Assembly (NCBI GenBank): GCA_044868145.1
Contig: JBIOWE010000006.1
Coordinates: 218,835 to 282,834 of the forward strand
Length of the DNA: 64,000 nt
Origin: Patescibacteria group bacterium
GTDB taxonomy: Bacteria > Patescibacteriota > Patescibacteriia > UBA10025 > JBIOWE01
Direction of reading: 5' to 3'
In this document: one piece after another, positions 1 through 64,000 of the stretch
Layout of the letters: the number at the start of each line of letters is the position of its first letter
How positions within the stretch are numbered: the stretch's first letter is position 1
Notes under the pieces: generated by a model
Told to the model about the DNA's origin: nothing
The model's input: only the letters and a program-made list of their open reading frames with translations
Databases searched by the model: none
Position numbers and translations under genes: made by a program

Positions 1-23
1 TGTCGATCAATGCTAGCAGAACA

Positions 24-1394
24 ATGACTGTAACGTCTGCGGGCTCGCTGTCGTTGAGCGGCACGATCTCTGGTTCCGGCAAGTTAACGTATAAGCCGAG
101 CGCGTCGTTCCCAACCGGCGGCACGATTTCTTCCATTCTCCGCTTTGATTCGACTGACAATGACCAGACGATGGGCGCGCGGACCTACGGCGGCGCGGTG
201 GAGGTTTTCAACACTAGTGGTTCGAGTCGAACCGTGACCGCTGCTGCTGGGACGCTCGCATTCTCCTCGACCCTCGACATCTCCAAAACCGGCGGTGGCG
301 GTGAGACCCTCGAGCTGAACACGAACGACCCCACGACAACGATTAGCGGCGCAGTCACGATTGGTTCCGGCACAACGTTTTCCGCGAACAGCGCGAACGC
401 CTTGAACATCAACGGCAACTATACGAATAGTGGTACGTTCACGGATAATTCAGGCACAGTTACTGTTGCCGGCTCGGCCCAACAAACCTTCAACGCGACG
501 ATGACCGGCAGTTCAGACTTCAATAACCTGACCATCACCAATAACTCGGGTTCGGATCCGGTTACCAGCCCGTCGGTCATTTTCTCCGCTAGCGCCACGA
601 CCGCGGGGACGTTTACCGCCACAACGGCGAATGTCAAACTCCGCTTCTTTGCTGGCGGGACGTACACGTTCCAGAACATCAGTTTTAACGGTCAAGCTAC
701 GACGTCTCGCGTCGCCTTGCGAAGCTCATCGGCTGGGACGGACTGGAACTTGAACGTGGCGGGCACGCGTTCCGTGCTGAATACCGACGCGAAGGATTCG
801 GATGCGTGCGGCCAAGCCCCGAACATTGATGCAACGGATATTTCCACGCTCGATTCAACGGGCAACACCTGTTGGGATTTCAGCGCGACCCAGTTTAGCA
901 TCTCGGACACGACGATTGGGTTTGGCGCGATTACCGCGAGCACAGGTCGCTGGGCGACTGGTGATACGAACGGTACGGACGCCTCCGCCACGACCCCGAC
1001 CGCGGCACACACGATCAGCATACGGACGAGCGCAGGGAACGGCTACGCCCTGACGTATTTTGGCGCGACGCTTACAAGTAGCGGGAACACGATCTGCCAA
1101 ACCCCCCTCACAGACTGCGTGGACGCGACTGACGACTCGGATGGCGCACCTGGGACCGAGCAATTCGGGATTTCCGTGAGCACCGACGGGAATGCAACTA
1201 TTGCTGCCGGGTACCTCCGCGACAGCGCCGCCTCATTCAATTTCATTCCTTCAACGACCACGACGATCGTTTCGGAAACTGGCGCGACCGCCACAGAAAC
1301 GATCACCGCGAGCTACCTCGCGAACATCGCCGCCCTGACGGAACCGGGTGCCTACTTGACTAACATTACGTATATCTTGACGGCGACGTTTTGA
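24..1394 (+). CDS. Secreted Thr/Ser/Gly-rich surface protein, paralog A; probably 5'-truncated by the window edge
   Basis: No in-frame stop upstream of the ATG at 24 and no signal peptide on the first Met, so the gene likely starts before the window. The C-terminal ~170 aa are near-identical to the C-terminus of the 2304..3383 product (shared SDTTIGFG, TICQTPLTDC, GTEQFGISVST and TTTTIVSETG blocks). High-GC, Thr/Ala/Gly codon-rich. Confidence 0.6.
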   Translation: MTVTSAGSLSLSGTISGSGKLTYKPSASFPTGGTISSILRFDSTDNDQTMGARTYGGAVEVFNTSGSSRTVTAAAGTLAFSSTLDISKTGGGGETLELNTNDPTTTISGAVTIGSGTTFSANSANALNINGNYTNSGTFTDNSGTVTVAGSAQQTFNATMTGSSDFNNLTITNNSGSDPVTSPSVIFSASATTAGTFTATTANVKLRFFAGGTYTFQNISFNGQATTSRVALRSSSAGTDWNLNVAGTRSVLNTDAKDSDACGQAPNIDATDISTLDSTGNTCWDFSATQFSISDTTIGFGAITASTGRWATGDTNGTDASATTPTAAHTISIRTSAGNGYALTYFGATLTSSGNTICQTPLTDCVDATDDSDGAPGTEQFGISVSTDGNATIAAGYLRDSAASFNFIPSTTTTIVSETGATATETITASYLANIAALTEPGAYLTNITYILTATF

Positions 1395-1409
1395 TCCATT
1401 TTTTGCATA

Positions 1410-1517
1410 GGTGGCAAATCTTTTTGCCACCGGAACGGCTCACAAACAAGATTTTTGAGCTATGCGTTGAGAATAAATATTTAACGTTTTCGCGTAGATG
1501 CCAAATCTTGTTTGGCA
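1410..1517. repeat. Left REP-like palindromes: hairpin GGTGGCAAA/TTTGCCACC (1410-1431), AACAAGATTT motif (1445-1454), hairpin GATGCCAAA/TTTGGCATC (1495-1517)
   Basis: Perfect 9-bp stems read directly. The loops carry AAATCTT(G)TT, the reverse complement of the AACAAGATTT motif. Confidence 0.7.
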
Positions 1518-1529
1518 TCGAAAGGTTAA

Positions 1530-2018
1530 ATGATTATGGCTCGAACACGTTTGTCATTAGATGGTCAATTCCGTTACTTTGTCACCGTCTCAACGTCAGA
1601 TCGCAAAAAGATTTTTCAAAATAATACGATTAAGGATTTATGGATACAGAGTCTTGGTTATTGCCATAAAAAATTACATTTCTTTCTTTACGGATACGTA
1701 CTACTACTCGATCATTTTCATTTAATGTTAATGACAAAGGGTCATCGAAAAATTGAGGATGTGATGCGTCACGTGAACGGAGTTTTTGCGCAGCGTTACA
1801 ATAAGCTAGCTAACGAATATGGACAGGTGATCCAACGACGATTCTGGGACCACGCCATTCGGAATGAAAAAGATTTTATCGAGAAGCTCGATTATATGCA
1901 CAAAAATCCTTTAAATCACGGTTTGGTAGATGATGTTGAGGATTGGCCGTATTCGAGTTGGCATAATTATAATTGTAAGCATAAACCATTAATCGAAATA
2001 GATGCTATTGATCTCTAG
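1530..2018 (+). CDS. HuH-family Y1 transposase (IS200/IS605 TnpA or RAYT-like), 162 aa
   Basis: HFHLML matches the His-hydrophobic-His motif. The C-terminal region contains the putative catalytic Tyr near WPYSSWHNY. Size is typical of Y1 transposases. Flanking hairpins are present. Confidence 0.7.
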   Translation: MIMARTRLSLDGQFRYFVTVSTSDRKKIFQNNTIKDLWIQSLGYCHKKLHFFLYGYVLLLDHFHLMLMTKGHRKIEDVMRHVNGVFAQRYNKLANEYGQVIQRRFWDHAIRNEKDFIEKLDYMHKNPLNHGLVDDVEDWPYSSWHNYNCKHKPLIEIDAIDL

Positions 2019-2036
2019 GTCTTAATAGATGCTTGC

Positions 2037-2133
2037 GCTGATAAACAAGATTTATCAGCTACGCGACAGGAGGCATATTCTGTTTCATTTAAAACTCCTG
2101 CCCAAAAACAAGATTTGCCTGCCTGTCGACAGG
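2037..2133. repeat. Right REP-like palindromes: hairpin GCTGATAAA/TTTATCAGC (2037-2059) with an AACAAGATTT loop, a second AACAAGATTTG copy (2105-2117), and the 12-nt perfect palindrome CCTGTCGACAGG (2122-2133)
   Basis: Read directly. This is the fourth copy of the AACAAGATTT core within 700 bp. Confidence 0.7.
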
Positions 2134-2177
2134 TAGGTGAGCTACGCGGAGGCGGAGTTGAAAATTGATACAAATCG

Positions 2178-2206
2178 TTGACTGATTGGCAAAATCGTGC
2201 TATACT
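2178..2206 (+). promoter_or_regulatory. Sigma70-like promoter: TTGACT, 17-nt spacer, TATACT
   Basis: -35 at 2178-2183 and -10 at 2201-2206 with a 17-nt spacer, upstream of the 2304 gene. Confidence 0.5.
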
Positions 2207-2303
2207 ATATGCGTAACCTAACTAAAAAGGTCGGGCTGTGTATATCTGAAAAAATGCACAGCAAAACAAAAACAAACAATCATTAAAAGCTCAATAATTA
2301 TCC

Positions 2304-3383
2304 ATGAAAATTCATAAGATATTCTTCATAGTAATGGTTCTCATTACGGTTTTTGGGATTAGCTTCCCGATCCAGAACGCAAAGGCAGCTGCTTTAACAA
2401 GCGTGAAAGATGTGATGAATACGATTGCCGCGACCGCGAACGCGAACCATACGATATCGTTCGTTGCTCCGTCTGCGGTCTCGAACGGTTCTACCATCAC
2501 CTTGACCTTTCCCGCAGGTTTTAGCTTAACCGGTCTTGTCGAGGACGACATTGACATTGCGGGTACGACAGAAGGAGAACTAACCACAGCCGCTGATTGC
2601 ACGGGCAGCGAAAAAGCGAGCTTTAGCTTCTCTGGCCAAGTCATTACGTTCACGCTTTGTGCTGGTGACGGCGGTGACTTCACGGGATCGGAAACAATCA
2701 CCATCGAGATTGGCAATCACGCAAGTGCATCCGGAACAGGTTCCAACCAAATTGATAACCCTTCAGCCGGCGACTATCGTATCACCATCGGTGGTACCAT
2801 GACGGACTCCGGCGCGTTTGGTGTCTCAATCATTTCGGATGACAGCGTCAACGTGACCGCGCAGGTGAACGAGTCCATCACCTTCACGATTTCCGACACG
2901 ACAATCGGGTTTGGTACAATTACATCGAGTACAGGTCGCTGGGCGACTAGTGACACGACCGGTACTGATGCCTCGGCAACGACGCCGACATCCGCCCATA
3001 GCATGACCATCGCGACGAACGCCACAGGCGGTTACACGATCACGTACAACGGCGCGACGCTCACAAGCGGCGCGAACACCATTTGTCAAACACCGCTCAC
3101 AGACTGCGCGGACGTGACCGATGACTCGGATGGCAACCCCGGCACGGAGCAGTTTGGAATTTCCGTGAGCACGAGTGGGGACGCCACTATTCCTGCCGCG
3201 TATCTGCGAGATAGTGCCGCTTCCTTTGAATTCAAGCCTTCAACAACCACGACGATCGTCTCGGAGACTGGTCCCACAGCAACGGAGACAATCAGCACGT
3301 CCTATCTTGGCAATATCACCGGAACAACCGAAGCCGGCGCCTACTCGACGAACATCACGTACATCGCGACCGGCACGTTTTAA
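2304..3383 (+). CDS. Secreted Thr/Ser-rich surface protein, paralog B (359 aa), with N-terminal signal peptide
   Basis: Signal peptide MKIHKIFFIVMVLITVFGISFPIQNAKA. C-terminal module ~80% identical to that of the 24..1394 product. Confidence 0.7.
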   Translation: MKIHKIFFIVMVLITVFGISFPIQNAKAAALTSVKDVMNTIAATANANHTISFVAPSAVSNGSTITLTFPAGFSLTGLVEDDIDIAGTTEGELTTAADCTGSEKASFSFSGQVITFTLCAGDGGDFTGSETITIEIGNHASASGTGSNQIDNPSAGDYRITIGGTMTDSGAFGVSIISDDSVNVTAQVNESITFTISDTTIGFGTITSSTGRWATSDTTGTDASATTPTSAHSMTIATNATGGYTITYNGATLTSGANTICQTPLTDCADVTDDSDGNPGTEQFGISVSTSGDATIPAAYLRDSAASFEFKPSTTTTIVSETGPTATETISTSYLGNITGTTEAGAYSTNITYIATGTF

Positions 3384-3490
3384 GCCAGTCCGTAAGCCGA
3401 CAGCCAAACATCCTGACAGCCATCAGCCATTCAGCCTTTAAAGCTGAAAAGCGTTGCAGAATCTTCGTTTATGGATTTTAAAACAAAAAA

Positions 3491-4486
3491 ATGCCGACAA
3501 TAATGAGGAAATTAGGTGTTCTTACTGTCCTCACGATCGGCATTTTTTTTGTTGTCCAAAACGCCCAAGCTATCACCATTATCCCCCCCTCGTTCGAGTT
3601 TCAGGTAAAACCTGGCGAAACGATCAAGACAAAAATAAAGTTATTCAACGAGGAACAGCAGGCAAAACAACTTTATTCAGACGTTACGAATTTTACGGCC
3701 CAAGGGGAAACGGGAAATCCGCAGTTCGACCTGAAAGCTCAAAGAGTGGACTTAAGCGCTTGGATAGATGTTGGGCCCGGCCCATATCCGATGCAAGCCG
3801 GAGACAGGATTGAGGTGCCGATTACGATTAATGTGCCTAAAGATGCGGAACCGGGTGGGCATTATGCGGCTGTGTTCTTTACGACAAAACCACCAGACAC
3901 GGAAGAAAGCGGTTCTATTGGCATTGCATCAGCGATTGGGTCACTTTTCCTCGTGCGCGTTGAAGGCGAAATACGCGAACAAGGTTCTTTAATTGAATTT
4001 TCCGTGGCAGAAGGCAAAACGTTGTTTTCCCGTGCCCCGATCGACTTTTTTGTTCGCTTCAGTAACACCGGCAATGTCCATTTACGGCCGACCGGCACAC
4101 TTACAATTAAAAACATGTTTGGGGGAACAAGCGATACCATTGATGTGAACCCGGGCAAAGGGGCCACTTTACCAGGTCAAATTCGTAAATATGAAGTCAA
4201 ATGGGAGCGCGGGCAGGTTCAAGCCGGAACAGGTAGCGCATGGTCTGATTTTTGGAAAGAATTCAGCAATGAATGGAATAACTTTGCCATTGGCAAATAC
4301 ACAGCTTCCTTGGCTCTAACGTATGGAATCACTCCTGCGGGTAACGCTTCGGGAGAATTGGACTTCTGGGTCTTACCGTGGCATGTATTGTTGGTCTCTC
4401 TCTTCACCCTAGCGATTGTCGTGGTTTTGTTGATCTTCTTCATCAAGCGATATAACGCTTGGATAATTCGTAAAGCAAAGCAGTAA
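3491..4486 (+). CDS. Cell-surface protein with signal peptide and C-terminal TM anchor; DUF916/DUF3324 (CscA-like) architecture
   Basis: N-terminal signal peptide, a beta-rich ectodomain, and a single C-terminal TM helix (VLLVSLFTLAIVVVLLIFFI) followed by a basic tail. The architecture matches the membrane-anchored partner found in Gram-positive WxL/Csc surface clusters. Assigned by architecture only. Confidence 0.45.
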   Translation: MPTIMRKLGVLTVLTIGIFFVVQNAQAITIIPPSFEFQVKPGETIKTKIKLFNEEQQAKQLYSDVTNFTAQGETGNPQFDLKAQRVDLSAWIDVGPGPYPMQAGDRIEVPITINVPKDAEPGGHYAAVFFTTKPPDTEESGSIGIASAIGSLFLVRVEGEIREQGSLIEFSVAEGKTLFSRAPIDFFVRFSNTGNVHLRPTGTLTIKNMFGGTSDTIDVNPGKGATLPGQIRKYEVKWERGQVQAGTGSAWSDFWKEFSNEWNNFAIGKYTASLALTYGITPAGNASGELDFWVLPWHVLLVSLFTLAIVVVLLIFFIKRYNAWIIRKAKQ

Positions 4487-4500
4487 TTGATTGAGACATT

Positions 4501-5355
4501 GTGCGACTGATATCTCTTCGAGTTTACTTGATTTTAGTTCCCATGGTCATCGCAGGTATGGTCATGGGAAGTTCTTTAATTAGTGCGATTGACGTTTCTA
4601 TTTCCGCGGTTGTGTCTGGGACACCGCCTGAAGAGCCGGATACCGTTGTCGTTTTTAAAGGATATGCTTCGCCTGGTGCTTTAGTAACCATTCGGGAAGA
4701 CGGCACCGTGCTCGCGACAGTCACGGCGGGGCCGGATGCGCGGTTTGAAGTTTCAAAAATCATTAATCCGGGAATTTACACGTTCACCCTGTTTGCCACC
4801 GACATCCGAGGAGTCGTTAGTTCGACATTCAGCATAACGTTGAGCTTAAGCCAAGGAACGACAACCACCATTAGTGGCATCTTTCTTGGTTCTACAATTT
4901 CAACGGACAGATCTTCTTACAGCGTCGGAGATATCGTGTCCATTCTTGGCTCGACAGTTCCCCTCTCCACTGTGAGCGTTATTGTGCATTCACACCTTAC
5001 ACAGCAATTTAATGTGAATGCCGGTTCCGATGGTGTCTGGTTGAAACAGGTCTCTGCGGATGGACAATCCATCGAAGTCGGAAGCCATTCAACGTACTCG
5101 CAAGCCGTCGCGCCAGATAACTCCATTTCCGAATTAAGTAAGACCGTAAGCTTTGCCGTCGGCGCGGGAGGGTCGTGCGCAGGATACCTTGCCGCGGATA
5201 TTAATTGCGATGGGTTTGTTAACCTTATTGATTTCAGCATTATGCTGTTCTACTGGAATTCAAGGAACCCAGCGAATCCGCGTGCGGACATTAACGGCGA
5301 TGGACTCGTGTATATAGTTGACTTCAGTATTATGCTTTTCCATTGGACGGGGTAG
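4501..5355 (+). CDS. Secreted/anchored protein with Ig-like region and C-terminal dockerin domain (GTG start)
   Basis: Two tandem Ca-binding dockerin repeats at the C-terminus: DINCDGFVNLIDFSIMLFYW and DINGDGLVYIVDFSIMLFHW. N-terminal hydrophobic signal/anchor. Confidence 0.7.
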   Translation: MRLISLRVYLILVPMVIAGMVMGSSLISAIDVSISAVVSGTPPEEPDTVVVFKGYASPGALVTIREDGTVLATVTAGPDARFEVSKIINPGIYTFTLFATDIRGVVSSTFSITLSLSQGTTTTISGIFLGSTISTDRSSYSVGDIVSILGSTVPLSTVSVIVHSHLTQQFNVNAGSDGVWLKQVSADGQSIEVGSHSTYSQAVAPDNSISELSKTVSFAVGAGGSCAGYLAADINCDGFVNLIDFSIMLFYWNSRNPANPRADINGDGLVYIVDFSIMLFHWTG

Positions 5356-5388
5356 TGTAGCGACGGATGTCCTTGACACAGGGAGATG

Positions 5389-5450
5389 CTGAAACAAGTT
5401 CAGCATGACATGACTCTAGCCATCAAGTAGTCATTCTGAACTTGTTTCAG
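5389..5450. repeat. Long inverted repeat / stem-loop: CTGAAACAAGTTCAG (5389-5403) and its exact reverse complement CTGAACTTGTTTCAG (5436-5450)
   Basis: 15-nt arms in perfect reverse-complement orientation with further inner pairing (ATGACT/AGTCAT). The core GAAACAAGTT resembles the AACAAGATTT REP core near the Y1 transposase. Confidence 0.6.
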
Positions 5451-5487
5451 AATCCCCTTCAGATACTACGTAATCAAACCATAATCC

Positions 5488-6633
5488 ATGCTTCATCGCA
5501 CCACAACAATAAAAATACTGCTATACTTTTTCTTTACGATCGTTGGTGGAATAGTATCAGCCGCATCTCCCGCAGACGCTGCTATTTTGTACGTTAATCC
5601 TGCGGAACAGACTGTTGCATTGCGCGAAAGTTTTGTTGTTGATATTTTGCTGAACAGTGAAGGAGAAACTATTAATACGGTTCAGACGAGTATCAATTAC
5701 TCGCCTGATCTTCTTGAGATTCTTGACGTGTCGAAGGGAGGATCGTTCTTAACGCTTTGGCCGGAGGAGCCGCTTGTTAGTGCACCAACAGGAGTTGTCT
5801 CGTTGGTCGGAGGCATCCCGAACGGTAGCCTTGTGGTAGACGGACGCGTTGTACGTCTTTTTTTTCGGGCAAAGGCGCTCGGAACCTCTTCCATTCGTTT
5901 TGATGAAGACAACTCAGCTATTTACTTGAACGACGGAAAAGGCACGAAGACTGCTCTTTCCAGTCGTCAAGCATCGTATAAAGTAACAAACCCTTCCCCT
6001 TTTCTCGTGGAGATTACTTCTTCGACGCACCCGGACGAAAATATCTGGTATAATAAAGTGTCAGCCACGCTCACATGGCAGGTAAAAGAAGGCGCGCTGT
6101 ATAGTTATGCACTTGCCGAGAGCCCGCTTGATACTCCAGATGAAAAAATTGAGGACCAGGTGGGGAAAGTGACGTTTGATGATCTTGAAGATGGTATCCA
6201 TTATTTTATTTTGCGAGAAAAATTAGACGGCGATGAGTGGGGGCCTGTTTCCATGCGACGTATCATGGTTGACCGATCACCCCCGATCCAGTTTGAATAT
6301 GCATTTTCGAAAGATGATGCAGGAAAGTCCATTTTGATATTTTCCGCGAACGATAAATTCTCCGGCATTGACCGATACCAAATTACCGAAGGACGGAAAG
6401 GGTTAGCTACTGCTCAAAGCCCCTATACTCTCCTGGATCAATCGCGCAAGTCGGCCATTACGCTTCAAGCAGTTGATAGCGCTGGTAACATAAGCGAAAT
6501 TTCCATACCCGGCCTTGGCCGTTCGGAAACGAAGAAAGGTGTGGATCCCCTCGTATGGGTTGCGGTCTCGCTGGTCGCAATTGTCTCGTTCGTATCTTTA
6601 TTTCTTGTATCAAAAAGACGAAAGATCACTTAA
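5488..6633 (+). CDS. Membrane-anchored cohesin-like domain protein 1 (signal peptide, cohesin-like module, Ig-like domains, C-terminal TM)
   Basis: Residues ~30-150 fit the cohesin pattern (ILYVNPAEQTVALRESFVVDILLNSEGETINTVQTSINYSPDLLEILDVSKGGSF, cf. CipA cohesins). C-terminal TM WVAVSLVAIVSFVSLFLV followed by KRRK. Confidence 0.55.
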   Translation: MLHRTTTIKILLYFFFTIVGGIVSAASPADAAILYVNPAEQTVALRESFVVDILLNSEGETINTVQTSINYSPDLLEILDVSKGGSFLTLWPEEPLVSAPTGVVSLVGGIPNGSLVVDGRVVRLFFRAKALGTSSIRFDEDNSAIYLNDGKGTKTALSSRQASYKVTNPSPFLVEITSSTHPDENIWYNKVSATLTWQVKEGALYSYALAESPLDTPDEKIEDQVGKVTFDDLEDGIHYFILREKLDGDEWGPVSMRRIMVDRSPPIQFEYAFSKDDAGKSILIFSANDKFSGIDRYQITEGRKGLATAQSPYTLLDQSRKSAITLQAVDSAGNISEISIPGLGRSETKKGVDPLVWVAVSLVAIVSFVSLFLVSKRRKIT

Positions 6634-6634
6634 T

Positions 6635-7882
6635 ATGTGGATGACAAGAACGAAAATATTCTACTCTCTTGCCTTTGCTTTTCTACTGGTCGTCGTTGGG
6701 ATACCGCACGTTGTGCACGCGGCCGGTTCTTTTTTCCTTAGTCCGAACGTCGGATCGTATACGGTCGGTTCTACGATTACCGTTCGTCTTGTTGTCGGCA
6801 CAGGAGGTCAAGCGATCAATTCTGGACAGGCTACAATCACTTTTCCGACAAGCACCCTCGAGGCGCAAAGCGTTTCAAAATCAGGGTCTATTTTTACGCT
6901 CTGGCCAGAAGACCCACGTATTGTTGGCGACACAGTAACATTCGCTGGCGGATTACCAACCCCTGGCTACAACGGAAGCGGCGGCTTGATTATTACCGCG
7001 ACGTTTCGCGCGACGGCGACTGGTACTGCTACTGTACGTGTTACTTCAGGCCGATTGTTGTTGAACGATGGTTCAGGCACAAATATTCTCACTGGATTTG
7101 GTTCGGCAACCTATACCATTACGCCGGCCCCGCCAGCAAAAAACACGCCAGCAGCTCCAACCGTTTCTTCGAGTTCGCATTCAGATCAAAACCTCTGGTA
7201 TGCAAACTCAAACCCGACATTCGATTGGACGCACGGCGACGGTGTAACGGGATTCAGCTATTCCTTTGACGACCAGGAAGGCGCAATTCCCGATGAGGTA
7301 CAAGACAGCACCTTGCCGCAAGCATCCTATGCTGGGACAAAAGATGGATTCTGGTATTTCCATGTTCGAGCAAGAAATGACGACGGATGGGGAGCCACTG
7401 GCCACTTTACCGTTCGCATTGATACAACGGCGCCGCTTCCGTTCGAGATATTTGCTCTTCTGGATGAGGAACAATCTCAAGATGCCACTCGTCAGATAGC
7501 GTTTAAAACAACAGATGCCGTGTCTGGGCTGGACCATTATGATGTGTATGTGGACGGTTTACACATTGAGCAATTACAGCCGGCTGAAACAGTGCTCTAT
7601 ACGTTGCCGGACTTGCCGCAGGGAACACATACCATTCTCGTGCGAGCAGTTGACCGCGCCGGCAACAGAACCGACGCCTCAGTAAACGTTGGTGCTGCAC
7701 GTTCTTGCCCAAGGACAGGTTTCCAGATAGGTTCATTGTCCACGTGGTGTACCTGGATAGTGGTTTTTCAATGGCTTATAATTCTGCTGCTTATTTTGTT
7801 TATCCTCGCATTACTCAATCGGCGAAACAAGCAGGCTCCAACCACTCAAAATCGCAAGCATCAGCATCAGTCATCCAAATAA
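6635..7882 (+). CDS. Membrane-anchored cohesin-like domain protein 2 (paralog of 5488..6633)
   Basis: Starts at ATG 6635 (MWMTRTKIF...), immediately after the upstream stop. Same domain order as protein 1: a cohesin-like module (GSFFLSPNVGSYTVGSTITVRLVVGTGGQAINSGQATITF), shared downstream domains, and a C-terminal TM. Confidence 0.55.
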   Translation: MWMTRTKIFYSLAFAFLLVVVGIPHVVHAAGSFFLSPNVGSYTVGSTITVRLVVGTGGQAINSGQATITFPTSTLEAQSVSKSGSIFTLWPEDPRIVGDTVTFAGGLPTPGYNGSGGLIITATFRATATGTATVRVTSGRLLLNDGSGTNILTGFGSATYTITPAPPAKNTPAAPTVSSSSHSDQNLWYANSNPTFDWTHGDGVTGFSYSFDDQEGAIPDEVQDSTLPQASYAGTKDGFWYFHVRARNDDGWGATGHFTVRIDTTAPLPFEIFALLDEEQSQDATRQIAFKTTDAVSGLDHYDVYVDGLHIEQLQPAETVLYTLPDLPQGTHTILVRAVDRAGNRTDASVNVGAARSCPRTGFQIGSLSTWCTWIVVFQWLIILLLILFILALLNRRNKQAPTTQNRKHQHQSSK

Positions 7883-7888
7883 GACGTG

Positions 7889-7917
7889 TTTTTGAAAACG
7901 GGCTTTGATCAAACCCG
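7889..7917. terminator. Bidirectional intrinsic terminator hairpin between convergent genes
   Basis: AAAACGGGC-TTTGATCAAA-CCCGTTTT: an 8-bp G/C-containing stem with A-runs on one side and T-runs on the other. Confidence 0.6.
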
Positions 7918-7919
7918 TT

Positions 7920-9728
7920 TTATGATATGCGATGTTTTATTATGATACGTTGGACCGCATCTTCCGGCGGCTTGCTGCCTTGTTGACTAATTCCGCCCGA
8001 GCGGAGAGGAGTGGAAAATAGATACCCGGGATACCAAATGCCTGTGTGTCCATGCTCAAGCATCGTCAGCCAGAGGTCCCAATCCTGCAGACGTTTGAGG
8101 GACGGATCAAATCCTGGGAAATGTTCTTTTCGAATCAGTGACATAGTGCTGATATAGTTTTCGCGACGCAAACGATCAGGGTCGAATTCAAAAAGCGAAA
8201 ACGTGCGCCATCCGAAACGAAAGTTAGCGTAACAATATGAGGCGTCCGCATGGGTTTCGAGCGTTTTGACCATTGTGTCGATGGCGCGCGGATGCAGCAC
8301 AACGTCCGCATCGCAAAAGAACAGATATTTCCCTTTTGCCGTCGCTGCACCCGCGTTGCGCGCGGCTGAAGAGCCGGCATTGCTTTGCTGTATCACCGTG
8401 AGGTTTGAAAATGATCGTAGGATGTCAATTGTCCGGTCGGTTGAACCGTCGTTTACAGCTATAATATCGATATGCGAGTACGATTGTGCTTGAATTGATT
8501 GTAAGGTCCTTCGAATAGTAGATTCGGCTTGGTAGCACGGAATGATAACAGACACTAGAGGTTTTTTAGCAAGCCCCAGCGCAGCGAGCATCGGTTGAGA
8601 GGTTACATCCCAGGAAAATTTCTTCACGCGTTCTCGACCCTGCTCACCAAGCCGATGGGCGTACCTTTCATCTGACAACAGCGATACGATTTTTTTTGCT
8701 ATATCGTGCTCATCCTCCGGATTCACAAGCAGACCAGATTCGCCATCGCTAATGGCTTCCGGTATCCCCCCACTGCGCCCGCCGATCACCGGTTTCGCAA
8801 ACGTATTTGCATCCAGGAATACGATGCCGAACCCTTCAAAGTCCTTGATTGTTCCATTGCTGATTGTGCGCGATGGAATAATGAATGCATCGCTTATTTC
8901 GTACAGAGGCCCGAGATCCTCAGACGACACATAGTCCAAGAATTCAACACGTTCACTTATCCGCAGTTCATTGACGATGCGTAGTAAGGGGCCGCGTTCT
9001 GGACCGCGTCCAACAATGAGATACAAAAGATTTGGTATTTTTGTAATAACAAGTGGAAGGGCGCGCAATACCATATCATGGCCCTTTCGTTTTTCAAGCC
9101 GAGAAACCGAGAGGAGTACTCTCTTTCCAAGCGCGCCGTATTGTTTCCTCGCTTCATCAACTTTGGCTTGGAGGACATCAGTCTGTAATTTGGAAGGTCC
9201 TGGATATACCACGATCGTTTTGGCCTGAGCAATCCCCCATTGTTGCACTTCTGTCGCTGTGTAGTTGCTTGCGCAAAATATCCAGTCCGCATTGTGGAGT
9301 ATCCGGCGCATCAGCCAAGCTTTTCTACCGGAGCTTCGCGGCAGTGTTACATCCGTGCCATACGCAAAAACGCTATATGGAATACCAAAAAATAGTTTCA
9401 ATGCGTAGGCAATCGTTCCGACTGGCATGGTTTGACCCGCCAATATATATGTGGTTCCGAGTTGACGCACAAGCCGTGCGGACGTAAAAAAGCCCACGAG
9501 CCATTTCGGCCAAATCGGGAAGTTTGACTTGATTAAGGCACGATGGTAAACGTTTTGCGCGTCGGGATTGCTGGTTTGATGGTTCTGTTGCCGTTCAGTT
9601 ACCACATGAACCGTAGATGTTTTCCTTAATTGCTCGACAGTTCGCTCAAGAAATTGAGCAACTCCGCCCACCTGCGGCGGGTAGTCTAGCGTGATGAGCA
9701 AAATATGTTCAGCCGAGTTTACACCCAT
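7920..9728 (-). CDS. Bifunctional glycosyltransferase: N-terminal GT4 (group 1) fused to C-terminal GT2
   Basis: GT4 EX7E region (EGFGIVFLDANTFAKPVIGGRSGGIPEAI). GT2 motifs VSVIIPCYQAE...AVNDGSTDRT and the DAD motif (FFCDADVVLHP). Confidence 0.8.
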   Translation of the reverse strand: MGVNSAEHILLITLDYPPQVGGVAQFLERTVEQLRKTSTVHVVTERQQNHQTSNPDAQNVYHRALIKSNFPIWPKWLVGFFTSARLVRQLGTTYILAGQTMPVGTIAYALKLFFGIPYSVFAYGTDVTLPRSSGRKAWLMRRILHNADWIFCASNYTATEVQQWGIAQAKTIVVYPGPSKLQTDVLQAKVDEARKQYGALGKRVLLSVSRLEKRKGHDMVLRALPLVITKIPNLLYLIVGRGPERGPLLRIVNELRISERVEFLDYVSSEDLGPLYEISDAFIIPSRTISNGTIKDFEGFGIVFLDANTFAKPVIGGRSGGIPEAISDGESGLLVNPEDEHDIAKKIVSLLSDERYAHRLGEQGRERVKKFSWDVTSQPMLAALGLAKKPLVSVIIPCYQAESTIRRTLQSIQAQSYSHIDIIAVNDGSTDRTIDILRSFSNLTVIQQSNAGSSAARNAGAATAKGKYLFFCDADVVLHPRAIDTMVKTLETHADASYCYANFRFGWRTFSLFEFDPDRLRRENYISTMSLIRKEHFPGFDPSLKRLQDWDLWLTMLEHGHTGIWYPGYLFSTPLRSGGISQQGSKPPEDAVQRIIIKHRIS

Positions 9729-11221
9729 TTTTTACGCAGGACAGCAACGAGAAGCGATCGTACGTCTTCTTTTGTAAAACCGCGAATCGCGTATAATGTC
9801 ACGAAATAGAAGATTACGCCGATGCCAATAAGAAGCGCTACATGGAAGCTGTTTCTTAAAAGAAAAAGTCCGATTGCCATAACTGCGCTGACGCCGACAG
9901 TTTTTCCAAGCGTAATAAAAAGCGTTTTCCTATTATACGGTGCGATTTTGCCGATCCAGCGTAGCCCAAGGAAAAAAAGCAAAACGCCGCTTACCAGCGC
10001 AGCGATTGCCGCGCCCGTAAACGTGTAGCGAGGGATAAGAAGAAAGTTCAGGGTAATATTTACCAGTACGGTAATGCCAATATTTATCGTATTAATAACT
10101 TGACGGTTTGTTGCATACAGCATTGTCCCGACCGGAAAATTCAAAAAAATTACCGTTAATCCCGCAATAAGAATCCGTAACGGAATGATTGATGTGCTAA
10201 AGTCTGGTCCGTAGAGTGTAAGAATAATGGAATCCGCAAGTGCGAATATTCCAAAGGAGATGGGAACCGCGATGATCATTAAGTAGTACATCGCACGTTC
10301 AAACGTTTTGCCCAGTGCTTGTTTATTCGTGACAAAAAACGCGCTCATCGCTGGATAGAGTGCTGCGGCAAACGCAGAAGGGATAAACTCAAGGGCATAG
10401 GTTAATTTGTGCGCTGTAACGTACCAGCCGACGTACCGTTGGCCGGCAAGAGCTAAAAGCGTGAACCGATCGGTGAAGGTATAAATTTTAGTAAAAATAG
10501 CTGCGATGGCAAACGGGATTGCATATCGAAGGAACGTTTTAATGGTCTGCTTGTTCCATGAGAGACCGGGTACAATGTGTAATTTCAGCCGCAGCATCGT
10601 AATCGAATAGATGAAATTAAAGATGCTGCCGCACACAATGGCGAGGAATAGCGCGCGGAGGCCAAAGTGCAGAGTGAGCGCGCCGATGCCCGCGATCATC
10701 GTAATGAGCATGTTGATAATCATTCCAATCGCTTCGTACTTCAGATTCTGTAGGCCGCGGAAAACTGCATAAAAAGTTAAGGAAAAAGTATCAAGTGCCA
10801 CGACGAGCCCCGCAGTGTAGATGATGGATTTTGCCACGTTGGTGTACCCTGAGAAGTTCGTGAAAATTCCTAGAGCGGTGAGAATGATGAGAGTGAAAAT
10901 TATCTTTACTCCGAGAACGTTGTTTAAATATTCCGAAGTACGGGTTGGTGAACGGGCAATTTCGCGTACCAGTACCGCGCTCAAGCTAAAATCAATGAGA
11001 ATGAGCAGTATGGGGATTATTGATTTAACGGGGTCATAGAGCCCAAGGTCTGTTGGCCCAATTGTACGGGCAACAACGATAAAATAAAAAAAGGAGAGAA
11101 TTTTTTGCACGACAAAAGCTACCGTGAGGTAGCTTGTATTGCGCAGGATGCGCTCCTGACCGTTTGGTTCTGATTGTTGCTGAGGTTGATCCATCAGAAA
11201 GCGTTTTACCGCTTTTGCCAT
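9719..11221 (-). CDS. wzx: Polysaccharide/oligosaccharide flippase (Wzx-like, MOP superfamily)
   Basis: ~12-14 predicted TM helices. N-terminal region typical of polysaccharide biosynthesis proteins. Confidence 0.65.
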   Translation of the reverse strand: MAKAVKRFLMDQPQQQSEPNGQERILRNTSYLTVAFVVQKILSFFYFIVVARTIGPTDLGLYDPVKSIIPILLILIDFSLSAVLVREIARSPTRTSEYLNNVLGVKIIFTLIILTALGIFTNFSGYTNVAKSIIYTAGLVVALDTFSLTFYAVFRGLQNLKYEAIGMIINMLITMIAGIGALTLHFGLRALFLAIVCGSIFNFIYSITMLRLKLHIVPGLSWNKQTIKTFLRYAIPFAIAAIFTKIYTFTDRFTLLALAGQRYVGWYVTAHKLTYALEFIPSAFAAALYPAMSAFFVTNKQALGKTFERAMYYLMIIAVPISFGIFALADSIILTLYGPDFSTSIIPLRILIAGLTVIFLNFPVGTMLYATNRQVINTINIGITVLVNITLNFLLIPRYTFTGAAIAALVSGVLLFFLGLRWIGKIAPYNRKTLFITLGKTVGVSAVMAIGLFLLRNSFHVALLIGIGVIFYFVTLYAIRGFTKEDVRSLLVAVLRKKWV

Positions 11222-11730
11222 TGTGGAGCGCGACGTGCTCCCTTTAGTCCATATTTTTTTCGTTCTTTCATGCGAGCGTCGCGCGTCAAATATCCAGACT
11301 GCCTGAGAATCGGGCGAAGCGCAGGATTGATAGTAATAAGGGCGCGCGCGATACCGTGCCTCGTGCTCTCCGCTTGCCCGCGTACCCCTCCCCCTTCAAC
11401 GCGTATAGTAAACCGGCCTGTCCCCGCGAGGTTGGTCACTTCCAAAGGCGAGCGGACGATGGTCTGAAATTCCTCTTGAGGGAAATACTGCCGGTAGTCT
11501 TTTTCATTCACGATAATCTCGCCTTTACCCTCTTCGTAAAAGCGAACCCGCGCTCGAGAGGTCTTACGCTTGCCAATGCCATAGATGAACTCGCCGGTCT
11601 TCGCATGAGCTGTCTTTTTTTCAACGACAGGAGTTGGAATCTCAATAGGTGCCGGTTGTTTGGGCAGTTTTTCCTTTTTTTCAATGCGTTTCCTTTGGGA
11701 GCTTGTTTTCTTTTGGATCTTTTTCGGCAT
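11206..11730 (-). CDS. rpsI: 30S ribosomal protein S9 with a Lys-rich N-terminal extension
   Basis: GIGKRKTSRARVRF...GGGVRGQAESTRHGIARAL...RDARMKERKKYGLKGARRAPQWQKR. A ~45-aa K-rich leader precedes the S9 core. Confidence 0.9.
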   Translation of the reverse strand: MPKKIQKKTSSQRKRIEKKEKLPKQPAPIEIPTPVVEKKTAHAKTGEFIYGIGKRKTSRARVRFYEEGKGEIIVNEKDYRQYFPQEEFQTIVRSPLEVTNLAGTGRFTIRVEGGGVRGQAESTRHGIARALITINPALRPILRQSGYLTRDARMKERKKYGLKGARRAPQWQKR

Positions 11731-11735
11731 ATATT

Positions 11736-12119
11736 TTATTCGCGAATTTCCAGTTGTCGAATCATTTCCTTTCGGAGTTTATTTTTGGGCAACATGCCCA
11801 TAACGGCTTTGTGAAGCGCAGCCGTAGGCTTCACGCGGAGTAATTCTCCTAACGTGATCGATTTGAGGCCGCCTGGATGATGCGTATGGTGCCTATACAC
11901 TTTTTGTTGCGGCTTTTTTCCGGTAATACGTATTTGCCTAGCGTTCGTTACGACTATTTTTTTTGCATCAAGTCGCCAGGGGCGGTAGCTTGGCGAATTT
12001 TTTCCGCGTAAAAGAAAGGCAACACGTGAGGCAATCCTGCCCAATGAAATGCCGCGGGCGTCAAGTACTACCGGTTCAACAATTGGTTTACTTGTTTTCT
12101 TTGGTTTTTGGTTCTGCAT
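11736..12119 (-). CDS. rplM: 50S ribosomal protein L13
   Basis: VLDARGISLGRIASRVAFLLRGKNSPSYRPW...VVTNARQIRITGKK. Start probably at MQNQKPKK (12119) rather than the ORF-track start at 12230. Confidence 0.9.
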   Translation of the reverse strand: MQNQKPKKTSKPIVEPVVLDARGISLGRIASRVAFLLRGKNSPSYRPWRLDAKKIVVTNARQIRITGKKPQQKVYRHHTHHPGGLKSITLGELLRVKPTAALHKAVMGMLPKNKLRKEMIRQLEIRE

Positions 12120-12471
12120 ATGGCATAAGCTCGAGGAGCGCGAGCGATGAACCGTCGGAGCGCGTTTGACCGAGACGAATGAGACGCGTGTATCCGCCTT
12201 TTCGATCTTTATAGTGATGGGCAAGGTCACGCACTATTTTGTTAGCTATATCTCGGTTCTTGAGGCGTTGGGTAACAAGTCGCCTCGAGGCTTCCGTGTT
12301 CGTTTTGCTCCGGTGGATTAGTTGTTCGATAAGAGGTTTAACCGTTTTTGCTTTGGCGAGCGTGGTTTTGACGTGTCCATGTTGAAAAAACGAAATTGCC
12401 AGGTTAAGGAGCAACGCATTTCGATGCGCGCGATCACGATCGAGTATTTTCTTATTTTTTCGGTGTCTCAT
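12088..12471 (-). CDS. rplQ: 50S ribosomal protein L17
   Basis: MRHRKNKKILDRDRAHRNALLLNLAISFFQHGHVKTTLAKAK. The ORF-track N-terminal extension is antisense to the rpoA 3' end and is rejected. Confidence 0.9.
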   Translation of the reverse strand: MRHRKNKKILDRDRAHRNALLLNLAISFFQHGHVKTTLAKAKTVKPLIEQLIHRSKTNTEASRRLVTQRLKNRDIANKIVRDLAHHYKDRKGGYTRLIRLGQTRSDGSSLALLELMPYAEPKTKENK

Positions 12472-13252
12472 CTTTTTCTTGCGACTTCTTTTCTTTCGTT
12501 TCCTTCTTCTTTGGTTTCTCTTCCGCCTTTTTCCCTTCTTTTTCTTTTTGTTCGGTTTTCTGTTCGGCAATGAACCTGAACTGTTCAACGAGTAAGCCAG
12601 CTGCGATTCGTATCGCTTCCGCTGGGGCGATTGATCCATCCGTTGTGAGGTTCATCTTGAGGCGATCATAGTTCGTCATTTTTCCGACACGCACGTTTTC
12701 TACTTCATAGTTGACGTTACGAACTGGCGTAAATATAGCATCGATGCCGATAGTGCCCAATTCAAGCTGGCCGCGCTCCATACTCTCTACAGGTCGATAT
12801 CCCCTGCCATACTCCAGGAACAGTTCCATGGAGAGTTCTGCAGTTTTGTCGGTTAATACAGCAATGGGCGCTTCCGGGTTAACTATCTCGACTTCGCTAG
12901 TAAGTTTAATGTCCTTGCCCGTGATATTTTTCTCACCTTTCGCTTTTAGGTGTACTTGCGCCTGTTCAACGCCATGTAGTTTGAACCGTAGTTGTTTCAC
13001 GTTTAATATAATATCCACAACATCTTCTTTGACGTGTGGTACGGTCGTGAATTCGTGTGTTGCTCCTCTGATTTTGATAGCTGTTACAGCTGTGCCAGGT
13101 AAAGAAGAAAGGAGGATCCGACGAAGTGCATTGCCAATTGTTGTGCCATACCCCGGGAAGCACGGCTCTAAAGTGATGATTGCTTGATTCTCACCAACTG
13201 ATTGAAGTTCGAATTTAGTGGGGAGCAATATATCTTCCATATACTTTATCAA
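12452..13252 (-). CDS. rpoA: DNA-directed RNA polymerase alpha subunit: NTD plus a Lys/Glu-rich tail, no alpha-CTD
   Basis: An alpha NTD (ALRRILLSSLPGTAVTAIKIRGATHEF...), ending around residue 230, followed by a ~36-aa K/E-rich tail. Total length is 266 aa, so there is no room for the canonical ~80-aa CTD. Confidence 0.85.
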   Translation of the reverse strand: MIKYMEDILLPTKFELQSVGENQAIITLEPCFPGYGTTIGNALRRILLSSLPGTAVTAIKIRGATHEFTTVPHVKEDVVDIILNVKQLRFKLHGVEQAQVHLKAKGEKNITGKDIKLTSEVEIVNPEAPIAVLTDKTAELSMELFLEYGRGYRPVESMERGQLELGTIGIDAIFTPVRNVNYEVENVRVGKMTNYDRLKMNLTTDGSIAPAEAIRIAAGLLVEQFRFIAEQKTEQKEKEGKKAEEKPKKKETKEKKSQEKDETPKK

Positions 13253-13269
13253 ATATTAATCGTAAAATG

Positions 13270-13653
13270 TTAGACTCGTCGAATTTTTCGCGGGCGCGGG
13301 CCGTTGTGCGGTATTGGTGTTAGATCTTTGATCGCCAAAATGTTCATGCCATTTGCATGGAGGGCTCGCACCGCCGATTCTCGGCCAGATCCCACCCCTT
13401 TCACAAAGACATCAACGCTACGCAGGCCGGTTTCGCGTGTCCGGTCCAACGCATCCCGGACGATCACACTGGCGGCGTATGGTGTTGATTTCTTCGGTCC
13501 TTTAAAGCCAACCTTGCCCGCAGACGACCAGCCAAGCACATTACCCGACTGGTCCGTAATGGTTACAATGGTGTTATTATATGATGCCTGAATATACACG
13601 CGGCCTTGAGTGACCGTCGCTTTCTTTTTCTTTTTGATTGGTTTCGCGTCCAT
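13270..13653 (-). CDS. rpsK: 30S ribosomal protein S11
   Basis: GRVYIQASYNNTIVTITDQSGN...SVIVRDALDR...NILAIKDLTPIPHNGPRPRKIRRV. Confidence 0.9.
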   Translation of the reverse strand: MDAKPIKKKKKATVTQGRVYIQASYNNTIVTITDQSGNVLGWSSAGKVGFKGPKKSTPYAASVIVRDALDRTRETGLRSVDVFVKGVGSGRESAVRALHANGMNILAIKDLTPIPHNGPRPRKIRRV

Positions 13654-13658
13654 ATGTG

Positions 13659-14051
13659 TTAGGTTTTCTCTGCAGTTGGCTTACGACCTGAGCCCATTGT
13701 TTTTCTCACATTGCCCCGGACCGTTCGCGAGTTCGTTTTTGTTCGTTGACCTCGGACCGGAAGGTTCTTCGCATGGCGAGAACCTCGATACGCGCCGATT
13801 TCTTGAAGGCGTCGAATATTTATAAGGCGGTTTCGCTTCAGCTCGCCCTCGACTTTGTAATTTTTTTCAATGATAGTTCTCAGTTTTCCAACCTCGTCTT
13901 CTTTCAGGTCACCTGTTTTTTTCCTTGCATCAATGCCAGCCTCTTCAAGAATTTTTACCGCAAGCGGGCGACCAATGCCATAGATTAATGGTAAGGCGTA
14001 TCCGATTTGTTTTTTTTGTGGGAGTGTGACTCCTGCAATACGTGCTAGCAT
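13659..14051 (-). CDS. rpsM: 30S ribosomal protein S13
   Basis: MLARIAGVTLP...IGYALPLIYGIG...INIRRLQEIGAYRGSRH. Confidence 0.9.
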   Translation of the reverse strand: MLARIAGVTLPQKKQIGYALPLIYGIGRPLAVKILEEAGIDARKKTGDLKEDEVGKLRTIIEKNYKVEGELKRNRLINIRRLQEIGAYRGSRHAKNLPVRGQRTKTNSRTVRGNVRKTMGSGRKPTAEKT

Positions 14052-14056
14052 GGATG

Positions 14057-14170
14057 TTATCCTTGTCGTTGCTTATGCTTTGGATTCGTGCAAATAATAA
14101 ATAAACGTCGTTTGCGCCGAACAACTTTGCAATTTTTGCAGATTCGTTTTACCGATGAACGAACTTTCAT
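14057..14170 (-). CDS. rpmJ: 50S ribosomal protein L36 (37 aa; below the ORF-track length cutoff)
   Basis: Manual translation of the minus strand gives [37 protein letters not shown], the L36 zinc-ribbon pattern. It sits between infA and rpsM as in the canonical operon. Confidence 0.85.
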
Positions 14171-14175
14171 TGACG

Positions 14176-14442
14176 TTAATGTCGAAAAATAATCCTGCCT
14201 TTTGTAAGGTCATACGTGGACATTTCAAGAGTCACTTTGTCCCCTGGCAAAATACGAATTTTGTTCACTCTCATTCTACCGGACAAATATGCGAGAACCT
14301 CAAGGTTATTTTCAAGCTTTACTTTAAACATCGCGGATGGCAATAATTCTTCAACGGTGCCAACCAGTTGCAAAAATTCTTTTTTGCTTGTTGGAGCAGT
14401 GCGTTCTCGCTTCTCTCGATTTGTCGAGTTTTTTCTTCTCAT
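14176..14442 (-). CDS. infA: Translation initiation factor IF-1 with a short basic N-terminal extension
   Basis: [57 protein letters not shown]. Confidence 0.9.
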
Positions 14443-14458
14443 GCACGGCTAAATAAAA

Positions 14459-14480
14459 AATTCTTGTATAGGCAAGAATT
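14459..14480 (-). terminator. Intrinsic terminator-like hairpin: alaS terminator and/or infA leader attenuator
   Basis: Minus-strand RNA AAUUCUUG-CCUAUA-CAAGAAUU followed by UUUUAUUU. This lies 10 nt upstream of the infA AUG and downstream of the 14550-14578 promoter. Confidence 0.6.
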
Positions 14481-14549
14481 TTGTTTATTATTAGCCAAGT
14501 TCTTGCCCAAAGTCGTGTGGAACCGTAGTGAATAGTTGTTTTCGAACGG

Positions 14550-14578
14550 ATTATACCAGCCAGCTTTTTCAACGTCAA
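14550..14578 (-). promoter_or_regulatory. Near-consensus sigma70 promoter (minus strand): TTGACG, 17-nt spacer, TATAAT
   Basis: -35 is the reverse complement of 14573-14578. -10 is the reverse complement of 14550-14555. It sits just 3' of the alaS stop and would drive infA and the ribosomal block. Confidence 0.55.
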
Positions 14579-14585
14579 GCTATAC

Positions 14586-16403
14586 TTATTCCACGACCGC
14601 TTTTATTCTTCGAATCCCGCTTCCCGATGATGATTCGGAAACGATCTTCAAAACACCGATTTCGCCAGTTCGCTTCACGTGCGGCCCGCCGCAAATTTCT
14701 TTTGAATAGTTACCAACCGAATAGACAGTGACCGTTTCCGGGTACTTTTCCTTGAAAAACGCGAGTGCACCCTTTCGCATAGCATCATCATAGCTCATCT
14801 GTTCCGAGCGTACTTCAAGGTTCTCGCGGATTTTTTGATTCACGATGTTCTCAATCTTGCGTTTTTGATCATCAGTGAGCTTAGCGTTATGGCGGAAATC
14901 AAAGCGCAATCGTTCAGGTGTGATATCTGACCCTTCTTGGCGAACGATCGGTCCGAGCATATCGCGGAGCGCTTGTTGCAGTAAATGAGTTGCGGTATGC
15001 AACTTCGTCACCTGCACCCGGTCTTTCTCGGGTAACGTCGAATCCAGGAGCCCGTGGCCGCCAAATTTCTTTTCGGACCCAACGCGGGAAATTTGTTTAT
15101 GTTTTTCAATGAGTTTATTAAATTCATATTCATCAAACTCAAACCCTTCGCGCTTTAGCTTATCAGATGATATTCCATAGGACGTGTATAATTGAAAAGC
15201 TTCAGACGCAGAGAGAGTTCTACCCGAAGGTTCGGGTGCGGAGATAGTCGAATCCTTTTTTTCCTTTCGGAGTTTTCGTAGGGCATCGACAACAGAAGTC
15301 TTTAAGACTTTTTGGTAGTTTTCCAGTTCCTGATCAAAAAGCTCCTTAATCCTGGGAGATCGTTCTTTTAAGTATGGCACGAACGGAGCGTACACAGTCG
15401 CGATAATGTCGACAAGATTATCAAATCTCAGATGTGGTAAGGAATACTGGTCGGCAGCACGACGAAAGAGCCTGCGTAAGATATAGCCCTGGTCTTTGTT
15501 ACTAAAAAAGGCCCCGTCAAAAGCTAGAAATATACAGGCTTTTATGTGATCCGCCACAATTCGACTCCGTACAATATCTTCGGGCCCGCCGGTCAGACCG
15601 AACGACTTGTCGACTTGTATGGCTTTAATGATCGGTGCGAAAAGATCGGTTTGGTAGACATTCGATTTCTTTTGCACGATAAGGGCTAATCGTTCAAGCC
15701 CCATCCCTGTGTCAATATTTTTTGCAGGCAGGAGTTTTAATTTTCCCGATTCGGTCATGTGGTACTGCGTAAAAACTAAATTCCACACCTCAAGAAATCG
15801 TTTGCATGAGCAATTCGGTATGCACTGATCGCCTTTTTCGCATGGAGTTCCACGCATATCATAATGAATCTCCGAGCAAGGCCCGCAGGGTCCACTTTTA
15901 CCAACAGGTCCCCACCAATTATCCAATTTTCCGAAACCATACAGTCTTTCTTTGGGCAAAAAACGAAGCCATAGAGATTTTGCTTCTTCATCCTGGGGGA
16001 TTTCCTTGTCCCCTTTGAAATACGTAGCAAAGAGGTGACGCTTATCAATTTTCATTTTTTTCGTAACGAATTCCCATGCCCATTCGATTGCCTCTCTCTT
16101 GAAATAATCGCCGAATGAAAACGAACCGAGCATTTCAAAGAAGGTGTTATGGGATTCGTCGCCGACTTGATCAATGTCGGAGGTTCGGATACATCGCTGA
16201 ATCGATACGACCCGGCGTGAATGGAAAACCTCCATAGGGTTTTTTTCTCCGGAAAAATATTGTTTAAATTGTTGCATGCCCGCAGTCGTAAAGAGTACAG
16301 ACGGGTCGTCGGACGGCAACAGCGAAGCGGATTCAACATAAACATGCTTTTTCTTTTGGAAAAAGCCAATGAACTCGTTCCTCATTTTTCCTGATGTCAT
16401 CAC
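14586..16403 (-). CDS. alaS: Alanyl-tRNA synthetase, short form (catalytic plus editing domains, no C-Ala domain)
   Basis: N-terminus FIGFFQKKKHVYVESASLLPSDDPSVLFTTAGMQQFK. Ends after the editing domain (HxxxH/CxxxH-like region ...CGGPHVKRTGEIG...). 605 aa versus ~870 typical. Confidence 0.85.
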   Translation of the reverse strand: MMTSGKMRNEFIGFFQKKKHVYVESASLLPSDDPSVLFTTAGMQQFKQYFSGEKNPMEVFHSRRVVSIQRCIRTSDIDQVGDESHNTFFEMLGSFSFGDYFKREAIEWAWEFVTKKMKIDKRHLFATYFKGDKEIPQDEEAKSLWLRFLPKERLYGFGKLDNWWGPVGKSGPCGPCSEIHYDMRGTPCEKGDQCIPNCSCKRFLEVWNLVFTQYHMTESGKLKLLPAKNIDTGMGLERLALIVQKKSNVYQTDLFAPIIKAIQVDKSFGLTGGPEDIVRSRIVADHIKACIFLAFDGAFFSNKDQGYILRRLFRRAADQYSLPHLRFDNLVDIIATVYAPFVPYLKERSPRIKELFDQELENYQKVLKTSVVDALRKLRKEKKDSTISAPEPSGRTLSASEAFQLYTSYGISSDKLKREGFEFDEYEFNKLIEKHKQISRVGSEKKFGGHGLLDSTLPEKDRVQVTKLHTATHLLQQALRDMLGPIVRQEGSDITPERLRFDFRHNAKLTDDQKRKIENIVNQKIRENLEVRSEQMSYDDAMRKGALAFFKEKYPETVTVYSVGNYSKEICGGPHVKRTGEIGVLKIVSESSSGSGIRRIKAVVE

Positions 16404-17491
16404 AGAGCTTGGGTAATTGTTCCTCCGCCGAGCACCTCGTCGTTTTGGTAAAATACAATGGCTTGCCCCGGCGTAATTGCGCGTTGTGGATCACGGAAAT
16501 GCACCAACATGGGCTGATGGCTAACTTGATTCAGAGTTGCCTCCATAAGCTTTTGTCGATAGCGAATTCTTGTTTGGCAGCGAAACGGCAGTCTTGGAGC
16601 TTGGTTAACCCAGTGAACGTTTGCAACAGTTAGACCCTTATGATAGAGTTGCTTGTTTGCAGGCCCGAGAGCGACGGTGAGAGTGTTTGTGGCCATATTC
16701 TTTTCAACGACGTAGTAAGGCCTTCCCGCAGCAATGCCAATGCCTTGGCGTTGCCCGATGGTGTAGAATGCGAGCCCTTGGTGCGTCCCAATCGTCTCGC
16801 CCTCCGTTGTTATAACAGGGCCTTTGAATTCTTCAATACGTTCCGAAAGAAATTTCCTTAGCTTAACCTTGCCGATGAAGCAGATACCCTGGCTATCTTT
16901 TTTATCAGCAACGTGTAGCTGCGCTTCTTTTGCGATGCGGCGAACTTCGGATTTTTGCAATGAACCTACGGGAAACAGGATGTGCTGCAATTGTTGCTGC
17001 GACAGCGCATAGAGAAAGTACGACTGATCTTTTTCAGGGTCCGTTCCAGCGAGTAAATGATACGACAAGCCATTATGTTCGTCCTTTGCTTTGGTTATGC
17101 AAGCATAATGACCCGTCGCAATATACGATATGCCCATTTGATGGGCGCGCTCCAGGAATTTTTTGAATTTTATTTCTTTATTGCAAAGAATATCTGGGTT
17201 TGGGGTTTCGCCTGATGCGTAACCTTGAAAAAATGGTTCCAAAACACTTTTTTCATATTCGCGTTCAAAGTTAAAAGTAAAGGCCGGAATACCTATTCGT
17301 TTGCATACGCGACGCATATCTCGCAACTCTTGTTCGACATTACAATCCTCCATATACGGGTCAGACCAGTTGATCATAAAGGCACCAGCGACTTTATAGC
17401 CCTGGCGTTTAAGCAAATACGCGGCAACTGCAGAGTCAACTCCTCCGCTCATTGCGACGAGCACATTTAGATCTTCAATGCTTTCGGCCAT
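16400..17491 (-). CDS. mnmA: tRNA-specific 2-thiouridylase MnmA
   Basis: VLVAMSGGVDSAVAAYLL PP-loop. Length and C-terminal region typical of MnmA. Confidence 0.9.
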   Translation of the reverse strand: MAESIEDLNVLVAMSGGVDSAVAAYLLKRQGYKVAGAFMINWSDPYMEDCNVEQELRDMRRVCKRIGIPAFTFNFEREYEKSVLEPFFQGYASGETPNPDILCNKEIKFKKFLERAHQMGISYIATGHYACITKAKDEHNGLSYHLLAGTDPEKDQSYFLYALSQQQLQHILFPVGSLQKSEVRRIAKEAQLHVADKKDSQGICFIGKVKLRKFLSERIEEFKGPVITTEGETIGTHQGLAFYTIGQRQGIGIAAGRPYYVVEKNMATNTLTVALGPANKQLYHKGLTVANVHWVNQAPRLPFRCQTRIRYRQKLMEATLNQVSHQPMLVHFRDPQRAITPGQAIVFYQNDEVLGGGTITQAL

Positions 17492-17556
17492 ATAGATACT
17501 GTATTGTAACGCATTATTTGTAAATCAAAAAGAGCCATCCTGCTACGCGGTGTCGC

Positions 17557-19209
17557 CTATAATTTGGCTATTTGCCCGGGTCTTAATGGCTGGAAATGGT
17601 TAGCGGGTGTTGGCGTCTGAGGTTTTTGGACAGGACCGCGGGGTTTATTTTCGAGAGTCCGCTGCTCCACCCGTTGGAGATTCGGACGTGCTTTTTTAAA
17701 CGGCAGCGGTTCTCGTGCTAATGCGTCTTTTAGAGAAATGCTTTGTTCCTGAGATTCGATGATGACCGGCTCGGTGTTTTTTGGAGGTGAAAACGGTATC
17801 TCTGGTTTGTTTATTTTCTTCACGTCTTGGCTGCGCCGTCGAGTCTTCCCTTCTGGGGTGTAGGCAGATTCGCTTGGTCGATATGCCGTGTTTTCTTCAT
17901 CCGCAGCTCCGGCGTACATTTCTGTTACGCCGCTCCATCGGAGAATTCTTTCTTCAACGATTGTGCGCGGTGTTCCGTAGCGCTCTTGGGATGCGCGAAT
18001 AACTTTTTCTCGATTGTTTGTTTTTCCCTCTAATGGAGGTAGGGTTGTTGCCGAAAACGGTTCGGATGCGACGCCATCAATCATAAGTTTCATGGCAACT
18101 TCATATTTCGCAAGGTTAAGTAAATCCTCTTCGGCGAAAATCGGAAAAAATTCTTTCGCAAGAAATTCGGCGTCAGCTGCACCGATACGAAAACACGTGA
18201 TTGTACCGACATTGCCGAAGACGGCAGCCTGAACTTCTTCCTCGAGTTGCTCGATGTATTGATGAGCAATAATAAGATTGAGCCGGTATTTTCGAGCTTC
18301 GGAAAGAATACTGGCAAAACTTTCTGTCGCAAAGTTTTGAAACTCGTCTACGTAAAGATAGAAATCTTTTCGTTCAGATTCCGGAATGTTCACTCGGCTC
18401 ATGGCAGCAAGCTGCAGTTTTGTAACAAGCATTGCCCCAAGGAGAGCGGAATTATCTTCACCAATGCGCCCCTTTGAAAGATTGATGAGTAAGATTTTTT
18501 GATTATCCATTGCTTCGCGGAGATTAACCGCGCTTTTCGGCTGTCCGACGATATTACGAATGATAGCGCCTGAAAGGAATTGCCCAACTTTATTTTGTAT
18601 TGGCGCGATTGCCTCGTTACGGAATTTTTCATTGTATGACGAAAATTCGTGCAACCAAAATCCTTTGACGATCGGGTCGCTGATTTTTTCGACAACTTTT
18701 TTTCGAAACGCTTTGTCAACGAGGATACGAGCAATGCCCAACATTGTTGAACCCGGATATTCCAACAAGGCGAGAATGCAATTGTTCAAAATATATTCCA
18801 TACGAGCACTCCACACCCCGGCCCAAATTTTTGTAAAAACGCCCATCAATCCTGAAGCAACCAGATGTCGCTCGTTTGGGTTGACGTTTTCAAGCACATT
18901 GAATCCGATGGGGTATTCGGTATCTGCCGGATTAAACACGATAACGTCATTGATTCGATATGAAGGGATAAAGTCGATAACTTTTTCAATGAGGTCTCCG
19001 TGAGGATCTACGACGGTAACGCCATTGCCCGCACGGATATCGGAAATAATCATATTTTCCAGAACGGTCGTCTTGCCCATTCCAGTTTTTCCGATCAGGT
19101 ACGTATGGCGACGGCGGTCGTCCCGCTTAATACCAAACTTTGTCCGCAAATTGCGGAAATTTGTTTCTGCAAAAAATGTAATTTCTCCGGGATCGGTTCG
19201 TATCTCCAT
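17557..19209 (-). CDS. Cytoplasmic P-loop ATPase resembling type IV secretion coupling proteins (TraD/TraG/VirD4 superfamily), without its own TM segment
   Basis: Walker A IGKTGMGKTT. Walker B LYVDEFQNF. The downstream LIIAHQYIEQL motif is typical of the T4CP family. No N-terminal TM helices. Confidence 0.6.
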   Translation of the reverse strand: MEIRTDPGEITFFAETNFRNLRTKFGIKRDDRRRHTYLIGKTGMGKTTVLENMIISDIRAGNGVTVVDPHGDLIEKVIDFIPSYRINDVIVFNPADTEYPIGFNVLENVNPNERHLVASGLMGVFTKIWAGVWSARMEYILNNCILALLEYPGSTMLGIARILVDKAFRKKVVEKISDPIVKGFWLHEFSSYNEKFRNEAIAPIQNKVGQFLSGAIIRNIVGQPKSAVNLREAMDNQKILLINLSKGRIGEDNSALLGAMLVTKLQLAAMSRVNIPESERKDFYLYVDEFQNFATESFASILSEARKYRLNLIIAHQYIEQLEEEVQAAVFGNVGTITCFRIGAADAEFLAKEFFPIFAEEDLLNLAKYEVAMKLMIDGVASEPFSATTLPPLEGKTNNREKVIRASQERYGTPRTIVEERILRWSGVTEMYAGAADEENTAYRPSESAYTPEGKTRRRSQDVKKINKPEIPFSPPKNTEPVIIESQEQSISLKDALAREPLPFKKARPNLQRVEQRTLENKPRGPVQKPQTPTPANHFQPLRPGQIAKL

Positions 19210-19210
19210 C

Positions 19211-20587
19211 TTATTTTATCGGTAAGTTAAAAGGTTTAGGCGCGGTGCGCGCTGCATATACCGGTGAGGTTGGCGCAATTTGCTGGCCAGTTGGCAAGCG
19301 AATAGGTGGGCGTGCCTTCTTTGTTTCCGTACGCTGCACTGCGGGCACTTTAACCGTTTCGACGGGGAAGTGCCAGAGACTTGCTAGTTCTTCCACGTTC
19401 AGGATCATGGTAGTTCTTCCGCGTCTGAGTGCGCGCGATCGATAGCCCCAGAGGATTCTGCGTTGACGCGTAAGGATACGTTGCTTGATGAAGAAATAAT
19501 CGGCGGTCGACATCGTCTTTTTATGCGGGATAATGCTGTTTAAGTCCTGTGTGTTGAACTGGTTCATTGCACCGGATAAGGCGTTCGCTGCCTTTACCTT
19601 GTCGTAAACGTCTCTACGCGCGAAGTACACGAGTCGAATCTTAGTTTTAAATGCTAATCTGCCAATTTTGTATCCGATTGCTTCGACGATATTACGTTCT
19701 GACGGCGGCATGTGCTGCATAAGAGACGGCAGCTTTTGGTCTGTTTTTCGCGTTTGCTCGAACTCGGAAGGGGCTATGATAGAGGCGGTCAGCGATTCGG
19801 TAATGCCCTGCGTAACTTGCCGAGGAATGTATGTCCAATCTTCGGACTGCGACGACTTTGCGCCTATCAGTTTTTTAATCAAAGTAACGCCTTTTCGTGC
19901 CCAGTCCGCAGCGAGCGGAGCGACAATGATTTGAAACCATACTTGTTCCGTAGGACCCAGCCGGCTTATCATTTCGAGAAACGACGCCATAGGATCCATG
20001 AAGGTTTGAGTCAGTGAATGCTCGAACATCGGGTATGTACGAATGGGATACGGATCGGATTTTGTGAAACGGTATTCCGTCCCCCAAAGGTCATAGTCCT
20101 TGTGCGGCAATTCAAGGGGTCTTGGCATCATGTCGACATAATCTTCGATTTCCGTGATTTCGGCATCAGGGTATTGTGCGTAGATGGATGCTTCCACCAG
20201 GTCCCGGAATTTTACAGGTGTGCGAATGGCAAATTGGATATACCCGGCGATTCCGATAATCTCGAAACTAATTGCGTTCGCGTCTTGGGTGTAACCTTTC
20301 CCATAGCGATCCCAGATTGTGCCCTTCCGGATGGTGCCGTAAATATGTTCAAACAAATGCTCTACGGCTTTTGGGCTTTGTTCGTTCAATTTAGGTATGT
20401 CAAGAGCAAGGATTGTGTGCTCGATAGAAAATTCATATTTATTGCGAATGTATGTCTTCCATCCGTCCCAGATTCCAAGGAGTATCGTAATAAGAATTAA
20501 AATCCATCCCCCGCTTTGGATAAGAAGCCAGGTGATGACAAATGGGTTTTGAGCAAGCTGGAATGCAGTTAGATCGAGTTCGATCAT
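19211..20587 (-). CDS. Membrane protein of unknown function (N-terminal TM), translationally coupled to the T4CP-like ATPase
   Basis: TM helix WILILITILLGIW near the N-terminus. The stop/start overlaps with both the upstream and downstream genes. Confidence 0.5.
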   Translation of the reverse strand: MIELDLTAFQLAQNPFVITWLLIQSGGWILILITILLGIWDGWKTYIRNKYEFSIEHTILALDIPKLNEQSPKAVEHLFEHIYGTIRKGTIWDRYGKGYTQDANAISFEIIGIAGYIQFAIRTPVKFRDLVEASIYAQYPDAEITEIEDYVDMMPRPLELPHKDYDLWGTEYRFTKSDPYPIRTYPMFEHSLTQTFMDPMASFLEMISRLGPTEQVWFQIIVAPLAADWARKGVTLIKKLIGAKSSQSEDWTYIPRQVTQGITESLTASIIAPSEFEQTRKTDQKLPSLMQHMPPSERNIVEAIGYKIGRLAFKTKIRLVYFARRDVYDKVKAANALSGAMNQFNTQDLNSIIPHKKTMSTADYFFIKQRILTRQRRILWGYRSRALRRGRTTMILNVEELASLWHFPVETVKVPAVQRTETKKARPPIRLPTGQQIAPTSPVYAARTAPKPFNLPIK

Positions 20588-21726
20588 GATGTTTTTTGTT
20601 CCGGTATTTTTTTTGTTTTAACGGTGTATTTTCCGTCTTGGAGACGCGCAAACCGGTCTTTATTGGTAAGGGCAAGAACAATCGTATTTTCTTTCACAAC
20701 CCGGCGCTCAAGCACTTTTTTGACCAAATCGTTTCGTGTCAGTGGCTGTTCGGCTTCAAGGAGTATCTGCTCAATCACTTCAGCCACAACGCCAGGTTTA
20801 TATCCCCATTCCTTGAGAGCATACATACCTCGGCCAACGAGAACATACTGGCCATTGAGAATAAGTTCATTATGAACGGTTGGCGGGTGAGCTCTACGTT
20901 TGTCGAAGTGTATCTCATTAATTCTTTTTGTGATTTCCGTAAAGTGCATGGGGCGCCCGGTTTTCTTTAGGATCAGGTATATCTTATCGTTCATGCGCTT
21001 CGGTTTAATGGTCCCCCATTCCGCAAGACCATAGTCGCCAAAGGGGTTCTTCGCGATATGTTGACTTATTGCGAGATATGAATCAATAACATCGTCGGTA
21101 AAAAGTGATACGTGCGTCTTGTAAAGGTCGGATTCACGAAACGCTTTCACGAGAGCATCAAAGGCAATGGTCTTACCGTATTTCTTAATAATATCTTCGA
21201 GTATTGCTACGGATTGCTCAAACACACGTAAAGGTGCCGTTTGCACATGCCAGAAACGATGATATTGCTTGTCTGCCGGTTTTTGCTTGAAAACCTCCTG
21301 GAGAATTTCACTTAGGAGGAAGAGTGTATTATTTTTATTCGCGTCATTGATTCCCGTGACTTCGAGCAGCTTTGAGAGAAGAAGTTCCTCCGCCATGATT
21401 CTGCCGTGCTGTTCTAATATTTGGCTTATAGTAAGTTCGACTGGACGAACGATTTGCTGAAACATTTTTTGTCCTTTGATTTTCGTCGTGCCAGTTTTTT
21501 CAATCTGACGGATCCGTTCGCGCGTCACAGAATAGGTCGCTCCGATTTGTTCAAGTGTTTCTTCTGGTTTGCCAGTAAGTCCGAAACGTCGACGCAAAAC
21601 GTCCTCTTCACGGGGCAGAAGAGGTTTCAGTAATTGGTTGACTACCTCAACAGGATTGAATTGTTCAATGTTGCTTACCTGTTGGCTCTGTATTATTTTT
21701 TCGAGGATTGAATTTTTTTCTTCCAT
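20584..21726 (-). CDS. Sigma-70 region-4-like HTH domain protein with a ~280-aa C-terminal domain of unknown function (not a complete sigma factor)
   Basis: LPREEDVLRRRFGLTGKPEETLEQIGATYSVTRERIRQIEKTG matches sigma70 region 4.2. No region 2 is present. The likely start is MEEKNS at 21726, because the promoter at 21766-21794 lies inside the longer ORF-track start (21786). Confidence 0.55.
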   Translation of the reverse strand: MEEKNSILEKIIQSQQVSNIEQFNPVEVVNQLLKPLLPREEDVLRRRFGLTGKPEETLEQIGATYSVTRERIRQIEKTGTTKIKGQKMFQQIVRPVELTISQILEQHGRIMAEELLLSKLLEVTGINDANKNNTLFLLSEILQEVFKQKPADKQYHRFWHVQTAPLRVFEQSVAILEDIIKKYGKTIAFDALVKAFRESDLYKTHVSLFTDDVIDSYLAISQHIAKNPFGDYGLAEWGTIKPKRMNDKIYLILKKTGRPMHFTEITKRINEIHFDKRRAHPPTVHNELILNGQYVLVGRGMYALKEWGYKPGVVAEVIEQILLEAEQPLTRNDLVKKVLERRVVKENTIVLALTNKDRFARLQDGKYTVKTKKIPEQKTS

Positions 21727-21765
21727 AAAATATGCAACGAAAACGTCATTTTTATTTTCGAACTT

Positions 21766-21794
21766 AGTATAGCATACTTTTGACATTGTGTCAA
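21766..21794 (-). promoter_or_regulatory. Consensus sigma70 promoter (minus strand): TTGACA, 17-nt spacer, TATACT
   Basis: -35 is the reverse complement of 21789-21794. -10 is the reverse complement of 21766-21771. It is preceded on the minus strand by a hairpin (ACCTTGTT..AACAAGGT, 21818-21841) plus a T-run that could terminate secDF. Confidence 0.6.
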
Positions 21795-21851
21795 GAGTTA
21801 AGTAGAAAATATAAAAGACCTTGTTCTGAACATAACAAGGTTTAGCTTAAG

Positions 21852-22745
21852 TTACTTTCGCCGCCAACTATTCCAAACGACGAGCAGAGGTGAAGCGACG
21901 AAGATCGAAGAATAGGTGCCTGCCGTAATTCCGATAATGAGTGCTAGGATGAAATGTCGAGTAGTATCGCCGCCGAACGCCAAAAGTGCAAGGAGAACAA
22001 GCAGCGTGGTGAACGATGTGCTGAGCGATCGCACGAGGGTTTGGTTCACGCTTCGATTCACGATTTCTTCGAAAGGTTCTCCATGCGAGGTCAACAATTG
22101 TTCACGGATACGGTCGAAGACAACGATAGTGTCGTGTACCGAGAAACCGAGAACGGTCAGAAGGGCAGAAACGAACAGACTATCGACCTGCACGTGAAAA
22201 AATCTTCCTAAGAGCGAGAATACACCAATAACAATAAAAACGTCGTGAACTAGCGCGACAACAGCGCACGCCCCATAGACCCATGAGGGTACCGGTCCAG
22301 CAGAAACTTTACGGAACGCGAAGGAGATATATAAAACGATGAATATAAGTACCAGGATGATAGCGATGACCGCGCGATGTTGTAATTCCTTGCCAAGCGT
22401 TGGGCCAATTGATTCAAAGCTTTTTTCTTGGACGTTGCCAAATTGTTCGGTTAGCTTGCTGAGGATTTCGTCTTTTGTCGCGTTGTCAATATTCTTCATA
22501 CGAATGGTCATCTCGTTTTGTCCGAGTGGCTGAATGACGGTTGTACCAAGATCCATGTCCTTAACAGTGTTTTCTACGGATTGGCTATCTGGTCTTGTTG
22601 CAGCGAACTCAACGCGCAGTAATGTGCCTCCCGTAAAGTCTATCCCGAGCGGTAAGCCCCAGATAAATAAAGAAATAAGGCCGGGGACGAGTAATAACCC
22701 CGAGAGAATGAAGAAGAAATTTCTTTTTTGGATAATCCGATACAT
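21852..22745 (-). CDS. secF: Protein translocase subunit SecF
   Basis: GIDFTGGTLLRVEF motif and 6 TM helices. Start probably at MYRIIQ (22745). Confidence 0.85.
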   Translation of the reverse strand: MYRIIQKRNFFFILSGLLLVPGLISLFIWGLPLGIDFTGGTLLRVEFAATRPDSQSVENTVKDMDLGTTVIQPLGQNEMTIRMKNIDNATKDEILSKLTEQFGNVQEKSFESIGPTLGKELQHRAVIAIILVLIFIVLYISFAFRKVSAGPVPSWVYGACAVVALVHDVFIVIGVFSLLGRFFHVQVDSLFVSALLTVLGFSVHDTIVVFDRIREQLLTSHGEPFEEIVNRSVNQTLVRSLSTSFTTLLVLLALLAFGGDTTRHFILALIIGITAGTYSSIFVASPLLVVWNSWRRK

Positions 22746-22746
22746 A

Positions 22747-24441
22747 TTAGTGGGTGTTTTTCTGAGTTTCACGCAGCCCAAATAATTTACCTTTTTTTTG
22801 CAGATGTTCTGTTAAAAGAAGGCGCATGAATGTCCTGGTAATTGTTATTGCAGAGAACATGCTGACGAGAATCCCGATAGCAAGTGTTATGGCAAATCCC
22901 TTAATGACTGATGTACCAAACCACGCGAGAATGAGGCATGAAAGAAGACTCGAGGCATTTGAGTCGCGTATGGACGGCCAAGCTCGCTTGAACCCCTCTT
23001 CTATAGCCTGCGCCAGTGTTCTTCCCGCTCGTAATTCCTCGCGCGTCCGCTCGAAGATCAAAATATTCGCGTCAACGGCCATGCCTATCGACAGTATAAA
23101 TCCTGCCACCCCGGCCAAGGACAGTGTAATGGATAGAAGTTTGAACAACATGAGCGCAATGAGCGCGTAGAGCGTTAGGGCGACAACCGATAACAACCCG
23201 GGTAGTCGATAGTACACAATCATGAACACGGAGACGAACAGTAGCCCGAGAATGCCAGCGAGAAAACTGCGTTCAACCGATATTTTTCCAAGAGTCGGGC
23301 CAACGTTGTTTTGGCTCGCCAAGCTAATGGGCACTGGGAGCGCACCCGCGTTTAACCGTTGGGCCAATTGCTTTGCTTCATCAAGCGTAAACTTGCCGGT
23401 GATGACTGCCTGACCACCACTGATTTTTTCATTCACGCGAGGAAGAGATATAGGGCTCCCGTCAAGAAAGATGCCTACTACTTTTCCGACGTTGCGCTGC
23501 GTAATTTCCTCAAATAGCTTCGAACCCTCGCTGTCGAATTGCAATGAAACTTGAGGCTCCCCAGTGTTTTGATCGAACTGCACGGTGGCCGATTTGAGTT
23601 GTTTGCCTGTCAGTTGTGTCGGAGAAAAATCTGAAGCCTGATCAGGGTTTAGTGACTTTTTTATAAATAAAATATGGCTCGAGCGAACTTCGCGCACGCC
23701 GTTGTTATTGCGTTCGTCAGTTTTTTTGATGATGTGGTATCCGAACTGACTTTCTACGACTTCCGTGTAGACCTTTCCCGTCTCAAGCTTATCGAAGATG
23801 ATGTCCTCAAATTCCGGAACGAGTTGGCCGCGCTGCGTAAAATCAAGGTCTCCGCCTTTTTTCGAGCCATCCTGCGTACTGGTATTACCCGGATCTTCAG
23901 AAAACTCGTCGGCGAGTTTCGCAAAGTCTTCACCTGCAAGCGCGCGTTTGAGAACGTCCTCCGCTTTTTTCTTCTGGCTAGCATTGAACGTTTCTCTGCT
24001 TGCTTTTTCTTCATCCGAAAGTGGGGCTACTTCTTTTTGCTCTTTGAATTCAAGGAGAGGAGTTTCCCCGATAAGGAGTATCGCTTCATTGACGTCTTGG
24101 ATACCTGGTAATTCAACGATAACCCGCCAGTTATCGCCTACTTTTGTGGTTTGAACAACTGGTTCGGAAACGCCAAACGCATTGACTCGACGTTCGATGA
24201 CATCTCGCACGCCGTCAAGCGCTCCTTGTCGGTCCGACGCAGGAATATTGGATACATCTGCATCGTACACAAGGCGCGTTCCTCCGAGCAGATCAAGGCC
24301 GAGCTTTACTTTCAGCTCTTTGGTGAATGAACCGATTTTTATGTTCGGACCTTTTGGCCAGTCGACAGTGCCCGCGAGAATAGCAATGACGACTATGATG
24401 CCGAACGTCAGCCAAACTCGTTTACGGAGAGTCATAATCAA
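22747..24441 (-). CDS. secD: Protein translocase subunit SecD with a parvulin (PpiC-type PPIase) domain inserted in periplasmic loop P1
   Basis: SecD TM1 and TM2-6 core are present. Inside P1: EDFAKLADEFSEDPGNTSTQDGSKKGGDLDFTQRGQLVPEFEDIIFDKLETGKVYTEVVESQFGYHIIK, which matches the PpiC/PrsA/SurA parvulin signature. Confidence 0.8.
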   Translation of the reverse strand: MIMTLRKRVWLTFGIIVVIAILAGTVDWPKGPNIKIGSFTKELKVKLGLDLLGGTRLVYDADVSNIPASDRQGALDGVRDVIERRVNAFGVSEPVVQTTKVGDNWRVIVELPGIQDVNEAILLIGETPLLEFKEQKEVAPLSDEEKASRETFNASQKKKAEDVLKRALAGEDFAKLADEFSEDPGNTSTQDGSKKGGDLDFTQRGQLVPEFEDIIFDKLETGKVYTEVVESQFGYHIIKKTDERNNNGVREVRSSHILFIKKSLNPDQASDFSPTQLTGKQLKSATVQFDQNTGEPQVSLQFDSEGSKLFEEITQRNVGKVVGIFLDGSPISLPRVNEKISGGQAVITGKFTLDEAKQLAQRLNAGALPVPISLASQNNVGPTLGKISVERSFLAGILGLLFVSVFMIVYYRLPGLLSVVALTLYALIALMLFKLLSITLSLAGVAGFILSIGMAVDANILIFERTREELRAGRTLAQAIEEGFKRAWPSIRDSNASSLLSCLILAWFGTSVIKGFAITLAIGILVSMFSAITITRTFMRLLLTEHLQKKGKLFGLRETQKNTH

Positions 24442-24506
24442 TAAAAAAAGACAAGGTTAGTCGAAATTTTTCCTTGCCTTACTATAGCAGTTTTTTTCTT
24501 CTCGCG

Positions 24507-25946
24507 CTAGTCATGCACAATGACGGTTGTGCCGACGCTTGCCCATTCATACAGTTTTTTTGAGTCGGCAAGCGATTGTCGCACGCACCCGTGCGAAACG
24601 CGAACGCCAAGGTGGTTTTCTCCCTCGTAGATCCTGCCGCCGGCAATTTTCCAATATGGCAGGGAGTGGATGCCATAGGCGCCATTACCGGCAAACGCCA
24701 TCCAATAGTCCATGTATAAGCTGTACGGTTTTGAATACGCGACAAGAATTTTATTGGTTGTTTTGAATGTCCCAAGCGGGGTGGGCATGCTCCACTTGCC
24801 AGTTGAAATACGGTGCTCGCCGATTTTCTGTCCATTTTCATAGTAGCGCAACATCTGCTCGGAAATATCAATATCAATGTATTTGGCTAGATCTTGTCTC
24901 CCTTCGGCAATTCGGCGTGTCGGTCCGACGATTAAGGTGTTATCGCCCGTACCAAAATCAGCTTCGGCTATGGAAACACCGCCGCGGAACTCTCTTTCAT
25001 AAGCGAAAAAGTTCATTGCGAGAGGTGTACCGTCAATTTCAAAGCTCCGTACGTGCGGCGCGCCTGTTTGACCCGCGGCCGCGACAATTTCGTCAAAGCC
25101 ATCATTGTCCACGTCGGCGCCAGTAACGGTTGCGCCTCCTGTAAATTGAGTTGGAAAGGCAGTAAACTGTCCGAGTACCTGGTTGGTTGAGAGTTTTATG
25201 ACTTTGATCCACGCGCTATCATAGCGGGCAACGGAGAAAATAAGTTCATCGTCGGGTCCGCCGTCAACATTTGCCGCGGCAAGGTTCACGCCGCCCTTGA
25301 AATCTTGATGGAATACGTAAAAGTCTTTGTTGAGGGATTGGCCAAAACGGTTAAAAACGCGAATATGCGGACCACCGCCTGCACCTGGCGCGGTAATAAT
25401 TTCTGGCAGGCCTGACCCATCAATGTCCGCAACGGCGACGTTGACGCCACCGCGAAATGTCGTGTCATACGCGAAAAATCCTGGGGTAAACACTGGTGTA
25501 CCGTATCGGTCAAAAATGCGCACCTGCGGTGCAGCCCCAAACTTTGTGCCGGTCACAATTTCCGCTTGTCCGTCTCCGTCCAGATCGCCGCAAGCAACAG
25601 TAACGCCGGCCCGCATCTTTTGGTCATATGCAAAAAAACCTGGGGTGAACACGGTTGCACCATCATGATTGAATATCCTAACCTGTGGACCGCCGCCCGG
25701 ACCAGCTCCCGTAATAATCTCGTCTATACCATCGCCGTCTAAATCGCAGGCCGTAACTGATGCACCGCCTCGGAAGATTTCCGGGTACGCAAGAAACGCG
25801 TGCTCCACAGTTCCACTAGTTGCGTCAATGATCTTTACCTCCGGCTCGCGCGTGTCCCCTGCGAGCGCCATTTTTGGTAACAAAAAAAGTATTGCGCTTA
25901 CAAAAGCCAATACTCCTAATGCTTCGAATACTTCCCTTTTGCTCAT
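24507..25946 (-). CDS. Secreted FG-GAP (integrin-alpha-like) beta-propeller repeat protein fused to a C-terminal L,D-transpeptidase (YkuD) domain
   Basis: Signal peptide. Six or more repeats of DxDGDGxxE/FG-GAP type (CDLDGDGIDEIITG, CGDLDGDGQAEIVTG, ADIDGSGLPEIITA, ...). C-terminal catalytic motif VRVSHGCVRQ, typical of YkuD L,D-transpeptidases. Confidence 0.75.
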   Translation of the reverse strand: MSKREVFEALGVLAFVSAILFLLPKMALAGDTREPEVKIIDATSGTVEHAFLAYPEIFRGGASVTACDLDGDGIDEIITGAGPGGGPQVRIFNHDGATVFTPGFFAYDQKMRAGVTVACGDLDGDGQAEIVTGTKFGAAPQVRIFDRYGTPVFTPGFFAYDTTFRGGVNVAVADIDGSGLPEIITAPGAGGGPHIRVFNRFGQSLNKDFYVFHQDFKGGVNLAAANVDGGPDDELIFSVARYDSAWIKVIKLSTNQVLGQFTAFPTQFTGGATVTGADVDNDGFDEIVAAAGQTGAPHVRSFEIDGTPLAMNFFAYEREFRGGVSIAEADFGTGDNTLIVGPTRRIAEGRQDLAKYIDIDISEQMLRYYENGQKIGEHRISTGKWSMPTPLGTFKTTNKILVAYSKPYSLYMDYWMAFAGNGAYGIHSLPYWKIAGGRIYEGENHLGVRVSHGCVRQSLADSKKLYEWASVGTTVIVHD

Positions 25947-26012
25947 GTTTTTATTTGTATTTTGCGAATTCTACCTTTATTCTAGCATATTTTTTTGTTT
26001 TTTGCAATATCG

Positions 26013-26585
26013 TTAGTTCTTTTTTACCAGCCCGTCAAATGCAATTTTCTCGTAATCCAACTCATTTATGCCGCTCAATTCGTATACCTGAAATGTCGAG
26101 AAGATTTTTTTATCATTCGGATTAAGTCCGAGCAGTGCAATGCCTTGGTCGACGTCAGGCCATGAATGGGCTTCGATTTCCAAATAGGGTTGCAGCGCAG
26201 GCCAGGTATCAATGTCAAACGTAATAGTATCCTTTACCCAGCGCGAACGACGATTTTCCTCGTAGAATTTTTCTATTAAACCAATGCTCTTGAGTAGAGT
26301 CCTTGTTTTTTCAAAGTCATTAACCTCTATTTCCATTTCCTTCATTCCTTTGTCGTTTCCCCCATGGGAACTCCGACCAAGCCGTTCTTTGTATCCCAAA
26401 GTTATGCGTGTACCTTCGTCCCGCAGGCGAATCCATGCTCCCTTGGCGTTCAGCCGTAAATCGGGGTAGTCAAAAACATAGCGTTTATAGAAAAAATCCC
26501 CTACTTTCTTTGCGCCAAGGGATAAGAGCTTTTTCTCAAGAGATAACTTGTCTATATTGAGGAATTTTACTTCAATTTCCTCCAT
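26013..26585 (-). CDS. CYTH-domain protein (CyaB/thiamine-triphosphatase-like triphosphate tunnel metalloenzyme)
   Basis: N-terminal EIEVKF motif and size consistent with CYTH domain proteins. Confidence 0.6.
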   Translation of the reverse strand: MEEIEVKFLNIDKLSLEKKLLSLGAKKVGDFFYKRYVFDYPDLRLNAKGAWIRLRDEGTRITLGYKERLGRSSHGGNDKGMKEMEIEVNDFEKTRTLLKSIGLIEKFYEENRRSRWVKDTITFDIDTWPALQPYLEIEAHSWPDVDQGIALLGLNPNDKKIFSTFQVYELSGINELDYEKIAFDGLVKKN

Positions 26586-27005
26586 TTATTTATCAAAATA
26601 GTTGCGTCCGGTTTTATATGCTTCTATGTATGAGGGAATTGCCATGAACAAGGGTTTTGGCAAATTGTCTATGTTGTACCAAGCCCACGATTCGATTCTA
26701 TCCGGTTCAACTACCTGCGGCTCGCCGTTTTTCCATTCGGCGACAAAGCCAAGGTCAACATAGTGCTTAGGCGCATAGTCTTTAAAATTGAGTAGTCGCA
26801 GAAATCGAATATTATCAATTTTAATGCCCGTTTCTTCCTTCACTTCTCGTCGAACGCATTCCTCAAAGGATTCCATGTATTCCATGTGCCCGCCCGGCCA
26901 GGCATACTCGCCTTCTCCGTGCGAACCTTTGCGCTTGCCGAGAAGCACTTTCCCGTCTTTTAGGATCATTACGCCTACGCCGACTCTGGGGTATTGTTGT
27001 TCCAT
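26586..27005 (-). CDS. NUDIX hydrolase
   Basis: Nudix box GGHMEYMESFEECVRREVKEETGI. Confidence 0.8.
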   Translation of the reverse strand: MEQQYPRVGVGVMILKDGKVLLGKRKGSHGEGEYAWPGGHMEYMESFEECVRREVKEETGIKIDNIRFLRLLNFKDYAPKHYVDLGFVAEWKNGEPQVVEPDRIESWAWYNIDNLPKPLFMAIPSYIEAYKTGRNYFDK

Positions 27006-27011
27006 ACGTGC

Positions 27012-29756
27012 TTACTTGAGCTGCGTTATTCTTTGACGATGCTCATCAGTGTTTAGCAGGCCGCACTTCTTGTACTTCTTGCCGCTGCCGCACGGGCAAG
27101 GGTCGTTACGTCCGATTTTCTTTCCTTCTGACGTTTTGAGATTGCCGGCGATTGTTTGCGACGTGCCTTTTGGCGTAGGTTGCTGCGTTTGGAGAGGCGA
27201 CGACACGTTTGTTGCTGTTTTTTCCGGCGCGATGAGCGTAACGCCCTGACGCGCTAAGGGTGTCTGGATGGAGGTTTGCGCCAGCGTTATTTTGAAAATC
27301 GAATACGCAATCTGTTTTTGGATGTTGGACATGAGTTCGTTGAATAACCTGTATGCCTCTTTTTTATATTCGACAAGCGGATCGCGCTGACCGTAGCCGC
27401 GCAAGCCAATCCCCTGTCGCAAATGATCCATGATGGTTAAATGTTCGATCCAGAGCGTGTCTATGGTGCGAAGGTACAGTGCATGTTCTATTTGGCGTAT
27501 ACGATTCGCATCCCCGATCGATTTTTCCAGCTGGTCATAGGATAATTGAGCAAGTTGCGTGAAGTACTTCAGTAAGGCGTCGCGCGCATGCATGTCGGAG
27601 GTTTTATCTCCGGCTTTTTCACGAATTTTCTCCATGGCAATGCGCTGCTTTAAATCAATGGGAAATATCGTATCTACCGATTCATAGATTTCATCGATAT
27701 TCCACGTTGCCGCATTATCGGCTGACGTGTGGAAGGAAACGATATGGTCAATTTCATCGTTGATATGGCCCAGAATAATTTGTCGGATTGTCGCGTCTTT
27801 TCTTTGCCCAGCGGAAATTTCCAAGATTTCTCTTCTCCGTTTGTACACAACCGTTCGGTGCTTGTTCATGACGTCATCGTATTCGACCAAGTGCTTGCGA
27901 ATGTCAAAATTATGGCCTTCCACTTTTTTCTGCGCCGCCTCGATTGAACGGCTCACTAACTTATTCTCGATCGGCATGTCATCAGGAATGCCCAGTCTTG
28001 TCATGAGCGTTTTCATTCGGTCCGAGGCAAAGATGCGCATTAAGTCGTCTTCAAGTGAGACGTAGAATTGGGACGATCCTTGATCACCTTGCCTGCCTGA
28101 TCTACCGCGTAATTGGTTATCAATACGCCGGGCCTCGTGACGTTCTGTACCAAGAACGTGTAATCCCCCTAGCTCCTTTACTTTTTGCTGCTCCGCAGGG
28201 TCTTGTGGGTTGCCGCCGAGAATGATGTCAACGCCGCGGCCAGCGATGTTGGTTGCAATCGTAACGCCGCCTAGTTTCCCGGCCTGTGCGATGGTCGCGG
28301 CCTCGCGTTCGTGCTGTTTCGCATTTAAGACGTTATGCGGTATGCCTTGTTGCGTCAAAAGTGCGCTCAAGACTTCATTTCTCTCGATGGAGATAGTGCC
28401 TACGAGAACCGGTTGGCCGAGTTCATGCCGCATTTTAATTTCACGGACGATCGCCTGGAATTTTCCTTCCTCGGTTTTATACACGCGGTCAGGGTCGTCC
28501 TGGCGAATCATTGGTTTATGGGTTGGGACGACAATTACCTCGAGGTTGTAAATTTTGGCGAATTCTTCAGCCTCTGTCGCCGCGGTTCCCGTCATGCCCG
28601 CTAGTTTGCCGTACAAGCGAAAGTAGTTTTGGAACGTAATGGTCGCCAGCGTTTGGCTTTCTTGCTTGATTGAGACATTTTCTTTCGCTTCAATTGCTTG
28701 GTGCAGTCCATCGGAATACCGACGGCCCTGCATTAGCCTGCCCGTAAATTCATCGACGATAATTACTTCCCCGTCCTTCACGACATAATCTCGATCTCGT
28801 TTGAACAATGCTTTTGCGCGCAGCGCTTGTTCGATATGATGAAGCGTTTCGATGCCGCCGGCCTCATAAATATTTTTCATTCCAAGGAATTCTTCCATCC
28901 TAGTTATGCCCTGGTCCGTCAGTGTGGATGCGCGCATTTTTTCGTCAACGTTGTAATCCTGGCCTTCTTGCAGGCGCTCCACAAGCTTCGCGAATCGGTA
29001 ATATTGCTCTGTTGATTCTTCCGCGGGCGCGGAAATAATAAGCGGCGTCCGCGCTTCGTCGATCAAAATGCTGTCTACCTCGTCGACGATGGCGAATACT
29101 AATTCGCGCTGCACCATGTATTCGAGGGTTGGGGCCATGTTGTCTCTCAGGTAGTCGAATCCGAACTCGTTATTGGTTCCATAAAGCACGTCGGAGGCAT
29201 ACGCCTCTTTACGGCTGACCGGGCGAAGATTTTGCATCTCTTGTTTTTCGGTTTGGAAGGTCGGATCAAAGATAAATGCTTGTTCGTGCTGGATGCACCC
29301 AACGCTAATGCCCAGGGTATGATAGACCGGACCCATCCACTGTGTGTCTCGTTTTGCGAGATAGTCGTTTACGGTAATGATGTGAACACATTTTCCCTGC
29401 AAGGTGTTCAGATATGCGGGTAGTGTCGCGACAAGTGTTTTTCCCTCACCCGTTTTCATTTCGGCAATTTTACCATGGTGCAGAACCATACCCCCCATGA
29501 GTTGCACGTCAAAATGTCTCATTTTAATTGATCGTTTTGCTGCCTCTCGGACGCTGGCGAACGCCTCGGGCAGAATTACGTCAAGCCCTTCCTTCTTGTT
29601 GACTCTTTTTCGAAATTCGTCTGTTTTTTGTTTTAATTGTTCTAACGTAAAACTCTCGAACGTATGTTCGAGTTTATTGATGCTATCGACGAGAGGCTGG
29701 AGTTTCTGGGCCTCTCGTTTATTTTGATCTCCAAATAATTTAGCAAAAACTGCCAT
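27012..29756 (-). CDS. secA: Preprotein translocase ATPase SecA with C-terminal zinc-binding motif
   Basis: DEAD-like motor domains and a C-terminal CPCGSGKKYKKC. Confidence 0.95.
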   Translation of the reverse strand: MAVFAKLFGDQNKREAQKLQPLVDSINKLEHTFESFTLEQLKQKTDEFRKRVNKKEGLDVILPEAFASVREAAKRSIKMRHFDVQLMGGMVLHHGKIAEMKTGEGKTLVATLPAYLNTLQGKCVHIITVNDYLAKRDTQWMGPVYHTLGISVGCIQHEQAFIFDPTFQTEKQEMQNLRPVSRKEAYASDVLYGTNNEFGFDYLRDNMAPTLEYMVQRELVFAIVDEVDSILIDEARTPLIISAPAEESTEQYYRFAKLVERLQEGQDYNVDEKMRASTLTDQGITRMEEFLGMKNIYEAGGIETLHHIEQALRAKALFKRDRDYVVKDGEVIIVDEFTGRLMQGRRYSDGLHQAIEAKENVSIKQESQTLATITFQNYFRLYGKLAGMTGTAATEAEEFAKIYNLEVIVVPTHKPMIRQDDPDRVYKTEEGKFQAIVREIKMRHELGQPVLVGTISIERNEVLSALLTQQGIPHNVLNAKQHEREAATIAQAGKLGGVTIATNIAGRGVDIILGGNPQDPAEQQKVKELGGLHVLGTERHEARRIDNQLRGRSGRQGDQGSSQFYVSLEDDLMRIFASDRMKTLMTRLGIPDDMPIENKLVSRSIEAAQKKVEGHNFDIRKHLVEYDDVMNKHRTVVYKRRREILEISAGQRKDATIRQIILGHINDEIDHIVSFHTSADNAATWNIDEIYESVDTIFPIDLKQRIAMEKIREKAGDKTSDMHARDALLKYFTQLAQLSYDQLEKSIGDANRIRQIEHALYLRTIDTLWIEHLTIMDHLRQGIGLRGYGQRDPLVEYKKEAYRLFNELMSNIQKQIAYSIFKITLAQTSIQTPLARQGVTLIAPEKTATNVSSPLQTQQPTPKGTSQTIAGNLKTSEGKKIGRNDPCPCGSGKKYKKCGLLNTDEHRQRITQLK

Positions 29757-29815
29757 GGCTGTCCGTCAATGCATTGTAGCAAATGACAGCGTTTTGGCAA
29801 GACGGAGGAGTCGAA

Positions 29816-30712
29816 TCAGCCTGCTGGACGGGAGTTATCCACAGCGAGTTTCATGAAATTGTAGACAAGTTTTGCCGCAAGAAAATTCGGAGCTTCAAGG
29901 CCCGGAATTGGCTTGAGCTCAACGGCGTCCGCGCCGACTATGTTGACAGAACGAAAAACTTTTTCTACGAAATTGAGCACCTCGTACCACCCTAATCCTC
30001 CAGGTTCAGGCGTGCCGACGGATGGCATGATCGATGGGTCGAAGCAATCAAAATCAAAGGTTATGTACACATTTCTCGTTAAACCCTTTAGCACCGTTTT
30101 GAGTGGCGGAATGTTAGGAGCATAATACACGGTCCTGATGCGGTGTTTTCTTATGTACTGTTCTGATTCAGCATTGATATTTCTGATTCCAATGGAAACG
30201 GTGGGGACATTGAGTTCTCTGATCCTCCGCATCACGCAAGCATGGCTCCACTTTGTTCCTTCAAACGAATTGAGGAAATCCGTGTGGGCATCAAAGTGGA
30301 GCACGGAGATGTCTTTGATTTTTTGCTTGACCGCCTTTACGGCGCCGTAGGTAATCGAATGCTCCCCGCCGAGTGTTATCGGAAATTTTCCCTCTCTCAC
30401 TGCTTTGTCCGTGATAACCTGCTGCACACCATCAAGCGCTTTTGCGGGAGAGTCTTTTGAAACGACGATTTCATCAAGGGTGAAAACATCAGTGGACGCG
30501 AGCCCCACAAGTTTATCTTTTTCGGCTGCGTCGAGCATTTCATCAAGATACCGGGAATTTTCGATAATTGAATAGGGCCCCGCGTTTGTACCGGAAGAAA
30601 AAGAAACCGTTCCTTCATACGGTATGGGAAAAATGACAACCTTCGCTTTCTGAAAATCTTGTTTGTGAACCGCGCCAAAATTAAACGGCCACAACTCGTA
30701 GGTTTTAGTCAT
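29816..30712 (-). CDS. speB: Agmatinase/arginase-family ureohydrolase (likely agmatinase)
   Basis: HFDAHTD and DFDCFDPS metal-binding motifs. Start probably at MTKTYELW. Confidence 0.75.
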
Positions 30713-31338
30713 TCCATGAGAAAGACTGCCGCGGCGACAACAGATGTCCAAAGTCCATTTTTGTCACCGATCGCAGACTGTGTAATGTTCATGGTATTGA
30801 CGATTTCGTTGGATATCTTCCAGAGTTCCTTCCGCTCATCATAGGAGACGTTGGGATCGAACTCTACGCCGAGCGTAGTTGCTAGCATCTGCGCTGCGAG
30901 ATCCTCTGCATAGTCCCCGGCTTTTTCTTCGGTTTCACCAAATGGATGGTGTTCCGAAAGATACCCATACTGGCTTTGGTCAGCAGGAATGGCGACGCCA
31001 ATCGAAGCCGCTATCAGTCTATTGGATTCGTACGTTTCGTTCCGTGCCATTACGCAGAAGGTTACCTGACCAGGCATCAATTGCCGCAATCCGTCGTCTT
31101 TGTAAATACGCTTGCACCCGGGAGGTAAAATGGAAGAAACTGTAACCAAGTTGCATTTTTCAATGCCCGCGTCTCGCAAGGCGAGCTCAAACGAAGAAAG
31201 ACGTTCCTTATGCCGGCCGACGCCTCGCGTGAAAAAAACTTTTTTTGGGACAAAGGGTGAATGCGAACTTGCTTTTTCTGCGCTTCCTTCTTCTATTTTT
31301 TTACTCGATTCATGCTCCTTCTGTTGGTTGTTGCTCAT
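30709..31338 (-). CDS. pdaD: Pyruvoyl-dependent arginine decarboxylase (PdaD family)
   Basis: VFFTRGVG...[12 protein letters not shown] matches the PdaD self-cleavage Ser-Ser region. The N-terminal ~25 aa may be an extension or an alternative start (ORF-track start 31407). Confidence 0.7.
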
Positions 31339-31476
31339 TGTCTGTGTTCTTACAATTTCGTGGGTGCAGATTTTATTTCTCAATTGCGTTACTGACCGTG
31401 CTCCCACGTGGTGCGTTGTGGATAACTTTCTTCTGTATCTATTTTACAGTCTTTTTTTTCGCAATACAATAGATTT

Positions 31477-32361
31477 TTAGAAACCTACATATCGAATTTC
31501 TTCCTGAAGTTGGATTCCTTTTGCATCGCGAACTTGTTGCTTAATGAAACTGATCAGCATAACAATTTGTTCTGCCGTCGCACCGCCGAGGTTAACAATA
31601 AAATTTGCATGATCTTCGGATACCTGGGCGCGGCCAATTGTTTTTCCTTTAAGACCAATTTCTTGGATAAGTTTCCCAGAGGACATTCCAGGCGGGTTTT
31701 TAAAAATGCAACCGGCGCACGCGTCGCCCGTGGGTTGCTTGTTTCTTTTTTTGATATAACTGGACATTGTATCGAGTATTTCTTTCTTGGAGGACTTTGA
31801 GAGTTCAAACGTTGCAGACAAAATTACTTCCTTTTCGTTGTGTTTGAACCTTGATATACGATATCCGAATGCGCAGTCTTGGTTTGGAATTTTCATCATC
31901 CTCCGCGTGTTCGTGTCGAAGACCTGTGCAGAAGTAATTTTTTCGCCAATGAATTCCTTCATGGTGCCCGCGTTGCCTGCGACTGCACCGCCGAGTTGAG
32001 CTGGAATGCCCACCATATACTCAAGTCCCGATAATTCATTTTTTGCAAGTTCAACCAAAAAACGCGAGAGCGGAAAGCCCGCTTCGACCGTGACGCTTGT
32101 GTCGTCAATCTGTATTTTCTTATTCGCAGTTTTAATAACAAGCCCGGGGAATCCTTGATCCGATACGAGAACATTACTGCCGGCGCCAAGTAGATAATAT
32201 GGTATTCCATCGTCAAGCGCTGCCTCAAGTGCTTGAACAATCGCATCGCTTGTTTCGGCAATAAGAAAGTATCTTGCCGGTCCACCCACTTTAAAGGTCG
32301 TATATGGGGCAAGCGGTTCGTTTTTTTTCACTCCCAGCAAGTTCACTACGGAGTTTTTCAT
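31477..32361 (-). CDS. murB: UDP-N-acetylenolpyruvoylglucosamine reductase
   Basis: FAD-binding N-terminus PYTTFKVGGPARYF and LLGAGSNVL. Confidence 0.9.
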   Translation of the reverse strand: MKNSVVNLLGVKKNEPLAPYTTFKVGGPARYFLIAETSDAIVQALEAALDDGIPYYLLGAGSNVLVSDQGFPGLVIKTANKKIQIDDTSVTVEAGFPLSRFLVELAKNELSGLEYMVGIPAQLGGAVAGNAGTMKEFIGEKITSAQVFDTNTRRMMKIPNQDCAFGYRISRFKHNEKEVILSATFELSKSSKKEILDTMSSYIKKRNKQPTGDACAGCIFKNPPGMSSGKLIQEIGLKGKTIGRAQVSEDHANFIVNLGGATAEQIVMLISFIKQQVRDAKGIQLQEEIRYVGF

Positions 32362-32436
32362 TTCATTGACATTTTACCACGTTTTGATAGTGTTTGGGTA
32401 GAAACGTTCTTTACCAAAAAAAAGGAGGTGATTGTT

Positions 32437-33144
32437 GTGACTGACCCAGAACGTTGGGTGCGAAGTTTTCTTGAAACATTGTCCAACCCACAAGGGAGGC
32501 GGAATGCAATTCTTGCTGCTATTGTTGGTGCTGCTATAGCAGCGTTCCTGCATATTGGCAGAAGGGCTTTCCGATATTTCCTTAACCCCGAACGTCAAAT
32601 GAACCGACTTGCCAATGCCATGGACTCTGCGATTCGACAGTTTCATTCTGTGCAAGCAGTCACAGTTACGCTGCGAAGTTTTTTCGGTAAGAAAATTACT
32701 GTGACAGTGACCGCCCAAACTCTTGCGCAACGTATTAAGGAACAAACAAATAAGCTCTTAAGTCTGAAAGAGCAACAAAAGCTGCGTAATAAAGCATTTA
32801 GGGAGCTGCAGAAGGCCACTGATAAGAGTAAGTACGTTCGGGTCTACAGTGAGTCTGAAGGAAAGCTAACACTTTGGCAGACAAACTGGACAGATGTTCT
32901 GAATGTAAAATCAGATCGGCCTCGTATTATAGAGCCCGGCGATAACATCTCGGAAGGCCAGATCATTGCTAAAGTACACACTGATGATAATCACGTGGTG
33001 AACATCACGAGTCCAGTCAATGGGTGGGTGATGCTGCTCAGGCGGTTAAAAAAAGTCAAGAAAGGCGATGAGATTGCCGTAATCTCGCGCAGTGAGGAGC
33101 AAACTGAACAGCGAGCTACTTCTCCAAGTGAGGTCAAGACATAA
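32437..33144 (+). CDS. Membrane-anchored coiled-coil protein with a C-terminal biotin/lipoyl-like (membrane-fusion-protein-type) beta-hairpin domain; function unknown
   Basis: GTG start at 32437 preceded by the SD AAAGGAGGTG. TM helix NAILAAIVGAAIAAFLHIG, a coiled coil, and a C-terminal IEPGDNISEGQIIAKVHTDDNHVVNITSPVNGWVMLL...KGDEIAVI. It is the only plus-strand gene inside the minus-strand dcw block. Confidence 0.5.
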   Translation: MTDPERWVRSFLETLSNPQGRRNAILAAIVGAAIAAFLHIGRRAFRYFLNPERQMNRLANAMDSAIRQFHSVQAVTVTLRSFFGKKITVTVTAQTLAQRIKEQTNKLLSLKEQQKLRNKAFRELQKATDKSKYVRVYSESEGKLTLWQTNWTDVLNVKSDRPRIIEPGDNISEGQIIAKVHTDDNHVVNITSPVNGWVMLLRRLKKVKKGDEIAVISRSEEQTEQRATSPSEVKT

Positions 33145-33161
33145 AACCCCGCGCAATGTAT

Positions 33162-34559
33162 TCAAGAGCGGGGTTTTTCTTTTGACAAAAGTTTCAATAA
33201 ATCATCGCTGATTCGCGTGATCGTTCCGGCGCCCATAGTTATGACGACGTCTTGCGGTTCGAGCCTTGATAGAAGCGCTTTTGGTATTGCGTGGAGGTTC
33301 TTAATGAATTCTGCGTTTTGACCCGATCTTTGCTTTATTGGCGCAACAAGTTTTTTTGCTGAGATACGTCGCTCATTTTCACGGCCTGCGACGTCGTATA
33401 CTTCCGTGAGTATTAGTTTATCCGCGTCTCGAAAGGCGCCCACAAATCCGTCAAATAAGCGTATCGTACGATTATGGCTGTGGGGTTGGTAAATGCACCA
33501 AATACGCCGGTTTGGGAACCGTTGTTTTACCGCAGCCAGCGTTGCTTGTATCTCTGTCGGATGATGCGCATAGTCATCTATTACAGTTATACCGCGTTTC
33601 GTCCCCTTTATTTCGAATCTACGCCAGGCGCCAGCATAGCTTTTAAGCGATTTTCGAATAATATCCTTTGGAATGCCGAGCGCCATGCTCATGATCGCCG
33701 CGGCGGCTGCGTTGGCAATGTTATGTCGACCGGGCACTTGAAGGGTCAGGTTCACTGCGTATTTCCCTTTTAACTCGAACGTGCTGTGCGAAGGTCTCGT
33801 TCTTACAAAACGTATCCCAACATCAGCCTTCCCCATGCCAAAAGTTATGACGCGACAAGACGCTTGCCCGAGAATGCTTCGCACATGAGGGTCGTCGTTA
33901 TTCGCCACCAGGATCCCCTCCTCCGGTAATCGGCGAATGTATGTAGCGAACGTTTGTTTGATATGTTGCACGTTTCTATAGAAGTCCAAATGGTCCGTCT
34001 CGATATTCGTTAGAATAATTGCAGCAGGACGATATGACAAAAAAGCGGCTTTGTATTCATCGCCCTCGACAATCATATATTTTCCTTTGCCATACCGCGC
34101 ATTCCGATCGAGCAAAAGCTTGAGCTTACTTCCTACAATGACCGTTGGATCAAGATACGCCTGAATGAAGATGGTCGCGAGCATGGCCGTGGTAGTCGTT
34201 TTGCCGTGCGTACCGGAGACCGCAATACCGTACTTCCCGTCCATGACTTCTCCGATTGCTTCCGGGTACGTTAGCACTGGGATGTTTTTATGACGAGCTT
34301 TCTGGATGACTGTGCTTTTTTCCGGGACCGCGGTGGAATAAATCAAAGCCTGCGTCGCGGTCGGTAGATAGGTAAGCGATTTTTTTTCGAGTGTAATATG
34401 GTAGCCTAGTTTTTGAAAACGTTCTGTGATTTCAGAGCTAACAATGTCAGCGCCTGTAATCGTTTTTCCCTGCTTGATCAGAATATGTGCGAGCCCAGAA
34501 AGGCCGATTCCGCCAACCCCAACAAGGTGGATTTTTTTGACTTTTCGTAAGGCATTCAT
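33162..34559 (-). CDS. murC: UDP-N-acetylmuramate--L-alanine ligase
   Basis: IHLVGVGGIGLSGLA and the Mur ligase motifs. Confidence 0.9.
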   Translation of the reverse strand: MNALRKVKKIHLVGVGGIGLSGLAHILIKQGKTITGADIVSSEITERFQKLGYHITLEKKSLTYLPTATQALIYSTAVPEKSTVIQKARHKNIPVLTYPEAIGEVMDGKYGIAVSGTHGKTTTTAMLATIFIQAYLDPTVIVGSKLKLLLDRNARYGKGKYMIVEGDEYKAAFLSYRPAAIILTNIETDHLDFYRNVQHIKQTFATYIRRLPEEGILVANNDDPHVRSILGQASCRVITFGMGKADVGIRFVRTRPSHSTFELKGKYAVNLTLQVPGRHNIANAAAAAIMSMALGIPKDIIRKSLKSYAGAWRRFEIKGTKRGITVIDDYAHHPTEIQATLAAVKQRFPNRRIWCIYQPHSHNRTIRLFDGFVGAFRDADKLILTEVYDVAGRENERRISAKKLVAPIKQRSGQNAEFIKNLHAIPKALLSRLEPQDVVITMGAGTITRISDDLLKLLSKEKPRS

Positions 34560-35617
34560 GAAGTAATTTGTACAATTTTATTTACTATTTGGGTTGTAGC
34601 GTCCTGAGGAAAGAGGGCGCGGATGTTTTTTCCTAGATTCTGTCTCGCGTTTATATCATCAAGTAGCGTAAGGACTGCCTTTTTCAGGGCGTCCGGACCG
34701 CTTTGTTCATGGACTATAATCGCAGCTTTTTTTCTATGCAAGTAGTCAGCATTCACTTCCTGATGGGTATGTGGCAACGGCACGAGAATAGCCGGCTTGC
34801 TAAGAGCTGCAAATTCTCCAATTGCGCTCATCCCGGCGCGGGAAATAATTACATCTGCAACTGATAGCACATGTTTCATCTGATCGAGCAATAAGGGGTA
34901 CGTGCGGTAATGCGGGTGCTGGAAGGTTGGTCCTGTCTTCTCCGGGCCCAGTATATGGATTACTTGAGCACGTTGAACGAGCGCAGGAGCAATTTTACCA
35001 ACAGAATTGTTAAGCGTTTGTGCTCCGGTTCCTCCTCCTAAGATTAAGAGGGTCGGTAAAGACTTATCTAATTGAAAATAGTTGATTGCTGCCTGTCGGG
35101 ATCCTTCCAAAATGTCCTGCCGGACAGGATTGCCAGTCGCAATTGTTTTTTTTGGCGGAAAGAATCTTGCCGTTTCTTCAACGGTAACAGTTATTACGTT
35201 GGCAAAGAGGGCCGTAAGAATGTTTGAAAGTGAAGGACGGACGTCTTGCTGATGGATAAGAATTTTTTTTCTCAGCACCCACGCTGCCCAGATTACTGGC
35301 ACAGAAACAAATCCGCCAGCGCCAATCACAATGTCTGGACGGAATCGGCCGACGTATACGAGCGCCTGCACAAAGCCCAGAAGCAGTTCGAACGGAGCGA
35401 TAATGGTCCGTACGTCAAGATACCGACGAAGTTTTGCACTGTGAATCCCGACAAACGGAAGATTGTATGACTGGGCAATGGCCCGCTCTGGCATGGCCCG
35501 TTTCGTGCCAATGAAGAGAAAATTCGTATCGGGTTTCTGCTTCCGAAGTGCAACGGCAATGGCAACAAGCGGCATAACAGAGCCCGCAGTACCGCCGCCC
35601 GATAAAATGACTTTCAT
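34556..35617 (-). CDS. murG: UDP-GlcNAc:undecaprenyl-PP-MurNAc-pentapeptide GlcNAc transferase
   Basis: N-terminal GGGTAGS and C-terminal GGGTGAQ motifs. Confidence 0.9.
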   Translation of the reverse strand: MKVILSGGGTAGSVMPLVAIAVALRKQKPDTNFLFIGTKRAMPERAIAQSYNLPFVGIHSAKLRRYLDVRTIIAPFELLLGFVQALVYVGRFRPDIVIGAGGFVSVPVIWAAWVLRKKILIHQQDVRPSLSNILTALFANVITVTVEETARFFPPKKTIATGNPVRQDILEGSRQAAINYFQLDKSLPTLLILGGGTGAQTLNNSVGKIAPALVQRAQVIHILGPEKTGPTFQHPHYRTYPLLLDQMKHVLSVADVIISRAGMSAIGEFAALSKPAILVPLPHTHQEVNADYLHRKKAAIIVHEQSGPDALKKAVLTLLDDINARQNLGKNIRALFPQDATTQIVNKIVQITS

Positions 35618-36717
35618 GTTTTTCTTTGTCTTGAAATATTTAGGATGATGCCAACAGCGGCAAGGGAAGCAATGAGCGCGGAGCTGCCATAACTGATAAA
35701 TGGTAACGGAATCCCAGTAAGTGGAAGTAATCCGACCATGGCGCCTATATTCACAAACGCCTGGAGGACGAACCAGACGATAACGCCGACAGTAAGGAGT
35801 TTCGCAAACGTGTCCGGCGCTGACCTGGCTATACGCAGGCCGCGGTACATGATGGCAACAAAGAGAATAATAAGACCCGCGGATAAGATTAATCCTAACT
35901 CCTCGGCGATGATAGCAAATATGGAATCCCCCGTTACTTCAGGTAAATAGAGGAATTTTTGTCTTGAGTGGCCAAGTCCCAGCCCGAAAATTCCGCCACT
36001 GCCAATTGCTAGCAGCGCTTGATTGACATGATAACCAATGCCCTGGGGATCGAGAGCGGGATTCAAGAAAACGGTTAGGCGTTCAACGCGATAAGGCGCA
36101 ATGTGTATTAATAATGCGAAAACGCCGACTGCCCCAGTAATGATTACCGCGAGCAGCCGAAATGGCGCGCCGGCCGTGAAGTAGATAGCGAGCGCTATAA
36201 GACTTATGGTAAACATTGTTCCCATGTCGGGTTGAAACATAATCAGAACGATGATAATGCCAACCATCATAAGGAACGGTAAGAACCCATAGCCAGTTTC
36301 TTTTTTGTGCGCCTGCGACTTTTCGAAAAAAGCCGCCAAATAAATAATAAGGGTAAGTTTCAAGAATTCCGACGGTTGGAAAATAACCGAACCGACTTGA
36401 ATCCAACGCCGTGCCCCGCCGTATTCGTAGCCAATTCCAGGGAGCAACACGGCGATCAGCAGTAAGATGTTGAACGCCAGTAGCAGGAAGGCCCACTTTC
36501 GCCATATGCGGTAATCAATTTTGCTCAGAACGAAGAGTAAAAGGCCGCCTATGAGTACGCCATTAAGGATTTGATGCTGCAGGAAATAGTTGCTATTTTG
36601 GAATTTTTCAAAACCAATGACGGAGGAAGCGGAGGCGAGCATAAGTAATCCGATAAGCACAAGGATCACGATGAGTACAAGAAAAATATAGTCGGGTTTT
36701 TTACTTGACCTTGTCAT
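35614..36717 (-). CDS. ftsW: SEDS-family peptidoglycan glycosyltransferase FtsW/RodA
   Basis: GARRWIQVGSVIFQPSEFLK motif and 10 TM helices. Confidence 0.85.
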   Translation of the reverse strand: MTRSSKKPDYIFLVLIVILVLIGLLMLASASSVIGFEKFQNSNYFLQHQILNGVLIGGLLLFVLSKIDYRIWRKWAFLLLAFNILLLIAVLLPGIGYEYGGARRWIQVGSVIFQPSEFLKLTLIIYLAAFFEKSQAHKKETGYGFLPFLMMVGIIIVLIMFQPDMGTMFTISLIALAIYFTAGAPFRLLAVIITGAVGVFALLIHIAPYRVERLTVFLNPALDPQGIGYHVNQALLAIGSGGIFGLGLGHSRQKFLYLPEVTGDSIFAIIAEELGLILSAGLIILFVAIMYRGLRIARSAPDTFAKLLTVGVIVWFVLQAFVNIGAMVGLLPLTGIPLPFISYGSSALIASLAAVGIILNISRQRKT

Positions 36718-38096
36718 GGGGAAAGTTTTTTTAACGCGGAACGGAATGCATTGCCTCGATCAAATTCGTTTAAGAAAAGGTTGAAGCTGGCGGCTCCGGG
36801 AGAAAGAAGAACCGTATCCCCTTCTTCCGCGTTGCGCCACGCCATTCGTACGGCCTTTTCCATGGAGTTTGCTTCAGTAAGGTTTTTTTTGAAGCTGATG
36901 GGGAGCTGTGACGTTAATTTCTTGGAAGCTGAGCCAGGCAGCAAAATGATCCTCTTGACGTGAGTTTGTAGTATACGCGCAAGTGGTTTGAAGTCTAGTT
37001 TTTTATCAACTCCGCCCGCAATGAGAATGACTTTTTTTGGAATAGATTCAAGCGCGGCGATAGTCGCGTCCGGAGTTGTGGACGCCGTGTCATTAATAAA
37101 CTCAACACCGCGCACCGCTTTAAGACGCTCTAGCCTGCCCTCGATTCCCCGAAACGTCTTTATACCGGAACGTATTGTGGAGAGAGGTACGTTCATTATC
37201 ATAGCGGCGGTAACTGCAGCAAGCGTATTTTCCAGGTTGTGCCTTCCTGCCAGTTGAACGTCCTTTTTCTCCAGAATAGTATGTTCGTTGCCGTTGCGTC
37301 GGAAAACGATTTTATCCCCATGGACGAATGTTCCATTTTGTTCGGGAAAGTACTGCTTTGAAAACCATAAACGATGAGACGGGACACGGGTTCCCATCTT
37401 CTTTATTTTGGCATTGTCTCGGTTGAGAACGGTGAAATCATTTTGACGTTGATGTTGAAAAATGATTTCCTTTGCGTTTTCATATTCTCTGAGCGATTTG
37501 TATCTGTTGAGGTGATCCCTCATGATGTTTGTGATAATTGCGATGTGTGGGCTTCGATTGAGGTGTCGCATGTCTTCTAATTGCCAGGATGATAATTCAA
37601 GGACAACGGACGTTTTTTTCTTAATGCGTCCAAGAAACTGTAATGGTGAAATGCGAATATTACCCGCTAGTACGGTATCACTCTTCCATTTCTTTAGTAT
37701 TGCATGCAAAAGAGAGGCAGTCGTTGATTTGCCTTTTGTTCCTGTAATGGCAACGATTGGAGCAGGACAGAGACGAAAAAAAAGACTCACATCAGTTTCT
37801 ATCGGAACACCCGCAGTCCTTGCCGCAAGCAGATATTTTGATTCCTTCGGGACGCCAGGATTTTTTATAATGAGGTTCGCGTTGCGGAAATCTTGTACTC
37901 GATGTTTACCAAGAACATAGCGAATACCCAATCCTTTCAGTTTCCGAATCGAAGGAGAGAGAATTTTTTTCGAACGTAAGTCAGTGACAACTATCTGGGC
38001 ACCTTGTTGGGCGAACCACTTTGCGACGCCAACGCCTCCCCCCTGTAGACCAAGGCCCATCACCGTTACTCGAACATTGTCAAACCGAGCGCTCAT
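36714..38096 (-). CDS. murD: UDP-N-acetylmuramoylalanine--D-glutamate ligase
   Basis: VMGLGLQGGG...ITGTKGKSTT. Confidence 0.9.
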   Translation of the reverse strand: MSARFDNVRVTVMGLGLQGGGVGVAKWFAQQGAQIVVTDLRSKKILSPSIRKLKGLGIRYVLGKHRVQDFRNANLIIKNPGVPKESKYLLAARTAGVPIETDVSLFFRLCPAPIVAITGTKGKSTTASLLHAILKKWKSDTVLAGNIRISPLQFLGRIKKKTSVVLELSSWQLEDMRHLNRSPHIAIITNIMRDHLNRYKSLREYENAKEIIFQHQRQNDFTVLNRDNAKIKKMGTRVPSHRLWFSKQYFPEQNGTFVHGDKIVFRRNGNEHTILEKKDVQLAGRHNLENTLAAVTAAMIMNVPLSTIRSGIKTFRGIEGRLERLKAVRGVEFINDTASTTPDATIAALESIPKKVILIAGGVDKKLDFKPLARILQTHVKRIILLPGSASKKLTSQLPISFKKNLTEANSMEKAVRMAWRNAEEGDTVLLSPGAASFNLFLNEFDRGNAFRSALKKLSP

Positions 38097-38159
38097 GAAT
38101 GTATTGTATCACAATCGCAGTGTTGTATGAGATCTCGATACGAGCTCTTATGCTCATGT

Positions 38160-39212
38160 CTATGTGCGATCGAGCAAAAAAAGGATGATCCCCAGGAATG
38201 CGGTAACCGCGGAAATAATCCAAAATCGCATCACGATTTTTGGTTCAGACCATCCTTTTGCTTCAAGATGATGATGTATAGGTGTCGAAATGAAAATCTT
38301 TTTACCGAGGAACCGTTTGGAAAAAAGTTGGAGTATGACGGAGAATGATTCTATCACGAGTAGCAGGCAAATAATTGGCAGAATGAGGGCGGCGTTTGTC
38401 ATCATTGCGACAATGCCAAGAGTGATGCCCAATGACATTGCGCCTGTGTCCCCCATAAAAAAGCGCGCTGGGTTAATGTTGAACCAGAGGAAAGCAAGTA
38501 ATGCGCCAGCCACCACCCCGCAAAACGCGGCGAGATCGTAGCGTCCCTGGAGAAAAGCGATCACACCGAATGCGCCAAATGCCGTTAAGAGCGTACCGCC
38601 TGCTAAGCCGTCGAGTCCATCGGCTTCGTTCACTGAAAAAGCAGTGGCGACGATGACAAAAAGGAAAATGGGAATGTACCAAATCCCGATGTCGAAATTT
38701 CCGAAGAAAGGGACGTGGATTGTTGTCCAATCAAGTTTGAAATAAAACCAATATGCACCCAATAGTGCGATCATGGTGTAAAGCAGCAGTTTGTGTTTCA
38801 CTCGTAGTCCTCCGCCTTTCGCGCCGATACCTTTAATGTTCAGTATGTCGTCAAAGAGTCCTACGAATGCAGCGATCACTAGTGCGGCTAACGGAAGAAA
38901 GGTTTGTGGGCGCGATAAAAAGTTGTATTCGGTTAGGGTATCTAAGATGGGTATCTTTGGTAAGACAAAAAAGAGAAGGGCAAGGAAAAGCGTCGTGAAC
39001 CAAATGAGAATACCACCCATGGTTGGTGTGCCTGATTTTGGCTCGTGCATTTTTGAATACACGGGCGCGTTCGGATCGATTCTGATTTTTTTCCCTAGTT
39101 TGTATTTGTACAGGAAATGTGTAAGGATCGGCGTGAGAATGATAGCAATGACAAAGGACAATGTCGTAAGAAAAAATATTTTGATAATTTGTTGGCTATT
39201 GAGAATATCCAT
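38160..39212 (-). CDS. mraY: Phospho-N-acetylmuramoyl-pentapeptide transferase
   Basis: Polytopic membrane protein with the conserved MraY DD/PTMGG regions (PTMGGILI). Confidence 0.9.
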   Translation of the reverse strand: MDILNSQQIIKIFFLTTLSFVIAIILTPILTHFLYKYKLGKKIRIDPNAPVYSKMHEPKSGTPTMGGILIWFTTLFLALLFFVLPKIPILDTLTEYNFLSRPQTFLPLAALVIAAFVGLFDDILNIKGIGAKGGGLRVKHKLLLYTMIALLGAYWFYFKLDWTTIHVPFFGNFDIGIWYIPIFLFVIVATAFSVNEADGLDGLAGGTLLTAFGAFGVIAFLQGRYDLAAFCGVVAGALLAFLWFNINPARFFMGDTGAMSLGITLGIVAMMTNAALILPIICLLLVIESFSVILQLFSKRFLGKKIFISTPIHHHLEAKGWSEPKIVMRFWIISAVTAFLGIILFLLDRT

Positions 39213-39213
39213 A

Positions 39214-39573
39214 TTAGGAAAAAATAAGAAGGAGGACGAGTGAGGCGAGCAATATTATCTCTAGTATCGTCGTAATATAGAAATAAGAGCGACGGATGAC
39301 GTTCGATGGCTTGCCGAGAAAATGTGCGGCAACAACATTAGCGAGGAGGAGAATTGTTCCGATACCCGGTATCAAAAATATCTGGTACCAATTGCCGATT
39401 AAGTCGATTCCAAAGTAAATGTTATAATGGAGTGGAATAAGGTCGTTTGATGGCCGGGCATGGATAACGGCAAGAGCCCATGTAACAGCGTTGATCGTTA
39501 CACTCGCTATAATGTTCCAAACGATATTCTTGTCTAAAAATAACGCGCGTAACCCTTCAAAAAAATGTTTCAT
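39214..39573 (-). CDS. Small 3-TM membrane protein of unknown function, immediately upstream of mraY
   Basis: 119 aa with three hydrophobic helices. Its ATG overlaps the divergent GT39 ATG (ATGTTTCAT). Confidence 0.4.
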   Translation of the reverse strand: MKHFFEGLRALFLDKNIVWNIIASVTINAVTWALAVIHARPSNDLIPLHYNIYFGIDLIGNWYQIFLIPGIGTILLLANVVAAHFLGKPSNVIRRSYFYITTILEIILLASLVLLLIFS

Positions 39574-41325
39574 TTCAGGCGATTAATTGAGCAGCATTGG
39601 AAAATCGTTGTTGCTGGCATACTTATAATAATGTTTGTGCTTGAATTGACGACTGCGGTTGGCGAATCGCAAACGGTAGACGAAGGCGTCCATCTATCTG
39701 CGGGGTACAGTTATTTCAAGACTCGCGATTTCAGGATGAACCCCGAGCACCCCCCGTTCGCCAAGTTGGTCGCAGCTTTACCGTTGTTGTTTTTGGATTT
39801 GAAGGACGTCCGTTCTTTTTCTGGCTGGCAAGAGGTAGATGAATGGAAGTTCGCTCACCAATTTCTTTATGGAAACACTGAAAGGGCAGATACAATATTA
39901 CTCCTAGGACGGCTATCGGGAATGGTCATGAGTCTGATTCTGGGGCTTGTTTTGTTTCTTTGGGCTAAGGAAATATTTGGTGTACTCGTGGCTTTCTTTG
40001 CGTTGTTCCTCTATGCTTTTGACCCGAACATGATTGCCCATAGTCGATATGTGACCACGGATGCGCCGCTTGCACTTTTTTTTGTTTTAACAATGTACTT
40101 ATTCATGCGGTTCATTCGGAATCCGAGCGCAACAGGGTTTCTTGCATTTGCGCTTTCTTTTGCGCTCGCGCAAGCAACGAAGTTTTCTGCACTCATTCTC
40201 GTGCCCACTCTTATTATTCTCTTTCTTGTACTGTCACTTCGGTACCCAAAGCTGCGTTCATTGAAACAGTTTACCATACATTTCGCGATTCTTGCCGCTA
40301 TAACGTTTTTGGTACTTTTTGGATTATACAGTTTTGAGGTGAAGCAACCAATAACTGACTACCGCGTGCAAGAGCTTCTCATAAAGCGGGAATTGATTGT
40401 GCAAAGTGGTGCTGAAGCATCGTACTCCGCGTCGCTCCAGAATGTTATTCGTCTGTCAGATCCAGGAACAAGCTCGGGCCGAAGATTTTTATCTTCGCTG
40501 CAATGGCATATTCCTTCGTACTCATACATTCGCGGTTTTATTCAGCTGGCAAGCCATAACGCAGGTGGCCACACTTCATATCTTTTTGGGCATTCATCAG
40601 ATTTCGGTTGGTGGTACTATTTCCCTTTGGCAATGCTGGTCAAAACTCCGGTGAGTTTTTTACTGTTTCTTTTGGTTTCAGCCGTCGCTCTATTCATGTC
40701 AACGGTAAAAAAACATTTTGAGGTTCTTTGGATCCTTGCGCCATTCATCATTGGGTCAGGAGTTTATCTTCTTGTCAGCATGACCTCGCATCTTAACCTG
40801 GGAGTCCGGCACGTCTTACCAATATATCCATTACTTTACATCATTGCGGCGCATGTAACTGTTTCGTTTGTCCAGAAAAGGCCGCTACCCGTGTTCCGGA
40901 TTTCCATTGCTGCGTTGCTTCTTTTCTACCTTTTCTCCTCACTTAGTATTTTTCCTCACTATCTTGCCTACTTTAATGAAATTGCAGGCGGGCCAGCGGG
41001 TGGTACTCGTTATTTACTCGATTCAAACATAGATTGGGGGCAAGACGTGAAAAAACTTCACGCCTACTTGCAAAAACATTCAATTCCCTTCGTTTGCATG
41101 GCCTATTTTGGTCAAGCATCGCTTGACTATTACGGTATTGATTACCGATACATTCCAAAAAATGCTGAAGTTGTTTCTAATGATCTCAACTGCGTCTACG
41201 TGGTAAGTGCTACGCTGCTTTTTCCTCATGACAGTGATTACGCATGGCTCCGTCAATATACCCCAACAGAGAAAATCGGATACTCTTTATACCTCTATGA
41301 TTTTCGAAAGAACGCACTAGACTAA
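39565..41325 (+). CDS. GT-C fold glycosyltransferase, family 39/PMT-like (dolichyl/undecaprenyl-phosphate-sugar dependent)
   Basis: 11+ TM helices. The first extracytoplasmic loop carries the DE motif (SQTVDEGVHLSAGYSYF). Large C-terminal soluble domain. Confidence 0.7.
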   Translation: MFHFRRLIEQHWKIVVAGILIIMFVLELTTAVGESQTVDEGVHLSAGYSYFKTRDFRMNPEHPPFAKLVAALPLLFLDLKDVRSFSGWQEVDEWKFAHQFLYGNTERADTILLLGRLSGMVMSLILGLVLFLWAKEIFGVLVAFFALFLYAFDPNMIAHSRYVTTDAPLALFFVLTMYLFMRFIRNPSATGFLAFALSFALAQATKFSALILVPTLIILFLVLSLRYPKLRSLKQFTIHFAILAAITFLVLFGLYSFEVKQPITDYRVQELLIKRELIVQSGAEASYSASLQNVIRLSDPGTSSGRRFLSSLQWHIPSYSYIRGFIQLASHNAGGHTSYLFGHSSDFGWWYYFPLAMLVKTPVSFLLFLLVSAVALFMSTVKKHFEVLWILAPFIIGSGVYLLVSMTSHLNLGVRHVLPIYPLLYIIAAHVTVSFVQKRPLPVFRISIAALLLFYLFSSLSIFPHYLAYFNEIAGGPAGGTRYLLDSNIDWGQDVKKLHAYLQKHSIPFVCMAYFGQASLDYYGIDYRYIPKNAEVVSNDLNCVYVVSATLLFPHDSDYAWLRQYTPTEKIGYSLYLYDFRKNALD

Positions 41326-41362
41326 GTATAGCGTTTCTGGAGGTTTGCTTCAATGCATTGAG

Positions 41363-41391
41363 TTGACGAATCAAATTTTCTGTGCTATAAT
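41363..41391 (+). promoter_or_regulatory. Sigma70 promoter: TTGACG, 17-nt spacer, TATAAT. The -10 ends 7 nt before the pilB ATG, predicting a leaderless mRNA
   Basis: -35 at 41363-41368 and -10 at 41386-41391. ATG at 41399. Confidence 0.6.
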
Positions 41392-41398
41392 ATAGTCC

Positions 41399-43129
41399 AT
41401 GGAAGACCCAAAAAAGCTCAAACAGGTGATCAAGGACGCTAAGTTAGTCGCCGCCGATCAGCTGGACAAAGTTTTTCTCGACTCTCAAAAACAAAAACAA
41501 GACTTCATTACATATCTGTTTGCGAAAAATCTCATTCCAGAAGTTTCTCTCTATGAGACACTTGCCAATTATTACCACGTACCCTTTATAGATCTGAGAG
41601 GTCAAACGATACGAAAGGATATCTTAACGTTAATCCCCGAGCCCATAGTACAAACGCAACAAGTCGTCGCATTTGACCGCGATGAACGTGAGCTCAAAGT
41701 TGGAGTGTTGGATCCACACAACCTCCAACTTTTTGATTTTGTTAAAAAGAAAACCGGCGTACCCTTGAAGGTCTACCTCACAACACCCTCGAGTATTAAG
41801 GAAGTCATCACGCAATATCACAAGGGTATGTCTGCGGAGTTTAAGAAAATTACCGAAGAAAAAGTCGGCCAGGCTGTGATGGATGAAAAAGATTTAAAAG
41901 AGTTGGCACAGGATCTGCCTATCGTAAGGATCGTCGATTCAATCCTTGAGTATGCAATTTTCGAAAATGCTTCTGACATTCATATCGAGCCAACAGACAA
42001 GGATTTATTAGTTCGCTATCGTATTGACGGCGTTTTACGCGATGTCATGGATTTACCTAAGTCAACGCAACCCGGGCTCACTGCGCGCATTAAGATCCTT
42101 GCACACCTGAAGATAGATGAGCATCGCATTCCCCAGGATGGACGTATTAAAATAACAACCTCCGATTACAAAATTTCCTTTCGGGTGTCGACAATCCCTG
42201 TGTATGACGGTGAAAAGATTGTTTTGCGCCTACTCAACGAATCTGCGAAACCATTGACGCTGGAACAAGTTGGTTTACAGCTCGGGGCTCTTACGCGCGT
42301 TGAGCGGAGCATTAAAAAACCACAAGGAATCATTTTTATTACTGGGCCAACAGGATCAGGCAAAACCACTACCCTCTACACCGTCCTGAACATATTGAAT
42401 GTCCCGGAGGTAAACATTGTAACGATAGAAGACCCCATTGAATATCGAATGCCGCGGGTGAATCAGAGTCAGGTCAATCCACGCATTGGGTATACTTTTG
42501 CGAATGGACTGCGCTCGTTGCTACGACAAGATCCAAACATTATTATGGTCGGAGAGATCCGGGATAATGAAACAGCAGAAATCGCCATTCACTCCGCCAT
42601 GACAGGACATTTAGTTTTGACGTCACTGCACACCAATGATGCCGTGACAACCCTTCCTCGATTAGAGGAAATGGGCATTCCTCCTTTTTTGATCGTTGCG
42701 ACGACGAATGTGGTAGCCGCCCAGCGTCTCGTGCGAAAGATATGCTTGCATTGCATTCAAAGCTACACATTAACAAAAAAAGCCATTGATGACTTACGTA
42801 AGGAATTTGACCTTGATTCCATTTTGTCTGTTTTGGAAAAACAAGGCGTCATTCTTTCCGCAAAAACACCGCTGGAATCACTATTGTTTTACAGGGGCAA
42901 AGGTTGTAAACAGTGCAGTAACAGCGGCTACAAGGGTCGAATCGGGATCTTTGAGGTATTGGAGATAACAAAATCAATGGCTCAACTCATTCTTGAGAGA
43001 GCCAGCGCAGCGCAAATGAAAGAGCTTGCGGTGAAGGAAGGAATGCTCACGATGCTCCAGGATGGCTTTATTAAAGCAAAAAATGGGATAACAACCATCG
43101 AAGAGGTGTTACGCGTGACGAAAGAATAA
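41399..43129 (+). CDS. pilB: Type IV pilus assembly ATPase PilB (GspE family)
   Basis: Walker A GPTGSGKTTTL, Asp box and His box, and a C-terminal tetracysteine CLHC...CKQC. Confidence 0.9.
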   Translation: MEDPKKLKQVIKDAKLVAADQLDKVFLDSQKQKQDFITYLFAKNLIPEVSLYETLANYYHVPFIDLRGQTIRKDILTLIPEPIVQTQQVVAFDRDERELKVGVLDPHNLQLFDFVKKKTGVPLKVYLTTPSSIKEVITQYHKGMSAEFKKITEEKVGQAVMDEKDLKELAQDLPIVRIVDSILEYAIFENASDIHIEPTDKDLLVRYRIDGVLRDVMDLPKSTQPGLTARIKILAHLKIDEHRIPQDGRIKITTSDYKISFRVSTIPVYDGEKIVLRLLNESAKPLTLEQVGLQLGALTRVERSIKKPQGIIFITGPTGSGKTTTLYTVLNILNVPEVNIVTIEDPIEYRMPRVNQSQVNPRIGYTFANGLRSLLRQDPNIIMVGEIRDNETAEIAIHSAMTGHLVLTSLHTNDAVTTLPRLEEMGIPPFLIVATTNVVAAQRLVRKICLHCIQSYTLTKKAIDDLRKEFDLDSILSVLEKQGVILSAKTPLESLLFYRGKGCKQCSNSGYKGRIGIFEVLEITKSMAQLILERASAAQMKELAVKEGMLTMLQDGFIKAKNGITTIEEVLRVTKE

Positions 43130-43136
43130 GAATTGT

Positions 43137-44354
43137 ATGCCTGAATTTTTTTACACCGCGAGAACAGCGGAAGGTAAATTGAAGAGGGATCGTATAAACA
43201 TGAAGGATGAGCAGTCTTTGGCGAACTATTTACGGACCCAGGGCTACATTTTGACTTCGGCAAAACCAGCCGCAGAAGCACAAGAAGGGTTCCTGAAAAA
43301 ATTTCTTGGAGGTCTGAGTGGCGTTTCGGTAGTCGAAAAAATATTTTTCACGCAAAATCTCGAGGTTATGTTGCGTACGGGTTTCTCTCTGGCTGCCGCG
43401 CTCAAGACAATCGGCGACCAAACGGAAAACAAGCGCATGAAGCAAGTGATTATCAACCTTCAACAAGACGTTGAAAATGGAATAGCATTCTCAACAGCCC
43501 TCGGACGACACCCGCGCATTTTTGGAGAATTGTTTGTCAATATGGTTGCTGCGGGAGAAGCTAGCGGAAAACTTGATGAAGTGTTAAAGAGACTGACTGA
43601 CCAGATGCGGAAAGATCATGCTCTTATCGCGAAAGTTCGTTCCGCTCTTACATACCCCGCCATCGTTATTTTCGCAATGATTGTCATTGGGATAGTCATG
43701 ATGACATTCGTCATTCCGAAGCTTTTGGAAATTTTTGCTGATGCGCAGGTGCAGCTCCCGCTTCCCACACGAATCCTCATTTGGATGACACATGTGTTAA
43801 CAAGCTACGGTATTTTTCTTCTTTTCGGTGTACTGGTCATTGCCTTCGTTTTGTACCGCTTTAAAAAAACATACCGCGGAAAACGCTTCTTTCACCTGGT
43901 AATGCTAAAAATGCCGATCGCCTCAAAGATTATCAAAAACATCAACATAGCTCGTTTTACAAGAACATTAAGCTCGCTCTTAAAAACGGATATTCCAATC
44001 GTACAAACCTTTCAGATTATTTCAAAAACATTAGGCAACGTATATTATTCGGCGGCGGTTATGGAGACCTCCGAGCAAGTAAAAAAAGGAATAAGCATCA
44101 TGAAATCGCTTGAGACAAAAAGAGAGCTTTTCCCCCCAATTGTCACACAGATGATTTCCGTTGGAGAAGAAAGCGGCAGTCTTGATACAATCTCAGAGGA
44201 AATCGCAAAATTTTACGAAGAAGCTGTTGACCAAACAATGCAGAACCTGTCAACAATCATCGAACCCGTCCTTGTTCTTTTCCTTGGCGCTGCTGTAGCT
44301 GGTTTGGCGCTTGCGGTTATCCTGCCAATCTATTCCCTCTCGGAAGCAATATGA
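43137..44354 (+). CDS. pilC: Type IV pilus platform protein PilC (GspF family)
   Basis: Duplicated T2SSF domains and 3 TM helices. Confidence 0.9.
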   Translation: MPEFFYTARTAEGKLKRDRINMKDEQSLANYLRTQGYILTSAKPAAEAQEGFLKKFLGGLSGVSVVEKIFFTQNLEVMLRTGFSLAAALKTIGDQTENKRMKQVIINLQQDVENGIAFSTALGRHPRIFGELFVNMVAAGEASGKLDEVLKRLTDQMRKDHALIAKVRSALTYPAIVIFAMIVIGIVMMTFVIPKLLEIFADAQVQLPLPTRILIWMTHVLTSYGIFLLFGVLVIAFVLYRFKKTYRGKRFFHLVMLKMPIASKIIKNINIARFTRTLSSLLKTDIPIVQTFQIISKTLGNVYYSAAVMETSEQVKKGISIMKSLETKRELFPPIVTQMISVGEESGSLDTISEEIAKFYEEAVDQTMQNLSTIIEPVLVLFLGAAVAGLALAVILPIYSLSEAI

Positions 44355-45322
44355 TCAAGCGCAGCAAAAAAACTCACGCTTTTGGCCTTTTTGAATCTGT
44401 TATTGCCATTGGCATTGTCGGTCTTTTTATAGTCCTTTTTGGTTCAAGCTTTACCTTTATATCCTTTGAACAGTATATTCGCGATCGCGCCCGGGCAATG
44501 GAGCTTGCGCAGCAGGAAGTAGAAGCGATCCGCAATAGTTCCTTTTCGAAACTATCAACGTGGACAGATACACATTTCCTTGGTGTCGCATTTAACAAAG
44601 GCTTATGGGCTGTACAAAACTCTGGAAGCGCGGTAAGCAGCCCAAACGTTTATACCCTTGGGAAGCCGTCCCCTGTTGCTTCTGGGGTAACAGGTATTGC
44701 CATAGTGCCTGGAGGAGACTATACGAATTTTACCTTTGAAACGTCCATAAAGGCGCTCGCTGATTCACAGGCAGGTTTTGGCACGGGGGTCGTTTTTCGT
44801 TATATTGACCATCGCAATTATTACAAGGCGTGGTTCACGGCTTCTACGCTCGTCTTCAGCAAGGTCGTCGATGGCGTTGAAGCAGTGCTCTATACGGAGA
44901 ATCCACGAACGTTTAATACTGATCAATGGTATAAACTGAAAGTGGTGACGAACGGCTCTTCGATCGAGCTGTGGGTTGATGATGTTCAAAGGACCACCCA
45001 AGTGGACTTGAGTTTTGCAAAGGGAAAATTAGCCCTGCTTGGCCTTGATTCAGCGCATCCTCAGTTTGACAACGTAACCGTTACTACTACATCTTCGACA
45101 ACGTGGAACTTAGACGCAGACACAGTTAACATTGTGGCAAACGGGTGGGAGCGGTTTGGCATACAAGATTTGCCAGGCGGTAACGACGTTCTGATCGTGC
45201 AAGACGCTGTAGGAGGTTTCACCGACTTAAAAAAAGTTACCGCTCGCGTTGAGTGGCAACAACGCAGTCAAACGCGGTCGATTGAATTGATTACCTACGT
45301 ACATGAACATAATGTACAGTAA
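44351..45322 (+). CDS. Pilin-like protein with atypical class-III signal and a C-terminal lectin/LamG-like (DUF1080-like) jelly-roll domain
   Basis: N-terminus KKTHAFGLFESVIAIGIVGLF (Glu at +5 if cleaved after Ala). The C-terminal ~200 aa are a beta-sandwich (FRYIDHRNYYKAWF...ELWVDDV). Confidence 0.5.
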   Translation: MIKRSKKTHAFGLFESVIAIGIVGLFIVLFGSSFTFISFEQYIRDRARAMELAQQEVEAIRNSSFSKLSTWTDTHFLGVAFNKGLWAVQNSGSAVSSPNVYTLGKPSPVASGVTGIAIVPGGDYTNFTFETSIKALADSQAGFGTGVVFRYIDHRNYYKAWFTASTLVFSKVVDGVEAVLYTENPRTFNTDQWYKLKVVTNGSSIELWVDDVQRTTQVDLSFAKGKLALLGLDSAHPQFDNVTVTTTSSTTWNLDADTVNIVANGWERFGIQDLPGGNDVLIVQDAVGGFTDLKKVTARVEWQQRSQTRSIELITYVHEHNVQ

Positions 45323-45881
45323 TCAAAAAGGTCTTTCGCTCACGAATTTGCTTGTCACCATAGCGATACTAGGGATCTTATCTGCCATTCTCTTCGAATC
45401 TTACCTAGCGTATAATCAGCTTCTGACAAATCAACTGACACGGGGCGATCTTGAGATTCAAACCACGGTTGCTTTAAAGAAAATGGCTGAGCAAATACGC
45501 AATGGAACTCAAATCATCGGTTCGCGGACCATCAACAGTGTCAGTTATACAACAGACAAGGAGACAATTATCGTTGAACTTCCTGCCATTGATGCTAATA
45601 AGGAAGTAATTCTGACAAAGTTTGATTATCTCGTTTATTACCTTAATCCTTCCGACAAAACATTCTTACGATCTTCGCTACAGCCCGATGCAACATCCTC
45701 TCGCCAAGGATTTTCGGATCAATTCATGCTCAGGGATATTTCAATACTTCGGATTTCTTACGATACGCAAGATCCTTCACAAGCCTCGCGCGTATCCATT
45801 TTTCTTAAAACGGAAAAAATTGTGAAAAACACCCCTCAGACGGCCACATTACAAACAGACCTTACGCTACGAAATAAATAA
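45303..45881 (+). CDS. Type IV pilin/pseudopilin-like protein (N-terminal GLSLTNLLVTIAILGILSAI)
   Basis: Pilin-like hydrophobic N-terminal helix after QKG, with Asn in place of Glu at +5. Confidence 0.5.
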   Translation: MNIMYSNQKGLSLTNLLVTIAILGILSAILFESYLAYNQLLTNQLTRGDLEIQTTVALKKMAEQIRNGTQIIGSRTINSVSYTTDKETIIVELPAIDANKEVILTKFDYLVYYLNPSDKTFLRSSLQPDATSSRQGFSDQFMLRDISILRISYDTQDPSQASRVSIFLKTEKIVKNTPQTATLQTDLTLRNK

Positions 45882-45882
45882 T

Positions 45883-47703
45883 ATGCGAATTTTTCGTTTA
45901 TCCTCACATCAACAACCAGGTCAGGTTCTGCTTCTCTCAATCGTTTTTATTATTTTAATCTTACTCTTGGTCACAGCATTTATCACTTTTGTTTTTAATA
46001 AGAATGCTGTAGTAACGCGATTGTACCGAGAAACGCAGGCTTTTGAACTCGCCGAGGCGGGCATTGATAAAGCCACGTGGTGTTTGAACCATAGTTCGGA
46101 GTGCTCGAACCCATATGGTGGAGAAACCGCAACCCTTGGCGTTGGCGAGTACACAACGGTCGTGACCGCCGCAGGGCTTGAGTATGAAATCGTTTCGACA
46201 GGAACCGTAGCGAATATTACGAAAGTCATTAAAGTAACTTTGACGGAAGAATCGGTTGTTGCGGGCGCTTCGTTTTTTTATGGCGTGCAGGTCGGCGCCG
46301 GCGGCCTTACATTACTAAATAATAGCTTTGTCGTGGGTAACGTTTATTCGAACGGCTCTATTACGGGTGGGAATGGGACATATGCAACTGGCGACGTATA
46401 TGTTGCCGGTGGTACTTCACTTACGGCTGACCAGCAGCAAACACTGCAAACATCTGATTATTCTTTTGGCGATATCAGCACACGTGAAGATATCGCACAA
46501 AGTTTTAAACCCGGCGTCGATGCGCCAATCAACTACATTCGTTTATATATTAAGAAGGTTGGGTCACCTTCAAACGCAACAGTACGTATAACGGAAGACA
46601 ACAACGGCAAGCCAAAAACCTCCTCTCTGACGAGTGGCACTATGCAAGCTACTCAAGTAACCTCGTCTTATGGGTGGGTTACAGTCTCATTCAGTTCCAA
46701 CCCCGTGCTCACAAAAAATCAAATTTACTGGATTGTTGTTGATATGAACTCGTCCAATGCAAGTAAATACTACGTTTTAGGAATGCATGACAACGCAGGA
46801 TACGGAAACGGACAAGGGATGTACAGTGCGAGCTGGAGTTCAGGCAATTGGACTGGCGCGGGAGGCGACTTTACGTTTGAGACATGGATGGGCGGTGTTG
46901 ATACGTTTATTGACGGACTAGAAGTTGGCGATACGGATCACACATGTGACAATGCCCATTATGCAACGCACCATGGAGACGCGCATGCGCATAAAATTTT
47001 GAACAGCGATGTTGAATGTGATGCATTTTACACGACCGATCCTGCAGACATTCAAGGCACAGCAGTTGGTAGAACAAAACATCCAAACAGCACAGATCCT
47101 CCTCCCGAAGCAATGCCAATATCCGATGGTCAAATTATTGACTGGAAGAATGGCGCTGTAGCTGGATCAACAATTAATGGCGATTATATTCTTGATGATG
47201 CCTCCGCCTCTCTTGGCCCAGTCAAAATTACCGGCAATATGACGATAAAAAATAACGCGAATTTGACCATTACGGGAAACGTATGGGTTGTTGGCAATGT
47301 TCTTTTTGACAACAACTGTTCGATTAACATAGACACAGGGTATTCGACAAATAGCGGATTACTCATTGCGGATGGAAAAATAACCGTGCAAAATAATTGC
47401 ACATTCTCGGGATCCGGTAGCGCAGGTAGCTACATACTCATCCTGTCCACAAATACCTCTCTTGATGGGGCTTCTCCCGCTATCGACATATCTAACAACG
47501 CCCAAACAGTTATTTTTTACGCGAGTAAAGGGCTGATCAACGTATCAAACAATGCCCAATTAAAAGAGGTGACGGGGTACATGCTCAAGCTTGATAACAA
47601 CGCGTCGGTTACCTATGAATCCGGTCTCGCAAGTGCGCAATTCGCAGACGGACCTGGTGGTGTGTGGACGATCAAGCGACAAACTTGGAATTTGGTAAAA
47701 TAG
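45883..47703 (+). CDS. Large PilX-N-domain minor pilin / putative pilus tip adhesin with a C-terminal beta-helix
   Basis: PilX_N-like N-terminus (QPGQVLLLSIVFIILILLLV...QAFELAEAGID). C-terminal repeats NNANLTITGN, NNCSINIDTG, NNAQTVIFYAS, NNAQLKEV and NNASVTYESG, typical of a right-handed beta-helix. Confidence 0.55.
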   Translation: MRIFRLSSHQQPGQVLLLSIVFIILILLLVTAFITFVFNKNAVVTRLYRETQAFELAEAGIDKATWCLNHSSECSNPYGGETATLGVGEYTTVVTAAGLEYEIVSTGTVANITKVIKVTLTEESVVAGASFFYGVQVGAGGLTLLNNSFVVGNVYSNGSITGGNGTYATGDVYVAGGTSLTADQQQTLQTSDYSFGDISTREDIAQSFKPGVDAPINYIRLYIKKVGSPSNATVRITEDNNGKPKTSSLTSGTMQATQVTSSYGWVTVSFSSNPVLTKNQIYWIVVDMNSSNASKYYVLGMHDNAGYGNGQGMYSASWSSGNWTGAGGDFTFETWMGGVDTFIDGLEVGDTDHTCDNAHYATHHGDAHAHKILNSDVECDAFYTTDPADIQGTAVGRTKHPNSTDPPPEAMPISDGQIIDWKNGAVAGSTINGDYILDDASASLGPVKITGNMTIKNNANLTITGNVWVVGNVLFDNNCSINIDTGYSTNSGLLIADGKITVQNNCTFSGSGSAGSYILILSTNTSLDGASPAIDISNNAQTVIFYASKGLINVSNNAQLKEVTGYMLKLDNNASVTYESGLASAQFADGPGGVWTIKRQTWNLVK

Positions 47704-47705
47704 TC

Positions 47706-48779
47706 ATGTTTGCACTCAAACCATTCCAACATTCATTTGGGTTGGACGTTTCCGATTTGAAGCTTCGGCTGGTACAGCTGAAAAAAAACGGAAGAAAAGT
47801 TTCGGTTTCTGGCTTTGGTGAAATAGTTATACCGGAAGGGAGTATTATCGGCGGAGACATAAAGATGCCAGAGCTTGTTCAAAATTCAATTGTCCAGTTA
47901 GTGAAGAACACTCACGGAAACATCAAAGGTCAATACGTTATTGCGTCTTTGCCTGAAAGAAAAACATTTATTAAAGTTATCACTATTCCATCAGTGCCGA
48001 GTGATGAATTGGCTGGGGCCATTAAATGGCAAACGCAGCAGCACGTTCCTATTTCGATGGATGAATCGTATATTGATTGGCAGATACTTGATTCCTTCAA
48101 GGATCAAGGGGGTGTTAAACAACGCGTTCTTGTCGGCGTTGCTCCAAAGGTAATTGTTGATCAATACACGGACGTTTTTAAAAGAAGCGGTCTCACCCCG
48201 ATTGCCCTTGAGACGGAGTCTGCGTGTATAGTGCGGGCGCTTATGCCAATCGACCAAAAAAACGATGAAAGTGTGTTAATTGTCGATATGGGTGCGAGCA
48301 GGACAAGCTTAATCATCTATGCAGAGAATGCGCTGCAATTTACGACAACACACACCGTAAGTGGATTTATGATGTCACAATCAATCGCGCGTAGCCTCAA
48401 ATTAACCCTTGACGAGGCTGAAAAAGCAAAAGTCATTTGCGGTTTTGATCCCACAAAAGCAAAAGGGGCTATACGAGCCATCCTTATACCAGTTGTCCGT
48501 GAATTGTTAATGCGTATTCAAGAAACGATTGAATATTCACCCACCTCCGTTTCAGGAAAAAAAATAGAAAAAGTCGTGCTTTGTGGCGGCGCATCACAGT
48601 TGGTAGGTTTGAAGGAATACTTTCAAGAAGCTCTGCACCTGCCGATAGTATTCGGTGATCCGCTTATGAATATTACAAATCATAAGCGCGTTATTATTCC
48701 AGCAGGCAAGCGTCTTTCCTATACAACCGCGCTTGGAGCTGCACTGCGCGGCTTATCCCCTAGCAACATCCTCTCATGA
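47706..48779 (+). CDS. pilM: Type IV pilus assembly protein PilM (actin-like ATPase fold)
   Basis: FGLDVSDLKLRLVQL... Start at ATG 47706 just after the upstream stop. Confidence 0.8.
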   Translation: MFALKPFQHSFGLDVSDLKLRLVQLKKNGRKVSVSGFGEIVIPEGSIIGGDIKMPELVQNSIVQLVKNTHGNIKGQYVIASLPERKTFIKVITIPSVPSDELAGAIKWQTQQHVPISMDESYIDWQILDSFKDQGGVKQRVLVGVAPKVIVDQYTDVFKRSGLTPIALETESACIVRALMPIDQKNDESVLIVDMGASRTSLIIYAENALQFTTTHTVSGFMMSQSIARSLKLTLDEAEKAKVICGFDPTKAKGAIRAILIPVVRELLMRIQETIEYSPTSVSGKKIEKVVLCGGASQLVGLKEYFQEALHLPIVFGDPLMNITNHKRVIIPAGKRLSYTTALGAALRGLSPSNILS

Positions 48780-49336
48780 TATCACTCAACTTGCTGAGTC
48801 CTCAGGAAAAATCTTCCCTTCGTACGGATCGCATGTTTGCCATGGCACGCACGTTAGGCGTAATGATCCTTGTCGTCTTAGCGGTTTTGACCGTTATTTT
48901 CTATTTTGAAAAAAATGTTTTACAAAATAACTATTCTATTCTACAAAGCGAAGGCCGCGGTTATGAATCCATCGTTTTGACCTCTCACGGCGCAACCCTT
49001 GAAGCTAGCATTGTCGCCCTGAACGAGGATATGGCCAAAGTGCAGCAAATCCAAAAAGGATTTATTACATGGTCAAAATTCTTTCAATACTTGAGCGATA
49101 GAAGGCAAAACACAATCCAAATCACTTCAATAGTGCTAGATCAAGCAGACTCATCTTTCTTATTGGAAGGTCGCGCAAAAACTCGCTCGGATATTTTGTC
49201 ATTCCAAGATTTTCTCAATGCCTCGCCATTATTTGATGACGTTTCTGCCCCGATTTCGAATCTCACAGAGCGCGAGAACGTTGATTTTTCATTTAGCGGA
49301 AAATTAAACCTAGCAACGCTCGCATCATTACCATGA
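48776..49336 (+). CDS. pilN: PilN-like bitopic pilus alignment protein
   Basis: Single TM followed by a periplasmic/extracellular domain. Position after pilM. Confidence 0.6.
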   Translation: MISLNLLSPQEKSSLRTDRMFAMARTLGVMILVVLAVLTVIFYFEKNVLQNNYSILQSEGRGYESIVLTSHGATLEASIVALNEDMAKVQQIQKGFITWSKFFQYLSDRRQNTIQITSIVLDQADSSFLLEGRAKTRSDILSFQDFLNASPLFDDVSAPISNLTERENVDFSFSGKLNLATLASLP

Positions 49337-49869
49337 AAAATGATTTGCTAAAAAATGCCGGCATTATTGGCGGAATCACCTTGCTTTTCATTGGTGACAT
49401 TGTATTTTTTTTGTTGCCGCAACACAAGACGGTCGCATCATTGGCTGATAAGATTTACGATGAGCGCGTGCATGTGGAGTTAGTAAAGCGCCAAGCCTCC
49501 TCTCTCGTTGAAACGCAAGCGGGCTTTCATGCGATTGAAAGCGACGCAAAGCAACTCGAGGTTGCCTTTATTCCAAAAACTGAAACAATTCAGTTTATTT
49601 CTTCATTAGAATCTCTGGCTTCGGACCGTGGTATTACGCAAAAGATATCTCTTGAAGGACTTACCTTACCTTCTAAGACAAGTAAAACCCAGGCAGAGGT
49701 TCAGGAAGTTCCTCTTGAGTTATCATTGTCTGGTTCCCCATCGTTGGTTATTTCATATATCCGAGACCTTGAGCTTTTGCCGCATTATATTAATATAAAC
49801 AAAATAGAGATGTCTGGCGCTGATGAAAGCATTACGGCAAGAGTATCAGCCAAAACTTTCTGGCGATGA
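49333..49869 (+). CDS. pilO: PilO-like bitopic pilus alignment protein
   Basis: N-terminal TM plus coiled coil. Position after pilN. Confidence 0.55.
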   Translation: MKNDLLKNAGIIGGITLLFIGDIVFFLLPQHKTVASLADKIYDERVHVELVKRQASSLVETQAGFHAIESDAKQLEVAFIPKTETIQFISSLESLASDRGITQKISLEGLTLPSKTSKTQAEVQEVPLELSLSGSPSLVISYIRDLELLPHYININKIEMSGADESITARVSAKTFWR

Positions 49870-50174
49870 TGCATATGCGCAAAATATTAAGCAGGCTAAA
49901 AAAAGTTAATATCGGAAGTTTTCTCATCATGCATACGGGAATCGTTTTTGCCGTGCTTATTGCTTGCGCTGTTCTTTTTGTCGGTATTGTTACGTATCAA
50001 AAAGTCTATCTCACTGTTATTGCTCCAAAATCAATACCGCAGGAAGACTTACTCGAGAGGCAAGAGAAGGTTAATACGAATCTGTTTAAACAGATCTCGC
50101 ATGACCTTGATATCAAACGTTCTCAAAAGCAGTTACAGCCGGGGCAACTAAAGAATATTTTTTCCCACTATTAA
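49866..50174 (+). CDS. Small bitopic membrane protein ending the pil operon (PilP-like position)
   Basis: 102 aa, one TM, translationally coupled to the pilO-like gene. Confidence 0.4.
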   Translation: MMHMRKILSRLKKVNIGSFLIMHTGIVFAVLIACAVLFVGIVTYQKVYLTVIAPKSIPQEDLLERQEKVNTNLFKQISHDLDIKRSQKQLQPGQLKNIFSHY

Positions 50175-50180
50175 TGATTC

Positions 50181-50208
50181 TTGACATTTTTTGAGACTGC
50201 GCTACAAT
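50181..50208 (+). promoter_or_regulatory. Sigma70 promoter: TTGACA, 16-nt spacer, TACAAT, upstream of rpmA
   Basis: -35 at 50181-50186 and -10 at 50203-50208. Confidence 0.55.
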
Positions 50209-50228
50209 CATAAAACAAAGAAATCGCT

Positions 50229-50507
50229 ATGGCACATGTTAAAGGCACAAGCACAACTTCGCTCGGCCGTGACAGTCACGGTCAACGATTAGGCATTAAA
50301 CTATTTGCTGGTGAATACGCAAAGTCAGGCAGTATTATTGTGCGTCAACGTGGTACAAAATTCTTTCCGGGGAGAAACGTCTTGCGGGGTAAAGATGATA
50401 CTCTTTTCGCCGTGAAAGCAGGAACCGTCAAATTTCTTGAGGTAAAAAAGCTGGATCACTCAGGAAAACCGACCTATAAAAAATACGTTCACGTGATACC
50501 GGCGTAG
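50229..50507 (+). CDS. rpmA: 50S ribosomal protein L27
   Basis: [29 protein letters not shown]...[13 protein letters not shown]. Confidence 0.9.
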
Positions 50508-50527
50508 ACGCTTTTCTCCTGCTTTGA

Positions 50528-50557
50528 GCGCAATCAATCACTTGCGCTTTATTTTTG
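50528..50557 (+). terminator. Intrinsic terminator for rpmA: GCGCAA-TCAATCAC-TTGCGC followed by TTTATTTTT
   Basis: Hairpin plus T-run read directly. It overlaps the pyrG stop codon on the opposite strand. Confidence 0.6.
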
Positions 50558-52174
50558 GTTTATACACACATCAATGAAGTCTCGGAAAAGCGGGTGGGGT
50601 CGCAACGGTCGAGACTGGAATTCAGGGTGAAACTGTACGCCAACAAACCACGGGTGCTGTTGAATTTCAATAATTTCACCAAGTCGACCGTCCGGGGTCG
50701 TGCCAGACAGAATCATGCCGGCATCCTCAAATTGCTTTCGGTATTGATTATTAAACTCATATCGATGGCGATGCCGCTCCTGTATGAGTTCTTTATCGTA
50801 TGCTTTCCGAGCTCGAGAGTGTTTGGTAAGTTTACATTGCCAACTTCCAAGCCTCATCGTGCCGCCGTAATCATGCTCGAGCAGTTTTTTTTCTTGGTCT
50901 GGCATAATGTGGATTACGGGGTGTTGCGCTTGTTCATCGAATTCTTGGCTCGTTGCATTTTGGATTTGCAGAACATTGCGCGCGAATTCGATGGTAGCGA
51001 TTTGCATGCCCAGGCAAAGCCCGAAGAATGGGATGTTGTGTTCTCGCGCGTATCGCGCCGCCGCAATTTTTCCTTCTATGCCACGCGATCCGAAGCCACC
51101 AGGGATAACAATGCCATTCGCGGACTTCAGGCGGCTCCACTCTTTTGCATCATTTTTTTCGAGCTTCTCAGCGTCAATCCATTCAACGTTTAATTTTGCG
51201 TTATGGTAGTAGGCCGCTGACTTAAGAGCTTCCATGATGCTTAAATACGCGTCGCCATGTTCTGTATACTTGCCTACGATAGCGATTGATGCAGTTTTTG
51301 TGCCGTCTTTTGCGCGTTTTACAAGCTCCTTCCACTCTTTCAAATTCGGTTTACGCCTGTGCATCCCGAACTTGTCGAAAATGATGTCTGTAATATGAAA
51401 TTTTTCGAAATTAAGAGGTACCTCATACAGAATTTTGATCGTGGGGGCAGGTATGACCGCTTCCGGGGGTACGTCGCTGAAGAGCGCAATCTTTTCTAAG
51501 AGCTCCTGTTTGATCGTCGGAAAATCTGTTCTGCAAATGATAATATCCGGTTGGATTCCTATTCGCCGCAGCTCACGAATGGAACCTTGCACAGGTTTTG
51601 TTTTTAATTCACGTGACGTTTTGAGATATGGCAATAACGCGACATGAACAAAGAGAACATTCTCATCGCCGAACTCGCGGTGGAGCTGGCGTACGGCTTC
51701 CAAAAATGGTTCACCTTCAATGTCTCCAACCGTTCCGCCGATTTCCATAATAAGAAAATCCGCGTCGCTTTGTCGCGCAGCTTCCTGAATATGCGCCTTA
51801 ATGGCGTCCGTAATATGCGGAATAATTTGAATGGTTTTGCCAAGAAAACCACCCTTGCGCTCGTGGGTCAAAAGGCGGTCATACACTTGTCCGGCCGTGA
51901 GATTGCTAAGCCGGCTTAACTCAACATCAAGAAAGCGCTCGTAGTGCCCAAGGTCGAGGTCTGTTTCCGTGCCGTCGTTTAAAACGTACACCTCGCCATG
52001 CTGATACGGGTTCATCGTGCCGGGATCTACGTTGAGATACGGGTCAAACTTCAAACTAAACACGCGATATTTACAAGCCTTGAGTAATGCTCCAATTGAA
52101 GCCGCAGAAATACCTTTGCCGAGGCCCGAGCAAACACCGCCGGTGACTATGATGTAGCGACATTTTTGTTTCAT
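50549..52174 (-). CDS. pyrG: CTP synthase
   Basis: YIIVTGGVCSGLGKG N-terminus and a C-terminal glutamine amidotransferase with GLCLGMQ. Confidence 0.95.
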   Translation of the reverse strand: MKQKCRYIIVTGGVCSGLGKGISAASIGALLKACKYRVFSLKFDPYLNVDPGTMNPYQHGEVYVLNDGTETDLDLGHYERFLDVELSRLSNLTAGQVYDRLLTHERKGGFLGKTIQIIPHITDAIKAHIQEAARQSDADFLIMEIGGTVGDIEGEPFLEAVRQLHREFGDENVLFVHVALLPYLKTSRELKTKPVQGSIRELRRIGIQPDIIICRTDFPTIKQELLEKIALFSDVPPEAVIPAPTIKILYEVPLNFEKFHITDIIFDKFGMHRRKPNLKEWKELVKRAKDGTKTASIAIVGKYTEHGDAYLSIMEALKSAAYYHNAKLNVEWIDAEKLEKNDAKEWSRLKSANGIVIPGGFGSRGIEGKIAAARYAREHNIPFFGLCLGMQIATIEFARNVLQIQNATSQEFDEQAQHPVIHIMPDQEKKLLEHDYGGTMRLGSWQCKLTKHSRARKAYDKELIQERHRHRYEFNNQYRKQFEDAGMILSGTTPDGRLGEIIEIQQHPWFVGVQFHPEFQSRPLRPHPLFRDFIDVCINQK

Positions 52175-52623
52175 TTGGCTCTTGGTTGAATAATGCATGT
52201 TATCGTTGCGCGCAATTCCTTGCCGGACTCAATCTCTACGGGATACGTCCCTATGCGTTTCAATGGATGATCAAGCTTAATATATTTTGGATCAATGGAT
52301 AAACCTGTTGACCGAGCCAATTGCTGCGCGATGATTTGAGCCTTGATTCCGCGAAACAACGTTCCGTCAGAAGATGCAGGTTCATCTAGCTTGATCTCAG
52401 CTCCATCCAGTCGAGCAAACATATGTTGGGTATTCTTTTGTTCCTTTTCTTCTTGCTTCTTGTGACGAATGGTTTGTTGCTCGTTCTTTTTCAGTGTTTC
52501 TGCAGTGGCGATGGTTGCGAAGTGGTGCGGGCCAAGAAAATTACGAAAAAATCCCTCAGACACGTTTCTTACCTCGCCCTTCTTTCCGGTGCCACGCATA
52601 TCTTGCAATAGTATAACACGCAT
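52171..52623 (-). CDS. rplI: 50S ribosomal protein L9
   Basis: MRVILLQDMRGTGKKGEV... Confidence 0.85.
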   Translation of the reverse strand: MRVILLQDMRGTGKKGEVRNVSEGFFRNFLGPHHFATIATAETLKKNEQQTIRHKKQEEKEQKNTQHMFARLDGAEIKLDEPASSDGTLFRGIKAQIIAQQLARSTGLSIDPKYIKLDHPLKRIGTYPVEIESGKELRATITCIIQPRAK

Positions 52624-52654
52624 ACGTTTTTTATGAATAATCTATAAAAAATGA

Positions 52655-52909
52655 TTAATAAGCGTCGCCAGGATTCACCCACTGCGTTTCAACATTTTCT
52701 ATATGACTCGCACCAGGGCTGCTTTTTATCCATGCGATGAGTTCCTTAACGTTTTGTTGCTCGCCTTCAGCAACGACCTCAACAGACCCGTCTGGGCTGT
52801 TCTTCACATAGCCTACTATACTGAGATTCGCCGCGCGCTGCTTTATCGCCGTACGGAGGTTCACGCCTTGGACAATCCCGGTCAGCCGCAATAGCGCGTG
52901 TGCTCGCAT
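52655..52909 (-). CDS. acyP: Acylphosphatase
   Basis: GIVQGVNLR...GYVKNSPDGSVEV motifs. Start at the internal Met. Confidence 0.8.
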   Translation of the reverse strand: MRAHALLRLTGIVQGVNLRTAIKQRAANLSIVGYVKNSPDGSVEVVAEGEQQNVKELIAWIKSSPGASHIENVETQWVNPGDAY

Positions 52910-52916
52910 ACACTCA

Positions 52917-54125
52917 TTACTTCGCGAGAATGAATTCAACTGCTTTATCAAGCTGCGGGTCACGTCCTGCATCTGCATCTTCCTGCGTAAGGCTCACTTG
53001 CACGTCTGGATTTATGCCGTGGTCAGTTATAGACGTTCCGTTCGGGGTCAGCCATTTTGCAACAGTCAATTTAAGTGAAGATCCATCCGGAAAATCTTCC
53101 AGCTCTTGCACTGACCCCTTGCCAAATGTGCGCTCACCAATAATGATGGACGCTTTATGGTCTTGGAGTGCTCCGGCAACAATCTCTGACCCGGACGCGC
53201 TTCCCCCATTGACCAATACTGCGCTTGGAATGTTCTTGAGCGGCGTGTCTTCGTCGCCATAGTGCAGTTGCGGCGCTTCCCCTTTGTTGAATTGTTCTTG
53301 CACCACGACAACGTGACCGAGAAATTCGTCTGCCACTCTAATTGCGGCATCAAGGTACCCGCCCGGATTATTGCGTAAGTCGAGAATCAACCCAGAAGGG
53401 CTTTTGAGCATAACTTCCCTTACTGCCGCCACAAAATCATCAGCCGTATGATCATCAAATTGACTTATTTTTATGTACGCGACATTATTACTTTTCATCG
53501 TCCAGCTAACGCTATCAACTTTAATCGAGTCACGAGTTATTTCGACCACTTGTTCTTTTTGGTCCGGCGGTCTTACAATCGTCAGACTCACCTTGGTACC
53601 TTTTTTCCCTCGTATCAATGCAACAGCCGCGTCAATGCTCAAGTTTGCTGTTTCATGTTCGTCAATTTTGATGATTTGATCACCCGGCTTGAGCCCCGCT
53701 TTTTCAGCTGGCGTATTGGGCAGCGGTGCAATAACAGATAGTTGCTTACTCTTAATACCGATTTCAGCTCCAATCCCCTCGAATTGTCCGCTTAGTTCGT
53801 GAGAGAACTCTTCAGTCATTTGCGGATCAAGAAATACAGAGTAAGGATCACCCAGGCTGTTGACGAGCCCGCTAATAGCGCCGTAAAATAAATGAGTTTC
53901 ATCTACCGGAGTATTTACGTAACGTTCCTGAATAGTCTGCCACACATTGCTGAAAAGATTTTTCGAAGATGGGTTTTTGTCGTATAGTGTACCGACGACG
54001 CTTAAAATTTCACCAACGGTATGTGCTGAAAGTTGTTTTTTTGATGAAACGGCAACGAGAAAGCCAGCACTAAAGCTGACTGCCATGAAAAACAAGATAA
54101 ATGCTGCAATAAAAAATCTTTTCAT
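52917..54125 (-). CDS. ctpA: Carboxy-terminal processing peptidase (S41) with PDZ domain
   Basis: PDZ (GLKPGDQIIKIDEHE) and the S41 catalytic region (GGSASGSEIVAGALQD...GERTFGKGSVQ). Confidence 0.85.
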   Translation of the reverse strand: MKRFFIAAFILFFMAVSFSAGFLVAVSSKKQLSAHTVGEILSVVGTLYDKNPSSKNLFSNVWQTIQERYVNTPVDETHLFYGAISGLVNSLGDPYSVFLDPQMTEEFSHELSGQFEGIGAEIGIKSKQLSVIAPLPNTPAEKAGLKPGDQIIKIDEHETANLSIDAAVALIRGKKGTKVSLTIVRPPDQKEQVVEITRDSIKVDSVSWTMKSNNVAYIKISQFDDHTADDFVAAVREVMLKSPSGLILDLRNNPGGYLDAAIRVADEFLGHVVVVQEQFNKGEAPQLHYGDEDTPLKNIPSAVLVNGGSASGSEIVAGALQDHKASIIIGERTFGKGSVQELEDFPDGSSLKLTVAKWLTPNGTSITDHGINPDVQVSLTQEDADAGRDPQLDKAVEFILAK

Positions 54126-54129
54126 ACGC

Positions 54130-55422
54130 TTATGGAATGCGTTCGATTGATGCACCGATTGCCTTGAGTCGTACGTCAAGGGCTTCGTATCCTCTATCCG
54201 CTTGTTCGGCGTTCGAGATTGTACTTTTGCCTCGCGCGATCAACGCCGCAATGATCAGCGTTGCGCCTGCCCGGAGATCAAAGCTTGTAATGTCCGTTGC
54301 GGTCAAAGGCGTCGGCCCAACAATCAGGGCACGATGAGGATCACAGATTGTCGCGTTTACGCCCATTTTTATCAGTTCGTCTATATATTTCAGTCTGCCC
54401 TCATACATCCAATCGTGAATGAGTGTGGTTCCGTCTGCTTGTGTCATAAAAACCGAAAATGGAGGGATTAAATCCGTTGCAAAGCCTGGATACATCATAG
54501 AGTGCACTTTTTTTATCGCGTGCAATTTTAGCGACGGTTGCACGTTGATGGTTGCTTGTTGGTATCGTCTATGCAAAGTATTTTCTTGCTCTATCGTGAA
54601 CCGCAGTCCGGCCTCTTGAAATTTCAAAAGCGGAAGCTCGAGAAACTCTGGCGCGGTGTTTTTTAACTGAAGTTTTGATCGTGATGCGCCCGCTAAGGCA
54701 AGAAACGTCCCTGTCTCAATAGGATCTGGCATGATATTGTATCCGTCGGTACCCGTAAGTTCGCTCTGCCCTTGAATGTGCAACTCATACGTTCCGATTC
54801 CGTCGATCGTGACGCCAACTGATTGCAGAAACCAGCAAAGATCTTGCACCGACGGATCCGCAGCTGCTCCCCGTAACACTGTTTTGCGGGGAATAGTGCT
54901 AGCAATGATAATGGCATTTTCGGTTGCCGTAACGCTCATTTCTGGTAAAAAAAATGCTGCGGCTTTTTTCTTTGTCGCATCGACCGTGTACCCGTTTGAT
55001 GATTGTCCGACGATTATACCGAATTCCTGCAATACGCGTAAATGAGTATCAATCGGTCTTGCACCAATCTGGCAGCCACCAGGGTCGGGAAAGGTGAAGC
55101 GCATGCCTCTTCCCGAGAGCGCACCAAAAAATAATACGGATGATCGCAATGTGCCCACTAAATCCTCTCGAACTTTTTCTGGCGCAATGTCTCGCGCGTC
55201 GATGGTAACTTCATGGTCACCCGTCCACTTAATGTCCACCCCTATGCTTTTCATAATCTCCATCATATTCATTACATCGGCTATGCGAGGCAGGTTACGA
55301 ACAACGCACGTTTTTTTTGTCAACATCGCAGCTGCTAAAATAGGCGTTGCGGCATTCTTGGACCCGCGAACGACAATTTCGCCACGCAGGTTTTTTTGAC
55401 CTTCAATGACAAACTTTGACAT
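54130..55422 (-). CDS. murA: UDP-N-acetylglucosamine 1-carboxyvinyltransferase
   Basis: GEIVVRGSKNAATPILAAAML and the conserved catalytic region. Confidence 0.9.
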   Translation of the reverse strand: MSKFVIEGQKNLRGEIVVRGSKNAATPILAAAMLTKKTCVVRNLPRIADVMNMMEIMKSIGVDIKWTGDHEVTIDARDIAPEKVREDLVGTLRSSVLFFGALSGRGMRFTFPDPGGCQIGARPIDTHLRVLQEFGIIVGQSSNGYTVDATKKKAAAFFLPEMSVTATENAIIIASTIPRKTVLRGAAADPSVQDLCWFLQSVGVTIDGIGTYELHIQGQSELTGTDGYNIMPDPIETGTFLALAGASRSKLQLKNTAPEFLELPLLKFQEAGLRFTIEQENTLHRRYQQATINVQPSLKLHAIKKVHSMMYPGFATDLIPPFSVFMTQADGTTLIHDWMYEGRLKYIDELIKMGVNATICDPHRALIVGPTPLTATDITSFDLRAGATLIIAALIARGKSTISNAEQADRGYEALDVRLKAIGASIERIP

Positions 55423-55523
55423 ATAATTATTCTTCAATTATACGGAAGTTAGGGAAAAACGCAACGCATACGCGTCTGGACACGAAGCATATCGAGCATT
55501 ATACTACATCACGACGAAAAATA

Positions 55524-56840
55524 ATGAATATAAAAGCAAGACGCATCATCTTCTCGAGTTTCCTGTTTCTCTTCCTGATCATAGCGCCAATCATTATCGC
55601 GTATTCTTTTGGCATACGCTTTGATTTTAATAAAAAGCACATTGTGCAAGCGGGCGTCATCACTGTTGATTCAATCCCCCATTCCGCTACAATACGGTTG
55701 AATGGCGAGGTGCAAAAGCAAAAGACTCCAGCGAAATTTACGCGTCTAGCGCCCGGCCAGTACACGCTGAAGGTATCCAAACTGGGCTATTATGATTGGC
55801 AATCAGAAACCGCAGTCCAAAAGGGCGAAGCATCAATCTTTGACAACGTGTATTTAATCAAAAATACCGAGTCGCAATTATTGGTTGCTGGCACAATCAC
55901 AAGCATCGAACAACTGACTGATGGTGGGTTCTTAATTATCCAGAAGTCATCTGAAAATGTTTACGCTCTCTCAAGGTTTACATTTGGACGAAGTTTTGAA
56001 AATGTCACATCCCAAGAATCAATCTCGCCCCCGCAGATGTTTTGCGCAACTGACTCGCAACAATGCATTATGAGTTACGAGACAGCTCTGGGGCAGTCAC
56101 TGCTGTTGATAAATCTTTCTGGACAGTTTACGACTTCCAATTTCAGCAATAATCACGGGGAACCAATCACCCATATCGCCTACTCTTCTCAGGCTAAAGC
56201 ATGGATTGGGTTACGGGGAAATGCCATAGTTCAACTAGATTTTATTAAACAACTGATTTTACCCTATGTAACGTCGTCGGATCCGGTACAGGATTATCTG
56301 TTGCAGAATGACGAAGTTGTTGTTCTTACCGAGCAATCGATTTTCGTCCGAAGCACGAAAAACCTTGGCATGGATATGTACCAGATCAAGCTTAATCACA
56401 AGTATAAACTTCTCAAGTCGTCTAACGGAAACATTTTCTTACTGAACGGCAACGGAAATGCCATAGGCATATACCGGGTTGGTAACCAATCAGTGAGCGA
56501 GATAGATATCCGTGGTTCAGATGCGCTCTACGCGGAAAGAGCCCGAGCTTTTGTTATCGCGAACACGAACGAAATTTGGCTCATGGATAATAACCTGGCG
56601 TCCGCGCCAAGGCTCATCTGGCGTTCTAGCGGCACCTTAACAAAGAGTTCGGTTAATTCGCATGCGCCTTACCTTATGCATCTTCATAATAATGTCCTGA
56701 CGTTTCTCGAATTGCTCCGTAAAAACCCTTATTCACTGGCACTATCCAGCTCACCCGTGTATGACTTCGCCTTTGCAAATAATGGAAAAACCCTCCTCTT
56801 TGTTACTGACGAGGGTCTTTTTACTCAAGAGATTTTTTAA
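55524..56840 (+). CDS. Membrane-anchored PEGA-domain protein with a C-terminal beta-rich domain
   Basis: TM helix, then a PEGA-like module (VITVDSIPHSATIRLNGEVQKQKTPAKFTRLAPGQYTLKVSKLGYYDWQSE). A promoter-like TGGACA-17-TATACT lies upstream. Confidence 0.55.
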   Translation: MNIKARRIIFSSFLFLFLIIAPIIIAYSFGIRFDFNKKHIVQAGVITVDSIPHSATIRLNGEVQKQKTPAKFTRLAPGQYTLKVSKLGYYDWQSETAVQKGEASIFDNVYLIKNTESQLLVAGTITSIEQLTDGGFLIIQKSSENVYALSRFTFGRSFENVTSQESISPPQMFCATDSQQCIMSYETALGQSLLLINLSGQFTTSNFSNNHGEPITHIAYSSQAKAWIGLRGNAIVQLDFIKQLILPYVTSSDPVQDYLLQNDEVVVLTEQSIFVRSTKNLGMDMYQIKLNHKYKLLKSSNGNIFLLNGNGNAIGIYRVGNQSVSEIDIRGSDALYAERARAFVIANTNEIWLMDNNLASAPRLIWRSSGTLTKSSVNSHAPYLMHLHNNVLTFLELLRKNPYSLALSSSPVYDFAFANNGKTLLFVTDEGLFTQEIF

Positions 56841-56844
56841 ACCA

Positions 56845-57567
56845 TTACGGTTTCCGTGAACCAGCGACGAGCATGGAAGCGCGCAGGAGGGAACGGAACG
56901 ACTCGCCGCCGTCGCCCCACCAGCCTTTAAGCACTTCAAAGGTCATTTGTCCTCTTCGGATGTAATAATTGTTGACGTCCGTTATCTCAAGCTCGCCCCG
57001 TCTTGATGGTTTGAGTTTTTTGACTACCTGAAACACCGTCGGATCGTACATGTATAAACCAACCACTGCCAGGTCTGATGGCGGGTCTTTTGGCTTTTCC
57101 ACGATACGCTTAATTTTTTTCTTTTCGATTTCAACAACGCCGTATGATTTTGGATTATCCACTTTTTTCAAAAAGACTCTTGCTCCTTTTTTTTGGCGTT
57201 GGAACGACACAATGCTTTTTTTGATGCTGTCTTTCAGTATATTATCGCCGAGCATCACAACGATTTTTTCACCGTCAGCGAAATTCTTTGCTAACCCAAG
57301 CGCCTGCGCGATACCGCCTGGCTCTTCCTGGACTTCATAGGACAAATCCACTCCCAGTTCTCTTCCTGAACCGAGTAATTCTAGGAAATGTCCTGCGTGG
57401 CCCTTGCCGGATACGATGAGAATTTCAACGATACCCGCGTTCCGCAAGGTTTGTATGGGGTAGTAAATCATCGGTCGGTCAAAAACCGGCAAAAGATGTT
57501 TATTTGTTACTTTTGTGAGCGGAAATAAGCGTGAACCTGTGCCACCCGCAAGAATGATACCCTTCAT
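56845..57567 (-). CDS. rmlA: Glucose-1-phosphate thymidylyltransferase (short form)
   Basis: GIILAGGTGSRLFPLTKVTNKHLLPVFDRPMIYYPI. Confidence 0.8.
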   Translation of the reverse strand: MKGIILAGGTGSRLFPLTKVTNKHLLPVFDRPMIYYPIQTLRNAGIVEILIVSGKGHAGHFLELLGSGRELGVDLSYEVQEEPGGIAQALGLAKNFADGEKIVVMLGDNILKDSIKKSIVSFQRQKKGARVFLKKVDNPKSYGVVEIEKKKIKRIVEKPKDPPSDLAVVGLYMYDPTVFQVVKKLKPSRRGELEITDVNNYYIRRGQMTFEVLKGWWGDGGESFRSLLRASMLVAGSRKP

Positions 57568-57609
57568 AGGAAAGTGAAAAATAAAAACTAAAAAGGAAAA
57601 ATGAGCAGA

Positions 57610-58455
57610 TTAGTGTGTATTTGTGATGAGAAATTCGTGGAGGGCTGCTTGCCACGGACGCATCGGCGGAAGCTTAGTATTCAGCAACATGGAGTACATT
57701 GGACGTTTTGCAAGTCGCTGAAAATGCGAACCAGGCACAGCCCTTAGTGTAGCACGGATTTTCAGAGTCTGAAATATCTCTTGGCTGAATTGAAACCACG
57801 TGCAGCCGCCAGTATTGGTTATGTGGTAAACCCCAAACGGCATAGTACTTTCTATTACTTCCCGCGTGCGAGTTGCAAGGTCAAGTACGTACGTCGGCGA
57901 AGAAACTTCCTCATCAATAACTTCAAGGATACTCTGTTTTTTCGACAAGTCTATCATTTTCGATACGAAACTTTTTTTCGCTAGTGGGCTTGTTGCTTCT
58001 GGGCCAAAAAGTCGTGAGGTTCGAATGAGGTAGTAACGTTTCGCGTTGGTTTGAACCGCTTGCTCGCCTTTTAATTTTGAAACACCGTATGCACTGATGG
58101 GCTCGGGTCTGTCCGTTTCCGCATATCCTTCTTTTTTATCGCCGAAAAAAACGTAGTCAGTGCTGTAGTGAATAAGGAGGGCGCCAACGTTCTGTGCGGC
58201 ATTCGCGAGAAACTCAACGGCAGTGGCGTTGAGAAGCGTCGCTTTCTCCGGCTCTCGTTCTGCGCCGTCAACGTCGTTATACGCTGCGGCATTGATGACA
58301 ATATCTGGTTTTGTTTGGGAAATCGATCGGTCTATGTCTTCTTTGCTTGTTACGTCAAGTTCATTTCGATCGTATTCTATCAGCGTGTAATCTCGCAAGA
58401 CGTGCTTTAACGCTTGCCCTAGCATGCCTTTCACACCGAGAATCACAATTCGCAT
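57610..58455 (-). CDS. rmlD: dTDP-4-dehydrorhamnose reductase
   Basis: MRIVILGVKGMLGQAL and YxxxK in the SDR fold. Confidence 0.8.
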   Translation of the reverse strand: MRIVILGVKGMLGQALKHVLRDYTLIEYDRNELDVTSKEDIDRSISQTKPDIVINAAAYNDVDGAEREPEKATLLNATAVEFLANAAQNVGALLIHYSTDYVFFGDKKEGYAETDRPEPISAYGVSKLKGEQAVQTNAKRYYLIRTSRLFGPEATSPLAKKSFVSKMIDLSKKQSILEVIDEEVSSPTYVLDLATRTREVIESTMPFGVYHITNTGGCTWFQFSQEIFQTLKIRATLRAVPGSHFQRLAKRPMYSMLLNTKLPPMRPWQAALHEFLITNTH

Positions 58456-58458
58456 ATA

Positions 58459-59457
58459 TTATGTTTTCCCATACTGCTTTTTGTAATACTCAAGGTATGC
58501 GCCAGATTTGATTCTTTTCCACCATCGCTCGTTTTGAATGTACCAGTCTACTGTTTGCTTCAGGCCTTGGTCGAAAGAATAGCTTGGTGACCACCCGAGC
58601 TTTTGCAGTTTTGATGAGTCAAGGGCGTAGCGGAAGTCGTGCCCTGGACGATCAGACACGCTTTCGATTGATGATGCATCCTTGGCCAAAAGGTCTAAAA
58701 GTTTTTTTGTTAATTCCAGATTCGATATCTCATGTCCAGACGAAATATTATACGTTTCTCCGGGCGATCCTTTTTTGATAATCGTGTTGAGGCCGCTGCA
58801 GTAGTCTTCCATGTAAATCCATTCTCGACGATTTGAGCCATCGCCATAAAGAGGAACTTTCTTACCTTCGAGAAGGTTGGTGATAAATAAAGGGATGACT
58901 TTCTCGGGGTATTGGTACGGGCCGTAGAAGTTCACGCTATGCGTTATAATGATGGGCATTTTATATGTTACTGTGTAGGCGCGGCATAAGTGATCTCCTG
59001 CAGCTTTGGAGGCCGCATATGGACTATTTGGCTCAAAAGGGCTTTGTTCTGTGAATTTGCCGTTTAGGAGGCTTCCGTACACCTCATCCGTGGAAACCTG
59101 CACGTAGAGGCCAACCTTATGCGTTTTAGAGGCCTCCAGCAGGGTGTAAGTACCTACGACGTCTGTTTGGATAAACGTTTTCGGATCCAAGATAGACCTG
59201 TCCACGTGTGTTTCAGCGGCAAAGTTTACGACGAGATTTTTTCCTCTCATCACGTCGTTAACAAATCGGTCGTCAGCAATGTCGCCTTTTACAAACTCGT
59301 ATCGCGGGTTCTTTTGTATGTCTTGCAGGTTGTCGAGGTTGCCGGCGTATGTGAGCTTATCGAAATTCGTTATATACCAGTCTGGATGTTCCTTAAGCGC
59401 ATAGCGAATGAAATTCGACCCCATAAATCCTGCTCCGCCGGTAATTAATACTTTCAT
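58459..59457 (-). CDS. rmlB: dTDP-glucose 4,6-dehydratase
   Basis: MKVLITGGAGFMGSNFIRY...YAASKAAGDHL. Confidence 0.85.
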   Translation of the reverse strand: MKVLITGGAGFMGSNFIRYALKEHPDWYITNFDKLTYAGNLDNLQDIQKNPRYEFVKGDIADDRFVNDVMRGKNLVVNFAAETHVDRSILDPKTFIQTDVVGTYTLLEASKTHKVGLYVQVSTDEVYGSLLNGKFTEQSPFEPNSPYAASKAAGDHLCRAYTVTYKMPIIITHSVNFYGPYQYPEKVIPLFITNLLEGKKVPLYGDGSNRREWIYMEDYCSGLNTIIKKGSPGETYNISSGHEISNLELTKKLLDLLAKDASSIESVSDRPGHDFRYALDSSKLQKLGWSPSYSFDQGLKQTVDWYIQNERWWKRIKSGAYLEYYKKQYGKT

Positions 59458-59930
59458 ATGGCTTCCCAATTAAATCCAATGTTCGGATCATTATAAGGAA
59501 TACGCTGCTCGTCTGGGTTTTTTGCGTCATACGTTTCAGTCGTGTGATAAAATAAAAGCACTGGTTCTTCGCTTAAAACTTTGTACCCGTGTGCCACGCC
59601 TGAAGGTATGACAACAAGTTTGTAATCCCCCTCTCCCGCGTAGAGTGTTTGAGTTTCGCCTTTTGTCGCCGAATCATCACGGAGATCATGCAAGACAATA
59701 AGAGCTTTACCAGTCGCCACAAACCAAAGGTCATCCTGTTTTTTATGCCAATGAAAAGCCTTTATCGTATCTTTGTAAGTAACGGTGAAGGTGGATTGTC
59801 CGAATTTTTTAAGAAGGCCCTCACCTGCACGAAGAATCTCTGCGAGAAATCCAGGTTTGTATACCTGTTCGCCTGGGTCCACGACGTCTTGAAACACTTT
59901 TAGTTTTTTTATTATTACGTCGTGTATCAT
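59454..59930 (-). CDS. rmlC: dTDP-4-dehydrorhamnose 3,5-epimerase (cupin)
   Basis: FHWHKKQDDLWFVATGKALIVLHDLR...VVIPSGVAHGYKVLSEE. Confidence 0.75.
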   Translation of the reverse strand: MIHDVIIKKLKVFQDVVDPGEQVYKPGFLAEILRAGEGLLKKFGQSTFTVTYKDTIKAFHWHKKQDDLWFVATGKALIVLHDLRDDSATKGETQTLYAGEGDYKLVVIPSGVAHGYKVLSEEPVLLFYHTTETYDAKNPDEQRIPYNDPNIGFNWEAI

Positions 59931-60355
59931 TGTTTTGTTACTGACTCGTCGATTTTTTCCTCATGTAACAACAAAAGCGAGAGGAAAAAGGTTACTACAC
60001 CCGATAAGAAAGCAATAGCAAATGCCAATGTCCCGAGCTGCTTCATCTTAAAATACAGCACTAGAGCAACAATGACTGATAAGGAAGCGATAAGTAGATA
60101 ATGACGCATCGAAACGTCTGTATGCGTTGACTTGCCCGGTTCTGACTTTGCTATCAACGCGTGAACGACCCCGGCTACGATTGTTGTATAGAGCAAGATA
60201 TTCAGATCAACGTAGTCGCTGATAAATGTCGGCCATAATTCTTCAATGGTATAGAAAAGAAGGTACGATACGAGACTTACTTTAAAAAGTTCAAAAACGA
60301 TATTTTGCAGCATACGCATTCCTGGATTTTCTTTTTGAATAAACGTGGGTCTCAT
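59927..60355 (-). CDS. Small 4-TM membrane protein (GtrA-like position in a glycan cluster)
   Basis: Four hydrophobic helices. Translationally coupled between rmlC and the 597-aa gene. Confidence 0.4.
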   Translation of the reverse strand: MRPTFIQKENPGMRMLQNIVFELFKVSLVSYLLFYTIEELWPTFISDYVDLNILLYTTIVAGVVHALIAKSEPGKSTHTDVSMRHYLLIASLSVIVALVLYFKMKQLGTLAFAIAFLSGVVTFFLSLLLLHEEKIDESVTKQ

Positions 60356-60357
60356 GG

Positions 60358-62151
60358 TTATTGTAGTACGCGCTTGATCAAGTTCATGAGCCGCGGAAAT
60401 GCGTTCTGAAACGTTATCGGTTTTTTCTCGAAAAGAATAGACACTTCTTTCACGTGTAAGGTTTTGTTCTGCTCGGACATTTCCGGAAGGGCAATAATAA
60501 ATGAAACGGTGTGGTTGTTTGTGAACAGGTACGGCACGCTTACGCTAGCTTGCGCCACGAAGTCGCCATTGGATATGCTCGCTGGTTTATATTTCGATAT
60601 AATGTAGTCGTAATCGTCGATATGAGCCACTGTTGCGACGCTCGGAATACCAATGTCGTTTGGGTTGAAAAGTTGATTTTGGGAAAAGGCAAAAAAGCCA
60701 TTACCCTGTATAACGACATCATTCTCGGGGGAAGTTATCGCTGTAATACTTTTTAGATTTTTTACGGTGAAAGGGGTATTGATCGTTTCCACCTTCACAA
60801 TGTTCGAACCGACCAACACGTCTTGCAGACCCGCTATATGGGACGTACTTATTTCCAAGGAAGTGCTGGTCGTGTACACGGCCGTTGGCGTTACTGCCTT
60901 TTCACCCAGTATGTCCTTATACTCAAGGCTATCAGTTAAATAAATCTTCCCGGAGAACATCAGAAGTTGTTGAAACGTGGTTATTTGTTTTATAAAAATA
61001 TCGTCCGGGGTTTCGATGGTGAGTCGGTACAGTCCAAACGGTAAGTCGTCTTGAACAATAGTAAGCGTCATTTCCTGGGACGGTTTACCGGTAGCGCCGT
61101 CTACCCCATCGTCATCGACCTGGTAACTCTTTATTTTTTCATTCTCGTGATTATAAAGTGTAACGGAGAAAACGTCCTTCCCTTGGTGTCGGTTAATATC
61201 TTGAATCTGGAACGTATAGGAAAGCGACTCGTCTTTACCAATGTAAGTGTATATTTGGTGGGAGCCGCGTATGCTTTTTGTTATGACAAGAGGTACCGTG
61301 CTTTTTCGATAACCAGGTAACTGATAGTAATCGGATAATTCATAATTGTACTGTAGAAGCTTGTTCTGCGGCGGTAAACTCTGAAAGAACTCCTGTATAG
61401 ACGCGTAGCGGACCGGCGGCCGTTCGATTGTCACCAGGGTAGACTGCAAGGTATCTAATTGATTGTCGCGATCCCTTTCCAGAATAAGTTTCCTTTTTTC
61501 ATATTCATCCGCGCTCACTTCTCCCTTTTCATTCATTGCGACAAGTTCGTTCAGCGATTTATTGTACTGGGCAAGGACTTTCCCTTTGTTTTGTTCGTAT
61601 TCCGCCTTTTGTTTTTTTTGGTTTTCAACCAGCACGGCGTTGCGTTGCCATAAATAAACGTTATTTTCTTGAATTTTTTCCCAATAATCGGGAAGATTTT
61701 CCAAAGCAATCGGATGGCGCGCCAATTCTTCGTAATAATAGTTATTGTTCTCACCAGGTTGCTTTACGCCAAGTCGAAGAATCTCTTGCTTGTCGGGGTT
61801 GTCATAGCGTAACGTTACCGTTGCCTTTTGAAACGGGCGCGGCACCTTCACGTCGAAATATAACGGTGAAACGGTTATAAGTTGGAAATAGTCAGTTGCT
61901 TTTTGAGTATTACTTGTGCCGATGACACGATCCGGCTCTTTTGAAGCAAAATTCAAAACGCGATCGGATTCCTCCGGAATGGTATATCGAATCGTCAGTT
62001 TGCCAAAGGGAACGATGTGTTGATAAACGATCCAAAAAAGCAAAATAAGAGGCAGTGTCCAGATAAATACTTTGACGACGCGTTGTTGTTTGTCTGACGT
62101 TTTTTCCATTGAATATAACGCAAGGATAGCTATTTTTTTAAAATAATTCAA
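60358..62151 (-). CDS. Large N-terminally anchored extracytoplasmic protein of unknown function with a coiled-coil segment
   Basis: TM helix (FIWTLPLILLFWIVY) and a K/E-rich coiled coil (residues ~170-230). Coupled to the GT-C gene. Confidence 0.45.
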   Translation of the reverse strand: MNYFKKIAILALYSMEKTSDKQQRVVKVFIWTLPLILLFWIVYQHIVPFGKLTIRYTIPEESDRVLNFASKEPDRVIGTSNTQKATDYFQLITVSPLYFDVKVPRPFQKATVTLRYDNPDKQEILRLGVKQPGENNNYYYEELARHPIALENLPDYWEKIQENNVYLWQRNAVLVENQKKQKAEYEQNKGKVLAQYNKSLNELVAMNEKGEVSADEYEKRKLILERDRDNQLDTLQSTLVTIERPPVRYASIQEFFQSLPPQNKLLQYNYELSDYYQLPGYRKSTVPLVITKSIRGSHQIYTYIGKDESLSYTFQIQDINRHQGKDVFSVTLYNHENEKIKSYQVDDDGVDGATGKPSQEMTLTIVQDDLPFGLYRLTIETPDDIFIKQITTFQQLLMFSGKIYLTDSLEYKDILGEKAVTPTAVYTTSTSLEISTSHIAGLQDVLVGSNIVKVETINTPFTVKNLKSITAITSPENDVVIQGNGFFAFSQNQLFNPNDIGIPSVATVAHIDDYDYIISKYKPASISNGDFVAQASVSVPYLFTNNHTVSFIIALPEMSEQNKTLHVKEVSILFEKKPITFQNAFPRLMNLIKRVLQ

Positions 62152-63767
62152 GACGCAAGTTTAAGTAAACGTTCGTTATTGGGAAACGATATAATTTCTT
62201 TAAACGTTACCCCGATGCCTCCCAATAGTTGTTGCAAAGATGCAAAGTCCGGATCAGTTGGCGCGTAGTAATAATACACAAGAGTTTTTGCAAGGAGCGA
62301 CTGTATCAGTCTCACTTTTTCTGTGTCGGCAGCTGGTAGCGATACAATGACCTGCCGTTCCGGAAAGAACACCTTGTCGCTGGCGCCGGCGATGATGACT
62401 GAATCCTTGGGTGTGCGCTCTACAACGGCTTCGGCCTTTTGCTTGTTCTGATTTGCATATTCGCGAAGGGCAAAAATTCCCTGCAACGGGTCAAGCAGAA
62501 CGATATGGAAAGAAGTAAAGACAAAAGCGCTAAGCACAATGCTAATAGCGAATACGCGCCAACGAAATGATCGTAGGTAACTTACTACTTTCAGAATACC
62601 GATCGCGCAAAACGGTAAGCTAAACAAAGACACAGGTAACCAGTATCGAATGTAGGAAGAGCCAAGAATGATTTTCGTCCGATCGATGTATTCATAAAAT
62701 TCCCACGAGCCGTAGTACAGAAACAACCATATGCCCATAAAAAAGAATAAAAAAGTATACAGAAACTCCAAACGCCAGCGGCGTTCAGCAACGAATTTTT
62801 TTATGGTAAGAAAAAGACCAAAACCAAAGAAAATGGAAAATAAGGGGAAGATCCTTATGAAGTAATCGAGAACCCTTTCGGATGCGCCCGCGAAGTGTAC
62901 GCCAAAGGGAAATAAGATCTTCCCAACCTGCGTTAGAAAAGAGTTCCCGGCCCCCGAGGTAGAAATCGAGAGTGAATCGTCGAAATATGATTGATACGGC
63001 ATGCCGCCGAACAAATTCCAAAGAATGAACAAATATGGAATCAACACTATTGCGGCGCCTCCGGCGAAATACAGAACATTTTGCCAAAACCCTTTTTTAC
63101 CTGCGACAATCAGAATGATGAGGATAATCACGCTCGTCCAAAAAAATTCGACAGTTCGTATACTCAGTGAAACGCCAAATACAATGCCGGACAATGCGAG
63201 AATGAGATTATTCTTTTTCTCGAACGCACGCAATATGAGGTAAAGACTTAGTAGAAAAAAAACGAGAAACGCTACGTTATGGAACATGCCTCTCGTGGCA
63301 TAGTACCAGTATCCAGGATGGAGCAACAAAAGGATTGCGGTAAGGAATGCAACTGATGTATGGAAAACTCTTTTTAGCAATAAAAATATAATAATCGCGG
63401 CAAGAACAGCAAGCGCGGGCGTTAAAAACAAAATAACGAATGAACCGAAAACCTTTGCGATAGCCCCGTAGAGCATAATCATTCCGATAAAGCTCGCGGG
63501 TATCAAAAAACCGCCTTGAACAATTGTGCTGCGCGGATGGGTGATTCCTTCACCCAGCCCATACAATTGGTTATAAAATCTCAGTGAAAGGCTGTCTTGA
63601 AACTGAGTTATGAAGAAATAATTGGCGGTTTCGTCCGGTGACGTAAATTTGGGCTGTGCTTGATAGAGAGGCGCACTGTATATGAAAAAAAACACAATCC
63701 CTATGAGTATAAGGACTATGATTGCATTTTTCTCGTTCCCCATCGGTTGTCCCTTTCGAAAAATCAC
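62148..63767 (-). CDS. GT-C fold membrane glycosyltransferase (ArnT/PMT-like, GT83/GT39-like)
   Basis: 13+ TM helices with the DE motif in the first loop (TSPDETANYFF). Confidence 0.6.
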   Translation of the reverse strand: MIFRKGQPMGNEKNAIIVLILIGIVFFFIYSAPLYQAQPKFTSPDETANYFFITQFQDSLSLRFYNQLYGLGEGITHPRSTIVQGGFLIPASFIGMIMLYGAIAKVFGSFVILFLTPALAVLAAIIIFLLLKRVFHTSVAFLTAILLLLHPGYWYYATRGMFHNVAFLVFFLLSLYLILRAFEKKNNLILALSGIVFGVSLSIRTVEFFWTSVIILIILIVAGKKGFWQNVLYFAGGAAIVLIPYLFILWNLFGGMPYQSYFDDSLSISTSGAGNSFLTQVGKILFPFGVHFAGASERVLDYFIRIFPLFSIFFGFGLFLTIKKFVAERRWRLEFLYTFLFFFMGIWLFLYYGSWEFYEYIDRTKIILGSSYIRYWLPVSLFSLPFCAIGILKVVSYLRSFRWRVFAISIVLSAFVFTSFHIVLLDPLQGIFALREYANQNKQKAEAVVERTPKDSVIIAGASDKVFFPERQVIVSLPAADTEKVRLIQSLLAKTLVYYYYAPTDPDFASLQQLLGGIGVTFKEIISFPNNERLLKLAS

Positions 63768-63837
63768 TATAATAGTATATCATTTTAACATTACTTTACA
63801 ATGTGACGACTTTCTGTTATTATAAATTCTGAATTTC

Positions 63838-64000
63838 ATGAGCAGACCTGTCATAATCGTTTCATTCTTTCTTTCTTATGTGGCTTTGTTAGCCGCACTG
63901 TATTTTTTTTCGGAAAGCGCACGCTTTCTCAAAACTCCTTTGGTTATCGTCTGGGCTCTTTATGTTTTTTTCCTGCCCGGATACGTGTGGGGACTAGTTG
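63838..64000 (+). CDS. Start of a membrane protein (3'-truncated by the window end)
   Basis: ATG at 63838 followed by a hydrophobic stretch (MSRPVIIVSFFLSYVALLAALYFF...) with no stop before the window end. Confidence 0.3.
   Translation, partial: MSRPVIIVSFFLSYVALLAALYFFSESARFLKTPLVIVWALYVFFLPGYVWGLV

Follow-up and report, generated by a model that had tools for sequence, protein, structure and literature searches.

A probable Pam-type pilus operon with dockerin and cohesin genes in a Parcubacteria-group Patescibacterium

The window analyzed here is a stretch of 64,000 nt from a Patescibacteria contig, whose first 7,882 nt carry genes for secreted and membrane-anchored proteins together with an inserted transposase element. 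The features are listed below by coordinates, strand and description.

1..1394, + strand: 3' end of the gene for a giant secreted protein (last 463 codons and stop); the whole gene is L001:1451..9091
894..1391, + strand: shared module in the giant, assigned as a Pam pilin C-terminal (acceptor) domain; NF058581, 60.8 bits
1438..2128, + strand: inserted REPtron, comprising a REP-associated tyrosine transposase gene and four REP-like palindromic repeats
1444-1466, 1491-1513 (- strand), 2043-2065 and 2106-2128: REP-like repeats flanking the transposase gene
1530..2018, + strand: REP-associated tyrosine transposase (RAYT) gene; NCBIfam NF047646 E 3.5e-34, Pfam Y1_Tnp E 1.2e-7
2178..2206, + strand: sigma-70-like promoter candidate, TTGACT-17-TATACT with TG, upstream of the pilin gene
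2304..3383, + strand: predicted major pilin, 359 aa; AF2 pLDDT 91.8, NF058581 69.4 bits
2835..2876, + strand: proposed donor strand, linker 'SDDSVNVTAQVNES'; family consensus DDSVxVTATVDPS, unstructured in the AF2 monomer
2883..3380, + strand: shared module in the pilin, assigned as a Pam pilin C-terminal domain; NF058581, 69.4 bits
3491..4486, + strand: putative PamC/PamD-like chaperone, membrane-anchored, a remote relative of WxLIP/DUF916; AF2 pLDDT 90.3
4501..5355, + strand: proposed terminator/adaptor with a signal peptide, a linker-like N-terminus, two Ig (Big_6-like) domains and a type I dockerin
5488..6633, + strand: cohesin protein 1, membrane-anchored, with a signal peptide, a cohesin, an Ig/FnIII-like domain and a C-terminal TM helix
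6635..7882, + strand: cohesin protein 2, membrane-anchored, with a signal peptide, a cohesin-like domain, a Big_13-like Ig domain and a C-terminal TM helix

The segment 24..1394, taken in the original prediction for a gene encoding a 456-aa paralogue of the product of 2304..3383, is a fragment of a longer reading frame that ends at 1394 and stays open to base 3 of the window. A public contig (L001), 100% identical to the window over an overlap of 13,383 nt with 0 mismatches, supplied the complete ORF of 2,546 aa with an N-terminal signal peptide, only the last 463 residues of which lie inside the window. The giant protein consists of the signal peptide, an MG2-like Ig domain (E 1.6e-6), two repeats of ~390 aa, three beta-helix-like repeats of ~220-270 aa and the module assigned to the Pam C-terminal domain, and large homologues occupy the corresponding position in about 16-19 related loci. 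The two genes, first described as tandem paralogues with a common C-terminal module, do share that module but are not directly tandem, since the RAYT gene at 1530..2018 intervenes.

The pilin is composed of a signal peptide (aa 1-29), an N-terminal beta-sandwich (30-177), a conserved linker (178-191) and a C-terminal acceptor domain (192-359). The earlier description as Thr/Ser-rich holds for the composition (T 15.8%, S 10%). Full-length orthologues with 45-62% identity were found across Patescibacteria. The AF2 model has two beta domains, with linker residues 178-191 in coil, and a fold search with the whole pilin returned generic two-Ig adhesins only.

The module common to the two products spans 166 aa in BLASTP, with 128 of 166 residues identical (77%), 0 gaps and an E value of 2e-80, close to the ~170 aa and ~80% identity originally proposed. 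Outside the module, both upstream and downstream, nucleotide identity drops at once to 13-40% per 30-nt block, which is the random level. The module always lies at the extreme C-terminus, in host proteins of 200-2,852 aa. The NCBIfam model NF058581 (CPR_Pam_pilin_C) matches both copies, at 60.8 bits in the giant and 69.4 bits in the pilin against a cutoff of 55, an excess of 6-14 bits only, and is matched by all 44 of 44 pilin homologues. In the AF2 model of the pilin module, residues 230-359 form a beta domain with a pLDDT of ~95, a confident fold that rules out the low-complexity repeat against which the folded-domain idea had been set. Of the suggestion that the module is a cell-wall- or partner-binding domain, the cell-wall-binding half is rejected by the above-cutoff match to NF058581. 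The domain model and the predicted structure identify the module as the donor-strand acceptor domain found at the C-terminus of Pam pilins, with a beta fold. Its 77% identity between the two subunits would reflect a shared requirement, since each must take up the same strand and be bound by a common chaperone.

Alternatively, this identity could stem from a recent duplication or a gene-conversion tract of no particular function, which the intervening transposase may have promoted. The RAYT/REP element does lie between the two genes, and in three genomes (L001, L004 and L035) the module of the giant is nearer to the pilin of its own genome (77%, 73% and 70%, respectively) than to any other giant (<=66%). 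The nucleotide comparison largely refutes this reading, however: overall identity of the two modules is 74%, with 86% at codon positions 1 and 2 and only 49% at position 3, far from near-identical. The pairwise comparison called for originally gave dN 0.157, dS 1.27 and dN/dS 0.12 by the Nei-Gojobori method, a ratio that indicates strong constraint, and the giant-plus-pilin design recurs in many genomes without a RAYT. A functionless tract is therefore very improbable, and given the dS of ~1.27 and the third-position identity, any conversion must be old. We infer that purifying selection has preserved the module and that its copies were homogenised within the genome in the past.

The linker of the pilin is proposed as the donor strand, an assignment made from its conservation and from the coil predicted in a model of the monomer rather than of a complex. 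Amongst 44 pilins, linker residues D179, D180, V182 and V188 are invariant or almost so. Of 62 pilins, 36 have the motif immediately upstream of the C-terminal domain (CTD), and giants and PamT-like proteins lack it; linker PSSM scores are 11-48 in the 36 pilins, <=1.8 in 13 of 13 large CTD proteins and <=0.1 in 10 PamT-like proteins. At the module of the giant the score is -12.6, and a giant-specific junction, 'IDA..D....CW', directly precedes the module in place of a donor linker. Lacking the conserved donor linker, the giant is therefore probably a tip adhesin.

As anticipated, a signal-peptide protein with a single C-terminal TM anchor follows the pilin. The product of 3491..4486 has two Ig-like beta-sandwich domains between its signal peptide and a TM helix at 297-330, with a disordered loop (132-148) preceding a hydrophobic strand, and the corresponding gene lies directly downstream of the pilin genes in 78 of 78 loci. 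In Foldseek, the top PDB match of the AF2 model was the E. faecium WxLIP (DUF916-DUF3324; 9i25_C, E 5.7e-11), followed by the chaperones CfaA, CsuC and Caf1M of chaperone-usher pili (TM 0.50-0.58); TM-scores are moderate throughout (0.43-0.58), and the functionally unrelated two-Ig proteins RbmA and CEP192 score as well. The DUF916/DUF3324 check suggested earlier gave a divided answer: Pfam PF06030 (WxLIP_PGBD, formerly DUF916) aligned over profile positions 18-119 of 121, weakly and below cutoff (E 0.014, 15.9 bits, cutoff 27.3), and is matched by 13 of 42 homologues (best E 1.5e-7), but DUF3324 matched neither the product nor its homologues. None of the NCBIfam models was matched by this product. 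The modelled fold is thus nearest to those of WxLIP and of the chaperones from chaperone-usher systems, the comparison with PamC/PamD of M. amalyticus being by description. In more distant loci, relatives of the chaperone adjoin full-length matches to the PamT model (150-191 bits).

These results bear on the original prediction of a Gram-positive Csc/WxL-type complex. WxL clusters of Firmicutes encode a small WxL protein, a large WxL protein and WxLIP, with the layout DUF916-DUF3324-TM (PMC10599100; PDB 9i25, 9i1y), and a strand of WxLIP is predicted to fill out the WxL sandwich (PMC10599100). The gene logic is the same here: a small subunit has its C-terminal domain in common with a large one, whose N-terminal binding domains vary, and the adjoining partner, with its signal peptide, two Ig domains and TM helix, is a remote, sub-threshold DUF916 relative whose closest PDB fold match is a WxLIP bound to a long WxL protein. 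In such a complex no fibre would form: the module would attach its subunit, without polymerisation, to the cell wall or to the anchored partner, and one copy each of a large and a small subunit would be retained at the surface by the DUF916-like protein. Against this, no Pfam WxL-domain match was obtained for either subunit or the 44 homologues, no W-x-L motif was found in the module, DUF3324 and LPXTG proteins are absent, the module scores above cutoff for the Pam pilin domain, and the named homologues all come from Patescibacteria, not Firmicutes. Additionally, WxL proteins are described as peptidoglycan-bound rather than as fibre subunits, and a linker invariant between the domains of the pilin, yet missing from the giant and from PamT-like proteins, is difficult to account for unless subunits donate strands to one another. 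We regard a non-polymeric complex as unlikely; in our assessment the locus is not a Gram-positive Csc/WxL cluster but a Pam-type pilus operon with an architecture parallel to WxL clusters.

The dockerin and cohesin genes expected downstream were identified. The product of 4501..5355 matches Dockerin_1 at 27.6 bits (cutoff 22.9) and Big_6 (E 1.1e-5), and that of 5488..6633, with a TM segment at 351-377 and a gene that is syntenic in 37 loci, matches a cohesin at E 0.0042, as do 15 of the 24 members of its family (best 9.2e-8). The product of 6635..7882 is its paralogue (26% identity). Dockerin/cohesin pairs are common in Patescibacteria, and the above-cutoff dockerin, the family-level cohesin matches and the TM anchors on both cohesin proteins would suit a cellulosome-like scaffold, in which this trio is central and presents an Ig-domain protein, the two-Ig protein is one more adhesin, and the giant and the pilin-like product are separate adhesins or S-layer-like proteins with no more than a domain in common. 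However, the operon contains no glycoside hydrolases or other dockerin-bearing cargo, and in 37 loci the dockerin gene starts 1-30 nt past the chaperone gene and invariably follows pilin genes. The mature N-terminus of the dockerin protein, 'IDVSISAVV', also resembles the pilin linker: the linker PSSM matches just after the signal peptide, and the score is above the 99th percentile of background in 19 of 37 homologues but not in the other 18. The motif is short. Long variants look like fusions of a pilin-NTD-like region to a strong linker, their NTD similarity being weak (11 bits). Independent scaffold display is accordingly held to be improbable. Within the Pam-type pilus, its linker-like N-terminal strand makes the dockerin protein the probable terminator, docking onto the two membrane-anchored cohesin proteins, which, together with the chaperone, carry the only TM anchors in the operon. 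The dockerin/cohesin set thus probably fixes the filament to the cell. Cellulosome scaffoldins and SLH- or TM-anchored cohesins likewise pair a secreted protein bearing a type I dockerin with membrane-anchored cohesins encoded by neighbouring genes; unlike in those systems, no enzymes are displayed here and the dockerin protein appears to be a pilus base subunit, a use of cohesin-dockerin of which no description was found in the literature examined.

Pam pili are a CPR-specific system with a cryo-EM structure of 2026, whose pilins consist of an NTD, a donated inter-domain linker and a truncated-Ig CTD, the linker and CTD groove being most conserved. Their chaperones are PapD/FimC-like with a C-terminal TM helix, PamT is a CTD-only tip pilin and PamR a TM-anchored terminator with an N-terminal strand; Candidatus Mycosynbacter amalyticus has the pilins PamA/PamB, the chaperones PamC/PamD, the tip PamT and the anchor PamR (bioRxiv 10.64898/2026.03.03.709456). 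The NCBIfam models for the system are NF058581 and NF058579. The locus described here resembles that of Mycosynbacter in its C-terminal pilin domain, recognized by a curated model, in a pilin built of signal peptide, beta-sandwich NTD, conserved linker and CTD with paired cysteines, in a Sec-exported two-Ig chaperone with a C-terminal TM helix encoded in the operon, and in being CPR-restricted, with no usher and no sortase. It differs in several respects. Its relatives carry names from the Parcubacteria group, Kerfeldbacteria and Uhrbacteria, rather than from Saccharimonadia or Microgenomatia; a single type of pilin and a single chaperone are encoded, compared with 1-3 pilins and 1-2 chaperones in relatives; and no ATP synthase genes occur among the genes called at the locus. 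Proteins resembling PamT or RbmA were not found in the window: the 2,546-aa protein bears a linker-less acceptor domain instead of PamT, and the dockerin protein and two TM-anchored cohesin proteins stand in the operon instead of an RbmA-like PamR. Giants, cohesin/dockerin and WxL receive no mention in the Pam report (bioRxiv 10.64898/2026.03.03.709456).

Altogether, the surface-structure island first envisaged, with variable secreted subunits having a common C-terminal module, an anchored two-domain partner and dockerin/cohesin genes, is present, and related genomes keep the same seven-gene order, from the giant through the pilin or pilins, the chaperone or chaperones and the dockerin protein to the two cohesin/TM proteins. 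Positions 1-7882 of the window and 7.6 kb upstream of it likely form one operon for a Pam-type pilus. We consider it reasonably probable that this pilus is a chaperone-assisted, usher-less, donor-strand-exchange fibre of a Parcubacteria-group Patescibacterium related to Kerfeldbacteria, polymerisation being deduced from homology to the Mycosynbacter Pam pilins at the level of domain models only and the filament being a predicted one in this lineage. In the proposed assembly, Sec would export all parts, and the membrane-anchored chaperone would cap the open C-terminal domain of every subunit. The giant, with an acceptor domain and no donor linker, would start the fibre and become its tip, a 2,300-residue adhesin, a place that follows the logic of FimH/PapG and the role assigned to PamT in Mycosynbacter. 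Pilins would then add at the base, the linker strand of each ('DDSVxVTATV') entering the C-terminal domain of the previous subunit. The dockerin protein, with its linker-like N-terminal strand ('V-[ST]-[IV]-[ST]-A-x-V') and no acceptor domain, would end growth and, by docking onto the two cohesin proteins, fix the fibre to the membrane, the role assigned to PamR in Mycosynbacter.

This scheme has much in common with the chaperone-usher pili of Gram-negative bacteria (Fim/Pap, CFA/I, Csu, Caf1), namely an incomplete Ig-like subunit domain with a donated strand, a two-domain chaperone (the fold matches to CfaA, CsuC and Caf1M), a terminator subunit and a two-part tip adhesin that, like FimH and PapG, joins a binding region to a pilin domain devoid of a donor strand. 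In contrast to those pili, usher and outer membrane are missing here, and PapD family models gave no match at sequence level; the subunits have two domains, the chaperone is anchored in the membrane, and the donated strand is a linker inside the subunit instead of an extension of its N-terminus.

With regard to the element between the giant and pilin genes, the REP-like repeats gave 4 matches in comparison with 0.05 expected, every one at this element. Transcription of the giant may be uncoupled from that of the remaining operon by the RAYT insertion. The promoter candidate at 2178..2206, a consensus match only, has the expected base at 10 of 12 positions.

The left end of the window carries what we rate as a variant of the very recently described Pam-type pilus system, with filament assembly predicted from the following genes.

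Up to 1394, + strand: 3' part of the gene of a giant protein, the candidate tip subunit
1530..2018, + strand: REP-associated tyrosine transposase (RAYT) gene, between the giant and pilin genes (NCBIfam NF047646, E 3.5e-34)
2304..3383, + strand: putative 359-aa pilin
3491..4486, + strand: putative membrane-anchored chaperone
4501..5355, + strand: dockerin protein
5488..6633, + strand: first cohesin protein
6635..7882, + strand: second cohesin protein

BLASTP of the giant against the pilin returned a single strong segment at the extreme C-terminus of each protein, with 128 of 166 residues identical (77%), 0 gaps and an E-value of 2e-80, and no further significant match, in good agreement with the shared C-terminal module of the original prediction. 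The DNA identity of the module (894-1391 against 2883-3380) was 74% (86% over codon positions one and two, 49% over position three), and outside the module borders it fell at once to random levels. Nei-Gojobori analysis of the paralog pair over the module gave dN 0.157, dS 1.27 and dN/dS 0.12. These values, together with the sharp borders, indicate a genuine and old repeat subject to strong purifying selection. A low-complexity artefact was ruled out by the dN/dS and by the AlphaFold2 model, in which the module is a folded domain and not a simple repeat, and recent gene conversion was ruled out by the dS. The giant's module was 77% identical to the pilin module of its own genome here, 73% in the related locus L004 and 70% in L035, and 66% or less to the modules of other giants, a closeness not seen in L010 (53%) or L017 (40%). 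With a dS of about 1.3, this closeness points to an old, episodic homogenisation or co-evolution of the modules, as would be expected if both domains accept one linker and are handled by one chaperone.

Both modules matched the NCBIfam (release 20) model NF058581, 'CPR_Pam_pilin_C', above its cutoff of 55 bits (giant 60.8, pilin 69.4) and over model positions 8/9-148 of 148. The model was also matched by 44/44 sampled homologues of the pilin; it stems from a 2026 preprint (10.64898/2026.03.03.709456). No credible Pfam match was found in the window part of the giant or in the pilin, and sub-threshold Pfam matches such as Inhibitor_I42, PqqF_C_3 and Pro_Al_protease were disregarded. When the giant's module was used as a phmmer query against the whole library, 350 cluster representatives matched at E up to 1e-3, and in each the module lay at the very C-terminal end of a protein of about 200 to 2,852 residues.

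Pam pili were first identified in 2026 in a single cultivated Saccharibacterium, Ca. Mycosynbacter amalyticus, of which two filaments were solved by cryo-EM (10.64898/2026.03.03.709456). Their pilins consist of a beta-sandwich N-terminal domain (NTD), a single linker strand and a truncated Ig-like C-terminal domain (CTD); the linker and CTD are the most conserved parts, and the linker completes the CTD of the neighbouring subunit. The system also includes two PapD/FimC-like chaperones with C-terminal TM helices (PamC and PamD), a CTD-only protein, PamT, proposed as the tip, and PamR, which has an N-terminal strand and a TM helix and is proposed as terminator and anchor (10.64898/2026.03.03.709456). 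At the present locus, the pilin C-domain model, the pilin layout, an anchored chaperone and a CPR host were all found.

The Pam pilin layout of signal peptide, beta-sandwich NTD, linker and CTD is present in the 359-aa pilin only. Its AlphaFold2 model (44 homologues, mean pLDDT 91.8) comprises a signal helix, a beta domain at about 30-177, an unstructured stretch at 178-191 and a second beta domain at 192-359. Foldseek with the whole model returned only generic, uninformative matches to two-Ig MSCRAMM and integrin structures (TM 0.2-0.29); a sortase pilus or MSCRAMM was ruled out, as LPxTG occurs in no operon protein. The linker of the window pilin, residues 178-191 (SDDSVNVTAQVNES), is unstructured in this monomer model. 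In the pilin family, of which full-length orthologues with 45-62% identity are common in Patescibacteria metagenomes, the segment 'DDSVxVTATVDPS' is nearly invariant immediately before the first CTD strand, with D179, D180, V182 and V188 invariant or nearly so. By analogy with Pam pili, this linker would be the donated strand. A position-specific matrix (PSSM) of the linker segment, scored directly upstream of the module, gave values of 11-48 in 36 of 62 pilins. The 13 large proteins with the module all stayed at or below 1.8 (median -8.6, with -12.6 for the window giant), and the 10 PamT-like proteins at or below 0.1.

The AlphaFold2 model of the chaperone (42 homologues, pLDDT 90.3) showed a signal helix, two beta-sandwich (Ig-like) domains and a TM helix at 297-330. 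In Foldseek searches against the PDB, the top match was E. faecium WxLIP (9i25_C, E 5.7e-11; also 9i1y), followed by the chaperone-usher chaperones CfaA, CsuC and Caf1M (target-normalised TM-scores 0.50-0.58); RbmA and further two-Ig proteins were also among the matches, at lower TM. The protein had been predicted to carry DUF916 and DUF3324. PF06030 (DUF916, now WxLIP_PGBD), aligned over profile positions 18-119 of 121, scored 15.9 bits (E 0.014), below its cutoff of 27.3, but was matched by 13 of the 42 homologues at E up to 0.01 (best 1.5e-7). Thus, in combination with the WxLIP fold, the DUF916 call probably reflects a genuine, remote relationship, although the window protein itself is sub-threshold. 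DUF3324 was dropped, being unmatched in Pfam for the protein and its 42 homologues, although a second Ig-like domain is present structurally.

The chaperone-family profile did not find WxLIP among PDB sequences, and nothing meaningful came from querying the PDB sequences with the pilin or chaperone, with their family profiles or with a DUF916-positive homologue, the Pam cryo-EM chains seemingly not being included; a literature search found no published description of the 9i25 structures. The chaperone had no NCBIfam match, and no Pam chaperone model matched its 42 homologues, two of which only touched a fimbrial chaperone NCBIfam model (E 0.012). No usher or PapD-family Pfam match was obtained among the seven operon proteins. 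At the level of the modelled fold, the protein appears to fit PamC and PamD as these are known by description. The sole low-confidence stretch of the model is a loop at residues 132-148 (window 3884-3934), followed by a strand of alternating hydrophobic residues (IGIASAIGSLFLVRV). The loop is placed like the WxLIP hairpin that becomes ordered on WxL binding, and loop and strand are placed like the F1-G1 loop and G1 donor strand of chaperone-usher chaperones.

The original prediction had read the genes as a Gram-positive WxL/Csc complex. The parallel is striking, as small and large subunits with a common CTD stand beside a partner with a signal peptide, two Ig domains and a TM helix; in WxL clusters the subunits likewise have a common CTD, and the partner is predicted to complete the subunit sandwich by a strand; the word 'chaperone' is absent from that paper (PMC10599100). 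This reading was abandoned because the locus has no WxL domain, no DUF3324, no LPXTG and no Firmicute host. Pfam WxL-domain matches were absent at E up to 1 in the giant and pilin and at 0.1 in 44 homologues, no W-x-L motif occurs in the pilin or in the giant's module, and the named homologues are Patescibacteria, not Firmicutes.

A scan of one genome per species identified 406 stretches encoding relatives of the chaperone, and the best 78 loci were analyzed by ORF calling and HMMs. In every one of these 78 with enough flank, the chaperone gene was preceded by 1-3 genes ending in the module, and about half encoded another chaperone paralogue of ~305 aa, reminiscent of the PamC/PamD pair. A homologue of the dockerin protein began 1-30 nt after the chaperone gene in 37 of the 78, followed in those loci by homologues of the first and then of the second cohesin gene. 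Distant loci, several of them labelled Saccharibacteria, encoded ~235-aa proteins instead, which aligned with the whole PamT model at 150-191 bits and scored 125-156 bits against the pilin C-domain model; their position next to chaperone relatives ties this chaperone family to the Pam system. The named relatives were Kerfeldbacteria (within the Parcubacteria group), Uhrbacteria and 'Patescibacteria group'. Other operon-bearing contigs were filed as 'uncultured Gammaproteobacteria', 'Pirellulales', 'Methylomirabilis' or 'Bdellovibrionales' (L002, L006, L016, L019, L055, L063 and others), which are probably placeholder names or binning errors.

Between genomes, the sets ranged from 1 to 3 pilins and from 1 to 2 chaperones, the window genome having the minimal set, and a second pilin-plus-chaperone pair followed the cohesin genes at L008:14477-16626, L012:8844-10990 and L013:7038-9181. 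Loci of an Uhrbacteria type (L042, L044, L046, L051, L052, L054, L058, L064, L066, L067, L069, L071, L075 and L079) represent a different operon variant. In these, dockerin and cohesin genes are absent and an ORF of ~1,100-1,300 aa, which matches the pilin NTD profile and not the C-terminal module, starts ~10-110 nt past the chaperone gene.

The giant gene had been placed at 24..1394, but ORF listing and translation showed the frame to be open back to window base 3. A public contig (L001), identical to the window across 13,383 nt and reaching 7.7 kb further left, supplied the full gene; its product has 2,546 residues and begins with a signal peptide, and the window carries only the last 463. 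Within the N-terminal 2,300 residues lie an MG2-like Ig domain, a pair of ~390-aa repeats (mutual identity up to 74%) and three beta-helix-like repeats, a composition that would fit an adhesin. Giants have their own conserved junction before the module, 'IDA[ST]DGTNFDATNNxCW', which is why the identity between giant and pilin stops exactly at 'F[ST]ISD'. The giant carries the acceptor domain and lacks the donor strand. An acceptor domain without a donor strand is the hallmark of a tip subunit (PamT; FimH and PapG of chaperone-usher pili), and motif presence and absence together with synteny suggest that the giant is probably the tip subunit. ORFs of >2,000 aa lay upstream of the pilin in about 19 of the best 78 of 406 loci, and 16 of these aligned by BLASTP to the C-terminus of the window giant. 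The PamT model (NF058579, cutoff 240 bits) was matched in part only, at 23 bits and by way of the shared CTD, and no further CTD-bearing ORF was found in the 64-kb window.

Nor are the giant and pilin genes in direct tandem, as had been described, since the RAYT gene lies between them. Four REP-like palindromic repeats (core AAACAAGATTT) flank this gene within an element at 1438-2128 and are found at no other place in the window. RAYT homologues lie between the corresponding genes in two other genomes, at L008:6996-7520 and L013:463-1023, where the chaperones are only about 50% identical, which suggests that the insertion is old or that the site is a preferred one.

The dockerin protein has a type I dockerin (PF00404, 27.6 bits, cutoff 22.9) after two Ig domains. 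The two cohesin proteins are paralogous, and each combines a cohesin and an Ig/FnIII-like domain with a signal peptide and a C-terminal TM helix; the cohesin (PF00963) scored 17.7 bits in the window protein, below the cutoff of 24.1, and Pfam Cohesin was matched by 15/24 family members (best E 9.2e-8). An acceptor domain is absent from the dockerin protein, whose mature N-terminus after the signal peptide is 'IDVSISAVV' (family pattern V-[ST]-[IV]-[ST]-A-x-V), sharing the pattern V-x-V/I-x-A-x-V with the pilin linker. In most homologues the best match of the linker PSSM fell at residues 27-36, and in 19 of 37 it lay above the 99th percentile for 3,193 background ORFs. In four longer homologues (437-458 aa), an N-terminal region is weakly colinear with the pilin NTD (11 bits) and ends in strong linkers, e.g. 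TTNDQVLVTATV and VTDDQITVIAQV, with scores of 9-16.5. On these grounds, the dockerin protein is proposed as a donor-only last subunit of the fibre, which its dockerin would fix to the two membrane cohesins, as motif content and synteny suggest. The long homologues (L024:10988-12322, L031:10977-12290, L038:11003-12379 and L045:1745-3091) look like a divergent pilin NTD and linker fused to Ig and dockerin domains or, equivalently, like a pilin with a dockerin in place of its acceptor domain.

No single protein of the locus is built like PamR, which is RbmA-like with an N-terminal strand, two FnIII domains and a TM helix. Similar features are divided here, with the linker-like strand and two Ig domains in the dockerin protein and the TM helices on the cohesin proteins. 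Compared with the Mycosynbacter system, PamT is missing, whereas the giant acceptor-only protein and the operon-fixed dockerin/cohesin trio are additions, and the preprint makes no mention of giants, dockerin/cohesin or a WxL/DUF916 link (10.64898/2026.03.03.709456). As a tentative joint reading, which we hold to be possible but rather unlikely in its entirety, the locus might encode an undescribed three-part Pam machine of Parcubacteria-group Patescibacteria with a chaperone homologous to WxLIP/DUF916. At its tip would stand an adhesin of 2,000-2,900 residues whose acceptor domain has no linker, the shaft would be homopolymeric, and the base subunit, acting only as a donor, would be plugged non-covalently into membrane cohesins by way of its dockerin. 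If so, Firmicutes WxL clusters and CPR Pam pili would be two branches of one ancient, usher-less donor-strand system with a membrane-anchored chaperone, in bacteria without an outer membrane.

The CPR accounts for a large share of bacterial diversity, and its members live attached to other cells; to our knowledge, the means by which they find and hold their hosts are largely unknown. A Pam-type system at this locus would add another, uncultivated lineage, in which a giant modular adhesin fused to a pilin acceptor domain may be the host-binding part, and the dockerin-cohesin plug suggests a way of anchoring a pilus without usher, sortase or outer membrane. The remote WxLIP/DUF916 link would connect this system to the widespread but poorly understood WxL surface-protein clusters of lactobacilli, enterococci and Listeria, and it provides the testable idea that WxL proteins likewise use strand complementation.

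Elsewhere in the window, a complete-looking type IV pilus cluster (41399-50174) encodes a T2SSE/PilB-like ATPase, T2SSF/PilC, PilM, PilN, PilO and a prepilin-like protein with an N-methylation motif, so that two unrelated pilus systems are encoded within 40 kb. Immediately upstream of this cluster is a PMT-family glycosyltransferase gene (39565-41325). No tRNA genes (ARAGORN) or Rfam families at gathering score were found in the 64-kb window, which contains ribosomal-protein, cell-wall and pilus operons. FG-GAP repeats and a YkuD-type L,D-transpeptidase domain occur together in a secreted protein encoded at 24507-25946 (- strand).

Follow-up and report, generated by a model that had tools for sequence, protein, structure and literature searches.

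Genomic context of the RAYT gene

The window, which is the whole 64-kb stretch of DNA analysed here, is part of a contig of 397,665 bp from a Patescibacteria (CPR) genome. It contains a gene on the plus strand (1536-2018) encoding a RAYT (TnpAREP), a HuH/Tyr (Y1) protein of 160 aa. The ATG at 1536 is favoured as the start codon over position 1530 by the RBS spacing (GAAAGG) and by the N-termini of homologues. The public gene call at the locus is a truncated ORF that covers no more of the RAYT than its 84 C-terminal aa, and exact-protein look-ups with the 162-aa and 160-aa products returned no match. According to tblastn, the gene is present as a single copy in the 64 kb. Together with several hairpin units, it occupies the intergenic space between two genes encoding proteins with a Pam-pilin domain.

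With a GC content of 0.37, the RAYT gene ranks last among 49 ORFs, whose mean is 0.46 with an sd of 0.035. A sequence-only reading of the window had pointed out this contrast with the flanking genes. The contrast is real, but its size is exaggerated because no genes in the window are richer in GC than the two flanking pilin genes (0.58 and 0.54).

The same reading linked the unit to the duplication of the two pilin paralogues, either as its mediator or as a later addition. The RAYT/REP unit could have caused the duplication, or could vary the pilins by driving recombination between the two genes. The point in favour is position only, namely between two genes that share a C-terminal Pam-pilin domain of 166 aa. 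However, the paralogues are old, sharing just these 166 aa with 77% identity at the amino acid level and 74% at the nucleotide level over 502 nt. Their similarity ends a few bases past both stop codons, short of any hairpin, and inspection of the hairpins for a duplication junction signature revealed none. Moreover, the product of the upstream gene has 2,546 aa and is not a simple copy, and RAYT homologues elsewhere do not adjoin pilins. A causal role in duplication or pilin variation is exceedingly improbable, and the proposed link is removed.

Identity and fold of the protein

The HuH motif of the protein is H60-F-H62, the Tyr motif is Y120-MHK-N124-P125, and H128 is a further metal ligand, so that the full set of catalytic and metal-binding residues is present. 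The C-terminal tail carries a WPYSSW motif. The NCBIfam equivalog model NF047646 (REP_Tyr_transpos) is matched with 117.8 bits at a cutoff of 80, covering profile positions 4-146 of 146. The sole PDB sequence match is 4ER8, the E. coli TnpAREP, with an E-value of 2.4e-13. In this alignment, H60/H62 correspond to H59/H61, Y120 to Y115, N124 to N119, and H128 to H123, the roles of the 4ER8 active-site residues being taken from PMC3479197. The sequence-only reading had staked its case on the HuH/Tyr residues being found on alignment, and they are present and aligned to 4ER8. All the features described in that reading, from the ORF with its HFH motif and Tyr region to the hairpins with the AACAAGATTT core, are there as well.

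The AlphaFold model of the protein has a pLDDT of 92.6, and its top fold match is 4ER8_A over the full length (164 columns; TM 0.77/0.75, E 6e-11). Among 75 homologues, H60, Q100, Y120, and N124 are invariant. The window protein carries I99 at the position of W94 in E. coli TnpAREP, a residue that is highly conserved in REP-associated subclasses (PMC6006769). In the two closest homologues, those of L001 and L062, HuH is replaced by HuY, and enzyme activity in the clade is thus not assured.

An alternative reading regards the locus as a complete insertion sequence of the IS200/IS605 family that transposes as ssDNA by peel-and-paste, its left and right ends being the flanking hairpins. It draws on the Y1 HuH fold, on the match to Pfam Y1_Tnp PF01797 'Transposase IS200 like' (1.2e-7), and on the TnpA structures of IS200, IS608, and ISDra2 among the secondary fold matches (TM ~0.56 over ~116 columns). 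Against it, the NCBIfam IS200 model NF033573 is matched with only 22.6 bits, under its cutoff of 55. The Tyr motif YMHKNP follows the Y-x3-NP pattern that is the criterion for class 2, and not the Y-x3-Q of IS200 (PMC6006769). Furthermore, the full-length fold is that of TnpAREP, as the match to 4ER8 takes in the C-terminal extension that follows the IS200 core and is absent from IS200 TnpA. Neither tnpB nor a second copy was found in the window, and the neighbours are pilins. Judged by its sequence and its modelled structure, the window protein is a RAYT (TnpAREP) and not an IS200 transposase.

Hairpin units flanking the gene

Five hairpin units adjoin the RAYT gene and follow a common plan, consisting of a CGC[G/A]TAG foot, a 9-bp stem, and a AAATCTTGTTT loop region. 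The foot contains GTAG in units B, C, and D, and ATAG in units A1 and A2. Unit A1 (1404-1431, plus strand) begins 16 nt past the stop codon of the upstream pilin-domain gene. It comprises the foot TGCATAG (1404-1410), a perfect 9-bp stem GGTGGCAAA/TTTGCCACC, and the loop TCTT. As ssDNA, A1 folds with -10.2 kcal/mol (z -4.8), and it scores 42 bits with the covariance model R1. Unit A2 (1438-1466) has its GTAG-type strand on the minus strand. Its hairpin (1438-1460) is formed by 5 bp, an A.G mismatch, and 3 bp, its foot reads CTATGCG on the plus strand (1460-1466), and its R1 score is 43.3 bits. A1 and A2 together (1404-1466) form an inverted doublet that is REPIN/BIME-like, with a spacer of 6 nt and stems unlike each other. 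With a different stem in each half, the doublet is unable to form a single long hairpin, unlike REPINs.

Unit B (1491-1519, plus strand) stops 16 nt before the RAYT start codon. It has the foot CGCGTAG (1491-1497), a perfect 9-bp stem GATGCCAAA/TTTGGCATC, and the loop TCTTG, folds as ssDNA with -9.9 kcal/mol (z -4.5), and scores 51.6 bits with R1. Unit C (2037-2065), whose GTAG-type strand is the minus strand, begins 18 nt past the RAYT stop codon. Its perfect 9-bp stem GCTGATAAA/TTTATCAGC encloses the loop CAAGA on the plus strand, followed by the foot CTACGCG (2059-2065). The corresponding values are -7.8 kcal/mol (z -2.6) and 50.4 bits. Unit D (2100-2148, minus strand) is interrupted. The arms GCCCA (2100-2104) and TGAGC (2138-2142), which on the GTAG strand include one G.T wobble pair, precede the foot CTACGCG (2142-2148). 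The core AAAACAAGATTT is located at 2105-2116, and a nested 20-nt palindrome CCTGCCTGTCGACAGGTAGG (2118-2137), containing CCTGTCGACAGG at 2122-2133, splits the unit. R1 yields a partial match only, with 12.4 bits.

The sequence-only reading counted four hairpins. The site at 1445-1454 turned out to be a hairpin of its own (1438-1460), the core at 2105-2117 belongs to the unit at 2100-2148, and hairpin B, placed at 1495-1517, actually lies at 1497-1519. The conserved foot beside every stem, CGCGTAG, or CGCATAG and TGCATAG in two units, had been missed.

B and C are inverted partners that bracket the gene, with 35-nt arms that are 80% complementary. The units nearest to the gene thus carry the GTAG strand on the plus strand upstream and on the minus strand downstream, which is the classical REPtron layout. 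Hairpins on either side of the gene would also be compatible with an IS200-type element, but the end hairpins are inverted and not on the same strand.

The exact AACAAGATTT sequence occurs five times in the 64 kb. Four occurrences lie within 1445-2116, and the fifth, at 30654, is located inside a coding sequence without a hairpin. AAACAAGATTT is a joint most frequent 11-mer in the window, and the composite pattern AACAAGATTT-N2-12-CTAYGC has three matches compared to 0.00 expected. A foot-plus-hairpin scan of the window confined the hairpin type to 1404-2065, and Rfam at gathering thresholds reported no family in the window. The structure is further supported by covariation. In 10 units from 4 genomes, a small sample chosen partly by motif and partly by hairpin scan, 98.9% of cells are paired, all five outer variable stem pairs change on both sides, and the observed score is reached by none of 500 shuffles. 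The top of the hairpin is conserved as AAA-TCTTG-TTT.

Homologues and their genomic neighbourhoods

Units with the same foot and loop flank homologues from other CPR genomes, in L001 (61% identity), L062 (56%), L176 (50%), and L182 (49%). The neighbouring genes are rpsB/TruD-like in L062, Lactamase_B in L001 and L176, and hydrolase/ddl in L182. In L182, stem subfamilies are repeated identically and doublets are present. One subfamily, CTGAT, is shared with window unit C, which is nearly identical to a unit adjoining the L182 homologue. The pattern therefore resembles BIME-type REP subfamilies, and the idea that stems unique to each unit are an oddity was rejected.

A metagenome scan with protein alignment recovered only relatives of 30-38% identity, none of them with this hairpin type; they serve as a family-wide control for flanking by GTAG hairpins. 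Perfect GTAG hairpins were found within 250-300 nt of the gene at 55 of 80 distant homologue loci, with a density of 2.75/kb near the gene vs 0.12/kb elsewhere. Upstream hairpins are preferentially on the plus strand (41 vs 21) and downstream hairpins on the minus strand (40 vs 19), and B and C agree with this orientation. P0002, P0009, and many other distant relatives contain in-frame REP doublets between the HuH and Tyr motifs. These were considered as a novelty and rejected, as such an insertion has already been described as unique to subclass 2.4 (PMC6006769).

Either B-RAYT-C (1491-2065) or the whole region 1404-2148 might be a mobile or horizontally acquired block that was inserted between the pilin genes and moves like a hairpin-ended insertion sequence. 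The inverted arms of B and C bracket the CDS tightly, at 16 nt and 18 nt, and homologues with the same hairpins occupy unrelated contexts (pilins, rpsB/TruD-like, Lactamase_B, hydrolase/ddl). In addition, contigs L001 and L002 end at the upstream hairpin, the RAYT gene has the lowest GC content in the window, and no RAYT gene precedes the pilin at the pilin locus of a relative (L174). This locus does not qualify as a clean empty site, however, since its upstream gene is on the opposite strand and its pilin is only 62% identical. The GC deficit of ~0.11-0.13 recurs in L001 and L062, two of the three homologues checked, and is thus weak evidence for recent transfer; it was set aside as a sign of such a transfer in view of the equal offset. 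The element is also single copy in 64 kb, and there is no target-site signature at 1490 or 2066. On each of the 14 contigs read, which stem from several samples, the homologue P0281 occupies one and the same site, and RAYTs generally behave as vertically inherited single-copy genes (PMC5581495). Movement or horizontal acquisition as a block is unlikely on balance.

Copy number and distribution of the hairpins

In total, 71.7 kb of this genome were scanned, namely the 64-kb window and 7.7 kb further upstream. With filters off, the covariance model R1 found nothing beyond the cluster in either part. A dispersed set of many REP copies, by which REP-RAYT systems are usually defined, was not seen in this DNA. 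At 0.12/kb, the background density found around distant homologues, ~8 copies would be expected in the scanned DNA. The best flanking 16-mer has 2 occurrences only. None of the 185,579 species-representative genomes contains more than two exact pattern matches. The pattern scan of these genomes returned 86 stretches, mostly single matches without a complementary stem. Complementary stems were found in that scan only in L062 and L067 (both CPR) and at one Rhodospirillales site (L066). L067, an 8-kb locus without a RAYT from a Saccharibacteria genome, contains an orphan inverted doublet (5914-5982) in an intergenic spacer. A scan of viral contigs gave one match, which was dismissed as chance because it lacks a hairpin and looks like coding sequence.

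The absence of a further copy in 71.7 kb, together with at most two exact matches per representative genome, suggests a low-copy, gene-proximal REP set and not a dispersed population. The sequence-only reading had proposed the search for dispersed hairpins as the means of separating REPs from the two ends of an IS200 element; run on 71.7 kb, it found them gene-proximal only. This confinement could be counted in favour of IS200, but it does not rescue that reading because every protein-level test rejects IS200. Of the two options offered by the sequence-only reading, the REP-RAYT unit was borne out by the family models, the PDB and fold matches, the residues, the inverted GTAG hairpins, and their recurrence at homologues. 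The complete IS200 element was not, given the model cutoff, Y-x3-NP, the inversion, and the single copy and lack of tnpB in the window. It is largely refuted already and very unlikely, and the question of IS200 versus RAYT is settled for RAYT.

The distribution also bears on the possibility that the hairpins are host regulatory elements, i.e., terminators or mRNA-stabilising 3' hairpins of the pilin operon, with the Y1 gene nearby by coincidence. Unit A1 lies 16 nt past the stop codon of the upstream gene, REPs in other bacteria are known to affect mRNA stability and termination (PMC3733652), and the orphan doublet in the Saccharibacteria spacer has no RAYT in its 8-kb locus. On the other hand, no unit is followed by a T-run, and a terminator scan picked none of them. 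In five unrelated contexts, RAYT homologues have hairpins with this foot and loop beside them, the hairpin type occurs only beside the RAYT gene in the 71.7 kb scanned, and the GTAG foot is the recognition element of RAYTs (PMC3479197). A purely regulatory origin is highly improbable.

The locus is best described as a REPtron, consisting of a RAYT (class 2 TnpA-Y1) present once in the window and a local cluster of cognate REP hairpins, with a probability of roughly 0.85. RAYT activity in this lineage seems to have given rise to just a small set of gene-proximal units with several BIME-like stem subfamilies, and to no genome-wide REPIN population.

Proposed mechanism

E. coli TnpAREP performs GTAG-dependent cleavage of ssDNA, at CT, and strand transfer (PMC3479197). 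By analogy with this enzyme, the monomeric window protein would bind the folded GTAG-strand hairpin in ssDNA, for example in the lagging-strand template. The GTAG foot would be read through Q100, W104, D105, H106, and R109. The HuH-bound metal (H60, H62, N124, H128) and Y120 would then cleave the ssDNA, yielding a 5'-phosphotyrosine intermediate. Rejoining of the strands could result in REP units being copied, deleted, or rearranged (PMC3479197).

A further proposal is that the RAYT acts only on the few hairpins beside its own gene, without a REPIN population, and that it may recognise them in a way unlike E. coli TnpAREP. This is unlikely. In its favour, the CGCGTAG foot and the AAATCTTGTTT loop top, which contains CT, recur across genomes with RAYTs of just ~50% identity, the five stem pairs between them drift with compensation, and Trp94 is lost. 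If true, ultra-small genomes would harbour an undescribed type of REP and mode of recognition, and the unit might move in one piece. A literature search found no paper on REP-RAYT systems in CPR/Patescibacteria. With five gene-proximal units, a conserved loop, and covarying stems, the locus offers a minimal case for a RAYT role without a REPIN population.

Comparison with known systems

E. coli TnpAREP (YafM, 4ER8) falls into subclass 2.2 in the scheme of Quentin et al. 2018 and into group 2 in that of Bertels et al. 2017. The window protein shares with it the Y1 HuH fold with the C-terminal extension, the same HuH/Tyr/Asn/His set, and most of the GTAG-contact residues. As in the E. coli REPtron, REPs with a 5' GTAG foot flank the gene, present once in the window, in inverted orientation, and as in E. 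coli BIMEs, doublets are built from REPs with different stems, comparable to Y and Z REPs. The two proteins are only ~25% identical, however, the window HuH is DHFH compared to the subclass 2.2 consensus DHLH, and W94 is replaced by Ile. Stems in the window are short, perfect, and free of bulges; conservation applies to an extended foot, CGCGTAG, and, across genomes, to the loop top AAATCTTGTTT. The E. coli genome contains hundreds of REPs, whereas no dispersed REP population was detected in the 71.7 kb of the window genome.

The TnpA proteins of the IS200/IS605 family (IS608, ISDra2, IS200) share the superfamily core fold (TM ~0.56), the HuH motif, and the single catalytic Tyr, and they also recognise DNA hairpins with a 5' guide sequence. 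End hairpins of IS200/IS605 elements fold on one strand. Y-x3-Q, the missing C-terminal extension, multiple copies, and the frequent presence of tnpB set these elements apart from the window.

TnpAREP of subclass 2.4 (Bertels group 4; Cyanobacteria, Bacteroidetes, and various phyla) resembles the window system in Y-x3-NP and in its low-abundance flanking repeats, and more distant relatives of the window protein contain the in-frame REP doublets. Compared by motifs, the window protein differs in lacking the insertion, in having DH[F]H and not NH[IFV]H, and in the Tyr motif YMHKNP and not YIxNNP. Its SS tail motif is one assigned to subclasses 2.2 and 2.6.

REPINs and GTAG-tagged REP families (Bertels & Rainey 2011; Di Nocera et al. 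2013) likewise consist of GTAG-tagged palindromic units, and their inverted doublets are mirrored by A1/A2, the orphan doublet in L067, and the doublets in L182. The window differs from them in its tiny copy number, with five units in 71.7 kb, all adjoining the gene, compared to the tens to hundreds of copies per genome of a replicating REPIN population. The system is unusual only because the hairpins were not found elsewhere in the DNA examined. NCBI's own family model would name the window protein, and the RAYT/REP system is already well described. The window RAYT and its hairpins are an ordinary member of this known system.

Identity of the transposase

The protein encoded at 1536–2018 (+) is a REP-associated tyrosine transposase (RAYT, TnpAREP) of class 2 of the TnpA-Y1 enzymes, and it forms a REPtron with its hairpins. 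Pfam assigns it to the superfamily only (Y1_Tnp, 1.2e-7). The NCBIfam model REP_Tyr_transpos scores it at 117.8 bits (cutoff 80) and would already name the protein. The only sequence match in the PDB is E. coli TnpAREP (4ER8, E 2.4e-13). In this alignment, H60/H62, Y120, N124 and H128 correspond to H59/H61, Y115, N119 and H123 of E. coli TnpAREP, which form the active site according to Messing et al. (PMC3479197). Of the GTAG-recognition residues of the E. coli enzyme, Q95, W99, E100, H101 and R104 are kept as well, with Asp in place of E100, as in subclasses 2.5 and 2.7, and W94 is replaced by Ile99 (criteria from PMC6006769). The AlphaFold model, built on 75 homologues, has a pLDDT of 92.6, and its best PDB fold match is again 4ER8, over the full length (TM 0.77/0.75).

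The sequence-only reading had offered an IS200 element and a REP-RAYT unit as alternatives, and the sequence and fold match to 4ER8 as well as the NCBIfam score favour the RAYT. An IS200 transposase is rejected: the IS200 model reaches only 22.6 bits (cutoff 55), and the transposases of IS200, IS608 and ISDra2 align with the fold only in the core (about 116 columns, TM about 0.56). The Tyr motif YMHKNP is of the form Y-x3-NP, which is the class 2 signature, and not Y-x3-Q, the signature of IS200 (PMC6006769). Furthermore, tnpB is absent and the gene occurs once in the window. A literature search found no paper describing REP-RAYT systems in Patescibacteria (CPR).

The gene and its hairpin units

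The gene is the one ORF (1530/1536–2018, +) in the intergenic space 1395–2303, between the plus-strand genes 24–1394 and 2304–3383. In NCBIfam, both neighbours hit a domain of CPR bacteria, "Pam pilus system pilin subunit", and the second, pilin-2, is the protein P0157 on a 397,665-bp NCBI contig. The start at 1536 (MARTR...) agrees with the N-termini of the homologues and has a GAAAGG ribosome-binding site 10 nt away; taking this start, the product has 160 aa. The comparison, which covered 13.4 kb, shows 100% identity to a public Patescibacteria assembly; positions 1–13383 equal 7698–21080 of the Logan contig L173. In the public record, the gene called at the locus comprises only the last 84 codons (L173 9461–9715, window 1764–2018), so the protein collection lacks the full 160-aa product, and exact look-ups of the latter gave no match.

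Around the gene lie five related units, each composed of four parts when read on the foot-bearing strand. First comes the foot CGC[G/A]TAG (in A1, TGCATAG), the last G of which is also the first base of the stem; then follow five variable stem bases, the conserved top AAA-TCTTG-TTT and a complementary arm ending in C. Unit A1 (1404–1431, foot on +) has a perfect 9-bp stem and forms an inverted doublet, with a 6-nt spacer, with A2 (1438–1466, foot on −), whose stem has one mismatch. Units B (1491–1519, foot on +) and C (2037–2065, foot on −) both have perfect 9-bp stems; B ends 16 nt 5' of the start codon, C starts 18 nt 3' of the stop codon, and together they form 35-nt inverted arms with 80% complementarity. 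Unit D (2100–2148, foot on −) is split by a nested 20-nt palindrome at 2118–2137. Thus, the hairpins of the sequence-only reading are present, but they number five instead of four, B had been placed 2 nt off, and the conserved foot had been missed.

Folding as ssDNA gives about −10 kcal/mol for A1 and B (z about −4.5 to −5) and −7.8 for C. The pattern AACAAGATTT-N2-12-CTAYGC is observed three times in the window against 0.00 expected, and AAACAAGATTT is the joint most frequent 11-mer, with four of its five sites in the RAYT cluster. The fifth, at 30654, lies inside an ORF and has no hairpin. The hairpin motif is not due to chance.

A strong sigma-70-like promoter is found at 2178–2206 (+), with TTGACT and TATACT 17 nt apart, TG before the −10 box and 10 of 12 matches. 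It lies 3' of the REP cluster and 98 nt 5' of the pilin-2 start, so the element has left the pilin-2 promoter intact.

Distribution of the units

The covariance model R1 of the hairpin unit was run with filters off over the 64-kb window, where it recovers only A1, A2, B, C and a fragment of D; a further 7.7 kb upstream (from L173) contains no unit. At the density seen among distant homologues, about eight stray units would be expected in these 71.7 kb. Dispersal of the units, by which the sequence-only reading would have told REPs from IS ends, is not seen in this stretch, where all units are gene-proximal. In the homologue loci L176 (20 kb), L182 (7.8 kb) and L062 (8 kb), too, R1 finds units only beside the RAYT gene.

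An exact-pattern scan of one genome per species (185,579 species) yielded no genome with more than two matches. Its hairpin-forming CPR matches are the gene flank in L062 and a single orphan doublet on a 654-kb Saccharibacteria contig, with no RAYT within the 8-kb locus. In the sequences scanned, the REP type therefore exists off-gene at very low copy number, and this low-copy, loop-conserved REP set is the one feature deserving follow-up. AAACAAGATTT followed by CTAYGCG also occurs in two proteobacterial 8-kb loci, neither of which contains a RAYT homologue: once in a Rhodospirillales MAG (OZ243926.1, L066 997–1033), with a 10-bp hairpin GCGGACAAAA/TTTTGTCCGC, and in two copies of a ~60-nt repeat in a Cellvibrionaceae MAG (L085 4966–4989 and 6351–6373).

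Hairpins beside homologous genes

The closest homologues lie in unrelated gene contexts, and the units beside them share foot and loop with those of the window. In L001/L002 (61% identity), a single unit precedes the gene and two follow it, one of which has a nested insert. In L062 (56%, Patescibacteria MAG), where the gene lies between rpsB and a large, possibly TruD-like ORF, the single upstream unit has a nested insert, and two more units lie downstream. L176–L181 (50%) contain two units and a degenerate core upstream, and in L182 (49%) the gene has at least ten units around it, upstream as well as downstream. Among the L182 units (70–234 and 764–1017) is a tandem repeat of 46 nt, made up of GGGTCAAACAAGATTTGACCCTACGCGA and a spacer, which is found in direct orientation on either side of the gene. 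The idea that every unit has a stem of its own is rejected: in L182 the stem classes CTGAT and GGTC each occur more than once in identical form, and the CTGAT unit is almost the same as unit C. The stems thus vary in the manner of REP subfamilies in BIME-like doublets.

When ten units from four genomes are aligned, pairing holds in 98.9% of cells; foot and loop top are invariant, and each of the five variable stem positions is substituted in both arms. The covariation score was reached by none of 500 shuffles, and slid registers drop to 38–61% pairing; as the sample is small and partly chosen by hairpin scan, this covariation indicates consistency, not proof.

As a family-wide control, 80 metagenomic loci encoding 30–38% identical homologues were used. 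A perfect GTAG-footed hairpin lies within 250–300 nt of the gene in 55 of them, with a density of 2.75/kb near the gene versus 0.12/kb elsewhere. GTAG is mostly on the plus strand upstream (41 vs 21) and on the minus strand downstream (40 vs 19), an orientation which B and C obey. None of the 80 loci matches the AAATCTTGTTT-loop model, and the hairpin type is therefore specific to the close clade.

Several further features of these loci were observed. In the two closest homologues, L001 57–542 (P0001, 61%) and L062 727–1206 (P0280, 56%), Tyr replaces the second His of HuH (DHFY, DHYY), while the Tyr motif and flanking hairpins are kept; judged from these sequences, the HuY form points to altered metal binding or lost activity in part of the clade. 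A nested GC-rich palindrome interrupts one REP unit in three genomes (window 2118–2137, L001 625–652, L062 688–708). It starts with CCTGCC in the window and L001, and the L062 insert contains a CCTGCC...GGCAGG hairpin. The insertion site directly follows the TCTTG of the loop in L001 and L062, and is on the other side of the core in the window. The inserted palindrome is possibly a small element of a second type, one that targets the single-stranded loop. The short contigs L001 (1–30) and L002 (1) end at or just beside the upstream unit, which could reflect an assembly break at a sequence repeated in that genome.

Base composition, mobility and the pilin genes

With a GC content of 0.37, the RAYT gene is the lowest of 49 ORFs in the window (mean 0.46, sd 0.035). 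The low-GC contrast of the sequence-only reading is thus real, but its size was exaggerated, because the flanking pilin genes are the most GC-rich in the window (0.58 and 0.54). The L001 and L062 homologues likewise lie about 0.11 below their own flanks; low GC therefore recurs in this clade and is weak evidence of recent transfer. The protein P0281 occupies a single fixed site on 14 of 14 contigs examined, in agreement with RAYTs being reported as vertical and single-copy (PMC5581495).

Nothing connects the element to a duplication of the pilin genes, as had been suggested. Only the C-terminal 166 aa are common to the two (77% aa and 74% nt identity), and the similarity stops within a few bases past the stop codons. 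The upstream "paralogue" (24–1394) encodes the C-terminal end of a protein of 2,546 aa (with L173 1451–9091), while 2304–3383 encodes a 359-aa pilin; they have in common the Pam-pilin C-terminal domain NF058581, which is part of a CPR pilus system (bioRxiv 10.64898/2026.03.03.709456). L174, the pilin locus of a relative, lacks the RAYT but does not qualify as a clean empty site, since the gene upstream of the pilin lies on the opposite strand.

Proposed activity and comparison with known systems

The window encodes an intact TnpAREP-type enzyme, and GTAG-footed hairpins are clustered around its gene in the orientation of a REPtron. By analogy with E. coli TnpAREP, the enzyme would bind the folded GTAG strand in ssDNA and cleave it by means of Tyr120 and the metal coordinated by HuH, with a 5'-phosphotyrosine link as the intermediate. 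It would also be able to transfer strands, which would explain how units are amplified and rearranged locally. Such transfer may have left its traces in the 46-nt tandem repeats of L182 and in the nested palindromes of D, L001 and L062. Across genomes with proteins of about 50% identity, the loop is kept and the stems drift, which suggests that loop and foot may be read base-specifically.

In many homologues (P0009, P0014–P0016, P0019, P0056, P0063, P0109 and others), variable insertions with internal repeats separate the HuH motif from the Tyr motif, for instance at L003 3473–3530 and L183 4507–4573. In P0002 and P0009, the insert (RVAASLARG...AYA) is a REP doublet translated in frame, CGCGTAG-hairpin(TCTTG)-hairpin(CAAGA)-CTACGCG. 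At L183 4890–4990, 3' of the P0009 gene, an internal segment of that gene (AAAGTATTTTTGCC...) and its REP doublet are repeated, and the contig ends there. The arrangement points to duplication of part of the gene at REP units or to a fragment of a second copy. In-frame REP doublets inside tnpAREP genes have already been described for subclass 2.4, which these more distant relatives resemble in this respect (PMC6006769). The RAYT of the window itself is similar to subclasses 2.2 and 2.5 in its SS tail and DHxH motif, and its units, like those of L182, resemble stem subfamilies such as the Y and Z REPs in the BIMEs of E. coli.

Follow-up and report, generated by a model that had tools for sequence, protein, structure and literature searches.

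Type IV coupling proteins (T4CPs) such as TrwB of R388, VirD4, and DotL/IcmO (families TrwB_AAD_bind, T4SS-DNA_transf, and TraG-D_C) carry a transmembrane (TM) domain in the same polypeptide and are encoded together with a VirB-type T4SS and a relaxase, and none has been described with a domain resembling the N-terminal part of VirB4. VirB4 ATPases such as TrwK of R388 follow a two-part plan within a single chain, in which an N-terminal alpha/beta domain associates with the membrane and a RecA-like motor comes after it, with the TM segment supplied by VirB3. One T4CP subfamily without a TM domain relies on a small membrane partner (PMC7434980), as in TraJ/TraI of pIP501 and in TraG-TraJ pairs. 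TrsD/TraD of pGO1/pSK41 and their patescibacterial homologues provide an earlier example of a VirB4-N-terminal-like protein that has its own gene next to that of a T4SS ATPase, and orphan coupling-protein homologues in Patescibacteria are already known (PMC12102498, published in 2025). The locus studied here is, in the reading that we consider probable, a core operon of the ultra-small Patescibacteria with its own strong sigma-70-type promoter, in which genes 2 and 3 encode a two-part membrane ATPase made of a VirB4-like front and a TrwB/VirD4 motor, with DNA or nucleoprotein as a guess at its substrate, and in which gene 1 has a broader role.

Within the window (the whole 64-kb stretch of DNA that was analyzed), the three ORFs lie at 20584-21786, 19211-20587, and 17557-19209, all co-directional on the minus strand, as the first-pass annotation had placed them; all features given below are on that strand. 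Gene 1 had been read as 400 aa from the ATG at 21786. However, this codon falls within the promoter and the alignment of homologues (370 to 380 aa) begins at MEEKNSIL, so that we moved the start to the ATG at 21726, giving a protein of 380 aa (20584 to 21726). Genes 1 and 2 overlap at their stop and start codons (ATGA), while genes 2 and 3, initially described as overlapping too, are separated by 1 nt (TAA-G-ATG). The promoter proposed for the operon (21766 to 21794) was recovered in our scan as a near-consensus TTGACA-17 nt-TG-n-TATACT with an extended -10 and a match of 11/12. When the 150 nt preceding gene 1 were scanned in 46 relatives, 45 gave a match of 10/12 or better, as did only 5 of 138 control pieces, which indicates that the promoter is not a chance occurrence. 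A pattern search recovered TTGAC[ATG]-N14-TG-N-TATANT, with the same hexamers and spacing, ahead of gene 1 in 53 relatives. Between the stop of secF (21852) and this promoter sits a terminator-like hairpin closing the upstream secDF unit (21818 to 21841; 8-bp stem, then CTTTTATATT). These signals support the three genes as a transcription unit separate from that of their secDF neighbors.

Gene 3 (17557 to 19209) encodes a soluble 550-aa TrwB/VirD4-type ATPase with the Walker A, Walker B, and LIIAHQ-type motifs of coupling proteins and, unlike these, no TM segment, as had been noted from the start; its hydropathy over 19 residues peaks at 1.31 (on average at 1.33 in 30 homologues). Walker A (GKTGMGKT, residues 40-47, 19069 to 19092, with G40, K41, T42, G43, G45, and K46), the Walker B core VDEFQ (287-291), and LIIAHQ are invariant across 30 homologues, and the stretch from Walker B (FYLYVDEFQ, 283-291) to LIIAHQ (312-317), at 18259 to 18363, aligns to LFIDEL...VVAGLQ of TrwB. 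In the AF2 model, residues 111-235 (18505 to 18879) consist of helices only (pLDDT 79 to 93), a predicted all-alpha domain between the Walker motifs as in coupling proteins, in the place of the all-alpha domain of TrwB. Also as in coupling proteins, the C terminus is a disordered tail, here rich in Pro, Lys, and Glu (residues 431-550, 17560 to 17919); it contains a conserved ISL helix at about 491-498 and ends in PGQ.

The best sequence matches of gene 3 in Pfam, NCBIfam, and PDB were all to coupling proteins. TrwB_AAD_bind matched residues 29-324, across the all-alpha insertion, with 56.1 bits (cut-off of 20.5), TrwB and DotL were the sole significant PDB matches in the sequence search, and a coupling-protein profile aligned with 94% probability over 265 columns (hhalign). 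In contrast, gene 3 did not reach membership in the VirB4 models TIGR00929 (14.5 bits, where the cut-off is 643), CagE_TrbE_VirB, and AAA_10, and similarity to VirB4 ATPases was confined to the Walker A region, where only 34 columns aligned with TrwK (hhalign). Structure by itself fails to separate this ATPase from VirB4-CTD or DndH; the sequence comparisons support its grouping with TrwB/VirD4/DotL, as the first-pass annotation had suggested, and place the motor closer to T4CPs than to VirB4. An assignment as a HerA or FtsK-SpoIIIE translocase was considered and rejected, the best matches going to TrwB/DotL and not to HerA/FtsK models.

Gene 2 (19211 to 20587) encodes a 458-aa membrane protein. 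Precomputed Pfam assignments place the window's own protein (P0001) and nearly all of its homologues in DUF8128 (PF26449). The N-terminal TM segment seen at first reading is a single helix (residues 17-40, 20468 to 20539; Kyte-Doolittle 2.25) oriented N-out/C-in, with a mean K+R in its flanks of 0.03 on the N side and about 2 on the C side across 31 homologues. This helix belongs to the DUF8128 protein itself, whereas VirB4 depends on VirB3. The cytoplasmic alpha/beta domain that follows (residues 57-410, 19358 to 20419) is predicted to fold like the N-terminal domain of VirB4, with a structural match specifically to TrwK (PDB 7O42/8RTD) that comes from a single AF2 model (pLDDT 78, with 31 sequences as input) and at low TM-scores of about 0.33. 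No RecA-like ATPases were found among the structural matches of DUF8128, which therefore resembles the non-ATPase part of VirB4. Similarity at the sequence level was detected neither to TrwK nor to TrsD of pSK41. The protein ends in a disordered tail (pLDDT <50 in the AF2 model) with a P-x-N-L-P motif (residues 452-456, 19220 to 19234), in which P452, N454, L455, and P456 are each at least 90% conserved in the alignment.

The co-conservation of the three genes could be followed in other genomes. Gene 1 was followed by gene 2 in 65/65 GTDB loci and gene 2 by gene 3 in 72 of 76 species-level GTDB loci, against a background of 3/65 for the step from gene 3 to mnmA. Among metagenome loci, genes 2 and 3 were adjacent or fused in 49 of 61, and DUF8128 stood without a neighboring ATPase in 11 of 61. 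Twelve metagenomic ORFs of 831 to 1167 aa are TM-DUF8128-ATPase fusions whose Walker A lies around residue 410-450, reproducing the single-chain layout of VirB4 that in the window is divided between two polypeptides. Since the two genes are adjacent in 72/76 loci and fused in these 12 ORFs, we take them to form a single machine, as two halves of one membrane-bound ATPase. The original suggestion of a split coupling protein needs amending: the TM partner, which precedes the ATPase in the fusions of other lineages, is VirB4-shaped. A role as the missing TM domain of a coupling protein was ruled out, given the size of the DUF8128 protein and its VirB4-N-terminal-like cytoplasmic domain. We would describe the pair instead as a VirB4-shaped protein with a motor of the coupling-protein type, a layout that differs from T4CPs in the VirB4-like domain paired with or fused to gene 3, and from TrsD homologues in that these adjoin virB4 while DUF8128 adjoins a T4CP-like gene. 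We found no description in the literature of the DUF8128 partnership, of its VirB4-like fold, or of the fusions.

The genomic setting is that of a housekeeping region. The operon is flanked by secDF, mnmA, alaS, mur genes, and secA, the same neighborhood is found in relatives, and the synteny is conserved across hundreds of species. None of the large ORFs in the 64-kb window matched VirB, VirD, or relaxase families, in agreement with the earlier remark that VirB-type channel genes are lacking nearby. The operon is part of the vertically inherited core chromosome of Patescibacteria and is not mobile, a further difference from the T4CPs of conjugation systems. Members of the ATPase clade also occur in MADS (mad8), Dnd (DndH/DptH), and integrative elements, and a function in anti-phage defense or for a mobile element could be imagined; we find this highly improbable, as those relatives come without DUF8128, no methylase, nuclease, or integrase adjoins the module in the window, and the locus combines conserved housekeeping synteny with a conserved housekeeping-type promoter and a "core family" label in Southlakia.

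Published Tn-seq tables for Southlakia epibionticum include a counterpart of this gene pair. There, SEML1_0294 (Sigma70_r4 + HARE-HTH, the orthologue of gene 1) is essential, and the adjacent SEML1_0293, of 921 aa with TrwB_AAD_bind at 402-719, is non-essential, its reads falling from 5817 to 2940 and then 1372; its N-terminal 360 aa are presumed to be DUF8128. These data bear on another reading, in which the genome has a VirB4-type T4SS at some other locus and the pair simply serves it as its usual coupling protein (substrate receptor), divided, as in TraI/TraJ of pIP501, between a protein that anchors in the membrane and a motor that is soluble. A soluble coupling-type ATPase with an adjacent membrane protein is common to this pair and that of pIP501, the family signals in gene 3 are those of T4CPs, roughly 80% of Patescibacteria have VirB4 systems, class ABY1 among them, and a t4cp gene remote from virB4 is not unusual (PMC12102498). 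Nevertheless, we regard this explanation as unlikely. The partners in pIP501 are small and sit inside conjugation operons, whereas here the cytoplasmic part of the partner is large and folded, and neither conjugation genes nor a relaxase lie nearby. Of the 5,713 VirD4-type homologues reported from Patescibacteria, only 148 lie near virB4; they occur in 2,918 of the 3,035 genomes, more than have VirB4 (2,417; PMC12102498). In Southlakia the T4SS is essential while the ATPase is dispensable, and that T4SS has no recognizable coupling protein (Wang et al.).

We favor a model in which DUF8128 would insert in the membrane through its N-out/C-in helix and present a VirB4-N-terminal-like domain of roughly 350 aa to the cytoplasm, while gene 3 would contribute the TrwB/VirD4-type P-loop motor with its all-alpha insertion and its disordered, motif-bearing tail. 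DUF8128 may tether and organize a hexameric ATPase ring at the membrane, as the VirB4 N-terminal domain does, the conserved tails of both proteins could serve as docking sites, and ATP hydrolysis would provide the energy to translocate or handle a polymer at the membrane's inner face. The contact between the two proteins, the oligomeric state, and the substrate are all inferred. The substrate might be DNA or nucleoprotein, a proposal drawn only from family precedent and the DNA-binding neighbor, and the role would be accessory and non-essential, for example in DNA exchange or uptake. The module might work alongside a patescibacterial T4SS encoded elsewhere without being its obligatory coupling protein. 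The first-pass annotation's picture of a minimal translocation device for DNA or protein, with a link to pili, is speculation.

A DNA pump independent of any T4SS, acting in natural-transformation uptake or in chromosome handling at division in place of ComFA- or FtsK-type motors, would also be compatible with several of these observations: TrwB-family motors work on DNA (PMC7434980), gene 1, with its two DNA-binding HTH domains, is tightly linked to the pair, comEC is non-essential in Southlakia like the ATPase, and comF, recG, and radA co-localize with T4SS loci in class ABY1. We hold this to be quite unlikely.

Gene 1 combines two domains. The first is the sigma-70 region 4 HTH (residues 33-84 of 380, 21475 to 21630; Pfam Sigma70_r4, E value of 2.3e-11), which in PDB matches primary sigma factors best, at their region 4 (E value of 5e-17). 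It had been considered the only recognizable part of the protein, but residues 244-307 (20806 to 20997) form a second one, a HARE-HTH or RNA polymerase delta-like winged helix (Pfam HARE-HTH, E value of 3.3e-8; NCBIfam TIGR04567, 44.2 bits, where the cut-off is 42). The conclusion that gene 1 does not encode a true sigma factor stands, with no match to sigma region 2 or 3 in Pfam at an E value of ≤0.1, and NCBIfam sigma models matching at their C-terminal region 4 only and far under their cut-offs. Gene 1 thus shares one domain with sigma-70 factors and one with the delta subunit (RpoE), both at family-level significance. However, RpoE has its HARE-HTH at the N terminus followed by a long acidic tail, while in gene 1 the domain is C-terminal and the end of the protein after it is basic.

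It seems doubtful that gene 1 is a dedicated regulator of genes 2 and 3, acting for example by autoregulation through the TTGACA box. Its linkage to gene 2 is tight (the 65/65 GTDB loci above, and directly upstream of DUF8128 in 48 of the 74 metagenome loci with room upstream) and extends to the ATPase gene in Southlakia. The region 4 of gene 1 most resembles the part of primary sigma factors that binds the -35 element, and the -35 box of the operon is perfect. Against this, gene 1 is missing from 14 of 77 loci that retain genes 2 and 3, and a comparison of relatives revealed no conserved operator upstream of gene 1 beyond the promoter hexamers. Because the Southlakia orthologue is essential and the ATPase is not, the main role of gene 1 lies elsewhere, which weakens the idea, voiced at first reading, of a dedicated regulator. 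Gene 1 would rather bind DNA and/or RNA polymerase in a broader essential role, sharing a promoter with the motor genes without serving these only. Both SEML1_0293 and SEML1_0294 are listed as "core" and "Patescibacteria-enriched" families, and, going by the latter label, region 4 plus HARE-HTH in one essential protein appears to be a combination specific to Patescibacteria.

A large part of bacterial diversity belongs to the Patescibacteria, whose conserved genes are for the most part unexplained. The window is a piece of ordinary core chromosome from a Kerfeldbacteria-like organism of this group. Directly upstream of the operon lie secD and secF, with mnmA, alaS, infA and rpsM downstream, and the window also carries secA, a mur/ftsW/murG cluster, rhamnose biosynthesis genes and a type IV pilus cluster. 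No large ORF of the window matched the VirB4, VirB6, VirB8, relaxase or integrase families, in agreement with the first-pass annotation, which had seen no VirB-type channel genes nearby. All named homologues of the three operon proteins belong to Patescibacteria.

An ORF scan placed the three genes on the minus strand: gene 1, encoding a sigma-70 region 4 plus HARE-HTH protein (sigma4/HARE-HTH), at 20584-21786; gene 2, a 458-aa DUF8128 membrane protein, at 19211-20587; and gene 3, a 550-aa TrwB/VirD4-type ATPase, at 17557-19209. They had been described as three overlapping genes, which holds for genes 1 and 2 (ATGA) and not for genes 2 and 3, separated by one base. The strong minus-strand promoter proposed for them, TTGACA-17-TATACT (21794-21766), stood up well: it is of the sigma-70 type with a TG extended -10, matches at 11 of 12 positions and is kept in relatives. 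In 45 of 46 relatives, the 150 nt preceding gene 1 contain a match of at least 10/12, compared with 5 of 138 control stretches from the gene 2 interior, so chance is not the explanation. The pattern TTGAC[ATG]-N14-TG-N-TATANT precedes gene 1 in 53 relatives, and outside the promoter hexamers we found no conservation upstream of the gene. A terminator-like hairpin (21841-21818) closes the upstream secDF unit. Because the promoter contains the first ATG of the gene 1 ORF, and the homologues (370 to 380 aa) align from MEEKNSIL onward, sequence comparison puts the real start at the ATG at 21726, giving a protein of 380 aa; the public annotation (400 aa) is overlong.

To describe the linkage of the genes, direct adjacency on the same strand was counted over 80 species-level genome loci out of 538 confirmed. 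Gene 1 was followed by gene 2 in 65/65 cases and gene 2 by gene 3 in 72/76, while gene 3 was followed by mnmA in only 3/65. The three genes are thus co-conserved, and their linkage is far tighter than the synteny around the operon. On the upstream side, secD adjoined secF in 51/52 loci and secF adjoined gene 1 in 39/53. Gene 1 was missing from 14 of the 77 genome loci that retain genes 2 and 3.

The product of gene 3 had been read as a coupling-protein-like ATPase lacking a transmembrane segment, and both parts were borne out. No such segment is predicted. In Pfam, TrwB_AAD_bind (56 bits), TraG-D_C and T4SS-DNA_transf exceeded their cut-offs, while DUF87, HerA_C and FtsK_SpoIIIE all fell below theirs. 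Searches of PDB sequences, with the single protein and with a 30-sequence profile, gave TrwB and DotL as the only significant matches. With hhalign (R388 reference sequence NC_028464), TrwB aligned over 265 columns (94% probability), a stretch that begins at Walker A and takes in the LIIAHQ-type motif, while TrwK/VirB4 aligned in the Walker A region alone. Structure comparison scored DndH-C 16.8, DotL 16.6, TrwB 16.2, the VirB4 C-terminal domain 16.1, Cag-beta 14.8, HerA 11-13, and FtsK, EccC and TcpA about 11. Structure alone does not discriminate between a coupling protein and a VirB4 C-terminal domain, and it is the sequence that favors the former. Since HerA and FtsK stand below the coupling proteins in both kinds of score, an assignment to the HerA or FtsK type was rejected. 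The catalytic motifs are invariant among homologues, so the protein is presumably an active ATPase. One homologue (P0232, 604 aa) carries an additional CxxC-x17-CxxC zinc-ribbon domain (PF23477).

Gene 3 also matches mad8 and DndH, and on IMG/VR contigs similar ATPases have an integrase or a PLD nuclease as a neighbor, which would fit a defense or mobile-element function. These contigs, putatively viral or integrative (L088 2383-3618, L101 2550-3848 and L103 2171-3451), encode soluble ATPases of 411 to 432 aa, scoring up to 593 bits, next to a tyrosine integrase, a PLD-like nuclease and an M23 peptidase. However, DUF8128 is absent from all of these relatives, none of the gene-3-like ATPases recovered in a viral-contig scan with the VDEFQNF motif was accompanied by it, and the context here is core chromosome. 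Such roles were rejected for the operon on scores and context; the ATPase clade does serve them elsewhere.

Gene 2 belongs to DUF8128 (Pfam PF26449), a family of 3,056 clusters at 50% identity (E ≤ 1e-3). The N-terminal membrane anchor ascribed to it was recovered as a single hydrophobic helix at residues 17-40. In 31 homologues, the N flank of this helix has essentially no K/R and the C flank about two, which predicts that the remaining ca. 400 aa face the cytoplasm, where the ATPase also lies. When an AF2 model of the protein was compared with known structures, RecA-like ATPases were absent among the fold matches, and a P-loop is likewise missing from gene 2; the fold resemblance to VirB4 would thus lie in its N-terminal, non-ATPase portion. 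At the sequence level, hhalign found no similarity of DUF8128 to VirB4 (TrwK) or to pSK41 TrsD, a Pfam scan of 31 homologues at E ≤ 5 gave nothing relevant, and a PDB profile search returned no match. The protein ends in a disordered C-terminal tail with a conserved P-x-N-L-P at its end.

The relationship between genes 2 and 3 is clearest in unsorted metagenomes, a sample more diverse than the genome loci, where scanning for the YAQYPxAE motif yielded 92 DUF8128 ORFs. Among the 61 with room downstream, the ATPase was adjacent in 38, fused in 11, further downstream in 1 and not nearby in 11. Altogether, 12 ORFs from 11 metagenome loci contain both domains, the complete ones being 831 to 1167 aa long. 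In these, the DUF8128 profile ends at ca. 380-435 and the ATPase profile begins directly after it (TrwB_AAD_bind from residue 395-447), and six of the seven complete fusions have a transmembrane helix at the N terminus, with basic residues after it. Fusions came solely from this pattern scan; the best 150 DUF8128 matches in the representative library were all stand-alone proteins of 366 to 691 aa. The existence of fused relatives is strong evidence, at the level of gene architecture, that the products of genes 2 and 3 act as one machine, laid out as transmembrane helix, VirB4-N-terminal-like domain, coupling-protein-type motor and tail. This order replaces the earlier suggestion that gene 2 is the transmembrane half of a split coupling protein. 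One metagenome contig carries two fused genes in tandem (L138, 1277-3769 and 3991-5358). At five loci (L116, L134, L148, L179 and L212), a shorter, tail-less DUF8128 protein (about 400 to 430 aa) follows the gene 1 homologue and the ATPase is absent for 2 to 6 kb downstream, so the link between genes 1 and 2 can persist without gene 3 nearby.

In gene 1, the sigma-70 region 4 (residues 33-84, Pfam 2.3e-11) is nearest to that of primary sigma factors (PDB profile, 5e-17). It had been called the only recognizable part of the protein, but a HARE-HTH domain is also present at residues 244-307 (44.2 bits versus a cut-off of 42 for the NCBIfam RNA polymerase delta model). No sigma region 2 was found, which by domain content upholds the view that gene 1 is not a true sigma factor.

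Counterparts in Southlakia epibionticum, two same-strand neighbors flagged as "core family" and "Patescibacteria enriched," are listed in supplementary tables by Wang et al. 2023 (PMC10633639). SEML1_0294 (349 aa; Sigma70_r4 27-72, HARE-HTH 225-283), the orthologue of gene 1, is essential (normalized Tn-seq reads 31, 4 and 14 at T0, T1 and T2). SEML1_0293 (921 aa; TrwB_AAD_bind 402-719, P-loop 361-795, no domain assigned to the first ~360 residues) is non-essential (5817, 2940 and 1372 reads). Its size and domain offsets equal those of the metagenome fusions, and we infer that it is the fused DUF8128-ATPase equivalent. A separate essential RpoD is encoded by SEML1_0063 (PMC10633639). The main text describes a T4SS without a recognizable coupling protein and does not mention VirD4, T4CP (type IV coupling protein), SEML1_0294 or SEML1_0293 (PMC10633639). 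Gene 1 had been proposed as a dedicated regulator of its neighbors; with its orthologue essential and the ATPase not, its main role is probably general, associated with RNA polymerase or DNA, rather than regulation of the motor alone. Its adjacency to the other two genes, persistent over two deeply separated classes, may still reflect a functional tie.

Quinonero-Coronel et al. 2025 counted 5,713 VirD4-type homologues in 2,918 of 3,035 (about 96%) Patescibacteria genomes, only 148 of them near virB4, with VirB4 itself in 2,417 genomes; they raised exaptation as a possibility, left the role open and described no partner (PMC12102498). Genes 2 and 3 could possibly be an ordinary coupling protein serving a distant T4SS, but the module is dispensable where the T4SS is essential, T4CP homologues occur in more genomes than VirB4, and the DUF8128 partner is unusual. 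A further reading would make the module a replacement for FtsK; TM7x carries ftsK. What the data show is the makeup of the domains and their predicted topology, the similarity of the fold, genes that adjoin or fuse, a conserved promoter and a context that is core rather than mobile. Going beyond this, we favor a membrane-bound motor in which DUF8128 would anchor and organize the ATPase ring at the inner membrane face, the way the N-terminal domain of VirB4 does. Hydrolysis of ATP would move or remodel a polymer, and the conserved tails of both proteins would be docking sites. As a tentative best guess, given family precedent (PMC7434980), the DNA-binding neighbor and the co-localization of T4SS loci with comF, recG and radA in class ABY1, the substrate may be DNA or nucleoprotein, in an exchange or uptake role that would be non-essential, as the cited data indicate for the probable Southlakia orthologue. 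More speculatively, and rather improbably, DUF8128 plus ATPase would be a third, unrecognized lineage of T4SS-related motors, one that joins an N-terminal domain of the VirB4 type to an engine of the VirD4 type and is thus a living intermediate of the two canonical ATPases. In Patescibacteria it would work apart from a T4SS channel, with the essential sigma4/HARE-HTH protein, supplying the membrane with DNA or transcription complexes.

The ATPase family, its orphan status in Patescibacteria and DUF8128 as a catalogued domain of unknown function were already known. In the accessible literature, we found no description of the DUF8128-ATPase partnership and fusion, of the VirB4-N-terminal-like fold or of the linkage with an essential sigma4/HARE-HTH protein behind a conserved promoter, and our search returned no papers on PF26449/DUF8128 or on HARE-HTH in Patescibacteria. 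Orphan VirD4-like genes thereby gain an anatomy: an obligatory partner or N-terminal domain with a predicted VirB4-like fold, fission and fusion of the two parts, a conserved promoter and a persistent link to an essential, lineage-enriched protein. A Pfam domain of unknown function receives a putative structural class, with a bearing on the relationship of the VirB4 and VirD4 families, and an annotation puzzle becomes a set of hypotheses testable in Southlakia and TM7x, both now genetically tractable.

Other features of the window deserve mention. SecD (22747-24441, minus strand) has a parvulin-type PPIase insert (Rotamase_3, E 4.4e-20, residues 147-243) between SecD_1st and the P1 head, an architecture shared by relatives L082-L085 and L229. 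Upstream of secD, here and in relatives (two copies in L084/L085), lies a YkuD L,D-transpeptidase fused to FG-GAP repeats (24507-25946, minus strand). The alanyl-tRNA synthetase (14586-16403, minus strand), whose start overlaps the mnmA stop, has only 605 aa (tRNA-synt_2c plus tRNA_SAD), a short form also found in relatives (587 to 605 aa). The type IV pilus cluster (41399-49869, plus strand), 20 kb from the module and with no evident link to it, runs pilB, pilC, a 323-aa protein, an N-methyl pilin-like protein, a family-less 606-aa protein, pilM, pilN and pilO. A run of six ORFs (24-7882, plus strand; 284 to 456 aa) has no Pfam family save for one with Dockerin/Big_6 matches, and a 597-aa ORF (60358-62151, minus strand) has none; all of these may be lineage-specific surface proteins. 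Lastly, an overlapping pair at 29816-31407 (minus strand), encoding a pyruvoyl-dependent arginine decarboxylase and an arginase-family (agmatinase-like) protein, suggests a polyamine pathway.
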